A stretch of 63,528 bases of DNA, counting the filler, from Vannella sp. (Eukaryota): assembly GCA_023345925.1 (NCBI GenBank). It is 7 parts of 7 records of this genome, joined end to end, with 100 filler letters (N's around TTAATTAATTAA, not from the genome) between each part and the next. Parts side by side here need not be neighbours in the genome. Positions count along the whole stretch, not along the records: positions 1 to 7,841 come from JAJQQN010000104.1; 6 more parts are not named here. The stretch is one strand, 5' to 3'. This document shows, one piece after another, positions 1 to 63,528 of this stretch. The position numbers were made by a program, and so were the translations under genes. Each line of letters starts with the position of its first letter. Position 1 is the stretch's first letter. The notes beneath the pieces were generated by a model. The model saw only the letters and a program-made list of their open reading frames with translations, had not been told where the DNA came from and made no database searches.

Positions 1-1081
1 TCCACAACACGCTTAGTACTCTAAAAAAAAGAACACGCAGCATCAACTTTTCTGTCGTTCGAAGACGTTTATTCACGTCTCCTTTGCTTTGGTGTAAGGG
101 CAATCCTTACCATTGACATCTTACACTACATACTCACGTGCTACAGCAAAAGACATGTTGAGAGGGTCAACAGGGAGGATCATCTTGCGGCAGAGATGTA
201 CCTCCGAGGCGCTCTCACGATGCTTTAGCTGTACTGTACTATGAACATCCACAAATGTTCACCAGTTGAGTGAGGGCAACTTGTCTTTCATCGTCGTGGC
301 AAAATGCTCCAACTGCCAACAACGATAGCTATAATAGGTATGATAGCTAGCCATTATTGCGCTTGCAATGATAGCTATAACTAGCTATAACCCCATTTTC
401 GATTATAATCACATAATAATCAAAGAAAAGTTCCCAAATTGGGACTATAGCTATAAGTTTTTTCCATTTATGGGCACTAGCTATGTTTCCCAACCATTAA
501 TGATTTTCATGCATCGATAGCTATGCTAGCTAGTATAGCTATGATAGAGTGGCCACGTAATGGCCTCTTTGGTCTTCTATGACGTGTTCTTTATGATGTA
601 AGGTGTGAAAGGTATGCGCATGAGGACAACAACCTTCATCCTCTCAGCAGGTCCTTAGATGCCTGAGACGAAAGAAGGTGAGATGGTGATCGTCTTCGTA
701 GGAGCTGGAGAGCGAATGATAGATGATCATCTCCACTTGCTTAAGCATCAAGTTGTCATTGGATGTTGGTTATGGAGAGCCCAAGACACCTCCTTGATAA
801 CAACCCTGTTCGTGGTGACTAGGCCGCAGAGGAGTTGCTGTAGTGATGAAGCTCATGGCTCTCCGCTTGCCTGCCCCAAGATGGAGAGAGAATGGATAAA
901 CACCAATGAATTTAGCTATTTTATTAAGAATATTTATAAAGACGGGATCTCTATTAAGACAATGTGCCATCAAAAATCATAATCTTGTGATAATGGCCAT
1001 TTTACCGTTGGTCCCTCCATTTTCCCACACACCCCTGACTCATCAAGAACGTAGGAAAAGAGAGATCAGATGAGCTTCACA

Positions 1082-1113
1082 AGATGAGATGAGATGAGAT
1101 GAGATGAGATGAG
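1082..1113. repeat. (AGATG)6 microsatellite
   Basis: Six perfect tandem AGATG units read directly. Confidence 0.95.
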
Positions 1114-1481
1114 CTTCAGACTTTCCTCGAACGCTTTCTTACACTTGCTTGCTGCGTGATGAGTAGTTCAGCTCTTCATACCAGGGCTAGAATACATCAA
1201 GAAGAGTAAAGGGCCCTCCAAAGGAACAGGAACATGCAAGTTTTACGGGTGTTCGATAGTGTTGCTGTCCGAGAAACTTCGATCACCTCTTTGCACTTGT
1301 ACAACTGTTGGTCGACTGGGGTTCCCTTTTACTGTTCGGCCAACAACAAAGACTTATCGAAAGTTTGGGAAGACAAAGCCTACTTGGCAAGCTTTCGGAC
1401 ATAAAAGGCAGAAATGTGTCCTATTAAAGAGATAATCGTATCAAAACAGGGCCAAGAGATTCCTTTCTTGGTCTGAGTGGG

Positions 1482-1489
1482 TATATAAA
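1482..1489 (+). promoter_or_regulatory. Putative TATA box of LRR gene A
   Basis: TATATAAA about 40 nt upstream of the ATG at 1529. Confidence 0.5.
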
Positions 1490-1528
1490 GACAGGTTGCT
1501 CTTTTTCTACCCAACTTGCTTTCTCCTC

Positions 1529-4500
1529 ATGCTTTGGCACGTGTTCTTGCTTGCCTTTGTGGCTGGAGTGTTCGCCATTCCTCCGGAGCAGAGGGACTCT
1601 CTCGCTGCTCTTTATGGTTCTACGAATGGGAACTTCTGGTTCACTAAGTGGAACATCTCTTCTGATCCATGCACTGATGGCTGGTTTGGAGTGCTTTGCG
1701 ATGCCTCTAAGAACGTCACCGACATCTCTCTGAGCGGCAACAACTTGACTGGTATTCTTCCGGACTTGCGACTTCCAGCGCTGACCAACTTGTAAGTTCC
1801 TCCCTTCCTTCCTTGAACATGATGATTGCTGACCACATTGGCAGGGTTTTGTCAAGTAATTTGATCTCTGGCGATATTCCTGAATGGCCCTATCTGTCCC
1901 AGCTGAAGAAGCTGTAAGTACATGGCCAACTAGACATTTGTGTCCTCTAACGGTTGAGAAGATCCTTGGATGGCAACCTTCTGAACGGAAGTCTTCCGGA
2001 ATGGAACAATATGGCCAATCTTCAAAGTCTGTGAGTTGTGAGAGCTTTAGTTAGTGGCTTCCGCTTATGCACGCTAGTAATCTGTTCAACAACCGTATCA
2101 ATGGAACTCTCCCTCAGTGGTTCAACCTGAGCAAACTCCAGACACTGCAAGTGCCCTGTGTTCTAGATCCCCCAATACACCGACTAACGACGCTATGGAT
2201 AGGTCTCTCAACAACAATAAGATCTACGGGGCTCTTCCCGAATGGCCATCAATGACTCGCTTAACGTCAATGTAAGTGTTTGGTGTCTATTCAAAACCAA
2301 TACTAAGATGATTAAAGGTTCCTGATCTCAAACGCTCTCTCCGGAACTCTGCCCCAATGGAACAACCTCAACAGTGCTCGTGACATGTACGTTATCCCGT
2401 GTGGCAAAAGTGGGCACTCACACCGCCTATAGTTATCTCAACGATAACAAATTGATCGGTGGAATGCCGGATTGGCTTGGTCTATGGTCCCTTCAGATCT
2501 TGTACTTCTGTCTCTGGAGAAATTCCACGTGGTTGCTAATTTGATGAATAGGTACCTGAGTTCAAACTCTCTTAATGGGACTTGTTCAAACTTCAGCAAC
2601 AGTACCCGCCTTGTACATATGTAATCAACTACTACCTCTTGTTTCGTGATACTTATCCCGGTTCCTCAGATCCTGTTCAAGAAATCAGCTCTCAGGAACT
2701 CTTCCCGAATTTTCCAACTCGGTTCGGCTTAATACCATGTAAGTGTTGTGGATGATTCCATTTGCAAACTCACAGTACCCTGATAGAGATCTTGCGCTGA
2801 ACCAGTTGACCGGTAGCGTTCCAGAATGGTCTCATTTGAGAGAAATGAGAGATATGTAAGGATTCAAGATCGACAAAGTATGTATGTTTTAACAATGAAT
2901 TTCAGATACTTGTATGCCAACAAGCTCACTGGGACTCTTCCCCAATGGTTCAATATGTCCAAATTATCCACTCTGTAAGACTATCTCATTTAACGTGCCA
3001 GCATCACAGCTAACAGTTGAACAACAAGTTTGTTGTACAGCAACGGAATCAATGGCACTTTACCTGAATGGTCCTCTCTGATTAATCTGTTTGACATGTG
3101 AGCAGCTTAGAAATGGCCATAACATTCTAATGTCTGCAGGACTTTGGGTAACAATGCAATCACTGGTACCCTCCCTAAATGGCTAAATCTCACAATGCTG
3201 AACAAGCTGTAAGACACTTGCATGCCTCCTGCTTGTCGCTGACTATTTTAAGAAACTTGTTCGGGAATCTGATCACTGGAAACTTACCTGAGTGGCCCAC
3301 TATGGAGAAACTGACTTCTTTGTAAGGAAGAAACATACGCTGCTCTCAGTTCATCAGCAAAAATGGATTTCTAACTGAATGATAGAGACATCAGTAGGAA
3401 TAACTTGATCGGTACTCTTCCCCAATGGCTTAAGCTGTCGAAGTTGACAACTTTGTATGTTCACTCTTGATAGCTTCTCATCTTACCCTTCTTCATGTAG
3501 ATTGTTGCCTGCAAATCAAATTACTGGAACTCTTCCAGACTGGTCCAATTTAACCATGTTGGGCACTCTGTAAGTTAATACCTAATTGTCCAACTCGTTG
3601 ATTCTGAAACGGTGAACGCAAGAGACTTGGTTAACAACAACATTAATGGAACTTTGCCTGAATGGTCCCAATTAGGTCAATTAACGTCTATGTGAGCCGC
3701 CATTTTCGTTGGTTTTATTGTGCTTACCCCATACAGGAGACTGAATTTGAACAAAATCTCCGGAAGTATCCCTGCATGGGAATCTTTGACAAAGTTAAAA
3801 GTCATGTAAGTTATCAATCCCTTGTTCTTTCCATGGCTAATTGGAGAAAGTGTTTTGAGTTCGAATATCTTAACAGGCACTATTCCTGAGTTTACACTGC
3901 AAAGCAAACTGATCGATTTGTAAGTAGTTCACGGTAGACCCGGTCTCACCAAGGCATGAGTGATTCGTTCTCCTTCTGATTGAGATTGAACAGAACATTG
4001 AGCAGTAACAGACTGAATGGGACACTACCCGCTTTGCTCAATTTAAGTTCACTAACAACACTGTAAGAACTCCATTTATGAAGACTCCAAGTTGGTTAAC
4101 GGTAATCCAGTTCTGTCGCAAACAACTTCCTTTCTGGAACCATTCCACCTTGGAAAGACTTGAAATCCCTTGGAAACGCTCTCTTAGGTGGAACTAACCG
4201 ATTTTGTGGATCATTACCTCCATTTCAAGGTCCGGGGCTATGTGATGTGACAAATCAGACTTTTATTTGCCCCATCCCGCCGAAATACAAGAATGCCAAT
4301 GGTTGCAATAACTCCACAGGTAGTTGTACTTTAGTGACTGGTACAAGCACTCGAACACCTTCTGGGAGTCCGAGTATCACAACTTCTCCTTCCCGCAGTG
4401 GAACCCCTTCTTCCACTCCGACTTGCTCGGGAACTGGTTCTGTGACAAACTCGCCTTCCTTGATTGTCTCTGAGACAAACTCGCCTTCCTTGAGTGCATC

Positions 4501-7500
4501 TTCTACGGAGACATCTTCAACGACCGTCTCTCGTACTGAAACACCTTCCTCATCCGCTACTTCCACAATGACTCCGAGTGTATCTGTAAGCGCATCGTCC
4601 ACCACCTCTACGAGTAAATCTGTGAGTGGATCAGCCACAGAAACCTCTTCTCCGAGTGTTTCTGTTAGTCCGTCGTCCACAGGAACAATCTCTCCTACAG
4701 AATCTGGTAGCGAGTCAGCCACAAGAACACCCTCCTCGAGTAAATCTGGAAGTGCATCAGCCACAGAAACCTCCTCCTCGAGTGAAACTGTGAGCACGTC
4801 GACTACAAGAACTCCAACTGCGAGTGAATCTGTGAGCGCGTCAGCCACGAGGACAACCTCCTTGAGTGTATCTGTGAGCGCGTCAGCCACGAGAACAACA
4901 TCCTTGAGTGTATCTGTGAGCGCGTCAGCCATGAGAACAACATCCTTGAGTGTATCTGTGAGCGCGTCAGCCACGAGGACAACATCCTTGAGTGTATCTG
5001 TGAGCACGTCAGCCACGAAAACAACCTACTCGAGTAAATCTGCGAGCGCGTCACCCACAAGAACGCCATCCTCGAGTGTTTCTGTGAGCTTGTCACCCAC
5101 AAGAACCCCATCCTCGGGTGTTTCTGTGAGCGCATCGCCTACAAGAACCTCCTCTTTGAGTACATCTCCAAACCAAACGAAAACAAGTTCTGTTAGTGGA
5201 TTTGAAACAAGAACCTCTTCCTTGAGCGGATCCTCCACGCAAACCCTATCTAGGAGCATTTCGCAAATTGAGTCGCTTTCAAGGAGTGTGTCAACCTCAA
5301 CCTCGCCTTCAAAGAGTATTAATAGGGCATTGCCTGCAACCATGAGTCTATCCCCGTTAGTTACCCGTACGGCGACTGTTTCCACCTCGGTCACACCTTC
5401 TGTTTCAACAAGCCGAAGCATGCTCAAGAGCGGTTCGGTTTCCGAAAGCGTCTCTAGATCACTGAGTGTCAGGAGCGGATTCAACTCTTCGTTCTCAACC
5501 AGCACCACAACTTCTCCCACCAGGTCGTCAGGGGGTTCCCGCTCTCCATCTCCCACAAAGACGACATTCTCTTCTCGAAGAGTGAATGCGTTGGGCGGGC
5601 CTTCAGACATTATCAATCCTGGCGTTGGAGAGTTCTATGCTGACTATAAAGGAGGCTCGATCCCCTGCACCCGCCAAAACGACACTCAAGGGAGCACCAG
5701 ACTTCACTTTCAATGCGACCGTGCTGCTCTCCAGCCGAACATTGTTGAAGTTCAAGTGGATGATTGTTTCCTCGATGTCTACCTTGCAACCAGCTTGGCA
5801 TGTCCCTCAACGTGCCAGTTTGTGGAAAAAGGATATCTGTATGACTTTGAACCGTTGAGGCTCCCTGCAAGGGGAAAGTACACTTACAGTGCAGCTGGAT
5901 GGAACTATGAGTTCAACCTTTGTGGGCCAGCCAGTCTCACAACGTGTGGTCCCAACGTTGCAGTCTGCAAGTCTAACTCCCTACAGAAGATCGTCATCGG
6001 TCGGACCCTTTTGGAAGTCTCCCGCCAAGTCCCTGGACAGTACGTTGTGCAGTACTCTGATGGAGCTTCTTGCCAGGGAGGATTCAGCAGAACCGAGATA
6101 CTTATCGGGTGTGATGAATCAGCGGCTTCTCTTGTGGTCACAGGCGTGACTCAAATGGATGCTTGCCGTACCCAAATCCGCGCTCGCTCCAGGAAGGCTT
6201 GCCAGTCTAACGCGTTGGTGTACAAGTCTCTCGTTCGAAGAGATCTGGCAGCGTTGGAACCCACATTTACAGAGGTTGGTAAGCCTGAAATCCTTCCTGA
6301 GCAGGGAATGTATCAAGTACACATGGTGGTCAGCGGCCTACGAGGATTTCGTTCTACTGACTTCCTGACGATTGAGATTTCTGGTGAGGACTTGGTTCTG
6401 ACGTCTCTTGGATTCAACGAGTCTCGGCCAATTCCATCAGACTTTGCGAAAAACTTCACAGAAAGTTCTGGTCCTGTCCCTAAGCTGATTATCACAGTTG
6501 ATGCGACGGTGCTTGAGTCTGAAGAGTACGTTTTTCTAGAGTTTAGTGGGAGTGGCTCGCCTAGGATTATTTCTTTTGTGGCGTCAAGTATCCTACATAC
6601 ACTCTCTACTGAGATTCAGGTGAATACGTTGTCTTCGGAAGTTCTCTTCTCCTCTGGAATCCAGACCTTCACTCCCCGTCTCTTGTATCTTTGTGATTCC
6701 TCTGCCGGAGATCCTGATGTGTTCTTCTCCTTCATGGGGGATCAATTTGACAGTGCAATCAACGAGGGATCTTCTGAGGCAGGAATTGTTACGATTCCCG
6801 GTTGGGACTTTGGTGCCGTCATTCAAATGGACATCACCGCGGCTGGACTGGATACAGTGGACAACTGTTCATGTGCTGTGCACCCTCTTCTGTACGCTGT
6901 GGGTCCATTGGAAGCTCGGTCTGACCTGAAAGACATCTTTTACCAGTTATCGATCAATGGCGATATTGACCAGTTAAAGCTGACTACTGAGCCTGGATCA
7001 ACGCTAGAGCTATTTTTCATTCAGTCTCCGGACGAGTTAGCGTCGGAATCTCCTTTGGCCTCTGGCACAACAATCCTACTGGAGATGAGCTCGGTCAATC
7101 GAACGGATCTTTCTATTGTGAGAGCGCGGGGTCCATCAAGAGACTTCAATATTACTGCCATGACTAGACTATCTCGAGATTCTGGAAGGTCCAACACAGT
7201 CCGCTTTAATGAGGAATTAGAAAGCCAGGATCTGCGCTATCTCTGGCACTACGATCTTTCCATCAACTTTGAAGCAAATTCTTCTCTCACAATCATCATT
7301 CTAACGAGCCTCATCGAAGACATAAGCATTCAACTCACGAATGGTTTGCAGTTCGCTTGCATCAATGAAACGAACGCGGATGGGAGCTGCGAAATAGTGA
7401 TTCACTCCTCATCTTTGAGAGGTTTATCGTTCATTGAATTCGCCGTTCAAATCGCACAGCCACAGCCCAACAGTGTCTACAACTTAATGGTTATGGTCAG

Positions 7501-7841
7501 TGAAGTCACTCCAGTCAGGGACAACGTTGTCAATGGAATTGCAGACGGGAAAGGGCTCATCAAATATGTGTATCATGTGCCCGAGGACTTTATCGGGTTT
7601 GGAGTCACCATTTCTCCGGTAGTCGACGGCTCTTCTCAGTTTTTCGTTTACAACAGACGTTCGGAGGAAAACTTTGGCACCAGTGACAATGTTACCTCGT
7701 TCGCTCTTGGAGCAAATGCAGGTGATGTGTTTGAGATTGAGGTGGAAAACTACGACGCCGGGAGCCTCTTCTCCTTCCAATTGGGCTTCATGGAGTATCC
7801 GCCAATCCTCCGCATCACCAGTCCAACGGATGATATCTCCC
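1529..7841 (+). CDS. LRR gene A: signal peptide, LRRNT cap, ~21 LRRs (19 internal 69-nt exons), Cys cap, Ser/Thr mucin stalk, MRH (M6P-receptor homology) domains and an unassigned beta-rich region; 3'-truncated by contig end
   Basis: Exon 1 1529-1791 (MLWHVFLLAF..WNISSDPCTDGWFGVLC..LSGNNLTGILP). 69-nt exons start at 1845, 1962, 2078, 2203, 2318, 2433, 2552, 2670, 2787, 2906, 3029, 3140, 3253, 3386, 3501, 3623, 3737, 3851, 3994. Last exon runs from 4111 in frame with ORF 4160-7897. All introns GT-AG except one GC-AG. MRH motifs YDFEPL..YEFNLCG..C..VAVC..YSDGASC..C..ACR..SRKAC. Confidence 0.9.
4820..5160 (+). repeat. 42-bp coding minisatellite (14-aa unit SVSVSASATRTTSL) in the stalk of LRR gene A
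   Basis: Repeated unit gagtgtatctgtgagcgcgtcagccacgagaacaacatcctt; about 4-5 near-identical copies, with more degenerate flanking copies back to ~4570. Confidence 0.9.
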
Positions 7842-7941
7842 NNNNNNNNNNNNNNNNNNNNNNNNNNNNNNNNNNNNNNNNNNNNTTAATTAATTAANNN
7901 NNNNNNNNNNNNNNNNNNNNNNNNNNNNNNNNNNNNNNNNN
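7842..7941. other. Artificial contig spacer
   Basis: N44 + TTAATTAATTAA (stops in six frames) + N44. Confidence 0.99.
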
Positions 7942-8903
7942 GTCGTCTCCTTGAATGGTGATACAATCCCGCAGGCTTCTTCCTCTCTCAGTTCCACTTC
8001 ATCTTCCCCCGTGAGCGAGACAATGACAGTAGCCGCCAACTCTCCTTCAAGTTCCAGCGTTAACACTCTTAGTGGGTCGACAACACCCTCCCCCTCACTA
8101 CTCCTCTACCAGAAGCCAGCAAATCGCCAAGTCTTTCCAGCCCAAATTCTTCGGGAGAGCCCAATCTACAAAGTGACTCGCCGTCAATCATTCTGTTTGC
8201 CACGCCCGCTTTATCCATCACTCCTTCCGTTCTCTCTGTGGTCGTCTATCCCTCGAATCTTACTAACAGATTGGTGGAGCTATCTGTCAATCCTGGAGAG
8301 GGAGTGGTGGGAGCCCTCTTTGTCCCTACTTCGTTGAGCAATCAGGCAAACACCACTTTAATAACTTCCTACTCCAGTGGTGCCATAAGCGACCCCTTAG
8401 GTCAAGAGTTGGCCAGTGCTATCTTGAATATCACCCTTTCAGACGGCCAAGGCAAACCCATCCTCCAATTGGACTCGCCATTAACTATCTGTTTGGCCTC
8501 TCCCAACACCACCAAGAAAGGAAAGACGATTTGCCTGGGCTTTTATGACGAGCCAAAAGGCAAATGGAGATGTGAAGATGAGTGTCTCACTACTATTGCA
8601 ACCGACAAAGGAACCAACGCTTCCAGTGTTGGAGAGAACGGCAACCTTTTGTGCGGTCAAACTGGCCATCTCACTGACTTTGCCCTTCTCTTGACGGGGA
8701 AGGAAAATGGAGGAGACCCATGCCAATCGAATAGCCAGGACAATACCTTGGCTTGGCTTTCCCTAGGAATGGTAGCGGGAGCTCTCCTAGTAGTAGCTCT
8801 TTGTGCATTAGTGATTGAAACACACTTCCGATGGAGAGTGCACCGCAAAGCTGCATTGATCAGTAAGCATTCCCAATCCCAGTCCCAGAAAACTCACTCT
8901 TAG
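7942..8903 (+). CDS. 3' fragment of another stalk-GPS(GAIN)-single-TM receptor (paralog of LRR genes B/C)
   Basis: Ser-rich stalk, then QLDSPLTICL..CLGFYDEPKGKWRCEDECL..LLCGQTGHLTDFALLL, TM (LAWLSLGMVAGALLVVALCALVI) and short basic tail, all aligning with ORF 36172-37791. A frame change near 8070-8110 could be a 41-nt GT-AG intron (8072-8112) or a frameshift. Confidence 0.8.
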
Positions 8904-9214
8904 GGTTTAACAGAACACATTTGCACTCAATAGATCCCTTTCCATTCATATGTTACCCATAAAGTTAAGCAACGAAGAAGAGGTCCATCGGAAGGACAAA
9001 TTGCCATGGTCCTTCTCACTATTGGCTCTTGAAGGCGATCATTGAACGGCTGGAGCTACTATTATGCTCACTGCTTTATCAAAGAGCACATTCTTGAGCA
9101 ACGCCAAGGGGAGGACTGGGAGTTGGCGTCAACGAATGAGAGCCAAACGCATTCAGTATTGTTGGCAGAGAATGAATGAAATCGGGATATCTTAACTTAA
9201 TAGAGAGCTACTGA

Positions 9215-10570
9215 CTAAGAACTAGGGGGTGGCATCTCTTGCGCACAGCCGGTAAGTTTTTCGTGAATAAGGCTTTGAAGAGTTTCGGTGGAGCAGTCCC
9301 AAGTGTAAGGAACTTCGACCAAGATGATGCGATTCTCTGCACAGAAAGTCCTTTTGGTTCTATCACGTTCTTGGTACATCTCCAGTGACCCAAAAGAAGG
9401 GATCTCGCGGAAATGGTGTTCTCCTTGGAACTCGAATGCAATCATTTGACTTGGCACAAACACGTCAAATTCCACACTACGCCTCTCTGAAGTGGAATAG
9501 AGATATTCTTCAATCACATCAGTTTCAGGATAAAGCTTTTGAACCAGGGTGACGAGCCACTTTTGTTCTGATCGTTTGTTTGACCTACTCAAGCGTGATG
9601 CGTCCCACGGATGACCAGGATAAACTTCACTGAGTAGTTTCACCAGTCTCCTATACTTGGGTACAAGTCCACCTCCCCCAGCAAGACGAATTTGAATCCA
9701 GGAAACGCGATACCATTCTTCCAAGTCGGAGAGGTGATGGGTCTCTTCAAAGTACTTGACAAAGTCTCTCACATTTGACAGTGAATTCCAGTATCCGGAA
9801 GGCACTCTGCCTTTACGATAGAGGCGCCAATCATGCTCTGGATAGACACTCTTCAGTAGAGCAAAGAATGACTCGTATCTCCCCAACAAGCTCCCTGCGC
9901 CATTCTTTTGAAGTTGCTGATGTGTAACGTCCCGCCAATCTTCAAGAGCAGTTATTCCTAATCGTCTACCAAGTTTCTCCATAAATTGGCGCCGGTTCTC
10001 GTGGCTTTCCCAGTAGTGGTGAGGCACCTTCAATCGCTCATCAATACACCACATCTCATCCGGATACAAAGACGCTAAAAAGTTGGCTTTGCCTCCGTGA
10101 TGAGCGAGGACTGAAGCTCCTCCAGGAAACTGTCGAATAGACTTTTCAGGAATGTTGTTCCAATCTTGTGCCTTTTCGACATTCAAGGAAGCCTTCAGGG
10201 TTTCAAACCATTTTTGAACGTTTTGGGGGTTCTTCCAATAGTGGCGAGGGACTTGCCCACGCCTGAACACGTCCCAAGTCTTTTCAGGGTATAAGTCCTC
10301 CAGCATGGCAAAGAAGCTGGGGTAGAGGCGAAGTAGTCTACTCCCACCTGCACTAGAAACTGACTGAGGAGATACCGCATACCAGTCATCCAACGAGGTG
10401 TGTCCCAAATCCAACGCCATTTGGTCCAAGAACTGCCTACTCGTTTCTTTCGTCCATCTCCTATGAAACTTGACAGCTCCTTCTCGGCTTTCCAACGTAG
10501 ACCTCCATCTCACAAGGGCAAACACTCCCACTTCACCCCCACGCAAGATCACAGAAGGGACCCGCAACAT
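9215..10570 (-). CDS. Protein with four ~74-aa tandem repeats and a C-terminal PD-(D/E)xK-type (RAP/DUF559-like) nuclease-fold domain; possible mitochondrial presequence
   Basis: Repeat consensus VPxxYW...(N)xRxF...L.I....DW..V....I...GG..LL..Y.....L..LYP...W occurs four times. C-terminus EFDVFVPSQMIAFEFQGEHHF..ERDRTKRTFCAENRIILVEVPY. N-terminus MLRVPSVILRGG..VRWRST is Arg-rich and acid-poor. Confidence 0.75.
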   Translation of the reverse strand: MLRVPSVILRGGEVGVFALVRWRSTLESREGAVKFHRRWTKETSRQFLDQMALDLGHTSLDDWYAVSPQSVSSAGGSRLLRLYPSFFAMLEDLYPEKTWDVFRRGQVPRHYWKNPQNVQKWFETLKASLNVEKAQDWNNIPEKSIRQFPGGASVLAHHGGKANFLASLYPDEMWCIDERLKVPHHYWESHENRRQFMEKLGRRLGITALEDWRDVTHQQLQKNGAGSLLGRYESFFALLKSVYPEHDWRLYRKGRVPSGYWNSLSNVRDFVKYFEETHHLSDLEEWYRVSWIQIRLAGGGGLVPKYRRLVKLLSEVYPGHPWDASRLSRSNKRSEQKWLVTLVQKLYPETDVIEEYLYSTSERRSVEFDVFVPSQMIAFEFQGEHHFREIPSFGSLEMYQERDRTKRTFCAENRIILVEVPYTWDCSTETLQSLIHEKLTGCAQEMPPPSS

Positions 10571-11506
10571 CCCCACCTCCCTCCCAACAGAAAATGACCA
10601 AAATGCAAATCCTTCAGAATTCTTGCTAATTTATGAATGATTCGTAAGATTCCAATTCGCCATTTCTTTATGGGCTTCAAAGTGGTGAAATGGACACCCT
10701 CTGGTACGCAAGAAGGGGGTGAGCAGATGGATCAACTGAGCATATCAGTCGATAGAGTGGATTCGTATTAGTAGTTAGAGGAGATGGCACCCTGAGTCGT
10801 CTCTCTGACACCAAGATATGAGCTCGGCTGTTTAGGCGTGACAGTTTGCTCGAAAGCTATGGATCTACTGAATGACAAGTGCTAAACGAAAGCAAGGTTG
10901 ATCACTAAGTTGTTGGACTACCCCTCAACCAAACCGTTCCTCTTGATATCCTTTGGTGCACATGCCTGTTCAGCGATCGCTCGTCTTTTCGAGCGAATCT
11001 TCTTGAATCATGCATCTCAATGTCATTGGGATGGTGTAATCTTTACATGAAGCGTGTGCGAGTCTGGTAGAAACTCATGGGGGCTAGCAGAACAGGAGCG
11101 CAAACATCCTGAGGAGTCGCTCGATTGGCACAACCAGGACCTTCCCTGTCTGCCTGCCTCCTAAGCTCTAACAAGTCCTTTTACATGAGCTCTAACACCG
11201 TTGCAAAACGCATACCGTTGCAACATCAAACCAGCAGGGAAAGAGGGTTCGTTCCCTCCATTGACTATGAAACAGACCGAAAGCGGAGCAGAATAATGGA
11301 GCCTTCCGAGAACGAAAGACTGGAGCAACTTGCTCTTGAAGCCTTCAGAAAAAGGGAAAAGTCATGCTCAGAGTGGAAGAAGTTGTCCCAATTCTGGACT
11401 TCTGGAAAGAAGAAAAGGAAATAATCGCGCTCAAAGTGGAACAGTTTCTCCCAATTATAGAGCTTCTTCAGACTTTCTTGGCAGTGCTGTTCTTTCACTT
11501 TTTCTG

Positions 11507-14500
11507 ATGCGTGTCTTGTTGGTGGCCTTGCTACTGTCTGCTCTTCTGCCATTCGTGCTATCTGACTTGTCCACGGATGAGCCTCGTTCCTTTGACCATC
11601 TTTTGGAGAGGATGAGGGTGAGACATCCTAGCTTGCGAGACATGAACCCTCTGGATCATTTCCAACATGTTCTTGGTGACATACATGTGCTGATGCAAGC
11701 TGGCATGACCTACCGTAGTAAGATCGCTGATCTGGACCACTTTGGATCTCCGCGTTACCATGACTCGACCTTGCGCCCGCGTTACCACATCTTCAACTCT
11801 GACTGGGACGACTCTATCCAAGACGTTTACATCTCTGGAAGGGACATTGTCGTCCGGACAAGTCGTCCAGAATCCATGATACGTTTGAAGGCCCAGAAAG
11901 GAATGATCTTCAGCACTGCCATGGACTTCTCTCAAGAAGGCGACGAGGAGCATCAAGGATCCCGTGATTTTCTACTTACTCAGCATCCAATACTGATTGA
12001 GGACAATCTGGTTCTGCTCGAAAACGTTGTTGAGATGGAGTTTGCAAATCTGTGGGAAATGGCTTCCATTTCAACTGACGTGCAACAATATCAGTACACT
12101 AGGAAGGATGGGGTGTCTACCAGTCGGGCTCTTCCGGTTGCTTTCACTGTCTTCCGTCCGGATGAAGAGAGTAACTCTGTATCACATAAGAGAGGATTTT
12201 TCGATGATGTCTGGGATTCAGTGAAGAGCGCAGCCTCCTTCGTTGCAGACAAAGCCCTCAAACCCATTTATAACGCAGCAGCTAATGTTGCCATTTCGAT
12301 TGTAACTGTCGTCCAAGTTGTTCACGCTATCAGTGGAGGTGAAACTAGTTCTGATTTCAGCTTCAACTATAACAAAGCTACTGGAGAGGCATATATCGGC
12401 ATACCCCTGTTCCCTCCAAATCTTAACAAGGATCTAGGATTGAAAAAGGACGTGAGCCCGGAACCGACCCCCAAAAATGGAGCTCCGAAAGCTAAAGGTG
12501 AATTTCAGGCCACCTTCAGACTAAGTTGCAGAGATTGTTGGGGCAAAGCACAATTTCGCGCGACCACCAAGTACGAAGTCGCTCCAAACGGGAAAAATGT
12601 GTTCAACACGAGGATTTCCGGAGATATTGACCTTAAGCTTGTCTTGGAGGCTATCATTGAGGCAAAGTTTACCGCTTCAATCAACCTTCCCATCTATGCT
12701 ATCTATCCTGGATCGACTGTACAATCAAGCTCCGTGTCTGGAAAGTCGTTCCAGATTAAGTTCGAAGCTGGTCTCTTTCTCAAGGCTGAATCTGTTGTTG
12801 ACGTGAAAGGGCTGATCACTCAGACAAACACTTACAAACTCGTCGGATTCATTGAATTCTTCGTAAGTGATCGCAAACTCAATTTTGATTCAGGTTTGGT
12901 TATTAAGGAGAAGACTTCCAAGACAGAGATAGATGCTGAAATCAAATGGACTCTCGGGAGCACTTTTGGTGTCAATATTGATGCTGCTATGTTCGGCTTC
13001 AAGATTGAGTCGTTCATGGGCATCTTTTTTGAGTGGGAACTTGGGATAGATACCAAGTGCAAGCGGCTAATCAACGGTACTTCTGCTCTTTTCGGAGCGA
13101 GAGCCACTATTGAAGCTTATCTGCCACCCACTTTCGCTTCCTTGGCTGGAAAGAGCAAGTTTGAAAAGGCCACCGAAAAGTTAAACTATCCAATTGAAGC
13201 CATGGAAGGTTGCTTCCTGGATCCTAGTCCAAAGGGTCTGAGAAACGAAGAGCTGACTTTTGACTGCACCGCAACCTTTAACGGACAGAAAGCCGATTTT
13301 TCTTCCTTGAGAAGATCGAAGATTGACCCTTACAGGTTCGAGTCTCGTGGGTTTGATTATGTGTTCAATATCTGTGAGTCTGTCACTCGTTCCCTCTGTC
13401 CAGGAGACGTAGGCATTTGTCAGGAATCAGGCGCCTCTGGCTCACGGATTGGAAGACCTTCATCCCAGGTTAAGGCCGAAAGTGCAGACCGGTTTGTTAT
13501 CACCCACAAGAGTGGAGACATGTGCGGACTGCAACCACGCGAAGGTCGAATCATTCTGACTTGTGATTTTGATGCTACTTCCCCGGTAATCACCAGAATT
13601 GAAGAACCAAGCTCTTGCAAGTATGAAATTTACATCCGAACTTCACTCGCATGTCCGGCTCCTTGTCAGGTTAATGTGGGCAACACCCTTTTCGATTTCC
13701 GCCCTCTTTCTTTGAAAAACGGGTCGTACAAGTTCCAAGATGGAGATAATGTATACTCTATGAATATCTGCGGATTTGTGACGGATTCCAGATGCCCTCC
13801 ACGGACGGCAGGAGCTTGCAAGAGTATCTCAGCAGCAAATTTCTCCAATTACTTCAGTCTTGGTGCTCCTTCGAAACTCATTCAAGTAGAAGGAGATAAG
13901 TTCTACTTAGAATACAATGACGGATTCGGAGAAGGTTGTGAAGGAATCAGATCCTCCAAGATTATCATCTCGTGCAACAAGGATGTGCCAACAGGTCGAA
14001 TCATTGCAGTGCGGGAGCCATTTGCTTGTCGCTTTGAAATCTACTTTGAAACTGCATTGGCTTGTCCAGCTGCTTGCCAAGCCATCAAGGATTACGCTCT
14101 ATTTGACTTATCCTCCTTGAGGCGACCTGGAGATGGACCGTTCTCCTTCTCTTCCCGGAGAAACAATTACTTGTTCAATATCTGTGATGGAATATCTGGA
14201 TCACGGTGTGGGAACGCTACCGTGGGAGTCTGTCAATCCTCCTTATACTCGGCAAATAGTTTGGGTCAAGTGGACTATTCGCCATCTGCTGAAGCCGACG
14301 GGTCATTCCGCTTTGATTTGAAAGGAGGAAACGATAGCAAATGTCCAGGACCCCGAGAAACCACCTTGATTGTGAAGTGCAATACTAATGCTGTTGATTT
14401 GGTCGTCAGTTCTATTTCAGAAACAACTCAGTGTCGCTTTTCGCTCATTGTTGAGTCGATTAACGCATGTTCTTCCAGAGCAATGGTAACCCGGCGAGAT

Positions 14501-15431
14501 TTGAGTGCAGGATCTTTGCAAGTGCTTCAAGTTAGTGTCTGGGAGGCGTACTCCATGGGAGATGTCCAGATTGCTTTTGATCTCACACCTCTCGGGGGAT
14601 CTTCCGGGCTGGAAATCCTACAAATACTGATCATAGGAGCTGACATGAAAGTGGATTACATTGGTGTAGATCAGAATATTCTTGAATTGATTAGCCGGGG
14701 GTTAACCCAATACTCTGACGACTTGCTGACTTTGAATCTTCCAACATACATTCTTAGCAAAGGAGATTATCTTTTCCTGAATTTCTCTTCTTCCGTTAAT
14801 GGCCAAATCTTTTCGTCCTTGTCCCAGGTGGGAGAGAATTCCATGGAATTCGGCTTCCGAGTTCCTTTGATTGGGGCAGGAATCCTCTACTCCCTGCCAG
14901 TCTTCACTCCAACAGATCAGTTCTACTGCTATTGCGAAGCTGATTCAGGCTACCCCCAAGTGTTTATAACTAATTTTGACGACGAAGTCTTGCACACTAA
15001 CTCCGTCAACTCTTCCTTATACCTAGCTGGAAGAGTAACAATGCCAAGTGACAAGTTAGACACAATTTTCTTCTCTGTTTTTGCGGCCGGTGATACTCCT
15101 ATCGAAGTAGTATCTTGTTCTTTGTTAGCGTTGGTACCCGCTCCAGGGAATGTTCCAGCCATCCTTGGGGTATCAAGTGTAGTTTATGAACTCTCAATCA
15201 ACGCAAATGTTGATGAATTGATTCTCACTAGTGGAGAAGAATCTGAGATTTACCTCTCGTTTATGCAAAGGTTGGAGGATCTCTTCCTGAATCCTCCGGT
15301 GGCATTTGGAGTTGGAAGTCTTTCATACAATCTCCAAAACCTGCCTCGAGCTGATTTGTGCTTCGCTCGTGTCTTCGGCAAATCTTTCGACTTCGGTGTG
15401 GAAGCTATTCTTTACCTGACTGATTCTGCAC
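11507..15431 (+). CDS. Large secreted/surface protein: signal peptide, pro-region, KR site + amphipathic helix, beta-rich domain, three MRH domains, and a C-terminal region homologous to LRR gene A; 3'-truncated
   Basis: Signal peptide MRVLLVALLLSALLPFVLS at ATG 11507. Three repeats of D[FL]SxL..Y.[FM]NIC..C...G.C...G..C...R...I...C......E...C.[FY].I...TxLAC. No intron needed. Confidence 0.85.
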
Positions 15432-15531
15432 NNNNNNNNNNNNNNNNNNNNNNNNNNNNNNNNNNNNNNNNNNNNTTAATTAATTAANNNNNNNNNNNNN
15501 NNNNNNNNNNNNNNNNNNNNNNNNNNNNNNN
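15432..15531. other. Artificial contig spacer
   Basis: N44 + TTAATTAATTAA + N44. Confidence 0.99.
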
Positions 15532-15562
15532 CAGTTTCGGATTCCTCATGATGAGATGATAG

Positions 15563-16023
15563 CGCTCGAAACTTCCTCGTGGTGACAGACAAAACCATCC
15601 ACCCAACTGGTGAGTAGAATCTTGATTCCCCTTGTTCTTCATTCACAGTGTTAGATGGAACCAGTGCCTCCGCTCCAACTGCTGCTGCATTTATGACGAT
15701 GATTAATGACGTTCTATTGAGCAAGAAACAGAAGCTTGGGTACCTCTCTCGGGGCGAAATGAACCATTCTAAGTGATTTGATGCAGATTCATCAACCCCA
15801 CCTTGTACTCTTTGCCTTCCAGCAACTTCCGTGATATCATTCAAGGCGACAACTCTTGTGGAGAAGACATTTCCTCGTGCTGCCCGTACGGATATCCCAC
15901 TGCTTTCGGTTGGGATGCAGTCACTGGTTTGTTCCCCTCCCGCTTCTCCCCGTCCTCCATTAACCCTTCCTAGGTCTGGGAACTCTCAATTTCCCCAACT
16001 TGTTGGCTTCCTTGACTGCCTAG
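15563..16023 (+). CDS. 3' end of an S53 (sedolisin / tripeptidyl-peptidase I-like) serine-carboxyl peptidase; not in ORF track
   Basis: Exons 15563-15609, 15655-15739, 15787-15926 and 15974-16023 splice to ..DGTSASAP (catalytic Ser)..LGFINPTLY..FRDIIQGDNSC..GWDAVTGLGTLNF..stop. Confidence 0.9.
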
Positions 16024-16227
16024 AAGTTCTAAGGAGCTTTGGGATGAACCAAATAGGAACTGACTTTCACTCATTTTGGCCTTTCCTTTGGCAGACACAA
16101 GAGTGACTTGTCCGTGCTGAAGCCCTTCGTGCTAGGGAAAAGAGCAAACGGGTTCTTTAAGGAGGGAGTAGAAGGACAGAACAAACAGGTGCAATTGCTC
16201 AAAGGGGAGCGGGGAAGGTGGGAATGA

Positions 16228-17976
16228 TTACTCTTGATCGTCACTTTCATCATCGTCCATGTCCATGTCGTCCACATTCATCTCTTCCATGTCGCGAATC
16301 AAGTCGCTCATGCGAGGGCCGGGGAATTCCTCCAAGTCGGACTCGCTGAGAGTCGAAGAAACGTCGTCGGCCCGGTAAAGGTTCACTTGCTTCCAGAGCT
16401 CCGGATCTTCCTCGAGATCATCAAGGAACTGGGTCCGATCCCGCTCTGCCTTGTCCAAATCAGCCTTCCGAGCGCTCTGATCGGCTTCGATCGTGAGGTT
16501 GGCGACCTTCCATTGGCGCTTCTTCTTGGCCCGTTGGTCGATGTAGGCCTTGCGACAGAGAAGCTAAGCGGATGTGAGTGCCCTTTGAACCTCTATTGCT
16601 GCAGGAGAACGTACAATCTCAGGGACGTCGCGCCCGCGGAGGTTTTTGGTGTCAGAGTCGTTGAAGTTGATCGTTGTGAGATCGTAGCCGAGAACAAAGT
16701 CTCCTGCCTTGAGTAGATTGCCGAGATGCGACATGGTGACGTACTGCACGTCGTTGTGCCCCAGATCACGCTCTCGAGCCACATGAACCTCAGCCAAGGA
16801 GAACTGAGCGCCACTTAGATCCTCTGCGGAGCAATGGAGATGATTCTTACCTTGCCATGGACAGGGCCCGTTGGGATGCAGTCCAGAACCACGAACATGG
16901 TCAGTTGTCCACGTCCTGCGATGGAGCGGAAGGGCGCTCGCCAATAGATGGAAGCTGAGATGGTAGCGACAGTCAGAGTCACCGGATCCACAAAGTGGAG
17001 TGCATCAGACACCTTATGACAGATAACAAGCGGCGAGATGTTGCCGTTCGACCGAGCAACATTGAGAGGCAGACAAACCAGATCCTCACGGCAGACCAGG
17101 GCGATCTCGGCCGCGATAGTGTACTTGTAGTTGTAGGTGCTCGTGTGGATGTCCGCAGAGATGAGTTCCTTGGAGAGTTTGGTGCGCATGGGAACGAATT
17201 GGCTCACGAACTCGACAAACTTCATTCCTTGGTTCTTGTTGTTAAAGAAGAAGTCCAGCCCGTCTGGCTTCTCCCCAATGCTCACGCACTTCTTCTGTGC
17301 TCCGTGCTTGAGAATGAGCTGCTCCAACCAGAGGAACGTGCGCTTATGGTCGACTCGTTGGCGGACTTGGGCGGCCACTCGCCATGTCAGCTTGGCCTCT
17401 GCGCGCTGGCAATCGGGGCAGAAGAGGTTCTGAACGACGTACTCGATCATGAAGGACTGCTGGAGGATGGTAGAGTTGAACACCTCCTTCTGAATGGTCA
17501 GTTTTGTCTTCAGCCGCTTGGAATGAGGTTCGGTCCAGATGAAGGAGGCGTCGATCAGCTTGACCTTGTTTAGACCACGGACCTTCTTCAAACCTAGAAG
17601 CGAGAGTAAGGCAAGGATCCCCAAGCAGAAGAGGGAAGAGCGACGAACAGATGGCGAGGAGTTGGCGAGACTCCAAGTCCGCAACAATCCACGCATTTGG
17701 AGGTTGAAAGTAGCTTCACATAGAGGTAAGTTACTGTTTGCAACCTAGCCAGGGCCAAGAGACCGCAAGAACTCACCGTTCGCAACCTTTGCACCATTGA
17801 ATGGTAAGCTGCTTGGGGATGCCCTCAGTGATGTCCACTTGAGTTTGAATGCAGTTCACACACATGCTAGAGGGGTTGGAAGGGATCGCCGTCCCGCATA
17901 AGCAACAAAGCCTGATCAACGTTAAGCTCTTCCCCTCGATCACCCCCCAAAGAAGCCAAAGGGGTTGATACTGCAT
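16228..17976 (-). CDS. NMD3: 60S ribosomal export adaptor NMD3 (multi-exon)
   Basis: CCLCG..MCVNC..VDITEGIPKQ..CKGCER, KLIDASFIWTEPHSKR, QVRQRVDHKRTFLWLEQLILKH, SHLGNLLKAGDFVLGYDL and FLDDLEEDPEL distributed over short-intron-separated ORFs. Exact start uncertain. Confidence 0.95.
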
Positions 17977-18315
17977 TCCTGTTCAACCCCCTCTCCTGAG
18001 AAAACCACTTACACCGAAGAGGGCGTGGACTGGTCGAAGATGGACATGCCCAACGAAGAGGGACGCCAAAAAAGTGGAGAAAAGCACTGGAACCTCTTCT
18101 TGACCTTCGCCACCTTTATGGCTCAATATTAGACTCGTATCACGAGTCTTCCAAGATTCCATCAACACATGCATGTTGCGCCGTGGAAAAAACCAAAGTC
18201 ACGTGATCATTTCCCCTCTCAGCCTTTTTAACAGTTTCTTTGAATCACTGAATCATAGACTTGATAGGAATAGAAGGGGTTTCTTATCGTACTGTTGGAA
18301 CAGGCTCATTTTTCG

Positions 18316-21300
18316 ATGGAAGAGGAGGACGGTCTGCTGGAAGAGGCGGAGGAACTCTTCCAGAGCACTGTTTCTTACGTCCTTGAAACAGATGTGGGGA
18401 ATTCTTTTGCGATGGGGGATGCGGTGGGATCTGTTTACTTGCCGGAGGTGACCGTTGCTGGAGTTGGCCGCTTGAGTTGGCCTCTCTGCCAGTCCCAGCT
18501 CAAACAACTCAAGAAGGTGATGAGACCCGCTGATCCAAACAACATCAAAGGACCCCTGATGCTGCCTGCTAAGAGATTCGAGCTTGGAAAGTGCCTCAAA
18601 ACGGTTTGTGATGACGCTTACATTGCTGCATGTACCTCCCTTGGCCTGGGCATCAGATCGCTCGAAAGGATCGAGGCTTTGGGACTCTTTTTAGAGGAGA
18701 GAGGATCTCAGCAAGGAAAGGCCTGGCAAAGACAAGCCGCGAAGAATCCCCGAACTCTGGCTTCCCTGGTCGTCCAGTTGCCCAGCGAATATGAAGGAGG
18801 CGCTTTCCATGTTCGCTACCAAGGTTCTGTCCATCAGTACTCCTTTGGAGGCTCTCAAAGTGCGCAAGGACCTTTCTTTACGGCATTCTACTCTGAATGT
18901 GACACTCGCCTTGCAAAGATTAGAAGTGGAGCCCGATTGACCATTCACTTCAACATCAATTTGAAAGAGGTTGAAGGGTCACCTCGACCTCTTGATCCCA
19001 AACCAATGGAAGGTCTACGAAAGGTGCGGTCGTTGTTGCGAGAAGCGAACAGAAGCCAAAGATTCTTGATCCGCATGGAGTCCGACTGCTCTCTTTTGGC
19101 TCGAGGAAATCTCGATGATGATGACCGAGCCATTCTTGATCTCTTTCGAAACACGAAGAACAAGGCCGGAGAGGATTTGTTTGTGGTTGCTCTGGGAAGG
19201 GTACATGGTACTTACGGCGAAAATTTGGTTGGGGTGATCGAAGACTCCCTTCCTCACTGCTATTGGCCTGTGCTATCGAAACATGTTTGCTGGAACGAAA
19301 TCCGATTCGATTGTCAAGAGACTGACATCCTCACTGGTGGAGAGGGGATTCGATTGAACCCTCTGTCTGCCGAAGGGACCTTTTTCGTGCTAGCATGGCC
19401 AAGTGAGATGCACATTGAGGAGATCATGCGATTCTCCAAGCCGGAAGCTGCGAAAATGACATTACAACATTTGCTCAAGGAAAATCCAGAAAAGGCGGAG
19501 GAGATTCTTGCGGGAATCATTGCCAGAGAGGAATACTGCTCCATATCTTTGGCAAAATGTGCCATAGAGCTCCGTCGAAAAGACCTTTTACTGCGAATTG
19601 CTGGTAGTGAGAGGGAATATTCCTCCGTCAAGTTCTACAAGTTGCTGAGTCGCGCCGTTGAAAACAACCTCTGCGCTTGGAATGAGCTTTTGCCGTTCCT
19701 CGCCAAGCGGATGGGCAGATTCAATTCTGAACAAGTTTCTTTCCTCTCAACGCTTAAACCTGAGTTGAGGACGTCTCTTCTCTCCAGCATAGCTGTTGAC
19801 GATAACTCCCGAGGATGCTGGCTTGAGGCTCTACACAAGTTTAGAATACCTTTTACTGACTTTCTAACGGAGCCTGTTTGGGGAAAGCTCACAGCTCAAG
19901 GCAAGCTGGGAACCTTCACCTTTGCTTCAAGTTTCGGCCGATATCAATTTAAAGAAGAGAGCTCAAAAATCGCTTCATCACTAGTGGGAGATCCTGGAAC
20001 TCTTTTACAATCTCAATCGTGTCAGTCTCTTCACAACCTAGTCTCCAATGTGTTACAACTGGATAATCCCGTGCTCAGTGGAGAACTTTTGGACCTGCTC
20101 ATCATTCACAAAATGCAACCTCCAAACAAATCTGGAAAGGAGTCTCCAAAGTTGGTTGAACTATGGGACCTTCTCCTGAAGGATGAACCGACCTATAGAT
20201 TCAAAGAGGCTCTGTCCTCCTACCCGCGGTTCGGAAAGATTTCTTCGCTGAAGGTTGCAGAGCACATTCTCACTCTTTTTAAAGCGCACTATTCCGCCCC
20301 TGCTAATCTACAAGATGTCCTCCAGCGCATTATCCAATTTGCTGAGGATTGGTTTTCTTCCAGAACAGCGCTGGACGCATTCCAGCGTTTGATTCGCCCT
20401 ATAATTGAACTTGGAGATGACGTCACACAGAAATGTCTCGTGGAGGAACTCCTTTACGGGAGTACTTCAAAATCAAATCACGTCCACACTCTCTGGGATC
20501 ACATTGTCCCAATCACTTCTGGACGATTCGTTGCAGAGTCATTTTCTAAATCCATCTTAGCGCAGTTTAAGATTGGGCGAGAGACCCCACCTTATGCTAC
20601 TTCTGCTTTTTACAATATTTCAAACGAAGCACTCTCTTCTATTACCAGAATTTGCCTCTCAAAAGCATCAACAGAATGGTTGCCTGTGATTTGGGATGGC
20701 TTTAAACGTCTGCCGCCTTCCTTCCTAGTGCCTCTCTTAACAATATTCATCAAAGTGACTTACGTGCTGGTGACACCATTGAGTGAGATAGCAGATGCTT
20801 TGCTCCGCTCTCCTGTGCCAAGCGAGGAGATCCCCAGTATTGTCGATATTCTCACTCTCAACCGTGGAATCTCTCAACAGATAGCTGCTGCTCTCTTGAG
20901 TTCGGAAAAGCCTTTCAAGCAGCGCCTTTTGAATGACTTGATGGAGGATGCAATTATGGTGGAAAGATGTTTGGCAGACTACACTGTGAGATCCTTCATG
21001 GGCCCACTCGTTGTTTGGCTTATCAATGACTTGCGGAGGCTTCCTTTTGGGACTTATCGCTGTGCCGAGACTCTTGACGGCTCTGATTTCGAATCATACC
21101 AGGAAGTGAATGAGTTTTTGGAGGATGAGGATGCAACCAAAGGAACCTTTGGCAGAGGGGATTTCGCCTCCATCGCTAGTGCTCGCAGAGTGGCCAAGAT
21201 TCTGAACAGAAGCCTACCTCCTCCTTATTTTGAGATCGAACCCATTGGCATTGGCAGAGACTCCTATATTACTATCAAGAAGACAAGAATGAGGATAGAC

Positions 21301-21407
21301 AGGGAACGGGGAACCATTCGAGTCAAAGAACTGGAAAGTCTTCTGGAAATTGTCTTTGGACTACGATTACGACCTGTAAGCTCCTCACCTGCAGCAAAGC
21401 GAGCCAA
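18316..21407 (+). CDS. Large protein with N-terminal 2OG-Fe(II) oxygenase-like domain (metal ligands apparently lost) and helical C-terminal part; 3'-truncated
   Basis: TLASLVVQLPSEYEGGAFHV..FTAFYSECDTRLAKIRSGARLTIHFN matches the (F)GTLVVxLPSxxxGG..AFYxDCxHEVxPVxSGxRxxLxYN pattern. First ATG at 18316. Confidence 0.7.
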
Positions 21408-21507
21408 NNNNNNNNNNNNNNNNNNNNNNNNNNNNNNNNNNNNNNNNNNNNTTAATTAATTAANNNNNNNNNNNNNNNNNNNNNNNNNNNNNNNNNNNNN
21501 NNNNNNN
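21408..21507. other. Artificial contig spacer
   Basis: N44 + TTAATTAATTAA + N44. Confidence 0.99.
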
Positions 21508-22163
21508 CACATCGTAGCAGGTCTATTGATAGCTTTTGTCAGCTCATACTGGTGTTGGTGCTTGATGGTGCTTCTGTACATTGGTAAGAAGGCACGCATG
21601 CTCTCACCAACACGTGATCTCGTGCGGTCTGGTGACCGCGAGAGATGGATAAAGGAAACCTTTTATTCAACAATCAAGTCGCCTTCCTCCATCGTCGAGT
21701 AATGTTCGTCTTCGTGAGGAATAGATTATGAGAACGCAAATCTACTGAATAATAACCACTAAACGAAGTGCTGGAACACCTCTCTGCCAGTCTCTCAACT
21801 AATCAATGCATTCCTGAAAGACCAATTCTCAGCCTGCTCTCCCTCACTCGTGCCCAGCAGGAAGAAGAGTGCCGCTTCATTGAACATGTTGGATAGTTGT
21901 GTTCGCCCAGAAGATGAATTGAGCCGCAGAAGTTATCCTGATGACCTTCATCTCTTCAGGAGAGGATTTTTGGTTGACTATCTGTGAGCCACAGAAACTG
22001 ACTCAGGTACAGTGCCTTGACAAGAAAGACCAAAGAAGAAGGCATCCTAAGCAATTACGAAGCGTATTTTATAACTCAGGGAGCTGACAGGGTCCGCCTT
22101 CGATGCCGTTTCAACCATTTTTGGAATATCACATGAATTGCACCTGTACTGTCTTTCATTGGG

Positions 22164-23255
22164 ATGCCTTTGGGCGGCCACACGATCCTTCTCGACCTCG
22201 AAGGTCGCCTTTGGGGATTTGGATCCAACAGTGAAGGCCAACTTGGTCTCGGTTACGAAAGAGACGAATTTGAACCGGCGGAGATCTCCTGGAATGGCCC
22301 TCAGCCGGTTCAGTTGGAGGTTGGAGGGATACACTCTCTCATCCTTGATGCGCAGGGCGCTGTGTGGTATGCTGGCCACTCCCGAACCTGCTCTACCTCT
22401 GAAACCTTTCAACGATTGCCAGAACTTCCTTGTATCTCTTTGGTGGCTGCTGGTGGGTCTCACAGTGCCGCTATTGACGCTGAAGGCCGCCTTTGGGTGT
22501 GGACGAGCGACATCAGTCTCTCTTGGGCGTGTTCTCTTCCGCAACGAGTAAGAGGCCTTCCCCCAATCATTAATGTGACTTGTGGCTTCGGATTCCTTGT
22601 GGCAGAGGCCGGAGAAGACCTCTGGGTGTTGGGCGACAACTCAAAAGGGCAACTGGGCCTCGGCCACACTAACGACGCCCTTCAGCCGACTCTCGTTCAT
22701 GTGGAAGACCGTTCTGAAGGGCCTCTCCGATTCCTAGCTGCTCTCTTCGATGCAGTAATCATCATCGACTCGCAAGGAGCTGTCTTCTCTGCTGGAGGCA
22801 ACTCCTATGGCCATCTGGGACGCTCTTCTGGGGATCATTCGAAGCTTGAGCGAATCAACAACATCCCTCCCATGCTTGCGGCTTCCTGTGGAGGCGCTCA
22901 CACTTTCGCTACGGACGAGAACGGGGGAGTCTGGACCTGGGGATTGGGTGAATCTGGTCAATTGGGAACGGGCAACACCTCTAATCAGCCCGAACCTATT
23001 CTAGTCCCTTCGTTGGAGGGAATGAGAGCCGTTCTCGCGTTTGGGGAGCATTCTTGGGCGTTCCCACAGGAAGGCGGCCTTCTGGTCTTCGGACATAACG
23101 GTAGCGGAGGACTTGGACTGGGCATCAATACGCCGGATCTTTCCACTCCCACACTAAGTCTTCTCCAGCCCGCCCTCCCTCCCTCATTCATTCACCCGCA
23201 GCACACAGAAGAGCGCCCGTTTCCTTTGAGCGAGCCCTCTCGTGTCTCCCAATGA
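22164..23255 (+). CDS. RCC1-repeat beta-propeller protein (termini possibly frameshifted)
   Basis: Repeated GxxHT..LDxxGxLWxxGxNxxGQLGLG motifs (e.g. GFGSNSEGQLGLG, LGDNSKGQLGLG, WGLGESGQLGTG). Confidence 0.85.
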   Translation: MPLGGHTILLDLEGRLWGFGSNSEGQLGLGYERDEFEPAEISWNGPQPVQLEVGGIHSLILDAQGAVWYAGHSRTCSTSETFQRLPELPCISLVAAGGSHSAAIDAEGRLWVWTSDISLSWACSLPQRVRGLPPIINVTCGFGFLVAEAGEDLWVLGDNSKGQLGLGHTNDALQPTLVHVEDRSEGPLRFLAALFDAVIIIDSQGAVFSAGGNSYGHLGRSSGDHSKLERINNIPPMLAASCGGAHTFATDENGGVWTWGLGESGQLGTGNTSNQPEPILVPSLEGMRAVLAFGEHSWAFPQEGGLLVFGHNGSGGLGLGINTPDLSTPTLSLLQPALPPSFIHPQHTEERPFPLSEPSRVSQ

Positions 23256-23376
23256 CTCCCTTCATCAATCAGAACACTTTCCCACAACAGAGAGAGAGAA
23301 TGATCGCGTTTTGAGAGGCAAGGGATGGTGAGGCACCCGAAGAAGCTTCATTTCCTTGGGTGCGGGAGCGGGTGGC

Positions 23377-24906
23377 ATGGCGGGAGGACTTTTTGCTCCA
23401 TTTAGAAGAGGGCGCTGCTCTGTTGCTGGTTTGTGGAGCAAGAGGAGCGTCAAAGAGATCTTTGAGGCATCTGAACCGGTTGGTGAAAGAGAGAATGGCG
23501 AGTCTGTGCTTCCGAACCAACTCAAAGCCTTTGGATGGGTCCAGACTGTTCGCCACTCGAAGGCTTGCAGCTTCCTGGAGCTGAACGATGGAAGCACGTA
23601 CCATAACCTCCAGGTGGTTATCGATCACGATAAGATGACGAAGGAGCAGAAGCAACAGCTCCTCACCGGCTCTGCAGTGGAAGTGAGCGGTCAATCTGTC
23701 TTCTTTGAGCAAAAGAAGACTGGAAAGCGCTTACCAGAGCTTCATTGTCAATCATTGGTGGTAACTGGCGCAAGTGACGAAGGCTACCCCCTCCAGAAGA
23801 AGTACCATTCACGAGAGTTCCTTCGGGAGATTCCCCATCTTCGCCCTCGAAGCCGTCGCTTCGCTGCCATCATGCGGACAAGGAGCCGTGCATCCCTTGC
23901 TCTTCAACAGTACATGCAGAAGGAAGGATTCTCCCAGATCCACACCCCGATCATCACTTCAAGTGATTGCGAAGGATCGGGCGATCTCTTCGCCATAAGC
24001 GCAGGCAAGGACAAAGAGAAGCTCTTCTTTAACAAGCCAGCCTACTTAGGTGTCTCAGGACAGCTCCATCTGGAGGCATTTGCATGCTCCATGAGCAAAG
24101 TGTTCACTTTCGGTCCTACTTTTCGTGCAGAGCAGTCCCAGACCCCGCAGCACCTCTCAGAGTTCTGGATGCTCGAGCCTGAACTAGTAAATGCGTCATT
24201 GAGTGACTGCGTGGACCTCACAAGGAACCTTATTGTGAATGCCACTCGCTCGGTGATGGAAAACTCTTCTGGCGACTTGGACTTCCTCTTGGAAGGATCC
24301 ATTGACGAGTACCAACGAAGAATGAAGCAAAGCACTGATTCAGGAGGGCCCACAAGCTACGCTGATACTCTGGCGCCCTCGGAACGGACTATTCAGCATC
24401 TGACTTCGCCAGAGTCCTATCAAGTTATCACTTATGATGAAGCCATGTCCCTTCTATCGAAGCACTCTTCTGCGCTCTCTACACCAGTAGATTACCAGGA
24501 GGGACCGACCAGGGAACAGGAATTGTATTTGGTCCATAACATCTTTGAGGGTAAGCCAGTCTTCGTTTTACATTATCCTCGCACCCAAAAGGCCTTCTAT
24601 ATGAAAAGGTCACAAGGAAATTGTGGAACAGCGGCTTGTATGGACCTTTTAGTACCAATTGTTGGCGAAGTTGCTGGAGGAAGTGAGAGAGAGGACTCTC
24701 TTGAAGTACTGATCCAGAATATGCAAGAAAAGGGAATGGGAGATACTCAAGAATACGATTGGTATCTGGACCTCCGTCGATATGGTTCAGTCCCACATGC
24801 GGGATTCGGTCTGGGCTTTGAAAGATATTTGCAGCTTATCACCGGAACCAGGAACATTCGAGATGTTGTAGCGATGCCACGGGCCTATCAGCACTGCCAA
24901 CTTTAA
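23377..24906 (+). CDS. NARS2: Asparagine-tRNA ligase, mitochondrial/bacterial type
   Basis: GWV.TVR..FLELNDGS OB-fold, YPLQKK..EFLREIPHLRPR, TPIITSSDCEG, VSGQLHLE, FGPTFRAE..HLSEFWMLEPE, WYLDLRRYGSVPHAGFGLGFER. Arg-rich presequence-like N-terminus. Confidence 0.93.
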   Translation: MAGGLFAPFRRGRCSVAGLWSKRSVKEIFEASEPVGERENGESVLPNQLKAFGWVQTVRHSKACSFLELNDGSTYHNLQVVIDHDKMTKEQKQQLLTGSAVEVSGQSVFFEQKKTGKRLPELHCQSLVVTGASDEGYPLQKKYHSREFLREIPHLRPRSRRFAAIMRTRSRASLALQQYMQKEGFSQIHTPIITSSDCEGSGDLFAISAGKDKEKLFFNKPAYLGVSGQLHLEAFACSMSKVFTFGPTFRAEQSQTPQHLSEFWMLEPELVNASLSDCVDLTRNLIVNATRSVMENSSGDLDFLLEGSIDEYQRRMKQSTDSGGPTSYADTLAPSERTIQHLTSPESYQVITYDEAMSLLSKHSSALSTPVDYQEGPTREQELYLVHNIFEGKPVFVLHYPRTQKAFYMKRSQGNCGTAACMDLLVPIVGEVAGGSEREDSLEVLIQNMQEKGMGDTQEYDWYLDLRRYGSVPHAGFGLGFERYLQLITGTRNIRDVVAMPRAYQHCQL

Positions 24907-25079
24907 TTCTCAGAGCCTTCTCTCGCGTTTCCCGTTTGGAGATTCCCGTTCCAAGACATTGAAGGCGAATATACAGCCGGACTTTCATCTTCTAGTCTGT
25001 TTAGGTGGATAGTGGTTCAAGGAGATCTGCCAGACTAATGAAACACAGAACGCAGCTTTATGTCTCATTTACTCGAGAG

Positions 25080-27758
25080 TTAGTGCATGGGAGGAGAACG
25101 ACCAGTGATACTTTGATGATCCTTTCCAGGGTTGTTCATCATATCCACTCCCCCGAAGAGGCCAACGATAGTGTGGCGCAAAGAGCGCTTTTCCGCCTGG
25201 GTGGTTCTTAGCCCGGCTGGTTTAGGTTCAGAAGCACCGCCTTGTCTTGCGACAAGGACTGCCGCAACAACGACTGCCGCAACCACAATTCCAGCCAATC
25301 CGAGAAGAACAATGCCTCCACCGACTGTGCCTATTACGATACCTGCGATAGATCCTCCACTCAATCCGCCGGCTCCTCCTCCGGCCGATCCTGCCCCTGC
25401 AATGGCGGCTTCTCCAATACTGGAAGCTCCGGTGACCTCTGGTCGAATCAAAACAGATGCAGGGAGTCCAGCTTGCAACGCTCCTTGGCTTCCTGTAACG
25501 ACTCCAGTTGAAGATATTCCCAGAGCCGCTCCCTCTGGACCAGCAGCGGCACTGGAAAACGCCTCGACAATCGCCTGGGCTGGAACTCCAGTTGATTGAA
25601 CCACGAACGAGAATCCGCTGACCAGACTTTTTGTATGGGCAGCGCCCTTGCAGTAGGCATTCTGTCTAGAAGGGCGGACTTGGATGTTTGTTGTGGAAGG
25701 ATCTGACTTGGTCAAGGAGAAGAACATAGCCAGCCAATCATCATCATTGATGCAAACACTTAGAGTTACTGTCAGAGTTGCTGAGGTGCTCAATTTTAGA
25801 TTAGAGATGGTTGGCCGTGGTTCGCTTTGGGAAGAAACCCAAAATGACATAGTTCCCAGCTTTGGGAAGTAACTTCCAATAGTGTTCGCAGTGTACTCGT
25901 TTGTTGCACCATTAGAATCAAACTTAAGGCTGAGAAGGATTTTTCCGTTGCTGTCGTCCCATCCCATTGAGAATGTGACTTCCAAACCGTTTGCTGAAGG
26001 AAACGGGATAGTTCCCAGGGGAGTATCACAAACGCTGATCCCATTCAGAATCACACAGAATTCAAGGGATGCAACCATTCCGTCAAGATTGCTGAGGACC
26101 CATTGCAATCGATCGGTGGAACGTTTAGAGCCTGCTTGCCCAGTTCGGGAAGCAAAAGCTACACTCCCAGATGATGCCTTGATCATAAACGTCTCAGAAG
26201 TTGTGTACTTGTCCACAACATCCCCAGACTTGTCCCAATTGATGAGAAAGTCTCCGTTCTGGTTCGTGGAGAGAAACTGTCCTTCAACGCTCAAGCCAAC
26301 AGGAGAAACAGGCGAAAGTTGAGTAAAATCCAGCGCGTAGTCAGGAACTCCAGTTGCGGCCTTATCGGTAATACACTCGCCGCTAGCAGTGTCTTTAGTA
26401 CCCAGTGGGCAAGAGCACAAGTTCGAGGAGCAAACCTTTCCGCTAGAGCAGGTGCCACAACTGTACAATATCCCACAGACCAGGGCGTTTCCACAGTCGA
26501 AACCCGTTGAGGCACACTGTTGCTGCTCGTCACACGGTTCAGAAAACTCTGCTGATGTAGCCGAACTGGTACCGGAGATGGGAGAAATGGATGGGGCCTC
26601 AGTTGGGCTCGTGGTGGGAGGGTTGATTTTACCCGCTGGAAGGTTTGAAGGGGCAATTGAGCACCGAGATTGAGCGTCGCACACTTGATCCGCTCCACAA
26701 GTGCCGCATACTCCTCCGCATCCATCAGGTCCGCAACTCTTTCCGTAGCAATCATAAGTGGCACATGAAGTAGCCAAGCCTCGGCTTGTTGTTAGAGTGA
26801 ATCTTGGGCTTTTGGAATTCAGTAAGTACCCGCGCATTCGAGCTACTTGGTTCTTTGTAAAGTATTGCATACAAGAGTCATAGTTGTACTCCATCACATT
26901 GCGAAGCATCACCGTATTTCCACATCGGACGAATCCGGTTGTGCTGTCTTGAATGTTGCAGGGATTTGAGGTAGAAATCCAATTGTAGGCAAGTTCGTCT
27001 GTCTTGGGGGTGTCAGCAATCCCATCTCCAACACCGGCACACGAATCTCCCTCGAAAGTGTGGTGAAGTCCCAACCAATGACCAGTCTCATGTGCCAAGA
27101 TATTTCCCGCAATCTCGGGATCTCCTAAGTAGGTGTAGTCCAGTACACAGCCATCTTCAGCAAATGGGATAGTAGAAGGCATGTAAGCTAATCCTGCGGA
27201 TCCGTCGTTGATCCGGCAAGTGTAAATGTTAAAATACTTGCTCGAATCCCAGATGTTATCTCCTCCTCGGGCCGTGAAGAATGGGGTGTCACTATCGCAA
27301 GATTCTGCAACTTTGCTTGTGACATAACGCACTCCGTCAAAGGGTTTCCCGAGTGGGTCTTTTGCTGCCAACTCGAATCTGATGTTGAAATCTCCGGCCA
27401 CGGCCACAACAGAGGAGAACATGTCGGAGGTATTGTGATGCAGGTTTCTACCAGAAAACCAATCATTCAACCAACCCATCTCTTTAAGGATGGTTTCCCT
27501 GCTAACTCGGTTGGCTGCACTATCAGTTAGGACGTGCCACACTACTGGTATCCGCAGCACTGTAGTTGCTCTCTCAAATAGGTTTCCGTTGTTAGTTACT
27601 TCCTCAGCCAGGCGTTCGATGGCTTCTGAATGCTCCAGAAACCAGGTGGATTGTTTTAGACGATCCGTACCACACTTGGAAGGAGGTCGAAGCCCTGCTG
27701 CATGCGCAAGTGATGTTGTCACCAAAAGAGAAAGTAAAAGAACAATCAATGAACGCAT
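25080..27758 (-). CDS. Membrane-anchored M43 (pappalysin/ulilysin-like) zinc metalloprotease 1
   Basis: Signal peptide from ATG 27758, prodomain KCG, IPVVWHV, HETGHWLGLHHTF (HExxHxxGxxH), DGIADTP, Met-turn NVMEY, Cys-rich CGPDGCGGVCG modules, C-terminal Gly-rich TM and tail. Intronless. Confidence 0.92.
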   Translation of the reverse strand: MRSLIVLLLSLLVTTSLAHAAGLRPPSKCGTDRLKQSTWFLEHSEAIERLAEEVTNNGNLFERATTVLRIPVVWHVLTDSAANRVSRETILKEMGWLNDWFSGRNLHHNTSDMFSSVVAVAGDFNIRFELAAKDPLGKPFDGVRYVTSKVAESCDSDTPFFTARGGDNIWDSSKYFNIYTCRINDGSAGLAYMPSTIPFAEDGCVLDYTYLGDPEIAGNILAHETGHWLGLHHTFEGDSCAGVGDGIADTPKTDELAYNWISTSNPCNIQDSTTGFVRCGNTVMLRNVMEYNYDSCMQYFTKNQVARMRGYLLNSKSPRFTLTTSRGLATSCATYDCYGKSCGPDGCGGVCGTCGADQVCDAQSRCSIAPSNLPAGKINPPTTSPTEAPSISPISGTSSATSAEFSEPCDEQQQCASTGFDCGNALVCGILYSCGTCSSGKVCSSNLCSCPLGTKDTASGECITDKAATGVPDYALDFTQLSPVSPVGLSVEGQFLSTNQNGDFLINWDKSGDVVDKYTTSETFMIKASSGSVAFASRTGQAGSKRSTDRLQWVLSNLDGMVASLEFCVILNGISVCDTPLGTIPFPSANGLEVTFSMGWDDSNGKILLSLKFDSNGATNEYTANTIGSYFPKLGTMSFWVSSQSEPRPTISNLKLSTSATLTVTLSVCINDDDWLAMFFSLTKSDPSTTNIQVRPSRQNAYCKGAAHTKSLVSGFSFVVQSTGVPAQAIVEAFSSAAAGPEGAALGISSTGVVTGSQGALQAGLPASVLIRPEVTGASSIGEAAIAGAGSAGGGAGGLSGGSIAGIVIGTVGGGIVLLGLAGIVVAAVVVAAVLVARQGGASEPKPAGLRTTQAEKRSLRHTIVGLFGGVDMMNNPGKDHQSITGRSPPMH

Positions 27759-27965
27759 CGACTGCCAAGAAAGAATTGAACAGACATAAGCTATCGATTG
27801 GAGTGTTTCCCCAATCACGGACCGTTCAAGGAATGCTCCGTGAAGTCACGTGACGGAAAGTTCTTTTTTTGGTCCGGAACGCCACGGACTATTCCTTGAA
27901 TGGTCCGTGGCGTTGGAACTACCTCTTTTTGTTTCTCCTTCTCGCACAACTTTTCTTTCCTCAAG
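27759..27965. promoter_or_regulatory. 207-bp bidirectional promoter of the M43 pair
   Basis: Divergent ATGs. Dyads CGGA-N3-TTC-N3-GAA-N3-TCCG at 27818-27840 and 27885-27907, degenerate copy at 27854-27876, and palindromic E-box GTCACGTGAC at 27845-27854. Confidence 0.75.
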
Positions 27966-30683
27966 ATGAACAGTGCTCTTCTGTGCTTCCTTTCCCTGCT
28001 GGTGGTCTCAGTATTTACTTTGGATGAGGAACGGATCCCTCTGCACTCCAAGTGCGGGCATGATCTCCTCAAGCAAACGCCTTGGTTTAAAGATCATGAG
28101 GAGGACATCCAGCGTTTGGTAGAGAATGTGGCTGCTAATGTACACCTCAACCAAAGAGATAACCCGGTATTGCGAATTCCAGTGGTGTGGCACGTTCTCA
28201 CTGACAGTGCTACCAACCGCCTAAGCCGAGAAAAGATCGTGGCAGAAATGACGTACTTGAATCAGTGGTTCTCAGCTAAGAACACGAATTTCAATACCGG
28301 GGACCAGTTCTCCGCCGTTGTGGCTCGGGCGGAGGACCTTAATATCCGCTTCGAGCTTGCCTCCAAGGACCCTTTGGGTAACCCAACTGACGGCATTCGT
28401 TATGTTACCTCCAATATTGCTGAATTGTGCTCTCTTGGAAATACCTCCAACTTTTACACTTCTAGAGGAGGAGACGACATCTGGGACTCGCGGAAGTACT
28501 ACAATGTGTACACTTGCAAGATCGCAGGTGGTGTCATTGGGTACGCCTACTATCCAGGTGCCGGTAAAGGTTATGACGGGTGCGTGATGGACTATCGATA
28601 CATGGGAGACTTGTCACACACCGGAGACATCTTTGCTCACGAAACTGGACACTGGCTCGGACTAGCTCATACGTTTGATGGCGAATCTTGCGCCAAAGAC
28701 GATGGTATTGAGGACACCCCAAACACGGACCAATCTGCCTACGCATGGCCAGGAGCAGATTTGTGCAACTCGCAAGACAGCAAAACGTCTTTCGTGCGCT
28801 GTGGAGTTACGTCGATGGTCCGCAATGTGATGGATTACAATGAGCCTTATTGTAAATCCTACTTCTCAAAGGGACAAGCTGCTCGAATGCGCGGATACTT
28901 GTTGAATCCTTCTTCTCCCAGATCCACCTTGAACTTCAGTCCAGGATTGACTCCTTCCTGTCCAACTTTCAACTGCCTCAACAAGGCATGCGGTCCCGAT
29001 GGATGTGGAGGGGTTTGCGGTCTCTGCCCCACGACAAAGGAATGTGACAGCAGCTTCCTTTGCTCGACGCCACTGATCCCAGTTTCAACCAGTTCCAGTC
29101 CCTTGGCCCCACCTCCCTCAAAGAGCGGTGCACCTTCAATCTCTGCATCGTCTGGAGCTTCCACTTCGTCTACCGGTTCAATCTCTCCTGCGGCTTCGAT
29201 TTCAAACTCTCCTTCTCCTTCTGCTAAATGCAATGAGGTTCAGCAGTGTGCAGCCAAAGGATTCGATTGTGGAAGCTCACTTATTTGCGGAATCACCTTC
29301 AGCTGTGGAACATGCGTTTCAGGAAAAGTCTGCTCTTCCAACAAATGTTCTTGTCCTCTTGGTACAACAATCACCAACGGGCAGTGCGTCACCAACAATG
29401 TGCCAACAGGGGTTCCAAACTACGCATTGGACTTCAGCCAATTATCTCCCGCTGCTTCAGTAGGATACATGGTCACTGGACAGTCTCTTTCTATGAATCA
29501 GAGCGGAACAGTCCTCATTAATTGGGACAAATCGGCTGCTGTCGTGGACAAGTACACAACTTCAATGACTTTTAATGTTAAGGCGGATGCTGGAACCACC
29601 TTAGGATTTGCATGCAGGACTGGCCAAGGTTCCGGCCGTTCCTTAGATAGATTGCAATGGAGATTTACCAACTTGGATGGAACCAACGCACAACTCACTT
29701 TTGGCATCGTTATGAACGGAATATCAATTTACGGAAATAGCATGGGAGTCGTACCGTTTCCTTCTGCAGCTGGTGTTGATGTAACTTTCACAATGGGATG
29801 GGACGATAGCAATGGATCTATTCTTCACGGCCTGAAATTCATTGCAAACGGAACACCATATTCTTACTCTGGAATTGCATCCGGAAGTAAATACCCTGCG
29901 CTTGGTACCATGTCCTTCTTCTTTACCTCCCCTGGGCCTCCTAAGGTCCTGATGCTCACCAATTTGAAGTTGGCCACTTCTGCGACTCTGACAGTGACCC
30001 TGAGCGTTTGCATCAACGATGAGGATTGGAAGGCAATGTTCTTCTCCTTGACAAAGGCAAATCCGGCCACAACCGTCGTCCAAGTCCGGCCCTCCCAGCA
30101 GAATGCTAACTGCAAGGGAGCAGCACATTCGAAAGGTCTCACCAGCGGATTCGCATTTGTTGTTGAATCAATTGGCGTTCCAGCACAGGCTATTGCAGAG
30201 GCATTTGCCAGTTCTTCTGCTGGCCCAGAAGGAGTGGCAATGGGGATCTCTTCAACAGGCGTCGTTGCAGGAAGCCAAGGAGCGTTGCAAGCCGGTCTAC
30301 CATCATCTACTTTAATCGGCCCAGAAGTCTCAGGGGCTACCATTATTGGTGAAGCTGCCATCGCAGGAGCTGCTGGAGGAGGAGGAGGAGCAGGAGGATT
30401 GAGCGCCGGATCTATTGCTGGCATCGTCATTGGTTCTGTTGGAGGAGGTATTCTGGTTCTTGGATTTACTGGAGCAGTAGTTGCTGCTGTGGTTGTCGCT
30501 GCAGTGGTCGTGGCTCGAACAGGTAATTCAGAGGATACTACATCCCCGCAACCAATCCATAATCCAACTGATAAGCGTACTTTGCGGAAGACAATCGTTG
30601 GCATTTTTGGCGGGGTTGACATGATGAACAACCCCGAAAAGAACCATCAGAGTATTACCGGAAGAGCTCCTCCAATGAATTAA
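27966..30683 (+). CDS. Membrane-anchored M43 zinc metalloprotease 2 (paralog of 25080-27758)
   Basis: Same architecture and collinear along the full length: HETGHWLGLAHTF, NVMDY, CGPDGCGGVCG, TM, tail GGVDMMNNP..HQSITGR. Start at ATG 27966 (MNSALLC). Confidence 0.92.
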   Translation: MNSALLCFLSLLVVSVFTLDEERIPLHSKCGHDLLKQTPWFKDHEEDIQRLVENVAANVHLNQRDNPVLRIPVVWHVLTDSATNRLSREKIVAEMTYLNQWFSAKNTNFNTGDQFSAVVARAEDLNIRFELASKDPLGNPTDGIRYVTSNIAELCSLGNTSNFYTSRGGDDIWDSRKYYNVYTCKIAGGVIGYAYYPGAGKGYDGCVMDYRYMGDLSHTGDIFAHETGHWLGLAHTFDGESCAKDDGIEDTPNTDQSAYAWPGADLCNSQDSKTSFVRCGVTSMVRNVMDYNEPYCKSYFSKGQAARMRGYLLNPSSPRSTLNFSPGLTPSCPTFNCLNKACGPDGCGGVCGLCPTTKECDSSFLCSTPLIPVSTSSSPLAPPPSKSGAPSISASSGASTSSTGSISPAASISNSPSPSAKCNEVQQCAAKGFDCGSSLICGITFSCGTCVSGKVCSSNKCSCPLGTTITNGQCVTNNVPTGVPNYALDFSQLSPAASVGYMVTGQSLSMNQSGTVLINWDKSAAVVDKYTTSMTFNVKADAGTTLGFACRTGQGSGRSLDRLQWRFTNLDGTNAQLTFGIVMNGISIYGNSMGVVPFPSAAGVDVTFTMGWDDSNGSILHGLKFIANGTPYSYSGIASGSKYPALGTMSFFFTSPGPPKVLMLTNLKLATSATLTVTLSVCINDEDWKAMFFSLTKANPATTVVQVRPSQQNANCKGAAHSKGLTSGFAFVVESIGVPAQAIAEAFASSSAGPEGVAMGISSTGVVAGSQGALQAGLPSSTLIGPEVSGATIIGEAAIAGAAGGGGGAGGLSAGSIAGIVIGSVGGGILVLGFTGAVVAAVVVAAVVVARTGNSEDTTSPQPIHNPTDKRTLRKTIVGIFGGVDMMNNPEKNHQSITGRAPPMN

Positions 30684-31503
30684 TACAACTGTTTTTCGTA
30701 TGCATCACAATTTCATCAAAGGTATTTGGGACAGTCGGACATGTTGCAATCTTTGTCACTAAGATTCTTGACTTAATGGAGTTTGAAAGAAATGAACAAC
30801 ACGCCTTTTGCCATTTTCTGTGGCTCATCAGAAGATCCTGGGAGATACCTTCAGTTTGCAGGATCTGAATGAAGTGCTGAGATACCAGGAAAGTGCCAAG
30901 TCACGCATCTTTGCTTCATTATCACCTTGTTCTTGGTAGGCAGATTGCTGCATTCCCCGAGTAGATTTCCTCAGACTTCTTTTCTTCTCTGAGGTCGCTC
31001 ATTAGAATAATCGTTTCAAGAAACTAACAGCTCCTTTCAAACAGCTTGCATTATGACTTTTTGTTGACTCTTGGTGGCATTTCCCAGATGGACCTCTTTC
31101 GAGCCCAACGAGAAGTGATCAATTCTCGGTGGTTTCCTTCCAATTTATAAGGTTCTGGTGATCAGAACGAGGTGTCTGTAGTAGCAACAGGAGGAGAATT
31201 GTGTGGTGTTCAAAATATGAACTTCTTTAGGTGTTCTGTAGCGCAGGAAAGGTGTACCATGAAGAAATCTTGTTTCCATGACCTGATGTGCTCCCCTTCC
31301 CGAGTGCCTAAGTGACAGCAGTTCCCAATGTTTCAAAAGGATTCCGGTTTGCGTGAGCTGAAAGTTGCGTCTTCGAACCTCACCTCTTTCCTGGAGATTT
31401 CTGCCTGGTAAGCTAAACCTTGCTATTCTTGCCTTTTCTCTTTCCAAAGGTGCTTTTCATTTGCACGTGCCGGGAATTGGCTTCAACTGAAAATCAATCA
31501 TAT

Positions 31504-34500
31504 TCACTCGTTGCAATCGAATGTTGGTGTTCGGAAACAGAGACTGACTTTAGAGATAGTCTTTATTTCCTTCCAGAGTTCGTTCGATGAACTGATTGAA
31601 TCGATAATGCTTCGGCTAGTCTGACAAAGGTTTTGATCTTCTTCCTCCTTGCCCAACAAGAGAAGAGCAAAGCTTGTGAGATGATCCGTTTCACCGCACA
31701 GCAGATTCTGCCAATCGGCATGATCTGCACCTTTGGAGTTGATGGTGGTGAGGCACTTGTCTTCGCACTTCCATTTGTCGCTGCTTGGGTCATAGAAACT
31801 CAGGCATACCTTCTCGTTTTTCTTGGTGTCGTTGGAAAGGGCCAAGCAGATGGTCAACGGAGAGAGCAGTTGGGAGATGGATTTGCCCACTTCCTGGAGA
31901 GTGATATTCACGACAACGCTTCTCAGTACTTGGTTGTTATAAGATCCACGCGATCCATTCCACCCAGAGTACGTTGTGGTCAAAGTTGCGTTTTTCAGTT
32001 TCTCCCAGTCCTCAGGAATCACAAGGCCTCCAAGAAGTTCCTCAGCAGGAAACCCTGGTAGGTCCACTAATCGATCAGAAGAAGAGTCCACTACTTGCAA
32101 AGAGAGCGTGAATCTGTCAATGGAGTGCAGTATGGCTGCACTAGCAGATACAGTTTCTGCTAGACTCTCGGAATTGGCCACCCTGAGAGATTGCCGAGTC
32201 GGTAACTCTGCCAACGGGGTATCTTTGACCATACTCATCTCATTGGAAGATGTCAACGTTCTAGTGTCACTGGGAGATATCCCAGGATGGATAAGAGATT
32301 CTCTGACCTCAGTTGTACTGCTCAAGTACGAAGGAGATTCCGAAGCCTTTGAGGAATTAAAAATCGATGGGCTTGAAGCCTGAACCCCGGAGCTTGTTGG
32401 ACTAAGGCTCACGCTTAGAGTTGCACCAGGAGATCGAGACTGAGTTTCGGTCGAGTTGATTCGAGGTAGGGAAGGGAGAGAGGACATTGAAGAGCTTGTG
32501 AGTGTACCTGTATCCCCAGAGTTCATGGAAGCGATAGAAAAAGAATGACTTGGGGTAGAGGTTGTGATGATAGGGGAACTTGTGTAGGAGTTTGTTTCCC
32601 TAGAGGATAGGGTGTGGCTGAAAGAAGAGGAAGAGCTAGGAGTGATAGAAGCAGAATAACTAGAGGAAGCTGATGCAGCTCTGGAGTCAGTAAGAGAAGG
32701 TGTAGGGGAACGTGTCAGGGAGTTGGTTTCCCTAGTGCTGACACTGAGAGTAGCAGAAGAGGAATAGCTAGGAGTGACAGAAGCAGAATAACTGGGGGAA
32801 GTTGCAGGGGCTCTGGAGTCCGTAAGAGAAGGAGTTGGGGAACGTGTCGGGGAGCTGCTGACACTCAAAGTAGCAGAAGAAGAATAGCTGGTAGAGAGTG
32901 TGGAAGTTATGGTGGCGCTGGGAGACGGGGAACCATATCCGCAAACGCCTGAGGTTGAATTACAGATGGCGTTGGAATCGGTGAAACCAGGAGGAAGAAA
33001 AGAGCAGTTAAATGTCTGATTGGAGAGATCAACGAACGAGTAATTGTGAGAAAGCTCTGGTAAATCTCCACAAAGGCGGTTTCCCCCAAGGAAGAGAGTT
33101 ATTAAGGATGTAAAGTGATCCCATTTTGGAACGGTCCCTGTGATGGAGTTGTTCCGCGCGAATCTGGGAACAGTAAATCAGTTTCTTCTCCGATGTATAA
33201 GACAGAGATCTCTTCGATACTCACAAGTATCTCAAACTCGTCAAATTTGTCCAGTTTGGAAGAGTTCCGGAAATGTTGTTGTCGTCAATGATCCTGGATC
33301 CGTTTGTAAGTACGACTAAGGAGAGTGATGAAGAAACTCCGACATTTGCTCCAAACTCTCTAAGTTACGCCATTCTGGAAATGTTCCTGAGATAGAATTT
33401 GTCTCCAATCTCCTACAGAGAGTACTTGAGGAAAGTTACCAACTCAAAAAGATCCGAGTTACTCACATGTAGTATAAATGTCTATGCTTGGACCACTCAG
33501 GCAGGGAACCATTGATTTGATTGTTGTTCAATTTCCTGTTATAGATGAGATCTTCAATGCAGTAGTACCGTTTCAGGTATTCTTACATCTCGACGAGGTC
33601 GGGGCTGCCTTCCCATTCTGGAAGAGTTCCCTCAATTTGATTGTTTTCCAAATTTCTGAGGACTCTCGTCAGAAGGAAGGTTTCTTCTTGAGGGTACTGA
33701 CAGGTATCCAAGGAGAGTAAGATTAGACCAATCAGGAAGAGATCCGGTGATTCTGTTGTTGCCCAAGTCCCTGCAATAATTAATTAGTCTAAAGGATTGC
33801 TTTCTGCTTGCACTCACATTTCGAACAGATTTTTCTTGTTTGTCCATTGTGGAAGAGGGCCCTCAATCTGATTGTCATTCGAATATCTGCATTTGGGTGC
33901 TTAATGTCAAACATAAACTGTTGCTCCAAACTCACATTGTGTTGAGCTCGGACATGTTGAACCACTCCGGAATAGTTCCTGTAATATTGTTGCTTTGAGT
34001 TGATCTGAACAGATTTGTTACTCATCAGGGCATGCATTCACGGATAGGAAGTACTGACAATGATATCAGACGACTGAGATTGTCCCATTGAGGCAAAGAT
34101 CCAGAAATCTGATTTTGCCCCAAATCCCTAGCACAGATTACTTCTTCCTCTTCTTCAGACTCGGCTAGCTCAACTTACAGGTATGTTAGATTGTGAAGCG
34201 AAGGCCATTCAGGAATGCTCCCAGTGATGCGGTTGTTTGCCAAGCTCCTTCAATGAAAATGAGTAAAAGGATTATCAGAAGAATCTTCCTACAGAGAGAC
34301 GAGCGAAGAGAGTTTCAGATCAACAAGAGTTCCAGATAAGTTGTTAGAAGCCAAATAAAGGGCATACACACTGTTATTGCGACATACTACTCCAAACCAG
34401 GTTGAACAGGGCTCAGAGGTATCATTCCACTGGCCTACAGAGTTGCTCCAGAAAGCTCCACCTGTTGCGTTAAAAAACTCCAACAGCGAATTGATTTGTT

Positions 34501-34567
34501 CGTTGGGAAGAGCGCCATTCATGATTGCTACCATCGTCACGAAAAGGAGAGTCCTGGACAACCTCAT
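31504..34567 (-). CDS. LRR gene B: signal peptide, LRRNT, nine 69-nt LRR exons, Cys cap, Ser/Thr stalk, GPS motif; TM deleted (predicted secreted, or pseudogene)
   Basis: Exon 1 34293-34567. 69-nt exons 34179-34247, 34059-34127, 33936-34004, 33818-33886, 33702-33770, 33587-33655, 33467-33535, 33344-33412, 33225-33293. Last exon 31504-33163 is in frame with ORF 31504-32868 and contains LCGETDHLTSFALLL. Confidence 0.88.
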
Positions 34568-34771
34568 GCAACACGTTGAAAGAAGTAGTAGTTAAAAAAT
34601 CTACAGCGCAAACACACCTAGCGCTCGCGGACGGTTCTCGGAATGCTCCGCGAGCGCAAAAGAGCCTTTTTAGGAATCCGAAATAGGAAAGTCCGGACAG
34701 TTCCAGGAACGCTCCGGGAACTAGAGTAGGCCTTCCTCAGCTTGATTCCTCATCAATGGCTGATCAATTCC
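34568..34771. promoter_or_regulatory. 204-bp bidirectional promoter of the LRR B/C pair
   Basis: Divergent ATGs. Dyads CGGACGGTTCTCGGAATGCTCCG (34628-34650) and CGGACAGTTCCAGGAACGCTCCG (34694-34716). Confidence 0.75.
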
Positions 34772-37700
34772 ATGCGGTGGCAGTCTCTTCTCACGTTATC
34801 CTTTGTTTACGTATCAGTTTGCCTTCTACCTCTTGAAGAGACCAACTCTTTGCTGTCTCTTTACAACAGCACCGGTGGGGCTTTCTGGAGTAACTCTGTC
34901 CAAAAGTGGAACTCAAGCACCGATCCTTGTGGGGCATCCTGGTATGGAGTAAAGTGTGATGTTGCCAATAGCAGTGTTACTTCTCTCCAATTGCCCAACA
35001 ACAATTTGACTGGATCTCTTCCTGATTTGCAACTTCCAGGGCTCATTAAGTTGTAAGAATCTTCACCTCCCAAAACGTAATTGTTGAGAACCTTTAGGTA
35101 CTTGCACGACAACAAGATTTCTGGCCCTTTACCAGAATGGTCCAATCTCAGCAGTCTAAGTATTATGTAAGGAGAAGTCTTCACCAAAGATTGGCCTATG
35201 TATTGATTGACCTTCAGGCACTTGCATAACAACAAACTGTCTGGAACTCTCCCAGAATGGCCAACTCTGAGAAATCTAACCCAAATGTTTGTAGTTTCCT
35301 TCCTCCCAAGAAGGTTGAAGTTTTATTGATTGGATTGATCTGGATGACAGGTACCTATTTCGCAACATGATCACTGGTCCTCTTCCTCAATGGCTTTACT
35401 TGGATGCTCTCGACGAAATGTAAGCTGTCCCCTTTCCCAAAGTAGTAACTGAAAAACCGTAGGTTCTTGAGTGGCAATCAGATTAATGGAACTCTTCCAG
35501 AATGGAGCAACCTGGCCAATTTATACGAAATGTGAGTTCTTTCTTTGAAGGAAATCGGAGATATACTTACAAGTTCTCACAGGGACTTGGACTCCTGTGG
35601 GATCATTGGTACTCTCCCAGAGTGGACCAATCTAACGAACTTGAGATACATGTGAGTCATTAGAGATGGGAATGACAATGTTTGACTAGAATGACAGGAA
35701 ATTGAGGTTCAATCAAATTACAGGATCGCTCCCAAGATGGAACGGTTTGAATCTTTCTATTGACTTGTGAGGCAAATTGAGGTAAAACCACAATGACATG
35801 AAACTCATTCATCGGAACAGGAGATTAGAAGGCAACCACATCAATGGTTCACTTCCAGACTGGCCCAATCTTACGCGACTGAGTCTGTTGTAAGTTCCAT
35901 TTCTCTCCTCGAATTCTTATTTTTCAATGAGCTCAATCATGCAACAGGAATTTGAGATCAAACAACATCACTGGTACCCTTCCAGAGTGGGGGGCTCTGG
36001 AGAAAATGAGTCAATTGTGAGACGTTTCGTAAACTGTGAGTCAAACATGCTCACCAGACAACTACAGAATCTTGAGCAAAAACTCTCTCTCTGGCACTCT
36101 TCCTGATTGGTCAAATATGACAAAGTTGGCGTTCTTGTAAGTTACTCTCCCATACAGAATGCGGAAGTCCTTTGATGGTAGCCCACTCACCTCATTGTAG
36201 ATTTATTCAAGACAATTCGATCACTGGTACGCTGCCAAGGTGGCCAACTCTCAAGTCCCTGTTAATTGCTGAGGTTGGGGGAACTAACAATCTTTGCGGA
36301 GAATTGCCGGACCCTCGACCTCGCAATTACTCGGTGGATCTTTCAAATCAGATTTTTAACTGTTCTGTTCTTCCTCCTGGCTACATTTCCACTTTTGGTA
36401 CCTGCAATGCCACTTCTGGTGTCTGTGGATTTGGGTCGCCCTCCTCCAGCCCAAGTGGAACAATCACTCCCTCTCCCAGTGTTTCATCGTCCGGAAGTCT
36501 CTCGTCTAGCATTAGTTCGAGTCACACAAGTTCATCATCTCCTTCGCCAACTGAAAGTCTCTCATCCAGCATAAGTTCGAGTGGAACAAGTTCATTGTCT
36601 CCTTCGCCAACTGAAAGTCTCTCATCCAGCATTAGTTCGACTGGAACAAGTTCATCATCTCCTTCGCCAACTGGAAGTCTCTCATCCAGCATAAGTTCGA
36701 GTGGAACAAGTTCATTGTCTCCTTCGTCAACTGAAAGTCTCTCATCCAGCATAAGTTCGACTGGAACAAGTTCATCGTCTCCTTCGTCAACTGAAAGTCT
36801 CTCATCCAGCATTAGTTCGAGTGGAACAAGTTCATCGTCTCCTTCGTCAACTGAAAGTCTCTCATCCAGCATTAGTTCGACTGGAACAAGTGATTTTTCA
36901 TCATCCCTCTCAATTGGAAGTTTCTCATTAACAATGACAGCGAGTCAATTTCCATTATCTTCAATCACCAGAATCCAATCTGCAGGTAGTGGCCCTGAGT
37001 CTATTCAGATAAGCGAATCTGTTTCCCGAGGAATTGACAGCACCAATCTTGAAACCTCAGTTGTGCCAGCCAGTGTTTCCGTTTCTGCAGGTGGTACTCC
37101 CTTTGAGCCTCCCTTTCCAGGTAGACTTAATGTTTCCTGGGAGGTTTCGCATCTGTCTTCTCAGGAAATGGTCCTTCTGTCTGGCCATCCTGGAGTGGGA
37201 CTTCTTGGTTGTCTTGTTGTACCCTCTGACTGGGCGAAACCGGAGAACGCAATATTGACTACTTTCTACTCTGGCTGGAGCAAACCAAGAGAGTCTTACA
37301 ATCACCAAACGCTGGTCAGTGCGGTGATGAATATCACTCTTGGAAGGGATGGCAAAGACAAATCCATCTCCCAATTGCTCTCTCCGTTGACCATCTGCTT
37401 GGCCCTTTCCAACGACACCAAGAAAAACGAGAAGGTATGCCTGAGTTACTATGACCCAAGCAGCGACAAATGGAAGTGTGAAGACAAGTGCCTCACCACC
37501 GTCAACTCCAAAGGTGCAGATCATGTAGATTGGCAGAATCTGCTGTGCGGTGAAACGGATCATCTCACCAGCTTTGCTCTTCTCTTGTTGGGCAAGGAGG
37601 AAGAAGATCAAGATCTTTGTCAGACTAGCCGAAGTGATACCCTTGCGTGGATATCAATGGGAATGGTTGCGGGCGCGATTCTGGCTGTTGCTCTTGGGGT

Positions 37701-37791
37701 GATGGTCATTGAAGCGCACATCCGCTGGAAGCATTATCGATTCAATCAGTTCATCGAACGGACTCTGGCAGGACATAAAGACTATCTTTAA
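34772..37791 (+). CDS. LRR gene C: signal peptide, LRRNT, nine 69-nt LRR exons, Cys cap, Ser/Thr stalk, GPS (GAIN) motif, single TM, short cytosolic tail
   Basis: Exon 1 34772-35052. 69-nt exons start at 35098, 35218, 35351, 35463, 35583, 35698, 35821, 35948, 36068. Last exon 36201-37791 encodes CLSYYDP..KWKCEDKCL..LCGETDHLTSFALLL and TM LAWISMGMVAGAILAVALGVMVI. Confidence 0.92.
36493..36891 (+). repeat. 60-bp coding minisatellite (20-aa unit ESLSSSISSSGTSSSSPSPT), about 6.5 copies
   Basis: Consecutive 60-nt lines 36541-36900 are nearly identical. Confidence 0.97.
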
Positions 37792-37877
37792 AGTCAGTCC
37801 ACTGAATGAGAATTGATGATAACAAGCTGGACTAAATCCTGTGTGTTAGTGACCCGCGACTAAAGGGAGTGAAGCAT

Positions 37878-38157
37878 TCATTGTTTTGTGAGAAGGAGCT
37901 GGGCCAAAAGTCCTTCGTGTTCGAGCCATTGTCTCAAGGGCCCATCGCGCAGCACCCCTTCCACTGTTTCAAGTTTTTGCTCCACAATCCTGAGAATGGT
38001 CGCCTGCTGTGTTTCCCCGAACAGGATAGCGCGGTCGTTGGGGTTGCTCAAAGAGAAAAGAGGAGTCCCAGTACCCATCCCATCCGGAGGTCCAAAGGGA
38101 TTAATCTCAATCACAAACACTCGAGAAAGAGAAGGATCCACTGCCAAGTCGAGAACG
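37878..38157 (-). CDS. 3' fragment of a Cdc123/R2K-family ATP-grasp protein
   Basis: VFVIEINPFG..GTGTPLFS...D..IL....LRIV resembles the Cdc123-family C-terminal IExNPF..LF motif. Cut by contig end. Confidence 0.65.
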
Positions 38158-38257
38158 NNNNNNNNNNNNNNNNNNNNNNNNNNNNNNNNNNNNNNNNNNN
38201 NTTAATTAATTAANNNNNNNNNNNNNNNNNNNNNNNNNNNNNNNNNNNNNNNNNNNN
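38158..38257. other. Artificial contig spacer
   Basis: N44 + TTAATTAATTAA + N44. Confidence 0.99.
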
Positions 38258-38658
38258 CCAGCTTCGCATGAGTATGTATTGTATATAGTATGTATTGTAT
38301 TTGACACCTACTGGGCTGTCCTCCTTCGCAAATTGAACTAAACCAATCACCCCCTTCAGATCCACCTCCAAGGTGCCCTGATAGCATGAGAGCCATCCAC
38401 TCTTCCAGAAAGCGACAACAAAGCGTTTCCCCAGAAGGCAGAACTTCAGAACGGTGAGGAGTGTTGTCCGTCTTCCGACTCCTCCTTGTCTCGAGGCCTC
38501 TTTGATTCACTTCAATGACCTAGAACGTGGCCTCTGAACTAGTCAGGGACGGAGCAATGCCTTGGCGGACGGTTTAGTGGGGCCGTGAACTCTTTCCTTC
38601 CCCTTCGCTCGCGGATTTTCTCAATGTTTCGGTCATTTTGGTTTATTGGAAGTCGGGA

Positions 38659-40115
38659 TTACAGAGAGATAATGTGCCGGAGGCAGCGGAGAATGTGGTG
38701 AGTGCGAGGGTCGTCCCAGGGGGAAAGGGTCTCCATGCGGGTAGTTGGATATGCAACAGCCACATCACTTACAGGATCCAGGAGCATAAATGAGCCCCCC
38801 ATTCCCGCCCATCCATAGAACCCATTGAATGGCCCAAAATCCTCGTGAAACCTGGCCAATCCGCCGTCTGTGTAGATAACATTAGCATGAATGGCAATGT
38901 CATAGTCTGCCTTGGTATCATGCTGGAAGAACCTCTTCCTTGTTACATTACAAAGAAGAGGATCTTCTTGCTCTCCCATCCGCAGAACATCATTCATAAT
39001 GGCTGCCATGGACCTCGCATTGCTCATCCCATTGGATGAAGGGGATTCTACCCACCGGGCATAGTCTGTAGCATGGAGCTCTGGCATTGCAAAGATACGG
39101 GCGCCCTTAATAGTCTCTCCTGAGCGCACCAGAGGGCTGGACAGGATAGAACCAGAAAGAACATCCTCCCACAAAAAGCGAGATATGTTGTGCGGAATAG
39201 AGGGGAGAGGATCACACCACCCTAACACGTCACCTACAATAAACCGAGCTAGAATACTCCAATCACTCTCAATCTCCAAGTAACGCTGTCAGAATGGATC
39301 TGGGAGAAGAGAGATTCCTCTTTCTCTCTCCCACCACTGTTCTTCAGGCCAATATGGAACTCTACTCCAGGCCAACGCGGTATCATTTCCTCTTGTAGCA
39401 GTTGGCCAATCGTACGGCCACGAGAATCCGCTCGACGGACGACCTCATTCAAAATGAGCCCACGTGTGATGCCGTGATAGGCTGTACGTGTCTCTTCTGC
39501 TCTCACATAGTTTGCCTTCGATCTTGCGATGATCTCTCCGATCTGTTGGGTGCTGTTAATGGCAGAGGGGTCGAAAAGGGGAAGCAGGTCGTCCGTATTC
39601 GGGTTCCCATCATCTGTATAAGAGAGTCCCGCACGATGACGCATCACATCCATAACAGTGATGTTCTCCTTCCCGTTCTGAGCGAACGAAGGCCAGTAAC
39701 TCGCTACTGTTCGGTCATAGTCGAGGACACCTTCCTCTACTAGACGCGCTATGACCAAGGAGGTGACAACCTTAGTGGAGGAGAAGACGTTTTGTAGAGT
39801 CGTACGATTGTATGGGCCCTCCTTTGATCCCCACCTGTTCTCCCCTACCAGTTCGAGAACCAGCTTCCCTCTTTGGTAGACTGCCAACTGCGCTCGGTCC
39901 TCCTGCAGGCTTTCAAAGTTGTCACTGAAGGCTTGAAAGACAGGTTCAAAGTGCGGTTCGCACACCCCCACCTCAATCGTACGTTTAGGGCAAAGAACAC
40001 CCAGAGATAGGCAACTGTAGTATGCCAGTGCGTTACCTGGACTCTTTGGATAGCTCATTCCATACACTAGAGCAAGCGTCAACACTACTCCTACAAAGGA
40101 GCCCAAATAAGCCAT
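38659..40115 (-). CDS. Beta-lactamase-related serine hydrolase (family VIII esterase-like) with N-terminal anchor; split over two frames near 39280-39300
   Basis: SxxK motif FSSTK, VASYWPSFAQNGKENITV..RHRAGL, AYHG, EFHIGL, PSSNG..NAR, GWAGMGGS. Confidence 0.8.
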
Positions 40116-40163
40116 CCAAAAGCAAACGCTCTGCGCACTTCCGAGGAAAAGTGGCTTTGGTAC

Positions 40164-40183
40164 CCCTAAACCCTAAACCCTAA
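40164..40183. repeat. Interstitial telomere-type repeat (CCCTAAA)x~3
   Basis: ccctaaaccctaaaccctaa lies between two divergent ATGs. Confidence 0.85.
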
Positions 40184-40302
40184 GGAGAGTAATCCCGTGC
40201 AAAACACAAACCTCATCAACTCCAAACTTGATGTGGTCAAAATAATAATTGAAGGAGTTGGGAAGGACAAAATGGAGCCAGTTTCTTTCGCATTGCTGTC
40301 TC

Positions 40303-43300
40303 ATGTCGGAGTCAAGCGAGGACGCGTGTCCCATCTGCACTGATCCCATGGACCTTGCGGATTTGAGCTTCAAACCCTGTTCTTGCGGCTACCAGGTTCG
40401 AGGGCTTTTGGTTGGGAAGGGTTCGGACTCATCCATGAGCAGATATGCAGCTTCTGCTTCAAACAGGTTATGGACATCAACGGCAAGTGCCCTGCTTGTC
40501 GGAAGCTCTACGATCCGGACCAGTTCAAGTTCACACCACCTGACGAACAAGAGTACGTTTCCCCCTTCTCCCCGCCCTCAACTTCCCTCACCACGGCCCC
40601 GCAGGATCGCACAGCAGATCAAGTCTAAAAGGAAGAAGGAAAGGAGCCAACGGAAGCCAGCAACTGCATCCCATACGTCATCTTCGTCCTTCGCGTCTTC
40701 TACAGACTCGAACCCGCCTCTCTTGCGAAGGAACCTGGGGAACGTCCGTGTCATCCAACGAAACCTCGTTTACATCACCAACCTATCCGTGAACATCGCC
40801 AAAGAAGAGGTACGCCCTGTCTCTTCCACTTCGCCCTTCCCCTCACCACTCCAGAAACAGATTCTTCGTCAATACGAGTACTTTGGGCAGTATGGGAAGA
40901 TAGAGAAGATCGTCATCAACAAGAACAACCTATACAGCATCAACTCGCCCCACGGACCAAGCGTATCCGCTTATATCACGTTCGAGAACAAAGGCGACGC
41001 GCACGCTTGCATCGCTGCTATTGACGGGTTCTGGATCGAGAACCGCGCTCTTCGGGCATCCTTTGGTACTACTAAGTACTGCACACAGTTCTTACGGTCG
41101 CAGACGTGCAACAACCCCGATTGCATGTATCTTCACGCTCTTGGGGACGAGTCGGACTCTTTCTCTAAGGAGGAGATCGCTTCTGGGTGCGCATTCCCAC
41201 TTGTGTGTGTTGATTCACTGACGTGGGTTATCTCTAGGCAAAACTCTGTGGACCCAACAACGGTTATCCCTGACCTCACGGAAGAGTAAGCCTTCCCCGC
41301 TTGTTTGGGGTGTTCTCAGAGTGTAACATGAGGTGGGGAACAGAGAAATAGATCATATTGAGAGCATAGCGAAGCGGACAGTGCTTCCACGACGGTACAC
41401 AGTGCCCAGCATCGTAAACAACCCGGCTGAAGAGGACCCCAACGCGTACTGTCAGGCGAGTTTGTCTGCATTAGCTCGAGCACGAGAGGCAGCTGTACGG
41501 GAAGACCAAGCAGTTCTCCGCTCAGCAAGAGACTTTAAGCCCAAGGCAGCCCCAACTGGCAGCGTCTGGAAGGCAGCCCCAACCACTACGAAGAGCACAT
41601 TGGTGGGAAAGGACAGCGAGACAGCATGGCCCTCTTTAGAGTCTGCTCCTGCAGTGCCCCGAGTACAGCGCCCAGTCAAGCCGAAGACGGTCGCCACCCC
41701 CGCTGCAGTCGATGAACCAGCAGAAGACGATATCTGGGGTGCTCCTCCAGGCCTCAGGTCTTCGCAACAGGTCACAGTTGCTCAGGCACACATTGATAAC
41801 TCGAACGACATCCAGGAGGATACAGCCAGCGACGATGACTCTCTTGACCCTTGGGGCATGAAGGGCAAGCCTCATATACCCGTCCCATCTCTCCTCTCGG
41901 ATCGCCCCCCTGGACTACGTGCATCCCAGGATGCACAGACTCAAGCACGTCTGAAGGCGAACATCATAGGAACTCGCGACCCCGCCGCAGGACCGCAGTG
42001 GTGGGCGGAAGCAGCAGCCAATACCACTGGGATCCCTGCCTCTGCGGATACTACCAAACAGCATGAGGAGAGCCTCGCTGAGAGGTCTGAGACCTCAATG
42101 GATCTGGACCCTTGGAAGATGACCTGGACTCTCCCAGCCACCGGTCCGTTGCGGACGATTCCAGCACATCTAACAGCACCTGCTAAGCCTGTGTCAATGA
42201 GCTTTGACTGGGCCACACCACCTGCCTCTTCAGGTAACTCTGGACATCGCGCCAACGACTGGGCGGCACCTCCTTTGGGTGACAGACTTCCTCCTGGGCT
42301 CGGAGTGAGTGCAATGAGTGGCCGGGAAGACAACGATAGTCACCAGTTCCTCCGTTCTGTCTTCCCAAATGCCAATGTGAGCTTCCGACCACCACCAGGT
42401 CCTTCTGGACAGCAAGTCAGTTGGGATCGACCATCTACTCAAGCCACCACTTCGTGGCAGTTCCAAGACACACCCATGTTCAGCAACGGGGCAAGTAACA
42501 CATCTGGAGGTCCATGGGGCAATTCAGTCTCAGGAGGCTTCCCCACTTCGGCGCCGCGCCAGCAGACATCTTCCACGGAAGCGTGGCAGAGCTACTTAAA
42601 TCGTGGTAAGCAGGATGAGGCCGATGCAGCCCCAACACAAAATCCAGTACGACCAGTTCAGCCTCAGTTTGCCCCTCCCTCGTCATATAGTCAGGAAGCT
42701 CTCTATCGCCAGCAACAGTTGCTCTTTGCACAGCAACAGCGGAATCTCAACACATCTGGAATGGCACCCGAAGGCGGTCTGCGAAGTGCTCAAACAGCTT
42801 CCAGTGTCTTCCCTCCAAATCAATCCAATTGGAATTCACAACCTCCCCAACATAGGCCAATGGGCTCCGTCGGACTCTTTACCCCAGCAAACAATGCCAG
42901 TCTCTTCGGGCGGGCTCATGATCCTCAAGGGCAGCAGACGATGGGGTTTCGTCTGGGCGGGCCAGTGACGGGGTCTCATTCAAACTACCCCACTCACCAG
43001 GGAAACGGGTATCCGCCGCCGCATCAACAGGGTAAGTGAGCTCGTAATGATCGGACTAGCACTGACCAAAAGAATCGTAATAGCACCATCCTTTTACCAG
43101 ATGGGCCGGACAATCCCGATGACCGGTGGCGAACCGGAACAGCCGATGGGAGGCTTTTAGAGGCCCCCCTAAGTTTTGCTCAAACCACACCTCCCCCACA
43201 CATTCCTTCCTCCTCCTCCACACACATTTCTCCTCCTTTGTCACCTCGTCCTCCCACAATTATTCCACTTCCGTCCCAATCCAGCAAAAAGAAAGGCAAA

Positions 43301-43753
43301 AAGAACCGCGGCGCTCGCGGAAAGTCTAGTCAGCCTGATGGTAGCTTTTCAATATCCGTTGGCACTTCAAGTTACAAGAAAGCCGATGTTATTACTCTTC
43401 CGCCACCTCCAGCTGCAGCACTGCCGAAGAGCCAGCGTAAAAAGATCAAAGTCCGTCCATCCAAGCCAAGCCCTAGTCCACCTGTCCCTCCACCACAAGA
43501 CATTGAGGTTACCATCGAAAGTCTCTTCGCCCCAATCGAGGATTCGTGCTTCTTTGACCTCACGCTACCTCTCAGCGAGCTCTTATTCGTAGCTACTGAG
43601 GAGAGAATGACTGCCGTGGAGGCTGGCCTTGCTCTGAGCTCCAAAGAGATCCTCCAGCTCGAGCGCGCCCTCTCTGAAGCCAATCGTGAAGTCTCTCTCT
43701 TTCAATCCCTTCTTGATGAATTGAACACCTCCTTGCCGTCTGGCCGTGTCTGA
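40303..43753 (+). CDS. CNOT4: CCR4-NOT subunit NOT4 (RING-RRM-CCCH E3 ligase), multi-exon
   Basis: CPICTDPMD..FKPCSCGYQ/ICSFC..GKCPACRK RING, LGNVRVIQRNLVY, EYFGQYGKI, RASFGTTKYC..FLR..CNNPDCMYLH. The 3' exon structure is less certain. Confidence 0.92.
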
Positions 43754-43830
43754 AGCCTCCCATGTATTCTTAAATTCCCTTTTTGCTGCTTTTCAGATGA
43801 ATTGAACAAGCGTTCTCATCTCTTGGATCA

Positions 43831-46453
43831 TCACAGACTGGCCAATCCATCGAACAGCTTCTTGACAACAGAGTCATTGATGATCTTCTTTTGTAGCCCA
43901 GTATTTGGTCGGTAACTGTATTTGAAGAATGAGTTAGTCACCGACTTGAAAGAGAGAAGAGGGAAAGGGACTTACCGCCCCAAGACGGCATGAAGGCGAT
44001 CCCCTGTGACTGAATCATATTTCTCTCTGAACTTTGGAACCGTAAGTAGAGAGTCCATCTTGGGCTCCAGTAGAAGATCCATTGTTTGTTTCGCTTCAGT
44101 CAGTCCTTCGATCATGGATTTCTCGAAGCCCTCTGCCTTGGCAAATTTAACCAAGTAGGTAATATCACTTTGAACGTTCGTCACAGCATAGCAGTTGAAC
44201 TCAGGGACCATTGTCATCGGATCAAGGAGACACTTTCCAATAAACGTGTGAAGGCGAATGAGGAGCCCATCACGAAGAGAGTTGCTAAGCGGCCTTAGCA
44301 TTTGGTAGATTGCTTCGAGATAAATGATAAAGTCTTGCACATGGGGGCTGGCTCCTTCTGATTGAGGCTTATCTGGAGTCCATTGAATATCATCGGTGAG
44401 GGAGAGGAACATGGAAACTTTGGTCTGACATATCTCCGCCAACTTGTTCTGGCATTGGGTCTGCACGTGCTTCAGCATGGCCACGGCAGCTTTTGAGCAG
44501 CGATGGGCAATGGTGTTTGAGAATTTCAATCCAGTTAAAGCAAACTCTAAATCGTTTCTGAGGTAGGTGATTAGCTTGGAAAGGTTCTGATAGACCTGGA
44601 CCAGCTGGGCAATGTTTGAATGTTGGAAACTCTCGTCAACTGTCAATTGAAAGGCGCCTCCGATGTGAACTAGAAGCTGGTCCATAGCTTGAGAGAGTTG
44701 CTCCTCCGGTTTCTTTGCATACCGAGAACTTCCATAAGCCTCAGAAGCAAAGGAGCGAATGAGATTGCAGATCAGCGGTACAGCCATTGAGAATGGAAAT
44801 TCCAGCTCTTTGCTCTTATCTTGCTCATTAGCATCCCTATAATGACCTTCTTCCTCCAGGCCATTCTCTGTTATCAACTCCCGGAACAGCTGGTTCGTGC
44901 GACTTATTCGCAAAGGCTCAAATTTCTCGTTGCCCAAAATATCATGAGTCTTTTGGTTTGCCTGCTCCAACGCACGATCGATACAGCGGTCGCAAACGAC
45001 CGATAGCATATCAACCCAAGGGGAGATGTCATAAGAGTACTGGTTCAAAGTGCTCGTAAATATCCAAGCCGTTTCCATCAGGTATACAAGATACCCAGAT
45101 GTTTGGTTTGTGAGGATTTCTCGGACAAGATTAGTCACTTTCGATGTTGCTGTTTTCCACAATTCATCCACAACCCTTCGCCGAAGGAAGTTGGTGGTTG
45201 TTCGATAAACTGTGTCCTCAATAATAAAGAACCCCGCGATATGACTGAAGAACCCTGCGAAGCTCTCCGCTGACTTTCCATCCACAAAGTCACTATTCAG
45301 TTGGAGGGCCATGTTGCATTGTAGCTAAGAACTGTTAACAAAGTCAATCTCAAACTGAGAGCTCACCAGTCTGTTCTCGTTGTAGTACTGCTGGAAGAAC
45401 CCACGAAGGGCTAAAACATCGTGAATGTGGAGACATTGGTGCACGGGTGTAAAGTCCACGGGAACATGGTCGAAGATCCCTTTCAGAATTCATGAGACTC
45501 ATAAATCTGAGATGGCAATAACTTACCTTCCTCTAAGTGCTGCGCATCCACCCCCCGGACAAAGAATTGATAACATTTTGAAGGATTTTCTCGGATTCCA
45601 GACATCTGTGATGCTCGCTGAGAGGATAAATGCTGAAGCACACTATCAGGAGGCTTCTGAGAAGCGATTTGCTACTAACCTGACTCAAAGCAGTCTGTGC
45701 AAGAGCAAATCGACCGACTTTTGGTGAGCAGTCGCGAACTGTGAAGAGCCATTCGTTGAATTTGTCAATAGCGTTCTGTCGAACGAGCATTTGGATAGCT
45801 GGAATCACTTCTCGAGCATAGAATTTGGCCCATTCAAAGCCATCTGCTCCTAAACTCATCTCTTCTAGCCTACTGGACTCCTGGAGCTCCTCTACTTGTC
45901 GTAGAGCGAGGATATGCATCTTCTTATCAAGAGATGTCTGTATCTGCGCGGTCTTGTGAAGGATAGCCACGCACTCCTCGATGCGGCTCCTCGCCAAGCG
46001 CATATTCTCACTAATGCGAAGAAGAGCAACGTGGCGACGACTTCGTTGGAGGAGTTCGTCACCAGTTGAGTGTAGCTCCTCTTCAAAGGTAACCAAATCG
46101 TTGTGGAGGACCGTAACATCCGATCGGAGCTCCAAAAGGTTGTCCATGCAGCCCACAAACTCTTCATAGTGCGAACTACAGATCTCCTGAAGCTCTTCTT
46201 GCTTCTCCTTCATAATAGCATCAAGCTTTGCAACCTAACAACCCGTATCAGCCCTAAACAACACCTCTAGAGCACTTGTCCCCACCATCTTCGCTTCCTG
46301 AGCCTTGTCCGAGCCAAAAGTCTCCTTAAAGACAGGTCCCAGCTGGTCGCTCTCTATCAAAGCATTCAAGAGCGTGCTATCCTCATCCAGGATGCCCTTC
46401 CCAGTCGAAAGGCGAACCGGAGGAGACACGGGCCTCGCCAACTCTTCGTCCAT
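43831..46453 (-). CDS. SEC15: Exocyst complex component Sec15 (multi-exon)
   Basis: DQLGPV, EICSSHYEEFV, FNEWLFTVR, VDFTPVHQCLHIH..FQQYYNENR, FFSHIAGFFIIED, VDELW. Terminal exon ends at TGA 43831. Confidence 0.9.
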
Positions 46454-46550
46454 GGCCTTCCCCTCCCGGAAGAGTCCCAAATGGTGAATCTCCGTTCTTA
46501 CTACAAGTAGAGTCGGTCTGGGGACGGGGAAATGCACTTTTTAAGCGGCC

Positions 46551-47252
46551 ATGGCGGACTGGGCGCTGTTGGGTGAGTTTGCGGTGTACTTGGTGACCTT
46601 GTCCATTCTGGCGTTCCATCTGGCGAGTATCAACCCCGCACGGCCTTTCATGCCGTTGTTTACGACAACGGGGATCGCTTTGGCTGCTTCGTCGACTTGG
46701 TTTAGTCAGAGTTGGGACTCGTCGCACGAGTCTCTCATTACTCCTTGGTCTGACCCGCTTGGTAACAGTGCCATCTTGTTTGCCTTGGCCTACATGATTG
46801 CAGACCTCCCTCCTCTCATCTGCATGCACCAACTGTTGCCGTATGAGCGGGCGATGTTCGTCTTCCACCACGTCTTCTGCGCTCTCCACCTCTTCTGTGC
46901 TCTGTACTACGGGGAGTACCAGAAGGTCGCTGTGTTGGCTCTCACAGCAGAGATATCCAACATCTTCCTCAATGGGCGCAAGGTTGTGCCTCAAGGCGGC
47001 CTCGTCAAGCAGACTGCTGATGGTATCTTTGCGCTTACCTTCCTGTTCTATCGGTTAGGCTATGCTGTTCCCATGTGCGTCCGCGAGTGCATCTATCTCT
47101 TCCAACAAGGGAGATGGTTCGAGCTCTTCGTCCAGCATAGCGGGACCGTCTTCGTTGGCGCCCTACACATCTGGTGGACTTATCTGGTGCTCGACGGCAT
47201 TCGTGTGGTCATCGTGCCTCCCAAACAAGCCTCCAAAGCAAAGACGGACTAA
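46551..47252 (+). CDS. TLC (TRAM/LAG1/CLN8) domain membrane protein
   Basis: Multiple TMs with AYMIADL, FHH, AEISNIFLNGR, FALTFLFYRL, LHIWW. Confidence 0.85.
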   Translation: MADWALLGEFAVYLVTLSILAFHLASINPARPFMPLFTTTGIALAASSTWFSQSWDSSHESLITPWSDPLGNSAILFALAYMIADLPPLICMHQLLPYERAMFVFHHVFCALHLFCALYYGEYQKVAVLALTAEISNIFLNGRKVVPQGGLVKQTADGIFALTFLFYRLGYAVPMCVRECIYLFQQGRWFELFVQHSGTVFVGALHIWWTYLVLDGIRVVIVPPKQASKAKTD

Positions 47253-47273
47253 ACCCTAAACCCTAAACCCTAA
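47249..47273. repeat. Interstitial telomere-type repeat (CCCTAAA)x~3.5
   Basis: ctaaaccctaaaccctaaaccctaa, overlapping the TLC stop codon. Confidence 0.85.
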
Positions 47274-47306
47274 CGCCCATTTCCCCTCATTTCTCTCGGA
47301 GCGGGT

Positions 47307-48137
47307 TTGGTGGGTGTGGAGGTGTCAACCAGGACTCTGGAAGATGTAGAGAAGAGGGACAAGGAAGGGTACAACAGCAACAACCATTGGGCCTTGGAAG
47401 GACGTGAAAGGCCGCGTGATTATGAAGAGGCGAGCGAGCGTTGCCACACCCGCGAGTGGGTCGCTCTCTTCCACCCGCTTGGTTCTTGGTTTGAGCTCGA
47501 AATCAAGCAAAGCGATGTGTGTTGGCTACGTGAAGCGAGAGAGATTGGGAATCAAACGGGCCGGGTGTCCTCTTTGCACCAAGAGGAGATTGAGGACGCA
47601 GTTGAACGCTATTCCACTCCCTTCCTAGATGGAACGCCCTACTTCGTGAGGACGGAGAGTGCTTCTCTGAAGCATGGAATCCATGGTGCTGGCCCTTACT
47701 ACACGCTCAGGCAGGTTCTGGAATCGTTAGCAAGTTCCACAGTGGGCCATTCCTGCTTCACCAACTCTTGCCGTCTGTATTTCCTGCCTTGGCGAAAGCT
47801 AGAGCGAGAGAAAGAGTTCCGCCTGTTTGTCTTCCAAGGAGAACTGACTGCAGTGTCGCCTCAGTTTATCTACGCAGTGAATGAATGGTTGTTGTCAAAG
47901 ACAGCAGAGGAGGTGACAGAAGTGTGTCAGTGCATTACCAAGCATTTCAATGCGAGCATTCGCCCTCTGTTGGGGAACGGAAACTACTCTGTTGACATGA
48001 TGTATGATGGCTACTTCATCGAGACCAATCCTTTTGGGAGAGACTACAGCAGTGGGTCCGCCTTATTCCACTGGATTCACGATGACTCCCTCTTACATGA
48101 TCCAACCGTCATCTCTTTTCGTTATCTCAGCCAATAA
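47307..48137 (+). CDS. Cdc123/R2K-family ATP-grasp protein (no in-frame ATG near 5' end)
   Basis: YFVRTESASLKHG, LYFLPW, EFRLFV..LTAVSPQ, FIETNPFG..SSGSALFHW..D. Confidence 0.75.
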   Translation: MVGVEVSTRTLEDVEKRDKEGYNSNNHWALEGRERPRDYEEASERCHTREWVALFHPLGSWFELEIKQSDVCWLREAREIGNQTGRVSSLHQEEIEDAVERYSTPFLDGTPYFVRTESASLKHGIHGAGPYYTLRQVLESLASSTVGHSCFTNSCRLYFLPWRKLEREKEFRLFVFQGELTAVSPQFIYAVNEWLLSKTAEEVTEVCQCITKHFNASIRPLLGNGNYSVDMMYDGYFIETNPFGRDYSSGSALFHWIHDDSLLHDPTVISFRYLSQ

Positions 48138-48391
48138 GAAGCAACTCCACACCTTTCTGCTTCTTCTTTTGCACATCGTTTGAGTTGCTTAGAACCCTAC
48201 TCGAGGACAAGCAACGAACGCGGATTCCTCTTTCCGGTTTTCCTTCCCATCAAAGAAGAGAGCGAGTGCCCCAACAATGTCCGCTTCCAAAAAGTCTAAA
48301 GTCAAGTCACTCAGGCACTTTCCCGAATGCTCCTCTATCACTGTTGACAGGATTTGGTGAACTCTTCATGTGGTAGGTAAGGGAAAGCGGA

Positions 48392-49005
48392 TCATATTGA
48401 CAAAGAGAAGGACAAAGTCCACTCTTGAAGGCGAGAAGGGGACAGTGCGAACGACAAGAAGCCTTCGATTCCTCCAGCAGCATTGAAGGAGCCTCCCAGG
48501 GCCATCAGTAGAAGGAGGAAGAGACCAAGGTCCATGATGATGGTGCCAGGCAAGCGGGCTTTGGGTCCCAAGTTCCGATACCCAAGGGCGAACAGCTCGC
48601 GTCCTACAATATAAAGGATCCCGCATAGAACTGCACTTCCTGGATAGAACAGTCCTGCTACAAGCTCTAGCACGATGGCGGTGGCGATGCCCTCTACATA
48701 GTTGTAATGAACTCGTTGGTAGCGCCCGAAGCGGAACCATTGATCATGAGAGAGCTTTGAAGCATAGATACCCTCTCCCATATCAGGATAACCTGAGCTC
48801 GCGCCTCCCACAAGCTGAGGGAAGAAGCGCTTGAAGAAACTCGGGGGAAACGTTCTCTTTCGCTCTGCCATCGCCCACACGCCATGCAGAACCATCTGCA
48901 GACAGAACAGTACCACCATCACGAGACACTACTCTCATTAGGTCACCTTCGCGCCACTACCCCTGTCACGGTGCTACTCACCCACGCGTACTCGGCCGAC
49001 ACCAT
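48392..49005 (-). CDS. MAPEG family protein (microsomal glutathione S-transferase 3-like)
   Basis: Small first exon MVSAEYAW (ATG 49005) spliced to CLVMVVLF..; GYPDMG, FGRYQRVHYNYVE, GRELFALGY. 3' end approximate. Confidence 0.85.
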
Positions 49006-49344
49006 CCCCGCCGTAGAATAGAAGGACGTTGGTTTTTAGACAGTTTGGAAGCTGGAGGGAGCGAGGAAGGTCTTCTTGGGCCAGCTTGGTCGGCAAGTGG
49101 TTGAGGCGATAGAGGATGGTCAAGAGGGCTTCCCAGGCACTGGATTAGAGCTTTCCTTTGGTGGTAAAGGAGAAAGCTTCCGCCAGGTATGGATACAAGT
49201 AAGCAAAGTGGACTGGCGAAGGCGTAGTAGGGATAACAAGGGGTGCAGGGCATTGTGACGAACACTCGAAGCTCTTCTGAGTTTCTCTTGGATGATGGAA
49301 CGGGTACAGCTCTCCTCAAGCTCAGTCGCAAGTGTATACAAGAC

Positions 49345-49444
49345 NNNNNNNNNNNNNNNNNNNNNNNNNNNNNNNNNNNNNNNNNNNNTTAATTAATTAA
49401 NNNNNNNNNNNNNNNNNNNNNNNNNNNNNNNNNNNNNNNNNNNN
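49345..49444. other. Artificial contig spacer
   Basis: N44 + TTAATTAATTAA + N44. Confidence 0.99.
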
Positions 49445-49706
49445 CCTCAGTCAACCACGTCCGCTGGTCTCCTTGATAAGTACCTGGTTCGCAGACAACG
49501 ATCTCGTTCGCTCCGAAACTTCGGTTCGTCCGTTGATGTCCTCTCGTCCTCTTAGCATCCAGAGGATCAACCAAGAACGTGTCCCCCAGCTTCTCCCCTG
49601 GGGACAATTTGCCCTCCAAAAATGAAGCCTGATGGTTATTTCTTCAAAGCAAAATTATCCCATGTAGACTGAGTCCTTAATAATAATCATTTATCTTATT
49701 TGGAGG

Positions 49707-52700
49707 ATGGTCGCGGTTGCTTCCCATGTCCTCGCGATCGCCTGGGTGCTCTGTCTCTTGTCTGTGCTGGTCAGTGTGAGTGGAGAAGGAGTTTCTGCAA
49801 CGGTCTATGTGGAGCCGAATGGGAGTGCTTCGTGCGTGGGGGAATACGGGAGTGTTGGCTGCCCCTGTGCGACCCTCTTTGATGCCTTGAATCTGGCGTT
49901 TGAGGAGCCTTCGGGTCTGGTACGAATTCTTCTCAATCCAGGGAACTACACGGGAGCCTCCAACTCGCAGCTCGTCTTCAACTCGTCCGTAGTCCCCGTT
50001 TCCATCGAGTACGACTCTCCCTCGCTTTCCCGCCCTCTTCTCTAACCACCCATCAGATCCAGAGACCACAGCTCCCCAGCGAGGATCATTTCCTCCTCTT
50101 GGTTTGCCAACATCACCCAAACAGACGTGGAGATCTCGTTCCGAGGTCTTCTCTTTGACAACCAAAACATCAAGTCTGGCGGTCGAGATTTCATAACCGT
50201 TATGAGAGGCAAGAGACATCCTAGACATGATAGAAAAGATTCTGACGCGCTCTCTTTAGAGTCGCCCTCAAATGGTGTTCTTAGTTTTCACAACGTGTCT
50301 TTTGAGGAATCCGCCACGGTGCAAGTCAGTGTAAACGAGGCAAGTGTCTCCTTCCAAGGATGCCTCTTCTCAAGAAGCTCTGTGACGTCTCTTAAATCGT
50401 CAGGAGTCTCCAATATCACTCTCATTGATAGCGTTTGGTCGAATAACAGGTTAATCTCTGTTGAAAGCCTCCTTAGCCTCAAAGAGGGTAATTTGAGGAT
50501 GATCAACTGTGATTTCTTTCAGAACTTTGTTTACCCATTGGGGCTGCTGGAATTCAGGTTGGCAAACACCCTCGAAATCGATTCTTGTAACTTCAGCAAT
50601 AACAGAGCCGGTCGGGATTCTATCTTCTTCAGCGGAGACTTTGTGAGTGTGAGAAACTCCTCTTTCGTCAATTGCAGTAATTCCGGACGTATGATCGAAA
50701 TCTCGGCCCTCTCTTCCACCTTTGAGAACTCTTCGTTTCATAACTGTGTCGGATCCTTTTTGCTGATCACTATTTCTGGCTCTCCATTGCGAGCGACAAA
50801 CACTTCTTTTTTTGGTGTCTCCTTTACCAACTGCAAGGCCACTCATCTTTTGGGCGTCCACAGCACTCGGAGCATTTTTTCGAACTGCAACTGGGAAGGA
50901 AACAGCGGCTCTTTATTGAGCTTCCGACCTTTTCTGGTATCGAATGAGAGTAACCTGTATCTTTTCGCATTCACAGACTGCCTTGTCGCTGGAAATCTCT
51001 ACGAGAGTAGAATCCCACTTTCACTGATTAACATTTTCATGATAACTGGAGAGTTCTTCGCCCAAAACAACCTGTTCATTGATAATTCGGGAGTCCTTTT
51101 TGCTCTCTTATTGAGTGAAACCACTGCTTCTTCTGCCTATCCAAGAGCTATGATAGAAAACTGGAATGTCCAATCTGGCGTTGGTGGAATTTCTGCCCAA
51201 AATGGCTGGAAAGTGATCACTCTTTCTCAATCTTCCTTTAGAAACCTGACTCGACCTGCTCTTTCCTTGATAGGCTCTGCAGTTGAGATGCTTCATGTGA
51301 CAATTCAGGGAGTATCTGACGTCGGTTCGCTGCAAAATTCAGCATCATTCTCTTTAATTGAACTGGAGGACGAATCTTCACTGATGATTGAGTCGTGCCT
51401 TTTCACGAACATTATCTCAGCAAAAAGCCTCATCGAATCCAAAAGCTCAAATCTCACAGCTTCAAACACTCTTTTCACTGGCATTGGGAACACATCTTCT
51501 TCCCCTTGCATCACCGCCTCTTTTGGATATCTCAGCATCAAGAACTGTAACTTTACGAGCAACATCGCCCGCCAGGCATCTGGTATCTTCACAGTCAACA
51601 TGAATTCCATTTCCTTGGAAGATATTGTTGCCCACAAAAACGATGCAGGCACTGTTGGATTTGCACAATTGCAATCTCAAGTAATCATGATTAAGAGATC
51701 CTCCTTTTTTGGTTGCTCAGCTCTCAAAGGGAGTGGAGCCCTCGTCATTGAAGGAGATGCCACATTGAAGGATTTGATTTTCTCGGAGAATCTCTCTGCA
51801 GCAGGACCAGGAGCTTTGGAACTCCGAAGTGGCTCATTGAACGTCCAGAACGTCCAATTCTGGAGGAACAAAGGAACCAAAGGCACTGCTTTCATCTTGG
51901 GTCAGAGCTTCTGGGATAATGTCACCTTCCAATCGAATCAAGTTGAGTCTGGAGGCGCTGTGGTGGTTGAGGAAACTGGATCAGTTTTCTTTGAGAAATC
52001 CTATTTTTCGGATAACTCTGCCACCGAGAGTAGTGGGGTGGCATTGCTCTCTCAAGAAGCTGAAGGGACATTTATTGACTGCGTTTTTCACAACAACTCG
52101 GCTTTGACCGATGCCGGAGCAATATTTGTTGCTGATAAGGCTCTCTTGCAGCTCAAATCATGCTGCTTTGAAAATAACCAGGCAGGGGGAAGTGGAGGAG
52201 CACTTTACTTTTCTTCCAAATCCAAGGGGAATATTTCGGACACCCTGATTTCTCACAATTCTGGGAGTGGTGGAGGAGGTGCCTATTTTACCAACCTTGC
52301 CGCACCCTCTTTTGAGAGAGTCCAATTCCATGGCAACTATGCAGTTGGAGGGGCAGGCGTCAAAGTGACTGGCAACGCGTTTCCATTTTTCTCTAACTGT
52401 TCCTTCAAGTCGAACATTGCTTCATCTCAAGGAGCAGGATCGCAATCGTCGGTCTATTCAAGACCAACCTTCGCTTTTTGTACATTTACTGAGAATAAGG
52501 CGGATTTGGGCTCTGGAGGTGGAGCCCTGGACGAGGACTTTTCGTTATCAAACTACTCTGGATGTATTTTTGAGAGAAACCAAGCAAGTACGGGAGGTGG
52601 GATGTTCTCAACCGCTGCGAAAGGACCAATTGTCTTTGGGACAACGTTTATTGGTAATAATGCCGGATTGAATGGTGGAGGATTCGCTGTTGGAAAGTCC

Positions 52701-54471
52701 AGCTCCGGCCTCATGACTAATATAACTTGTCAGAACAACACTGCCTCCGGAGGAGGCTGTGGCGCTACCATTGACTCAAGTTCAACCTTTATTACCAACT
52801 TAATTGCATTTTGGAATGTGGCTTCAACTCAAGGCGGTGCATTATTGATCACAGACCTCTCTACTCCAACTATCTCAAATGGCAGTTTCATTGCTAACAC
52901 CTCCCCTACTGGTGGAGCTTTAGTTGCCACAGAGTCCTCTGAGGGATACGTTTTTGACAGTCATTTCATGCGCAACAATGCCTCAGAGAAGGGCGGAGCG
53001 ATTTTCTCAAAAGGATTTGGAATTACCATTGGACGCTCCATTATTGAGGACAATTTCGGAATCACTGGAGGCGGAATCTATCTTGAAGCAGGAGAGAAGA
53101 AGGGAGATACCCCTGTTTGTCAAAATTGCACAATCAGTGAAAATAACGCATATAGAGGGGCTGGTGCATTCATTTCGTCCTTCAGCCTGAAGAGTTACTC
53201 TCGGCCCGTCTCGGAAATGGACGCATCTTTCTACGAATGCACTTTCAGAAATAATCACGCGATCACAGAAGGAGGTGGAATCTACAACGAGCTTCAAGCT
53301 CTCCCAATTGCCTCTTTTTCTGAGTGCCACTTCTCGGGAAATACAGCTGGGACTCTTGGTGGGGGACTATTCATTGGCTCCTCCAGTGCGAGCTCCTCTC
53401 AGGAGATAGTCTGGATGTACAATAGCACTTTCGGGAACAACACTGCTGACACAGCAGGTTATAATGCTGCTTGGGAGGTTCCCCCAAGTATCCGATCTAA
53501 CAAGAGTGATTACTTTTGTGAGGGATGCTATTATGGTCCCTCTGGCGCTGGAAATAGCTCAAACAGCTATTCCAACATTTATGGTTTTGCAACAGCTCCC
53601 CAGCTCCTCATTTTTGTGGAAAATTACACTTGCCCTTCCACAATCTATGTCGACCAGAAGCCCTTTGATTTGGATCTGAACTTTGTGGACGCTTTTGGAA
53701 CTGTTGTCAAAGGCCAGTTTTATGAGATTGCCCATTGGACTCTGGAACTTGCTCAAGAATCCCTAAATTGCTCAATGGGTGAAGATGCAAATGTCTTCAC
53801 ATCTTTTGAAGAAAGTGGAATTGCTCCTTTCGATCAAGTAGTTCTCTATGCACTCTCAGACACAAAATGTTCTCTGAAATTTATTCCTCATTCTAGAAAT
53901 AGATCCAGTGTATTTGTGACTCCTATTGAGTGCGTTGTCACACTCAGTGGCTGTCCACCAAACTACAAATTGAATCCAGTTTTTGGTAGCAGCTATCTTA
54001 GTCGATATGATACTTGTGTCTATGGTGAGCCACTGCAATTTTCTTTTGAGTGATCCTGACCCCTTTAGACCCTCCTCCACTTTACACCGACGTTGAAATC
54101 CTTGGGATGATACTCCTGGTACTACTGGCGATCATTCTCTTGCTTTTTGCAGTGATTTGTGTCATCGCAATGATCACTGCTGCTGTGGTAGCGATTCAAA
54201 TGAGAAGAAAGCAACGAAAGTATCGAATGGCCCACATGGAGATCCCAGACTTTGCAGGGCGCACGGATGTTTCTCTTGAGCAGCTTTTGGAAGATCCAAG
54301 CATCCAAAGGATCCCATTCGAGCAGCTTGAGTTCACCAAACGATTGGGAATGGGCGCAGCGGGTGTGGTCCATCAAGCCCGCTGGCTCTCATCTCCTGGA
54401 GGAGCCCGAGATGTTGCCATCAAGGAGTTGATCCTTTCCACGGAAGACTTTGATGAGGGCACCCTGCAAGA
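49707..54471 (+). CDS. Receptor-like kinase: signal peptide, long parallel beta-helix (PMP-like FxxN/GGA repeats) ectodomain, TM, TKL-type kinase; 3'-truncated
   Basis: VYVEPNG..GS..CPCATL..AL N-cap; many FxxNxA..GGA[ILV] motifs; intron 54025-54069; TM ILGMILLVLLAIILLLFAVICVIAMI; IPFEQLEF..LGMGAAGVV..W..VAIKEL. Confidence 0.85.
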
Positions 54472-54571
54472 NNNNNNNNNNNNNNNNNNNNNNNNNNNNN
54501 NNNNNNNNNNNNNNNTTAATTAATTAANNNNNNNNNNNNNNNNNNNNNNNNNNNNNNNNNNNNNNNNNNNN
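54472..54571. other. Artificial contig spacer
   Basis: N44 + TTAATTAATTAA + N44. Confidence 0.99.
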
Positions 54572-54828
54572 GGCTGAGCTGAGGTATCCAAAGCGACTTT
54601 CTTCCACTGAGGAGCCAACACACCCCAAACCGTGAGAGATGTCCCATTGAACAAATTAAATCAACAGGTCGACTCAAGTGATCTGTCACGTCCAACATGG
54701 AACTGTAAAGCTTTTAAATCACTTGAGTCGACCTGTTGATTTTATTTGTTCAAGGGGACATCTCTCACGGTTTGGGGTGTGCTGGCTCCTCAGTGGAAGA
54801 AAGTCGCTTTGGATACCTCAGCTCAGCC
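54572..54828. mobile_element. Long inverted repeat (111-bp arms, 35-bp spacer); MITE/foldback-like
   Basis: 54572-54682 is the reverse complement of 54718-54828 with 3 mismatches. The left edge coincides with the contig start, so no TSD can be assessed. The inverted repeat is certain; mobility is inferred. Confidence 0.55.
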
Positions 54829-54900
54829 AATGAGAAGGAGGGAACCAAGAGAATATCGAGCGAGAATGGGGGAAGCCAATCTGGTCATTTTGGTGGCTCA

Positions 54901-55404
54901 ATGGTGTGGATAAACCAAACCGTGACGATGTATCATGGTACATCATCAGACAGCGCTCGCTCCATTGAAAGGAACGGGTTTAGGCCCTCTTCTGGTGGGT
55001 TGCTTGGCGCTGGAGTGTACTTTGCGTGTAGTTCAAAGGCAAGGAACTTTGCTGCATCAGCAGAGGAACGGGGTTTGGGGTCAGGTCAAGGAGCTGTCAT
55101 TCAATGTCAGGTGTACGTGGGTGATTGCATCTTCACAGACAATGGGGACATCCCCAGCACCTGGAGAGAGCATTTCGGTGCTGCCTACGCCACGTACACG
55201 TCCAGCTCGAGGAGACCAGAATGGTGCATCGTGGACACCAACCACATACGAATCGTAAAGGTATTCCACCTCCAAGACGGCTACCCCTCCTCCCTTGGCG
55301 ACCCCAACAACGCCGCACGCGACAAGTTTGACGAACTCTACGCCATCTTCCTCCGCGGAGAAGCAGAAGCAGCCCGCCTCTTAGCGAACCTTCAACAAAG
55401 ATAG
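54901..55404 (+). CDS. Small stand-alone PARP-type ADP-ribosyltransferase (Gig2-like)
   Basis: TMYHGTS..SIERNGFRPS.GGLLGAGVYFA..KARNFA..GAVIQCQV.VG..EWCIVD gives an H-Y-E triad. Confidence 0.8.
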   Translation: MVWINQTVTMYHGTSSDSARSIERNGFRPSSGGLLGAGVYFACSSKARNFAASAEERGLGSGQGAVIQCQVYVGDCIFTDNGDIPSTWREHFGAAYATYTSSSRRPEWCIVDTNHIRIVKVFHLQDGYPSSLGDPNNAARDKFDELYAIFLRGEAEAARLLANLQQR

Positions 55405-55492
55405 AGCCCCATCCTCGTCACCGCCTTGGACCGCTCTCTGAAGAACAGCAAATTCTATTGGACCAACGTGAGGGTGTGGAAGTCTGAGGGTT

Positions 55493-55990
55493 TTACCAGC
55501 CAACCTTTCCTCGTTGGTTGGCGTAGACAACTTGTGGGTCTTTCCAGTCGCTCTCTCCGGGTGCTTTGGGCATGTTGGCACCGGCTGCGACGAAGGATTT
55601 GAGGTGAGACTCGATCTCTTCAGATGTTAGGAATGCAGCATCGACGCTCTTCTCTTGGTTGTAGTCTGGGAGCGTCGTGAGTGGGAGCTGGAGAGGGTTC
55701 TGGTTACGCCTCACCGTAGCGGCAGTAGATGTAGGGTTTGGCAGTTTCTGCCGATCGGACGCTAATGGGAAGACCAGGGTTCAGAGCTTTGATCCAGTTG
55801 TAGTTCGTCTCGAGGTATTGTCTGCAGACGAGTCATCAACTAGCCCTGCACCAGCCCCGCCAGTCCTAGTGGGTCCGCCCACCCAACAAGGACCATGTAC
55901 TCACCTAAGACCCGCTGAGCTCTCGCCCACTGGACATATGATGATGCGGAACTCTTGGACGTTCGCGGAGATGCGCGCCAACCAAGACAT
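55493..55990 (-). CDS. NDUFA2: Complex I subunit NDUFA2 (CI-B8), three exons; mostly missed by ORF track
   Basis: Spliced product MSWLARISANVQEFRIIICPVGESSAGLR/QYLETNYNWIKALNPGLPISVRSAETAKPYIYCRY/DYNQEKSV..EEIESHLK. Confidence 0.85.
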
Positions 55991-56536
55991 AGAAAAAATA
56001 CCCATTTGTATGCTACCTCTGTTACTTAATAAACGTGAATATGTTGGAAACATTGAATGGAGCATGTTCTTGGGACACAAGATTGGGAAGAACTTTCGTC
56101 AGCTTGAAAATCATTCTGTTTTCTCTTGGTAAGCCCAGCGACCTCCCTCTCTATCCCCATGGGTTCTGTGATGATTGAATCATTACAAGTATAGTTCAAC
56201 TGATAGCTATGACGACCTTATTTCGCCCCTATCTGATCGAACCCTCCCCTTCTACTTCTTTTCCTTTCTCCCCTTCATCATCGTTCTCACCCCTTCTCCA
56301 GATCTCATGATCGGTCTGAACTGATCAATAAATCAAACTTGATGCCAACTCTTCGCCCCGAATGGTTCCTTTCGTCCTCTGCGCTATGATGATGATGTTA
56401 TTAGCTCTATCAGAACTACTCAAGCTGAGTGAAACCATAACAACTGAGTGCAAACAAAGACAACCAATACAAAGGCATTCCCCAAACACGCATGCGGAAG
56501 AGAACCTGGGCGAACGAGCTATCCTATTTTACTTGT

Positions 56537-59500
56537 TTATTTCGTGATAGACATGACGTACTTCTGATAGCGGCGACGATAGCGTTTGGGTGGTATGGCA
56601 GAGATCAGCGCTGCCTGGTGGAAGAACGACTTGGCCACGTGTTCTCCCCATTTCTTGAGGTTGTACTCTGTCAAGGTGTCGATGATACCAACGAAGTAGA
56701 CTGCTGACTTGTCTGAGGAGAGAATGCCGTTGTGGAAATGAGTGAAAAGGTTCGGAAGAACCGCGGCGTCCATGTCCCGGTCTGCTTCTCGAGCCGTTTC
56801 GAGCCAATCTTCAGAGCAAGTTGCTTCATCCCACTGGATCTCTGTCATGGCATCTCCTTGAGAGCGGAAGTGAATGCCAACAAGGAGAGAATAGTCACAA
56901 ATGTTCCTTTGCTCCATCCACCTCGCATCACGCTCTATCTGTTGGAAGAAGAACGCTCTTAAAGAGGGTCCCATCTCTAAGATATGGTGGAAGTCGTTAT
57001 CCTTCAAAGCAACGGAAGAGCGATCTTGATCTTCGCGTATCTCGACGTGCCGATTCACTGTCGACCCTTTCAGGTCATAGATCTCATGAATGGGGAGTGT
57101 GGGATCATGGAACAGGTTCGCCATCACTACGAAGCTCATCCAAGGTCCGTTATTCTCTCGAATGCGATGAAGACCGTAAAAGTGAGCAATCAAGCTGTTC
57201 GGATTCTCCCTCAAATGGTGGTAATAGCCCTGTAGGATGCGCACAAACGTTGCATCTTCTTCATCAGGAATGGTTTTGATGAAGAATCGGTTGTCTGGAC
57301 TGACATAGAACATGCTGCCGCTTCGTCCTGTCGAACTCATGGACCGAAGAGTGCGCAATCGACCGAGTAAAAGATGCCCAAGGAGGTGTTCAATGCCCAA
57401 AGCAGAGAGGTAGTCTGTCGAAGTGATGCTGAATCGCTCACGGATCATTCGGAACATCATTGGGGCGACATCAACGAAAGTCCAAGTGGATTTGGCCGTG
57501 TCCTGGACAGATGCCGAAGGACTGGAGGTCTCAGGGAAGGTGTACCGCTCTACCTGAGAAAAGACGTCATCACTATCCATATCTGCTTGCCGTTGCTGCT
57601 CAGAGTGACGAACAGATTGGGTGATTCCGTACATGACATGCCACATAAGCTCCCATTGTTCATGATGGAATCCAATGGACAATCCTTTGGTTTGAGAGCC
57701 GTTATTAGCTACGGTCCCGTTACCTTGACTCAGTGCTGAGATGAACTCGTGGTTGTGGAGGCAGACATTCTTGAAAGTGGCGTAAGAGATTCGGCCAGTG
57801 GACTTTGGATCCATCAGAATGAGGAGAGTTCGAGTGAATTGAGTGATAAATGCTTTCTCTCGAGGAAGAAGTGATCCATAAGTCTCAACAAAGCCTTTCA
57901 CGTCCTGGGGCGAGAGGAATCCCTTTCGGCGGTTATCCAACATTCTGAACGCAAAGTCAATTTGCTCGGTTTCGCTGCCCTTTAAAAGGATACTTAGGCC
58001 ATGTAGATAGTGCTGGAGATCGATAGACTTCTCTCCTTTCAAGTCAAATGCCCGGAAAAGTCCGTTGAATAGTCCCGTAAGAGAGAGGAAGGTATTTCCG
58101 CTGGCGGGACGGAAGTCTTCAAAGCTAATGATCGATTTTGAGGGGCCACATAGTGACTGGAAGGCGCTAGTGTGCATCTGGCGTTCCTTATCAGCAAAGT
58201 TCATGAGAAGGGGAGAGTTAAACTCCTCCAAGTTCTCTCGGATGAAGACTTCCAGGGTTTTGGGGCTCAATTGGAACTCTCGACTGAATATAGGAAGAGG
58301 CATGTGCTTGCGAGACTGGATATTAAAGAGCAAGTCTAATATTGAAGGAAGGAGCTCTGTTGGGATGATAGAGTCTTCCAGGACCATCGCACACTCGTCT
58401 TTGGTGTTGACTGGATGGAAATTGAAATTTGTTGATAGCTTGAGGATAGCCAGAAGTTGAGTGAGCGTGTGGCAGTTGGAAGTGGTCAGTCTCAGCGTGG
58501 TGCGATGGAATCGCGCAGAACCATCAAGAAGAGTCAATAATACAGCTTTTGCAACATCTTGCAGATCAATCCAATCAATGGCTCCTGTGATGAGAGGCAT
58601 AGCAAGGATACGAGGGGAGGATAGAACGCAAATGGGGAGGAATTGCATGGGAACCCCAATCTGGAAGATGGTAAAGTCAACCTGCGTCTCCTTCAGGATG
58701 ATCTCAGCCTGCGCGTGCTGCTCATGAAAAAGGTCCGAGTGAGCGCTAGACATGTCAAAAGTGGCAATGGCAACATAAGTGAGGAGAACCTCCCGCGATT
58801 GGATCAAGTCAGCAATCATTTTGACGTGGAGGAGGAACCCGTTAATCTCTAGCATGATAAAGAGTCGTGAGACACCATCCAGTGCATGGCGAAGCTGTTC
58901 TTTGGCGTCAAGACGGTCAAAATTGACCTGGTAAACCTCAGCATTAACAGAGTCAAGGACAGAGCTTTCCACATCATAGATTGGCACAAGGAGACTGTCC
59001 AATGCACATGGAGGGGTCTCTATAAGAATACAGCGGAACTTAATATCCTTGGCCATAAAGTGGCGAGCTACTTCTTGTCCGAGGAAGGTGTTGGCGCCAA
59101 GCACTCCAATCTTGTTCTCCACAGAGTTCTGAAGCTCTGTTTGCCACTGCTTGCTGATGATTGCATGCGCGGTGCCTCGAATGTCTGCAGAGGCAAAGGA
59201 GAAGTAGTATTCCTCCTTTTGTTCCGGCGTGGAAGTGTATTCCAATAAGATACCTTGGCCGCTCTTTTCTACTAAGGAGGCTATCCTGTTGAGTCTTAAA
59301 AGGAGCGTTGTGCGCTTCTTGGATCCCTCATTGAAATACCCCAGGCAGCGGTGCGTAAGAAATAGTTGCCCTTGGCCACTGGAGATCTTTACAGCGCCAT
59401 TCATGCAAGCTGTGATTGCAAAGTGCTGTACCAAAGTGTCTGTGGGATCCGAGTGAGTGGGAAAGTTCTTGCGAAACTGCTTTGTCTGCTGAGGATACTT

Positions 59501-61503
59501 AATAGACCCAACCATTTGATGCAGAGGGATGCCATCGATACGAATGGGATCCTTTCACGCAAGTCAGTCACATCATTGGCCCCAAAGAGAGGAATATCAC
59601 TTACTGGCTTCTTGCGGATACGAATGAGAAAGTTCAGGAGATTGAAGACTTCCTCATCCGGCACTGAGAGGGAGGTAAAGGCAACCGTATGTTGGCATCC
59701 TTTGACATCGCGAGCTAGAAGCTCAATACCTGAAGTAATGACAAACCGCTTCATCGAAACGACGTCTATAAAGGAGATAATTGACTTATGACACCCTGTT
59801 GACTCAAAGGCACAGTAGCGCGGCCAGACATTGAGAATCCCAGACACTCCATTCATCTTGCAAGTGTACGTATCTAAGCTCCTCTGAGAGTCCTCCCGGG
59901 ACCCACCGAGGGGCCTCTTCAGATCCAATTGGGGAATGGGAGAGCTCATTCGCCGTGGAGTGAATGACATTGAAGAGGAGCGATTGGCATTGATGCTGTT
60001 GCTCCTCTCTGTTTTGGCAAGGGACCCACTAGACTGGGTTGAGCTCGTATCAAGCCGCAAGCCAAGAGTGGCAGTACTTGAGGGACGCGCAAGATCGTTA
60101 TGGTCGGCTACCTGAGCAGGTGTCCATGACCTGCTCTCTGATACAGACGCCCCCATCTTCCCCATACTGCTAGTCGATCGCTTGCGAACAACCATCTGGG
60201 AGTCTCTGATCATCTCCACAGCGACGGAATGCTGATGTTCCCGGGCTAGATCCAGCGCAGTCCCTCGACGACAAGCCAACAAAGGGTTGCCCTGATGAAG
60301 TAGCAAGATACGAAGCAGTGGCAGGCTACCGTGAATGGCTGCCACATGTAAAGGCGTCATCAAATCTCCCCCACTACGAGGGTTAGCCACTTTGAGGGCA
60401 GACAGAGATGGTTTCCAACCTTGTAGGGATGTTGGGTGAGGCTGAACGCTCGAGCAAGTACTTGACGCATTGGACATTGCGTCCACGGACGAGGACGCGG
60501 TACAAAGGCGTTTGCCCGTGGGAATCCTGAGCGTTAATGTCAACCCCTTCTTGGAGAACCAGCTCCATCAGCTTTTGGTCCTCCTGCCAGCTGTCTTCAG
60601 TCACAGAGCGGACCAGATAGTGAAGGGGAATCGTTCTACTCAGAGTCACAGCCATCACATGGGCTCCGCTCTTCAGCAAGAGAGCGCAGATGTCAATCAA
60701 TCTCTCATCACATGCAGCGTGAAGCGGTGTCCATCCACTAAGATCGCGTGCGTTAACGTCAGCCCCTGGTCGTCCCCCAAGGTGAGTCAAGGGCTCTCTC
60801 CGTCATTCCCAGCCTGAGAGCGCGTACCGAGTTCGATGAAGGTGCGCACACAATCTATGTTCCGTTTGGTCACTGCCTTGTGGAGTACAGTCTCACGGCG
60901 TGCGTTAGTCTCTCGGAAGAAGCGGGCGCGGGCTGGTTCGGGGAGCTCATTGACCAGTTCGATGATGCCATCGAGGGAGCCATCTACAAAGATGGTTTTA
61001 AGAAGGTGGCTGATGTCAAACATGCCCCATTCAATGGCCTCAGAGGACTCGAACAGAGGCATGGACGAAGTCGAGTCTATCAGACTCTCTCGACTCTCTG
61101 TGAGGCTGAACGACGCAGAAGGAGACACATTTGGTTCTTCACATTCACTTGGGATCTTCTGAGAGGGCATACTGCCACTCTGGACGGTAGAAGTTGGTTC
61201 CTCTTGGTGCCCTTCTGGCTGGGACTGTGCAGGAAGAGCTAATCGTGTCTTGGAGTACTCCATATACGCTTGATAGAGCTCTGAAGGGTTCTCTGAAACA
61301 GCTGGAGGAAGCGTGTCAAGGAACGACTTGATCTCGAACCAAAGCTCCTCCGCCTCTCCCTCGTTCTTCCCCGTTCCGACGACCATGCACGGCGTCAAGA
61401 GTACGACCTGGTACGCCTGCTCAATGTACACTAGCAGTAAGAACCCTGTCTTCCGTAGAACCTTGTAGCTCGCGCCCGGAAGGGCGGAAGGCGCACTCAA
61501 CAT
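56537..61503 (-). CDS. Multidomain phosphatidylinositol-phosphate kinase: ankyrin repeats, two GRAM/PH-like domains, NmrA-like Rossmann domain, EF-hand (NCS/CBL-like) domain, PIP5K domain
   Basis: Four ORFs joined in frame by three short GT-AG introns (about 60766-60826, 60375-60420, 59552-59604). ANK TPLH motifs; GQLFLTHRCLGY; KIGVLGANTFLGQEV..ALDGVSRLF..IDWIDLQDVAK; LFRAFD..FAFRMLD; STGRSGSMFY..FFIKT, YDLKGS, LKDND, DYSLLVG, GIIDTL. Confidence 0.85.
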
Positions 61504-61601
61504 GGTGCCCCGGACCGGGCGCGAGGGAAATGAAGCCTTTGGGGTTGCATAGAGGTTGATAGGGTTCTAAGGAGACGCATTTTGTGGGTGTCCAGTGCGC
61601 C

Positions 61602-63528
61602 ATGTTGGTGGGGACGCCAATCGACGTTGATCGACCTGAGAACGCCCCTGTTTGGCAGCAGAACGTACGGAGGACGAGATAGATGAGAGAGGAGACTGAC
61701 TGTTGAGGTTTGGATAGGCGACGGACGAGAATGGACGCCGTCGGTTCCATGGAGCGTTCACGGGAGGGTTTAGTGCGGGGCACTTCAACACTGTGGGTTC
61801 GCGGGAAGGCTTTACCCCAAAGGCGTTCAAGAGCAATCGTGAGGAGAGAGGAAAGTTCGACCAAAGGCCGGAGGACTTCATGGACGAGGAGGACTTTAAC
61901 GAAAGCGTCGCTGGAGGCAAAGTGCTCTCCACTAAGGAGGCATTCACGGATGAAGACGAGTCTACGAGACCTCAAAGAGCGTAAGAGTGCTTCAGAGATA
62001 GAGGACATGGGCTGATGAGGGAGGAAGGACATCAGGACTCTTTGTTCCCCAGGACCTGCTTGCTCCTGTGAAGGAGTCCGTCGGAATTAAGCTACTACGA
62101 GTGATGGGATGGAGGCCAGGCCAGGATATAGCGCCTCGGGTCCTTCCAAAGAAGCGTCAGCGGGTGGAGGTCAACACGGGTGCGTCTCTCTCTCAGAGAT
62201 GGCTTCCTTTGCTCACAAGAGGGAGCAGAACTACCCGTTCAGCCTAAGAAAAGAGTCATGGGTCCTTCTCTCGGTGACTTAGCAGGCGCCGAGTCCACCA
62301 ATGAGCCAAAAGACGAGCCTTCAACCCATTTGGCCTACCTTTCTGTGCAACGAAAGGCCGAGGATGTCCGCGGCATAGGCTTTATACAAGAAGACTCCCA
62401 GTACAACAGTATGCAGCTATCACCCCTCCTCCATCTCACATCTACGGAAACTGACTTGCAGCTATTAGGTTATCGAACTTTGCGAAAGCAGCAGGAAGGG
62501 GCAACCTCAGTGCGGTTAGCGATGAATTCGATCTTCAAAGGAGGAGAAAGCGTCTCAAAGAAGTTTGGGCAAGGTGTCTTTGAGGATGCAGACGACATTG
62601 ACGTTTATCAGACGAATGATGACAGTAAGTCCTTCGTTTCTCTGCAGAATGGAATACCCAGCTAAAAGAGAGTAGTGGGGAGTTATGATAAGACTCTTGG
62701 GGGACCGAAAAAGTCTGCAAAGGTGTCTACTCTGCCTTCCTGGGACTTTAAACCAACATTCCGACTTTCAGGCACGTTGACGACTGAAGGGACATCGTAA
62801 GTCATTTGAAGAGTGTCATCCTCTTACTGTTGTGAAGGTACCCCGCACCAAAGGTACCAAAGGACTACGTTCCTGTTCACCGCTTTGACAACGCACTAGT
62901 CGCTCCGGAGATAGTCAGGGGCAATTCTAGCCTTTCTGCTGCAAGGAGAGGGGAGATACTGGGGGAAAGGCAACTGCCTGTTCGTGTCACTGAGCAACCT
63001 AAACGCTCTGGCAACACCTCCCACCTCCCCTTTGGAGATGACACCGAAAAGCAAGGAAGGTATCTTGCTTTCCTCCAGGGCCGCTATGAAGCTGCTGCAG
63101 AAGTAACACAGACTCTCCTTTCTCTTCTAGAGCTAACGAAGCACCCAGGACATCCACGAATGTGTCCAGGAAGATGAAAAAAGGGAGTTTGTGCGAATGA
63201 GGGACAAGTTCAAGGAGATTCCGGAGAGCATGAAGGGCCGCTTTACAAAGGCAACCGTCACTTCTTCTCAGATGCAAGAAGAACTGGCTCAGAAGGAGAA
63301 GGAAGAGGAGGAAAGAAGGCTCAAACTGCCGGCTCTTCCTCCAGTTCGAGAGGAGCTTGACTGGGCACCCAAACCACTTCTCTGCAAGCGCTTTGGTGAA
63401 CGGAATCCGTATCACAGCTCGATAGTAAGTGACTTGCGGGAGTTCTAATGCTCTCTCTTCATCTCTCATTCCTTCCAGCCGCAGAATCAAGTTCCCAAGG
63501 TCTCCCACGGCCTTTCTGAAGAAGTGGC
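61602..63528 (+). CDS. GPATCH1: G-patch domain-containing protein 1 (TOUGH/GPATCH1), multi-exon, 3'-truncated
   Basis: [49 protein letters not shown]-patch [42 protein letters not shown]. Confidence 0.9.

Follow-up and report, generated by a model that had tools for sequence, protein, structure and literature searches.

Apparently old arrays of 69-nt one-repeat exons in three likely extracellular LRR genes of Vannella sp.

Introduction

Plant LRR receptor kinases such as ERECTA and SERK are encoded with one LRR per exon, and the germline gene of the lamprey VLRs is incomplete and accompanied by a flanking cassette library, assembly proceeding cell by cell through gene conversion. According to excerpts of two accounts, these VLRs are assembled somatically (PMC10199209, PMC6642158). 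Among protists, the group II LRR genes of Tetrahymena consist of 90-bp one-LRR exons in tandem, separated by phase 2 introns; in the available portion of the source, they are devoid of nucleotide-level repeat units and taken as the older class, and the young recombining arrays of group III are characterized by near-identical exons across genes and by nucleotide-level exon/intron repeat units (PMC6564038). For brown-algal ROCO genes of type I, passages of one article give one plant-type LRR per 72-bp phase 2 exon and report LRR exon skipping in Ectocarpus (PMC11378527), and a partial text of another describes orphan and inverted exons as well as reshuffled paralogs in the Ectocarpus ROCO genes (PMC3341825). 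Human LRR exons (NLRs, Slit) are, in the accessible part of their description, enriched in frame-preserving lengths of 69-87 bp, their border taking a constant position in the beta-sheet, and LRR exon skipping is reported there for NLRP3 (PMC6642158).

Here, we describe three LRR genes of Vannella sp. (GCA_023345925.1) in comparison to these systems. Their arrays are probably old products of exon duplication with splicing in fixed order, and the genes would belong to a multigene family of extracellular binders diversifying by duplication, substitution, and tail exchange.

Results

Gene models and exon layout

The window, i.e., the whole stretch of 63,528 nucleotides that was analyzed, consists of seven contigs joined by N spacers, and gene A is consequently without linkage to genes B and C. 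The locus is also present in three biofilm DNA runs of one study (X1-X3), which may include the source sample, and in one freshwater run of another study (X4). A six-frame motif scan together with a splice-site scan placed LRR exons at three sites only within the 63-kb window (genes A, B, and C; Table 1). Since 37,964 of 63,000 bases are located in stop-free frames of at least 300 aa, the arrays are conspicuous in their surroundings. Introns elsewhere in the genome are exemplified by NMD3, on another contig of the window, which is interrupted by short inserts. The NMD3 protein shares 68-78% identity with its closest relatives, one of them clustered with an MMETSP transcript, and ~55-57% with named fungi and Rhizamoeba; a tree of 24 rows, selected from at least 120 hits and one cluster member, placed its clade next to that of Rhizamoeba, though weakly (support 82/85). 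Genes B and C are oriented head-to-head with 204 nt between their start codons. The same contig hosts a second head-to-head duplicated pair, 25080-27845 (-) and 27900-30683 (+), of intronless M43 (pappalysin-type) metallopeptidases being 60% identical and each carrying a C-terminal hydrophobic helix.

A preliminary description of this DNA had proposed internal exons of exactly 69 nt, flanked by phase 2 introns throughout, combinable in any way with Leu/Ile/Met/Phe and never a stop at the junctions, and followed by downstream parts without introns. The rebuilt gene models reproduced its coordinates for all three arrays and bore out each of these points. All 37 internal exons (19 in gene A, nine each in B and C) measure exactly 69 nt, and the flanking introns are of phase 2 in 40 of 40 cases, with lengths of 42-74 nt (median 50, n=40) and 39 GT-AG borders besides a single GC-AG. 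The intron site is constant in all 40 and falls within the concave beta-strand, where it splits the second conserved residue of LxxL|xLxxN. On the donor side, only the dinucleotides AT (18), TT (12), and CT (10) occur; consequently, every possible junction codon encodes Leu, Ile, Met, or Phe and never a stop, the actual ones being L, I, or M. The spliced open frames comprise at least 1768 aa (A, leaving the contig end), 852 aa (B), and 831 aa (C), and the retention of any single intron leads to a premature stop (40/40). In each gene, the last exon forms one uninterrupted open frame (3730 nt in A, visible part; 1660 nt in B; 1591 nt in C). A pattern combining splice sites and LRR matched 20 of the 37 window exons and found 0 matches in 100 shuffles. 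Judged from the sequence, on which the gene models are built, the exon layout is as described.

Table 1. Positions of the features of genes A, B, and C and of the fourth tail along the window.
Feature	Position	Strand	Description
Gene A exon 1	1529..1791	+	N-terminal hydrophobic stretch, likely a signal peptide; LRRNT_2 cap (Pfam E=4e-05, exceeding the cut-off); first LRR
Gene A array	1845..4062	+	19 x 69-nt exons; starts 1845, 1962, 2078, 2203, 2318, 2433, 2552, 2670, 2787, 2906, 3029, 3140, 3253, 3386, 3501, 3623, 3737, 3851, 3994
GC-AG intron	2147-2202	+	In array A
Gene A last visible exon	4111..7840	+	Final LRRs, Cys cap, long Ser/Thr stalk, CIMR/MRH-type domains (CIMR E=2.1e-06); leaves contig, anchor not in visible part
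Fourth tail	8073..8903	+	GAIN-B-like domain and membrane helix as in C (48% identity); 5' part off contig, thus known from tail only
Gene B last exon	31504..33163	-	Final LRRs, cap, Ser/Thr stalk, GAIN-B-like domain; without membrane helix
Deletion junction in gene B	31610..31613	-	97 bp absent relative to gene C, 4-nt microhomology
Gene B array	33225..34247	-	9 x 69-nt exons; 5' ends 34247, 34127, 34004, 33886, 33770, 33655, 33535, 33412, 33293
Gene B exon 1	34293..34567	-	Likely signal peptide, LRRNT_2 (E=1.2e-05), first LRR
Gene C exon 1	34772..35052	+	Likely signal peptide, LRRNT_2 (E=1.9e-07), first LRR
Gene C array	35098..36136	+	9 x 69-nt exons; starts 35098, 35218, 35351, 35463, 35583, 35698, 35821, 35948, 36068
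Gene C last exon	36201..37791	+	Final LRRs, cap, Ser/Thr repeat stalk, GAIN-B-like domain, one membrane helix (aa ~781-808), ~23-aa tail
GAIN subdomain B / ZU5-fold beta-sandwich	37120..37620	+	Compact, GPS-type H-L/T-S-F motif; predicted

LRR ectodomains

The encoded proteins share one order of elements, namely a hydrophobic N-terminus (by inspection a likely signal peptide), an LRRNT_2 cap, repeats of 23 residues, a Cys cap, and a Ser/Thr stalk. The repeats are of the plant type with Trp in the convex segment. They host 31 N-glycan sequons in 37 repeats, 24 of them at the convex positions 8 and 16. The notion of a fixed scaffold with concave positions varying from exon to exon was reflected in mean entropies of 0.68 bits (scaffold) and 3.32 bits (concave), the latter also being higher in a second comparison (3.32 vs 2.52 bits), and in 37 distinct x1/x3/x4/x6 residue sets in 37 exons. 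Tyr is enriched at concave positions (15/222 vs 3/259, p=0.001); such Tyr-rich variable positions fit a binding face, but also a beta-strand preference. Between B and C, dN/dS was 0.14 for the scaffold, 0.50 for convex positions, and 0.81 for the six concave positions (95% 0.43-1.37; one pair, near saturation). The expected excess of non-synonymous change at exposed sites is not significant by this comparison, which is a weak one owing to the near saturation.

Genes A, B, and C likely encode glycosylated surface or secreted LRR binding proteins, as suggested by these sequence features. The proposal of extracellular LRR binding proteins was thereby sustained (fixed scaffold, variable concave positions, and signs of a larger family), and the proposal of three surface receptors stood for gene C with its membrane helix and not for B, where the helix is absent, or for A, whose C-terminus is off the contig. 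Atlas searches returned generic LRR clusters and, as a lead only, GPS clusters at 0.89/0.86. A homologue search with gene C exon 1 yielded 17 generic LRRNT/LRR proteins, the named ones bacterial, and was uninformative.

Tails behind the stalk

A non-LRR gene at 11297 has a tail homologous to the CIMR/MRH-type domains of gene A, from which we infer tail exchange among surface proteins. This gene (11297-15430, +) is intronless and codes for a secreted protein with at least three CIMR/MRH repeats, a non-LRR N-terminus, and the tail shared with gene A. The gene C protein ends ~23 aa after one hydrophobic helix and is devoid of a seven-helix domain of the adhesion GPCR type. In gene B, the 97-bp deletion eliminated the membrane helix and shifted the tail frame; among the matches listed, its junction was bridged by none of the sample contigs. 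Besides the fourth tail of the window, protein P0150 represents the last exon of another family member with cap, stalk, GAIN-like domain, and helix. Another surface protein of the window, a large beta-helix protein at 50046-54470 (+), apparently extends, up to where the contig stops, through a membrane helix to the beginning of a kinase domain.

The dS between B and C drops to 0.22 in the GAIN-like part vs 1.3-1.4 in cap and array, and the contigs of X1 and X2 display a tight cluster of six differences within 24 nt (37624-37647) in the gene C tail. Going by this low dS and the clustered differences in sequence, recombination (conversion) is acting on the tails of these genes. Further along, a beta-lactamase-family (serine hydrolase) gene is present in two frames at 38659-40172 (-), with about three CCCTAAA telomere-like units beside its start (~40165-40184).

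The GAIN-B-like domain of gene C

The tail domain of gene C is predicted to adopt a GAIN-B/ZU5-like fold. Based on 94 aligned relatives, its 167 aa were modeled with a pLDDT of 86.3, and the top five Foldseek hits of this model were all adhesion-GPCR GAIN domains (CELSR1, BAI2, BAI3, CD97; E 5e-05 to 6e-04). VIA-align against CD97, CELSR1, and BAI3 resulted in Z 10.8-10.9 and rmsd 3.2-3.4 over 132-143 aligned positions, the ankyrin ZU5 domain being nearly as close (Z 10.3). An alignment of the family profile to the GPS motif of ADGRG3 reached E=0.007. H-[LF]-T-x-F is conserved in 142 of 150 relatives, and the HL/T motif is found in both B and C. The Pfam GPS model gave no match to the domain of gene C and a weak one in 7 of 94 relatives. 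A first fold from 8 sequences (pLDDT 47.9) was discarded, as its structure search matched a long helix only.

The protein may cleave itself at the HL/T site, as far as this model goes. In the available part of PMC3321182, the whole GAIN domain is required for cleavage, and the helical GAIN subdomain A was not recognized upstream of the gene C domain, where a Ser/Thr-rich stalk is found and the confident model spans 167 aa only; cleavage in gene C is for this reason a prediction. As a combination, the GAIN-B/ZU5-like domain plus one membrane helix represents a common tail module, detected in 411 proteins at E up to 0.001 behind many different ectodomains. In P0234 and P0272, phage tail collar domains are joined to this GAIN-like plus membrane tail. 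In P0148, P0159, P0182, and P0190, this GAIN-B-like domain is repeated 3-6 times in tandem, with scores for ZU5 and weak ones for GPS, and the N-terminus of P0148 resembles that of a bacterial lipoprotein. These tandem-copy proteins are a possible link of the ZU5 and GAIN folds outside eukaryotes.

Age and order of the arrays

Exon pairs share on average 50% and at most 70% identity (666 pairs), and neighboring exons are no closer to each other than to the remaining ones (0.499 vs 0.493). The 40 introns are no more alike than shuffles (score 0.250 vs 0.237), and no periodicity in array A survived 26 lag tests (lowest p 0.011). In an exon tree of the window, 0 of 34 inner branches were well supported. 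Genes B and C, sharing the exon number of nine, are collinear: same-position exons are 0.581 identical vs 0.536 when permuted (p=0.0014; p=0.026 at protein level), and their intron lengths correlate position by position (r=0.86, p=0.0004; the eight internal introns r=0.81, p=0.006). The best match was found at its own C position for only two of nine B exons, and with a positional signal of this weakness some exon replacement after the duplication is possible. The offsets of A vs B and A vs C revealed no consistent collinearity (lowest p 0.03, 44 tests). According to the sequence comparisons, the arrays are old and their exon order appears fixed.

The other DNA samples were in line with one order. 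Contigs of X1-X3 bridging several exons show the same order with 0-1 differences from the window, and the four 151-nt pieces of X4 show 7 differences over 604 bases, with the local exon-intron order in gene A preserved, both among the matches listed. Thus, an order conserved between samples, named at the outset as an argument against shuffling, was observed wherever contigs bridge, in bulk DNA and among the matches listed. At 35505, 12, 6, and 11 contigs match one exon partly and then run to a donor in the same phase. This points to a larger family, to which other organisms may contribute, and suggests that the three genes seen in 63 kb are possibly one part of a larger LRR-exon family.

Related exons of this kind in the DNA runs, the differing repeat number (19 vs 9), and the conversion in the tails (the B/C dS drop and the difference cluster) would speak for ongoing DNA-level shuffling by unequal crossing-over or conversion, as in the Ectocarpus ROCO genes and Tetrahymena group III, with A, B, and C as older members. 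Such shuffling is, however, unlikely: since exon identity does not exceed 70% and the introns are unrelated, little homology is left for recombination, all bridging contigs among the matches listed have one order, and the exon profile at E<0.1 recovered only the 37 exons and five terminal repeats (a sixth terminal repeat reached E=0.11), i.e., no orphan or inverted cassettes in the 63-kb window. The preliminary description had inferred a diversifying, VLR-like repertoire and counted an order conserved between paralogs against it; the inference is disfavored by the low exon identity, the shuffle-like introns, and the lack of orphan cassettes in the window, and such a conserved order was seen, in part, in the collinearity of B and C.

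Quite unlikely in our judgment is combinatorial splicing by in-frame exon skipping, where, with the intron lying within the concave beta-strand, each skip would yield a novel hybrid strand for binding. Every skip would be frame-safe and stop-free, the arrays contain several weak donors (the GC donor, GTTTGT, GTCGGA, GTACTT), and partial texts report LRR exon skipping in Ectocarpus ROCO (PMC11378527) and human NLRP3 (PMC6642158) as well as a frame-preserving bias in skipped exons of Tetrahymena (PMC6142364). Against this stand the introns of 42-74 nt, as skipping is reported, in an excerpt of the latter source, to be low outside bilaterians and tied to a long-intron, exon-definition architecture (PMC6142364). 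Moreover, frame symmetry is no sign of use, because the duplication of one unit yields it automatically. Apparent exon-skipping joints were taken for paralog fragments, having sides of 20-27 bases with unknown letters between and being out of register where checked (35260/35840, 2130/3526). Equally unlikely is the broadest version, in which a free-living protist would possess many self-cleaving, single-pass capture receptors of the LRR type with a minimal GAIN domain, diversified in a Dscam-like manner by in-frame 69-nt skipping that joins two half beta-strands each time.

True VLR-like somatic assembly from a cassette library would match the architecture of N-cap, variable LRRs, cap, and Ser/Thr stalk, and is nevertheless very unlikely, the genes being complete with own splice sites for each cassette, the window hosting no cassette library, and the DNA order being the same in three samples. 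An artefact of assembly or of chance splice-site picking, conceivable for models built from sequence alone in a window of seven joined contigs, has next to no probability in view of a length, phase, and frame common to all 37 exons, the absence of pattern matches in 100 shuffles, and the contigs of public runs reproducing the DNA.

Discussion

Old arrays with fixed-order splicing thus remain the probable explanation. In this scenario, the germline genes A, B, and C would be complete, and the likely source of their 37 one-repeat exons would be an exon-plus-intron unit that was duplicated in tandem in the distant past. The exons would likely be spliced in a fixed order, giving glycosylated LRR binding proteins on a Ser/Thr stalk. 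Diversity would be generated via gene duplication (the inverted pair B/C), rapid point substitutions at the concave positions, ancient and rare shifts in repeat number (9 vs 19), conversion between tails, and exchange of what follows the stalk (a GAIN-like domain plus helix in C, CIMR-type domains in A). Gene C is predicted to be a single-pass adhesion or capture receptor, the ectodomain of which might be shed by a cut at the HL/T site; because its tail is short, capture or adhesion is likelier than direct signaling. Gene B could represent a secreted form or a decaying copy. Candidate ligands are the surfaces of prey, substrate, or kin.

These data extend a known organization of LRR genes to a sparsely sampled lineage of protists and suggest that arrays can keep their order over a dS of ~1.4 while the concave face turns over. 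In parallel, they call for caution, as frame symmetry should not be read as shuffling. If exon skipping were true, it would provide a recognition repertoire in a unicellular eukaryote. For adhesion-receptor specialists, the side result is a GAIN-B/ZU5-like tail module behind an LRR array, and the gene C domain offers a small test case for self-cleavage by subdomain B alone.

Comparison with known systems

The general exon-modular LRR kind, a fixed-length, frame-preserving one-LRR exon with a constant intron site, is represented here by 37 of 37 exons and 40 of 40 introns. A scan of metagenome contigs for the exon pattern resulted in nine loci, none from this gene family, and in no match among prokaryote genomes or viral contigs (0 each); as the pattern needs the Trp and matches only 20 of the 37 window exons, the scan does not count as a census. 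Two of the loci (L001 and L002) cover the same gene of an AT-rich, intron-rich eukaryote with at least 11 consecutive 69- or 72-nt exons and the same intron site. In this gene (L001:3452-5072, also L002), the mixed 69/72-nt one-LRR exons are followed by EGF-like modules. The other seven (L003-L009) have exons of 72, 69, and 75 nt, again with this intron site and phase, and resemble LRR receptor kinases of land plants, as judged from kinase motifs in L006. The plant genes resemble A, B, and C in repeat class, intron site, and phase, but possess a kinase tail, 2-3 such exons per locus, and introns of ~240-350 nt.

Human NLRs and Slit, in the described part of PMC6642158, likewise have frame-preserving LRR exons with the border fixed within the beta-sheet, whereas their repeat classes are different, their introns long, and skipping is documented. 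Tetrahymena group II (PMC6564038, in part) is alike in being a protist system of tandem fixed-length exons with phase 2, short introns, and no nucleotide repeat units, while its exons measure 90 nt in contrast to the 69-nt, plant-type GxLP repeats here, which are extracellular with a stalk. Compared with group III of the same partial account, no retrotransposon link, near-identical exons, or nucleotide-level repeat units were seen in our genes. With brown-algal ROCO genes, as far as covered by the excerpts of PMC3341825 and PMC11378527, the phase 2 LRR exon, the LRRNT_2 cap, variable concave residues, and local gene duplication are shared. However, those exons are 72 nt long and encode cytoplasmic proteins with a ROC-COR GTPase, in contrast to 69 nt and an extracellular location here; this GTPase is absent from the complete B and C and from the visible 1243-aa tail of A. 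The ROCO arrays are further marked by positive selection at concave sites, where the single B/C pair here gave a dN/dS of 0.81 (95% 0.43-1.37) near saturation. Their orphan or inverted exons and reshuffled recent paralogs have no counterpart in the 63-kb window, and their consensus exon border follows the beta-strand rather than lying inside it. The open-access literature, supplements aside, yielded neither a description of an amoebozoan family with one LRR per exon nor one of LRR-GAIN-single-helix proteins.

Lamprey VLRs share the cap-LRR-cap-stalk protein and the variable concave face; in the parts of the accounts covered here, they are assembled somatically from an incomplete gene, whereas complete spliced frames and no orphan cassette in 63 kb were found in our case. 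Adhesion GPCRs and the polycystin-1 type (parts of PMC3321182 and PMC12716839) are alike in the predicted subdomain-B sandwich, in the HL/T motif just before the membrane, and in the position of the GAIN-like domain behind adhesion modules and a stalk. They differ by at least seven helices, compared with one helix and a short tail in gene C, where subdomain A was not recognized. In summary, the one-repeat-per-exon LRR layout is already known from brown algae, Tetrahymena, and humans, and the less ordinary part is the protein design, i.e., the predicted combination in gene C of an LRR array, a Ser/Thr stalk, a compact GAIN-B-like fold with the HL/T motif, and one membrane helix.

Follow-up and report, generated by a model that had tools for sequence, protein, structure and literature searches.

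Two divergent promoters lie on one 16.6-kb contig within the 63,528-base stretch of Vannella sp. DNA analysed here (the window), and each separates a pair of paralogous genes (Table 1). At the first (locus 1), both genes encode predicted metalloproteases of the pappalysin family (M43); by eye, the left protein has a signal peptide and a C-terminal membrane helix. At the second (locus 2), both genes encode leucine-rich repeat (LRR) proteins. LRR exons of the left gene are split by introns, and this gene is without the 97-nt segment that encodes the membrane helix of its paralogue, so that a transmembrane helix is predicted only in the right gene of the pair. The GPS clusters of the right protein score 0.92 and 0.90, which we treat as a lead only. 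The preliminary description had called this pair LRR receptors; they are LRR genes, but neither product has a cytoplasmic signalling domain and the membrane anchor is missing from one.

Table 1. Genes and sequence elements at the two divergent promoters, with positions counted along the window.
Feature	Position	Strand	Details
M43 (pappalysin-family) metalloprotease gene, left	25080..27758	-	intronless, 892 aa, HExxHxxGxxH; PF05572 3e-21
Dyad copy 1	27815..27843 (core 27818-27840)	.	perfect arms +3 bp; core 59 bp from left M43 ATG
10-bp perfect palindrome GTCACGTGAC	27845..27854	.	its 9-mer recurs in the NMD3 divergent promoter, 18198
Degenerate copy	27854..27876	.	retains CGGA and TCCG ends plus one RTTC; T run replaces GAA
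Dyad copy 2	27878..27914 (core 27885-27907)	.	arms +7 bp; 58 bp before right M43 ATG
M43 paralogue, right	27966..30683	+	905 aa, 62% identical to left; PF05572 1e-17
LRR gene, left	31504..34567	-	predicted signal peptide, 10 modelled introns, Ser/Thr stalk, GPS-like motif
48-bp unit with copy 3	34605..34660	+	8-bp direct repeat ends 34605-34612, 34653-34660
Dyad copy 3	34621..34657 (core 34628-34650)	.	arms +7 bp; 60 bp from left LRR ATG
Dyad copy 4	34691..34719 (core 34694-34716)	.	arms +1 bp; 55 bp before right LRR ATG
LRR paralogue, right	34772..37791	+	Ser/Thr stalk, GPS-like motif, one predicted membrane helix, ~20-residue tail

Homologue searches gave 10 matches for M43 and 6 for the GPS region, none with a taxon or DNA context. 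The NMD3 protein of the window had five closest matches at 70-80%, with one cluster including an MMETSP transcript; among named matches, Balamuthia and Dictyostelium were at 56% and fungi at 54-59%. A quick, unfinished NMD3 tree (the query plus 35 of the 120 matches listed) gave the clade no placement.

Both promoters contain a 23-bp dyad, CGGA-N3-TTC-N3-GAA-N3-TCCG, in two exact copies each. All four copies lie where the preliminary description had placed them, and its start-to-start spacings of 67 and 66 bp, its degenerate CGGA-N15-TCCG copy and its extended arms (in copies 2 and 3) were likewise found in the sequence. Allowing up to two mismatches, the four copies were the only matches in the window; 100 shuffles averaged 0.31 matches and never gave more than 3. 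All five CGGA-N15-TCCG sites in the window fell inside these two intergenic regions, whereas only 4 of the 34 TTCN3GAA sites did. Since the dyad pattern was defined post hoc, we ran a cross-locus 29-mer comparison as an additional test. At best, the two intergenic regions matched without gaps at 24/29 bases; none of 200 shuffles exceeded 20, and three control promoter regions reached 17-19.

Comparison of the eight half-sites suggests a longer site than the 23-mer. The constrained region covers ~29 bp, with the half-site YCVCGGASNRTTC (~14 constrained bases) arranged in inverted pairs around a 3-bp centre. The outer CGGA and inner TTC units were each present in all eight half-sites, and the TTC-N3-GAA core did not vary among the four full copies. 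In addition to these 14 invariant bases of the dyad, ~8 more were constrained. The N positions had been described as varying, but they are not free: position ±5 was a purine and ±7 was C or G in every half-site. Outside the 23-mer, position ±13 was C and ±14 a pyrimidine, each in 7/8 half-sites, and a C stood beside the dyad centre in 5/8. Paired CGG triplets at fixed spacing, CGG-N17-CCG, as for a Zn2Cys6 dimer site, were found in all five copies, including the degenerate one.

Sequence divergence within each locus points to purifying selection on the dyad. The gene pair at each locus is an old inverted duplication, with a fourfold-degenerate identity of 37-38% (105/283 shared sites for the M43 paralogues and 8/21 for the LRR first exons). 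Because each promoter is flanked by two paralogues, the four copies represent only two independent loci. The earlier argument that the shared motif is not simple paralogy thus holds between the loci, where the genes are unrelated, but not within either one. Copies 1 and 2, aligned in inverted orientation, match at 20/23 bases (binomial 1e-6), whereas the spacers fail to align (six spacer comparisons, p = 0.04-0.51). It is this match across saturated paralogues with unalignable spacers that suggests selection.

The position of the dyads relative to start codons was also nearly fixed. A distance of 55-60 bp separates each dyad from the ATG of a gene whose product is predicted to have a signal peptide, and the gaps from ATG to dyad, between dyads and from dyad to ATG were 59/44/58 bp at the M43 promoter and 60/43/55 bp at the LRR promoter. 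Fixed ATG distance and conservation across saturated paralogues therefore add to the earlier case for a putative protein-binding promoter element. Among 12 window genes checked, four carried a dyad or half-site no more than 130 bp from their start and the other eight had none (0/8); a third LRR paralogue in the window, at 1529, was without a dyad. We note that short promoter length and lack of a TATA box are not special to these loci, since another divergent promoter in the window has a similar length (187 bp) without a dyad and a TATA box was found in just 1 of the 12 genes. A sigma-70 scan of locus 1 gave no promoter-like sites. The dyads could sit in 5' leaders rather than upstream of the transcription start. 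The palindrome GTCACGTGAC between copy 1 and the degenerate copy is one that we take to be E-box/CLEAR-like; its 9-mer has three strand matches at two places in the window (shuffle mean 0.39).

Taken over all factor families considered (a CGG reader, STAT or CudA), the dyad is quite probably the site of a dimeric transcription factor. We favour, at a probability of about one half, a symmetric dimeric factor reading the outer CGGA ends. The weight on these ends comes from the contrast between the 5/5 CGGA-N15-TCCG and 4/34 TTCN3GAA sites located in the two promoters. Such a factor would most likely be a Zn2Cys6-type protein with a long linker, each subunit touching CGGA and, via an arm or the linker, the RTTC three bases inward. 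From its fixed position it would activate each adjoining surface-protein gene, with each of the two dyads serving the gene beside it and helping to fix the start site in a shared promoter of 200 bp. Two proteases and two LRR proteins would then respond to one signal, plausibly feeding or microbe contact. Polymerase template switching at the dyad would have produced the copy-specific outer arms as a side effect.

Acanthamoeba has 22 zinc-cluster factors (PMC4053784), and a yeast system offers the closest likeness to the favoured site. The oleate response element, CGGN3TN(A/R)N8-12CCG, is bound by Pip2-Oaf1, tolerates a spacer of 17 bp and is active in both orientations (PMC2784042). This target of a Zn2Cys6 heterodimer (Oaf1-Pip2; PMC2784042, PMC1911199) shares with the dyad inverted CGG triplets at long spacing, including 17 bp, another conserved patch within each half-site and two-way action from a shared promoter (predicted here). 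Unlike the oleate element, the dyad has a fixed spacer, RTTC in both halves and a constrained YCV flank, and each gene has a single copy at a set distance, with surface proteins as targets. The oleate element itself was rejected as a candidate, as its consensus CGGN3TN(A/G)N8-12CCG was matched by 0/5 copies in either orientation. Inverted repeats at yeast promoter sites expand (PMC13100816), and the dyad resembles such template-switch cases in that its perfect arm extensions differ from copy to copy at a putative dimeric factor site.

A STAT dimer on the central TTC-N3-GAA, with two rigidly spaced partner proteins on the CGGA flanks, is a live rival that we consider unlikely and weaker than a CGG reader. 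It would imply that the surface proteases and LRR proteins form a regulon under tyrosine-phosphorylation control. High-affinity STAT sites take the form TTCCNGGAA or TTCYNRGAA; the first occurs in 1/4 cores and the second in 2/4. Against STAT, the degenerate copy retains both CGGA ends while half of its STAT core is lost. On the other side, the invariant core and the C beside the centre suit STAT, all four full cores match the GAS motif TTCnnnGAA (PMC3564941), and STATs are known from Acanthamoeba and Dictyostelia (PMC4206453, PMC6873476). However, GAS is a common motif, with the 34 sites in this window and, in mouse, more than 1 million sites of which at most 10% are bound (PMC3564941). The GAS reading of the preliminary description stands for the central 9 bp but accounts for 9 of ~29 constrained bases. 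Compared with the GAS element (PMC3564941), the dyad has ~20 further constrained bases out to ±14 and a fixed position.

A pair of neighbouring dimers, of a CudA-like factor or another with an Ig fold, each on a G(G/A)A-N3-T(T/C)C sub-dyad, would read the 23-mer as four alternating trinucleotides with a 6-bp period, which seems improbable. CudA, as Yamada et al. reportedly found in 2008, reads GAA half-sites in the order reverse to STAT. A relaxed four-trinucleotide pattern had five matches in the window, four of them the dyad copies, and periods of 5 and 7 gave none. GAA-type half-sites in dyads resemble the CudA dyad reported for Dictyostelium and Entamoeba; the dyad here differs from it in being four-patch with CGGA ends. 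The units are not interchangeable, since every half-site has CGGA as its outer unit and TTC as its inner one (8/8), and the YCV flank is left without explanation. CudA-like factors are limited to Amoebozoa (PMC8808424). We also give little credence to a rigid 29-bp composite bound jointly by a STAT-like dimer at the core and by zinc-cluster domains at the CGGA ends, whether as two proteins or as a lineage-specific fusion. Such a composite would position the transcription start for an inducible regulon of surface defence or feeding, and copy number of the site would vary in the wild by 48-bp tandem duplication. Two other site types were tried and rejected. Heat shock elements are alternating GAA units with a 5-bp period, and 0/4 full copies fit (the period here is 6 bp); TEA/TEAD sites have GGAAT(G/T), which was found in just 2/8 half-sites.

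The dyad might instead act as a structure, whether a promoter cruciform, a single-strand DNA hairpin or a 5' leader RNA hairpin, but we find this improbable in view of how the variable bases behave. Copies 2 and 3 are the window's two longest perfect inverted repeats (arms of 12 and 11 with spacers of 3-21 bases), where 0.22 repeats with arms of at least 11 would be expected, and DNA folding z-scores were -8.0 and -4.2. Outer positions 12-18 pair within copies at 19/28, against a mean of 10.1, and only 2/105 pairings reach 19; the arms pair despite differing in sequence between copies, as a cruciform would give. Template switching would account for this outer-arm pairing without selection, however. 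The inner variable bases pair at only 5/16, against a mean of 6.6 in 105 re-pairings, which argues against a hairpin and for recognition as double-stranded DNA. The stem sequence never varies and shows no compensatory change, while loops vary freely. RNA z-scores on the strand that each gene would transcribe were -1.0, -8.0, -4.2 and -1.2, which gives no stable fold for two of the four copies (-1.0 and -1.2), and there was no Rfam match at the dyads; the one sub-threshold Rfam match, at 32685-32743, is not related.

Very improbable is an origin of the copies as mobile-element remnants or ends, or as a single promoter cassette duplicated from one locus to the other, without common regulation. 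The two promoters are near-identical in geometry, copies 1, 3 and 4 show a slight common polarity (best match in the same orientation, 19-20 of 23), and copy 3 is flanked by an 8-bp direct repeat. This repeat occurs at one copy only, though, and we found nothing alike outside the dyads, no terminal repeats and no consistent target-site duplication. Contig depth at the promoters was not raised (1-3.6, with LRR exons at 8-14), and four copies at 55-60 bp from ATGs are not expected of insertion. Searched at 80% likeness, locus 2 drew four records only, all at least 99% alike, in a comparison that is blind to motif-length matches and did not pick up the locus 1 contigs, which are 83% alike over 29 bp. 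Common ancestry as a cassette is possible, but selection would still be required.

The stretch was found in three DNA runs of one biofilm study, possibly the source of the window and so not independent support. The runs held 2, 0 and 2 of the locus 2 records, and in one contig of run X3 the 48-bp unit with copy 3 lies head-to-tail; no RNA runs containing the stretch were listed. A metagenome scan for dyad pairs 30-60 bp apart gave nine loci; the eight examined, one of them in part, were tandem or coding repeats, none with the divergent-promoter layout. In prokaryote genomes, the 29-bp consensus had nine single copies in nine unrelated taxa, eight of them under an open frame, and with 1-4 matches expected by GC content we read these as chance. 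Two scans of viral contigs gave 1 and 9 single copies (one contig common to both, 7/9 under an open frame), and no M43 relative was found in them.

We conclude that the dyad is real and that, as a cis-element, it belongs to a known kind but is apparently undescribed. No literature description was found for CGG-N17-CCG or CGGA-N15-TCCG in six written forms, with most subscription papers outside the scope of the search; literature on amoeba promoter palindromes gave nothing related, and the motif is absent from the accessible part of PMC5923282. At present, the motif is well supported at two loci, in an organism that is uncultured. For free-living protists outside a handful of models, we know of few cis-elements. 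Since this one is long, highly specific and position-locked, a genome scan would list its regulon and a pull-down could name its factor. Should that factor prove to be a zinc-cluster protein, it would show a protist role for factors studied largely in fungi. Should it prove to be a STAT, the dyad would give a unicellular lineage its own direct STAT target site, together with a set of target genes, which would bear on the origin of STAT-driven immune programmes.

The dyad element, a 23-bp palindrome (CGGA-N3-TTC-N3-GAA-N3-TCCG), is real. The four copies lie and are spaced as in the preliminary description, which also holds for the degenerate copy and the extended arms. Beyond these four, the window held no match at up to two mismatches (shuffle mean 0.31), and a profile built from them scored them at 30–34 bits and the next window site at 14 bits. 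The best 29-mer match between two unrelated loci, locus 1 (copies 1 and 2) and locus 2 (copies 3 and 4), was 24 of 29 positions; 200 shuffles never exceeded 20, and three control promoter regions gave 17–19. Contigs from two sequencing runs, each of which may be a source of the assembly, crossed the dyads with zero differences (X2) and one difference, outside the dyads (X1).

Features of the window by position
Feature	Position	Remark
Contig with loci 1 and 2	21508–38157	
Dyad copy 1	27818–27840	dyad end to ATG 59 bp
Degenerate copy, CGGA-N15-TCCG	27854–27876	
Dyad copy 2	27885–27907	58 bp
Dyad copy 3	34628–34650	60 bp
Dyad copy 4	34694–34716	55 bp
X2 contig	27587–28012	
X1 contig	34621–35154	
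48-bp unit with copy 3	34605–34660	
M43 genes	25080–30683	both intronless
LRR paralogue 3' ends	31542–31885; 37359–37799	94–97% identical
Third LRR paralogue	1529–7840	long Ser/Thr stalk, mannose-6-phosphate-receptor-type repeat
Its TATA box	1481–1490	47 bp before ATG; sole TATA box among 12 genes
GTCACGTGA	18198–18206; 27845–27854	NMD3 and M43 divergent promoters, nowhere else in window
TTTAGGG-type telomere-like short runs	40168–40180; 47251–47270	intergenic; one within a 187-bp divergent promoter
Inverted repeat at contig end	54572–54828	111-bp arms, 97% complementary, 35 bp apart
PIP5K fused to NmrA-like domain and EF-hands	56537–59554	

The window strings together seven contigs with N spacers, one of which carries both loci. 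The stretch is present in three DNA runs, all from one biofilm metagenome study. Its genes are eukaryotic; introns are short and of the GT-AG type. NMD3 clusters with five sequences at 70–80% identity, a clade that attached to no named group in a quick tree. An amoebozoan host is plausible.

Two M43 metalloproteases (PF05572) stand head to head at locus 1; they are 62% identical, and both carry the HExxHxxGxxH motif. Their long-form homologues, except for one 41% match, are mostly PKD-repeat proteins with precomputed domains including PF18962, hinting at a bacterial origin. At locus 2 the head-to-head genes encode LRR proteins, each with a Ser/Thr stalk and a GPS-like motif (an atlas lead at 0.92). 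The right protein has a predicted membrane helix and short tail; the left gene lacks the 97-nt membrane-helix segment, which lies between two GAAG repeats, and it ends in another frame. First exons of the pair are 68% identical, a value that, set against their 3' ends, suggests recent gene conversion.

Both promoters are compact, with 44 and 43 bp between paired dyads and 207 and 204 bp from ATG to ATG at loci 1 and 2, respectively. Followed inwards, the eight half-sites spell YCVCGGASNRTTC; R and S are present in all eight, whereas the outer C and Y hold in seven. The site thus extends beyond the 23 bp first described. Among 12 genes compared, with starts hand-picked and provisional for eight, only the four at these loci had a dyad or half-site at 130 bp or less from the start. 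The dyad was absent from two other divergent promoters of the window and from a third LRR paralogue. By eye, all four adjoining products begin with a hydrophobic signal-like segment. GTCACGTGA is E-box/CLEAR-like, and the TTTAGGG-type runs are reminiscent of plant telo-boxes.

Because each locus is a paralogue pair, the four copies represent two independent loci, which qualifies the earlier claim that simple paralogy was not involved. Paralogy nevertheless cannot explain the copies away, given how far the paralogues have diverged: fourfold-degenerate sites are shared at 105 of 283 positions in the M43 pair and 8 of 21 in LRR first exons, and dyad-to-ATG spacers hardly align (p = 0.04–0.51 over six tests). 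Copies 1 and 2 nevertheless share 20 of 23 positions (1e-6 under the neutral rate), and the dyad-to-ATG distance is kept too. The element is under selection.

We favour, at roughly even odds (about 0.5), a candidate CGG-reading dimer as the factor, since the STAT motif GAS (TTCnnnGAA) is frequent and spans only 9 of about 29 bases, CGGA-N15-TCCG is confined to the two promoters, the layout is oleate-element-like, and zinc-cluster factors occur in Acanthamoeba (22; PMC4053784). All five CGGA-N15-TCCG sites in the window lie in these promoters. The yeast oleate response element is a zinc-cluster site acting bidirectionally (PMC2784042, PMC1911199), and its layout resembles that of the dyad: CGG triplets in inverted orientation, a long spacer between them and a further patch inside. 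None of the five copies matched the oleate consensus itself, and the copies also failed heat shock and TEA patterns.

A STAT with partners is unlikely. The dyad core is indeed a GAS motif (PMC3564941), and the STAT family is present in Acanthamoeba and Dictyostelia (PMC4206453, PMC6873476). However, the window holds 34 GAS sites, and one CGGA-N15-TCCG promoter site lost GAA yet kept its ends. Paired CudA-like dimers are improbable.

A structural hairpin is likewise improbable. When the eight half-sites were re-paired in all 105 possible ways, positions 12–18 paired within their own copy at 19 of 28 positions (mean 10.1; 2 of 105 re-pairings reached 19), but the variable inner bases did so no better than random (5 of 16; mean 6.6). 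Only copies 2 and 3 folded strongly, and copies 1 and 4 folded weakly on the strand that would be transcribed; an Rfam search gave no match at the dyads. Stems with invariant letters and freely varying loops are consistent with recognition of duplex DNA. Outer arms that are perfect yet differ from copy to copy, flanking an imperfect interior, would fit an origin by template switching, a process that enlarges inverted repeats at promoter sites in yeast (PMC13100816); a cruciform may account for them as well.

A mobile remnant is very improbable, as promoter depth was not above flanking single-copy DNA. No diverged long copy of locus 2 appeared at 80% likeness in the runs, a comparison blind to motif-length matches. 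A 78-base X3 contig (depth 2.7) joins the 48-bp unit head-to-tail through an 8-bp direct repeat, and the X1 contig covering most of the unit has no such joint; the joint could reflect either a true tandem allele or a single artefactual molecule. Metagenome, prokaryote and viral collections, when scanned, yielded tandem repeats or scattered single copies, with no dyad divergent-promoter layout among the matches listed. Five metagenome loci with two dyads 30–60 bp apart form two unrelated short-array families (L006, L008 and L009; L001 and L004) with palindromic GGAATGTTCC-like and GGAACCTTCC-like units, and such arrays recur across several metagenome contigs. Separately, the window's inverted repeat is MITE-like or an assembly fold-back.

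The dyad is a palindromic site for a putative dimeric factor in compact divergent promoters. We found no prior description in the open-access literature. Such sites are a known class, to which this element is an apparent addition, and its unusual length and positional lock make it readily testable.
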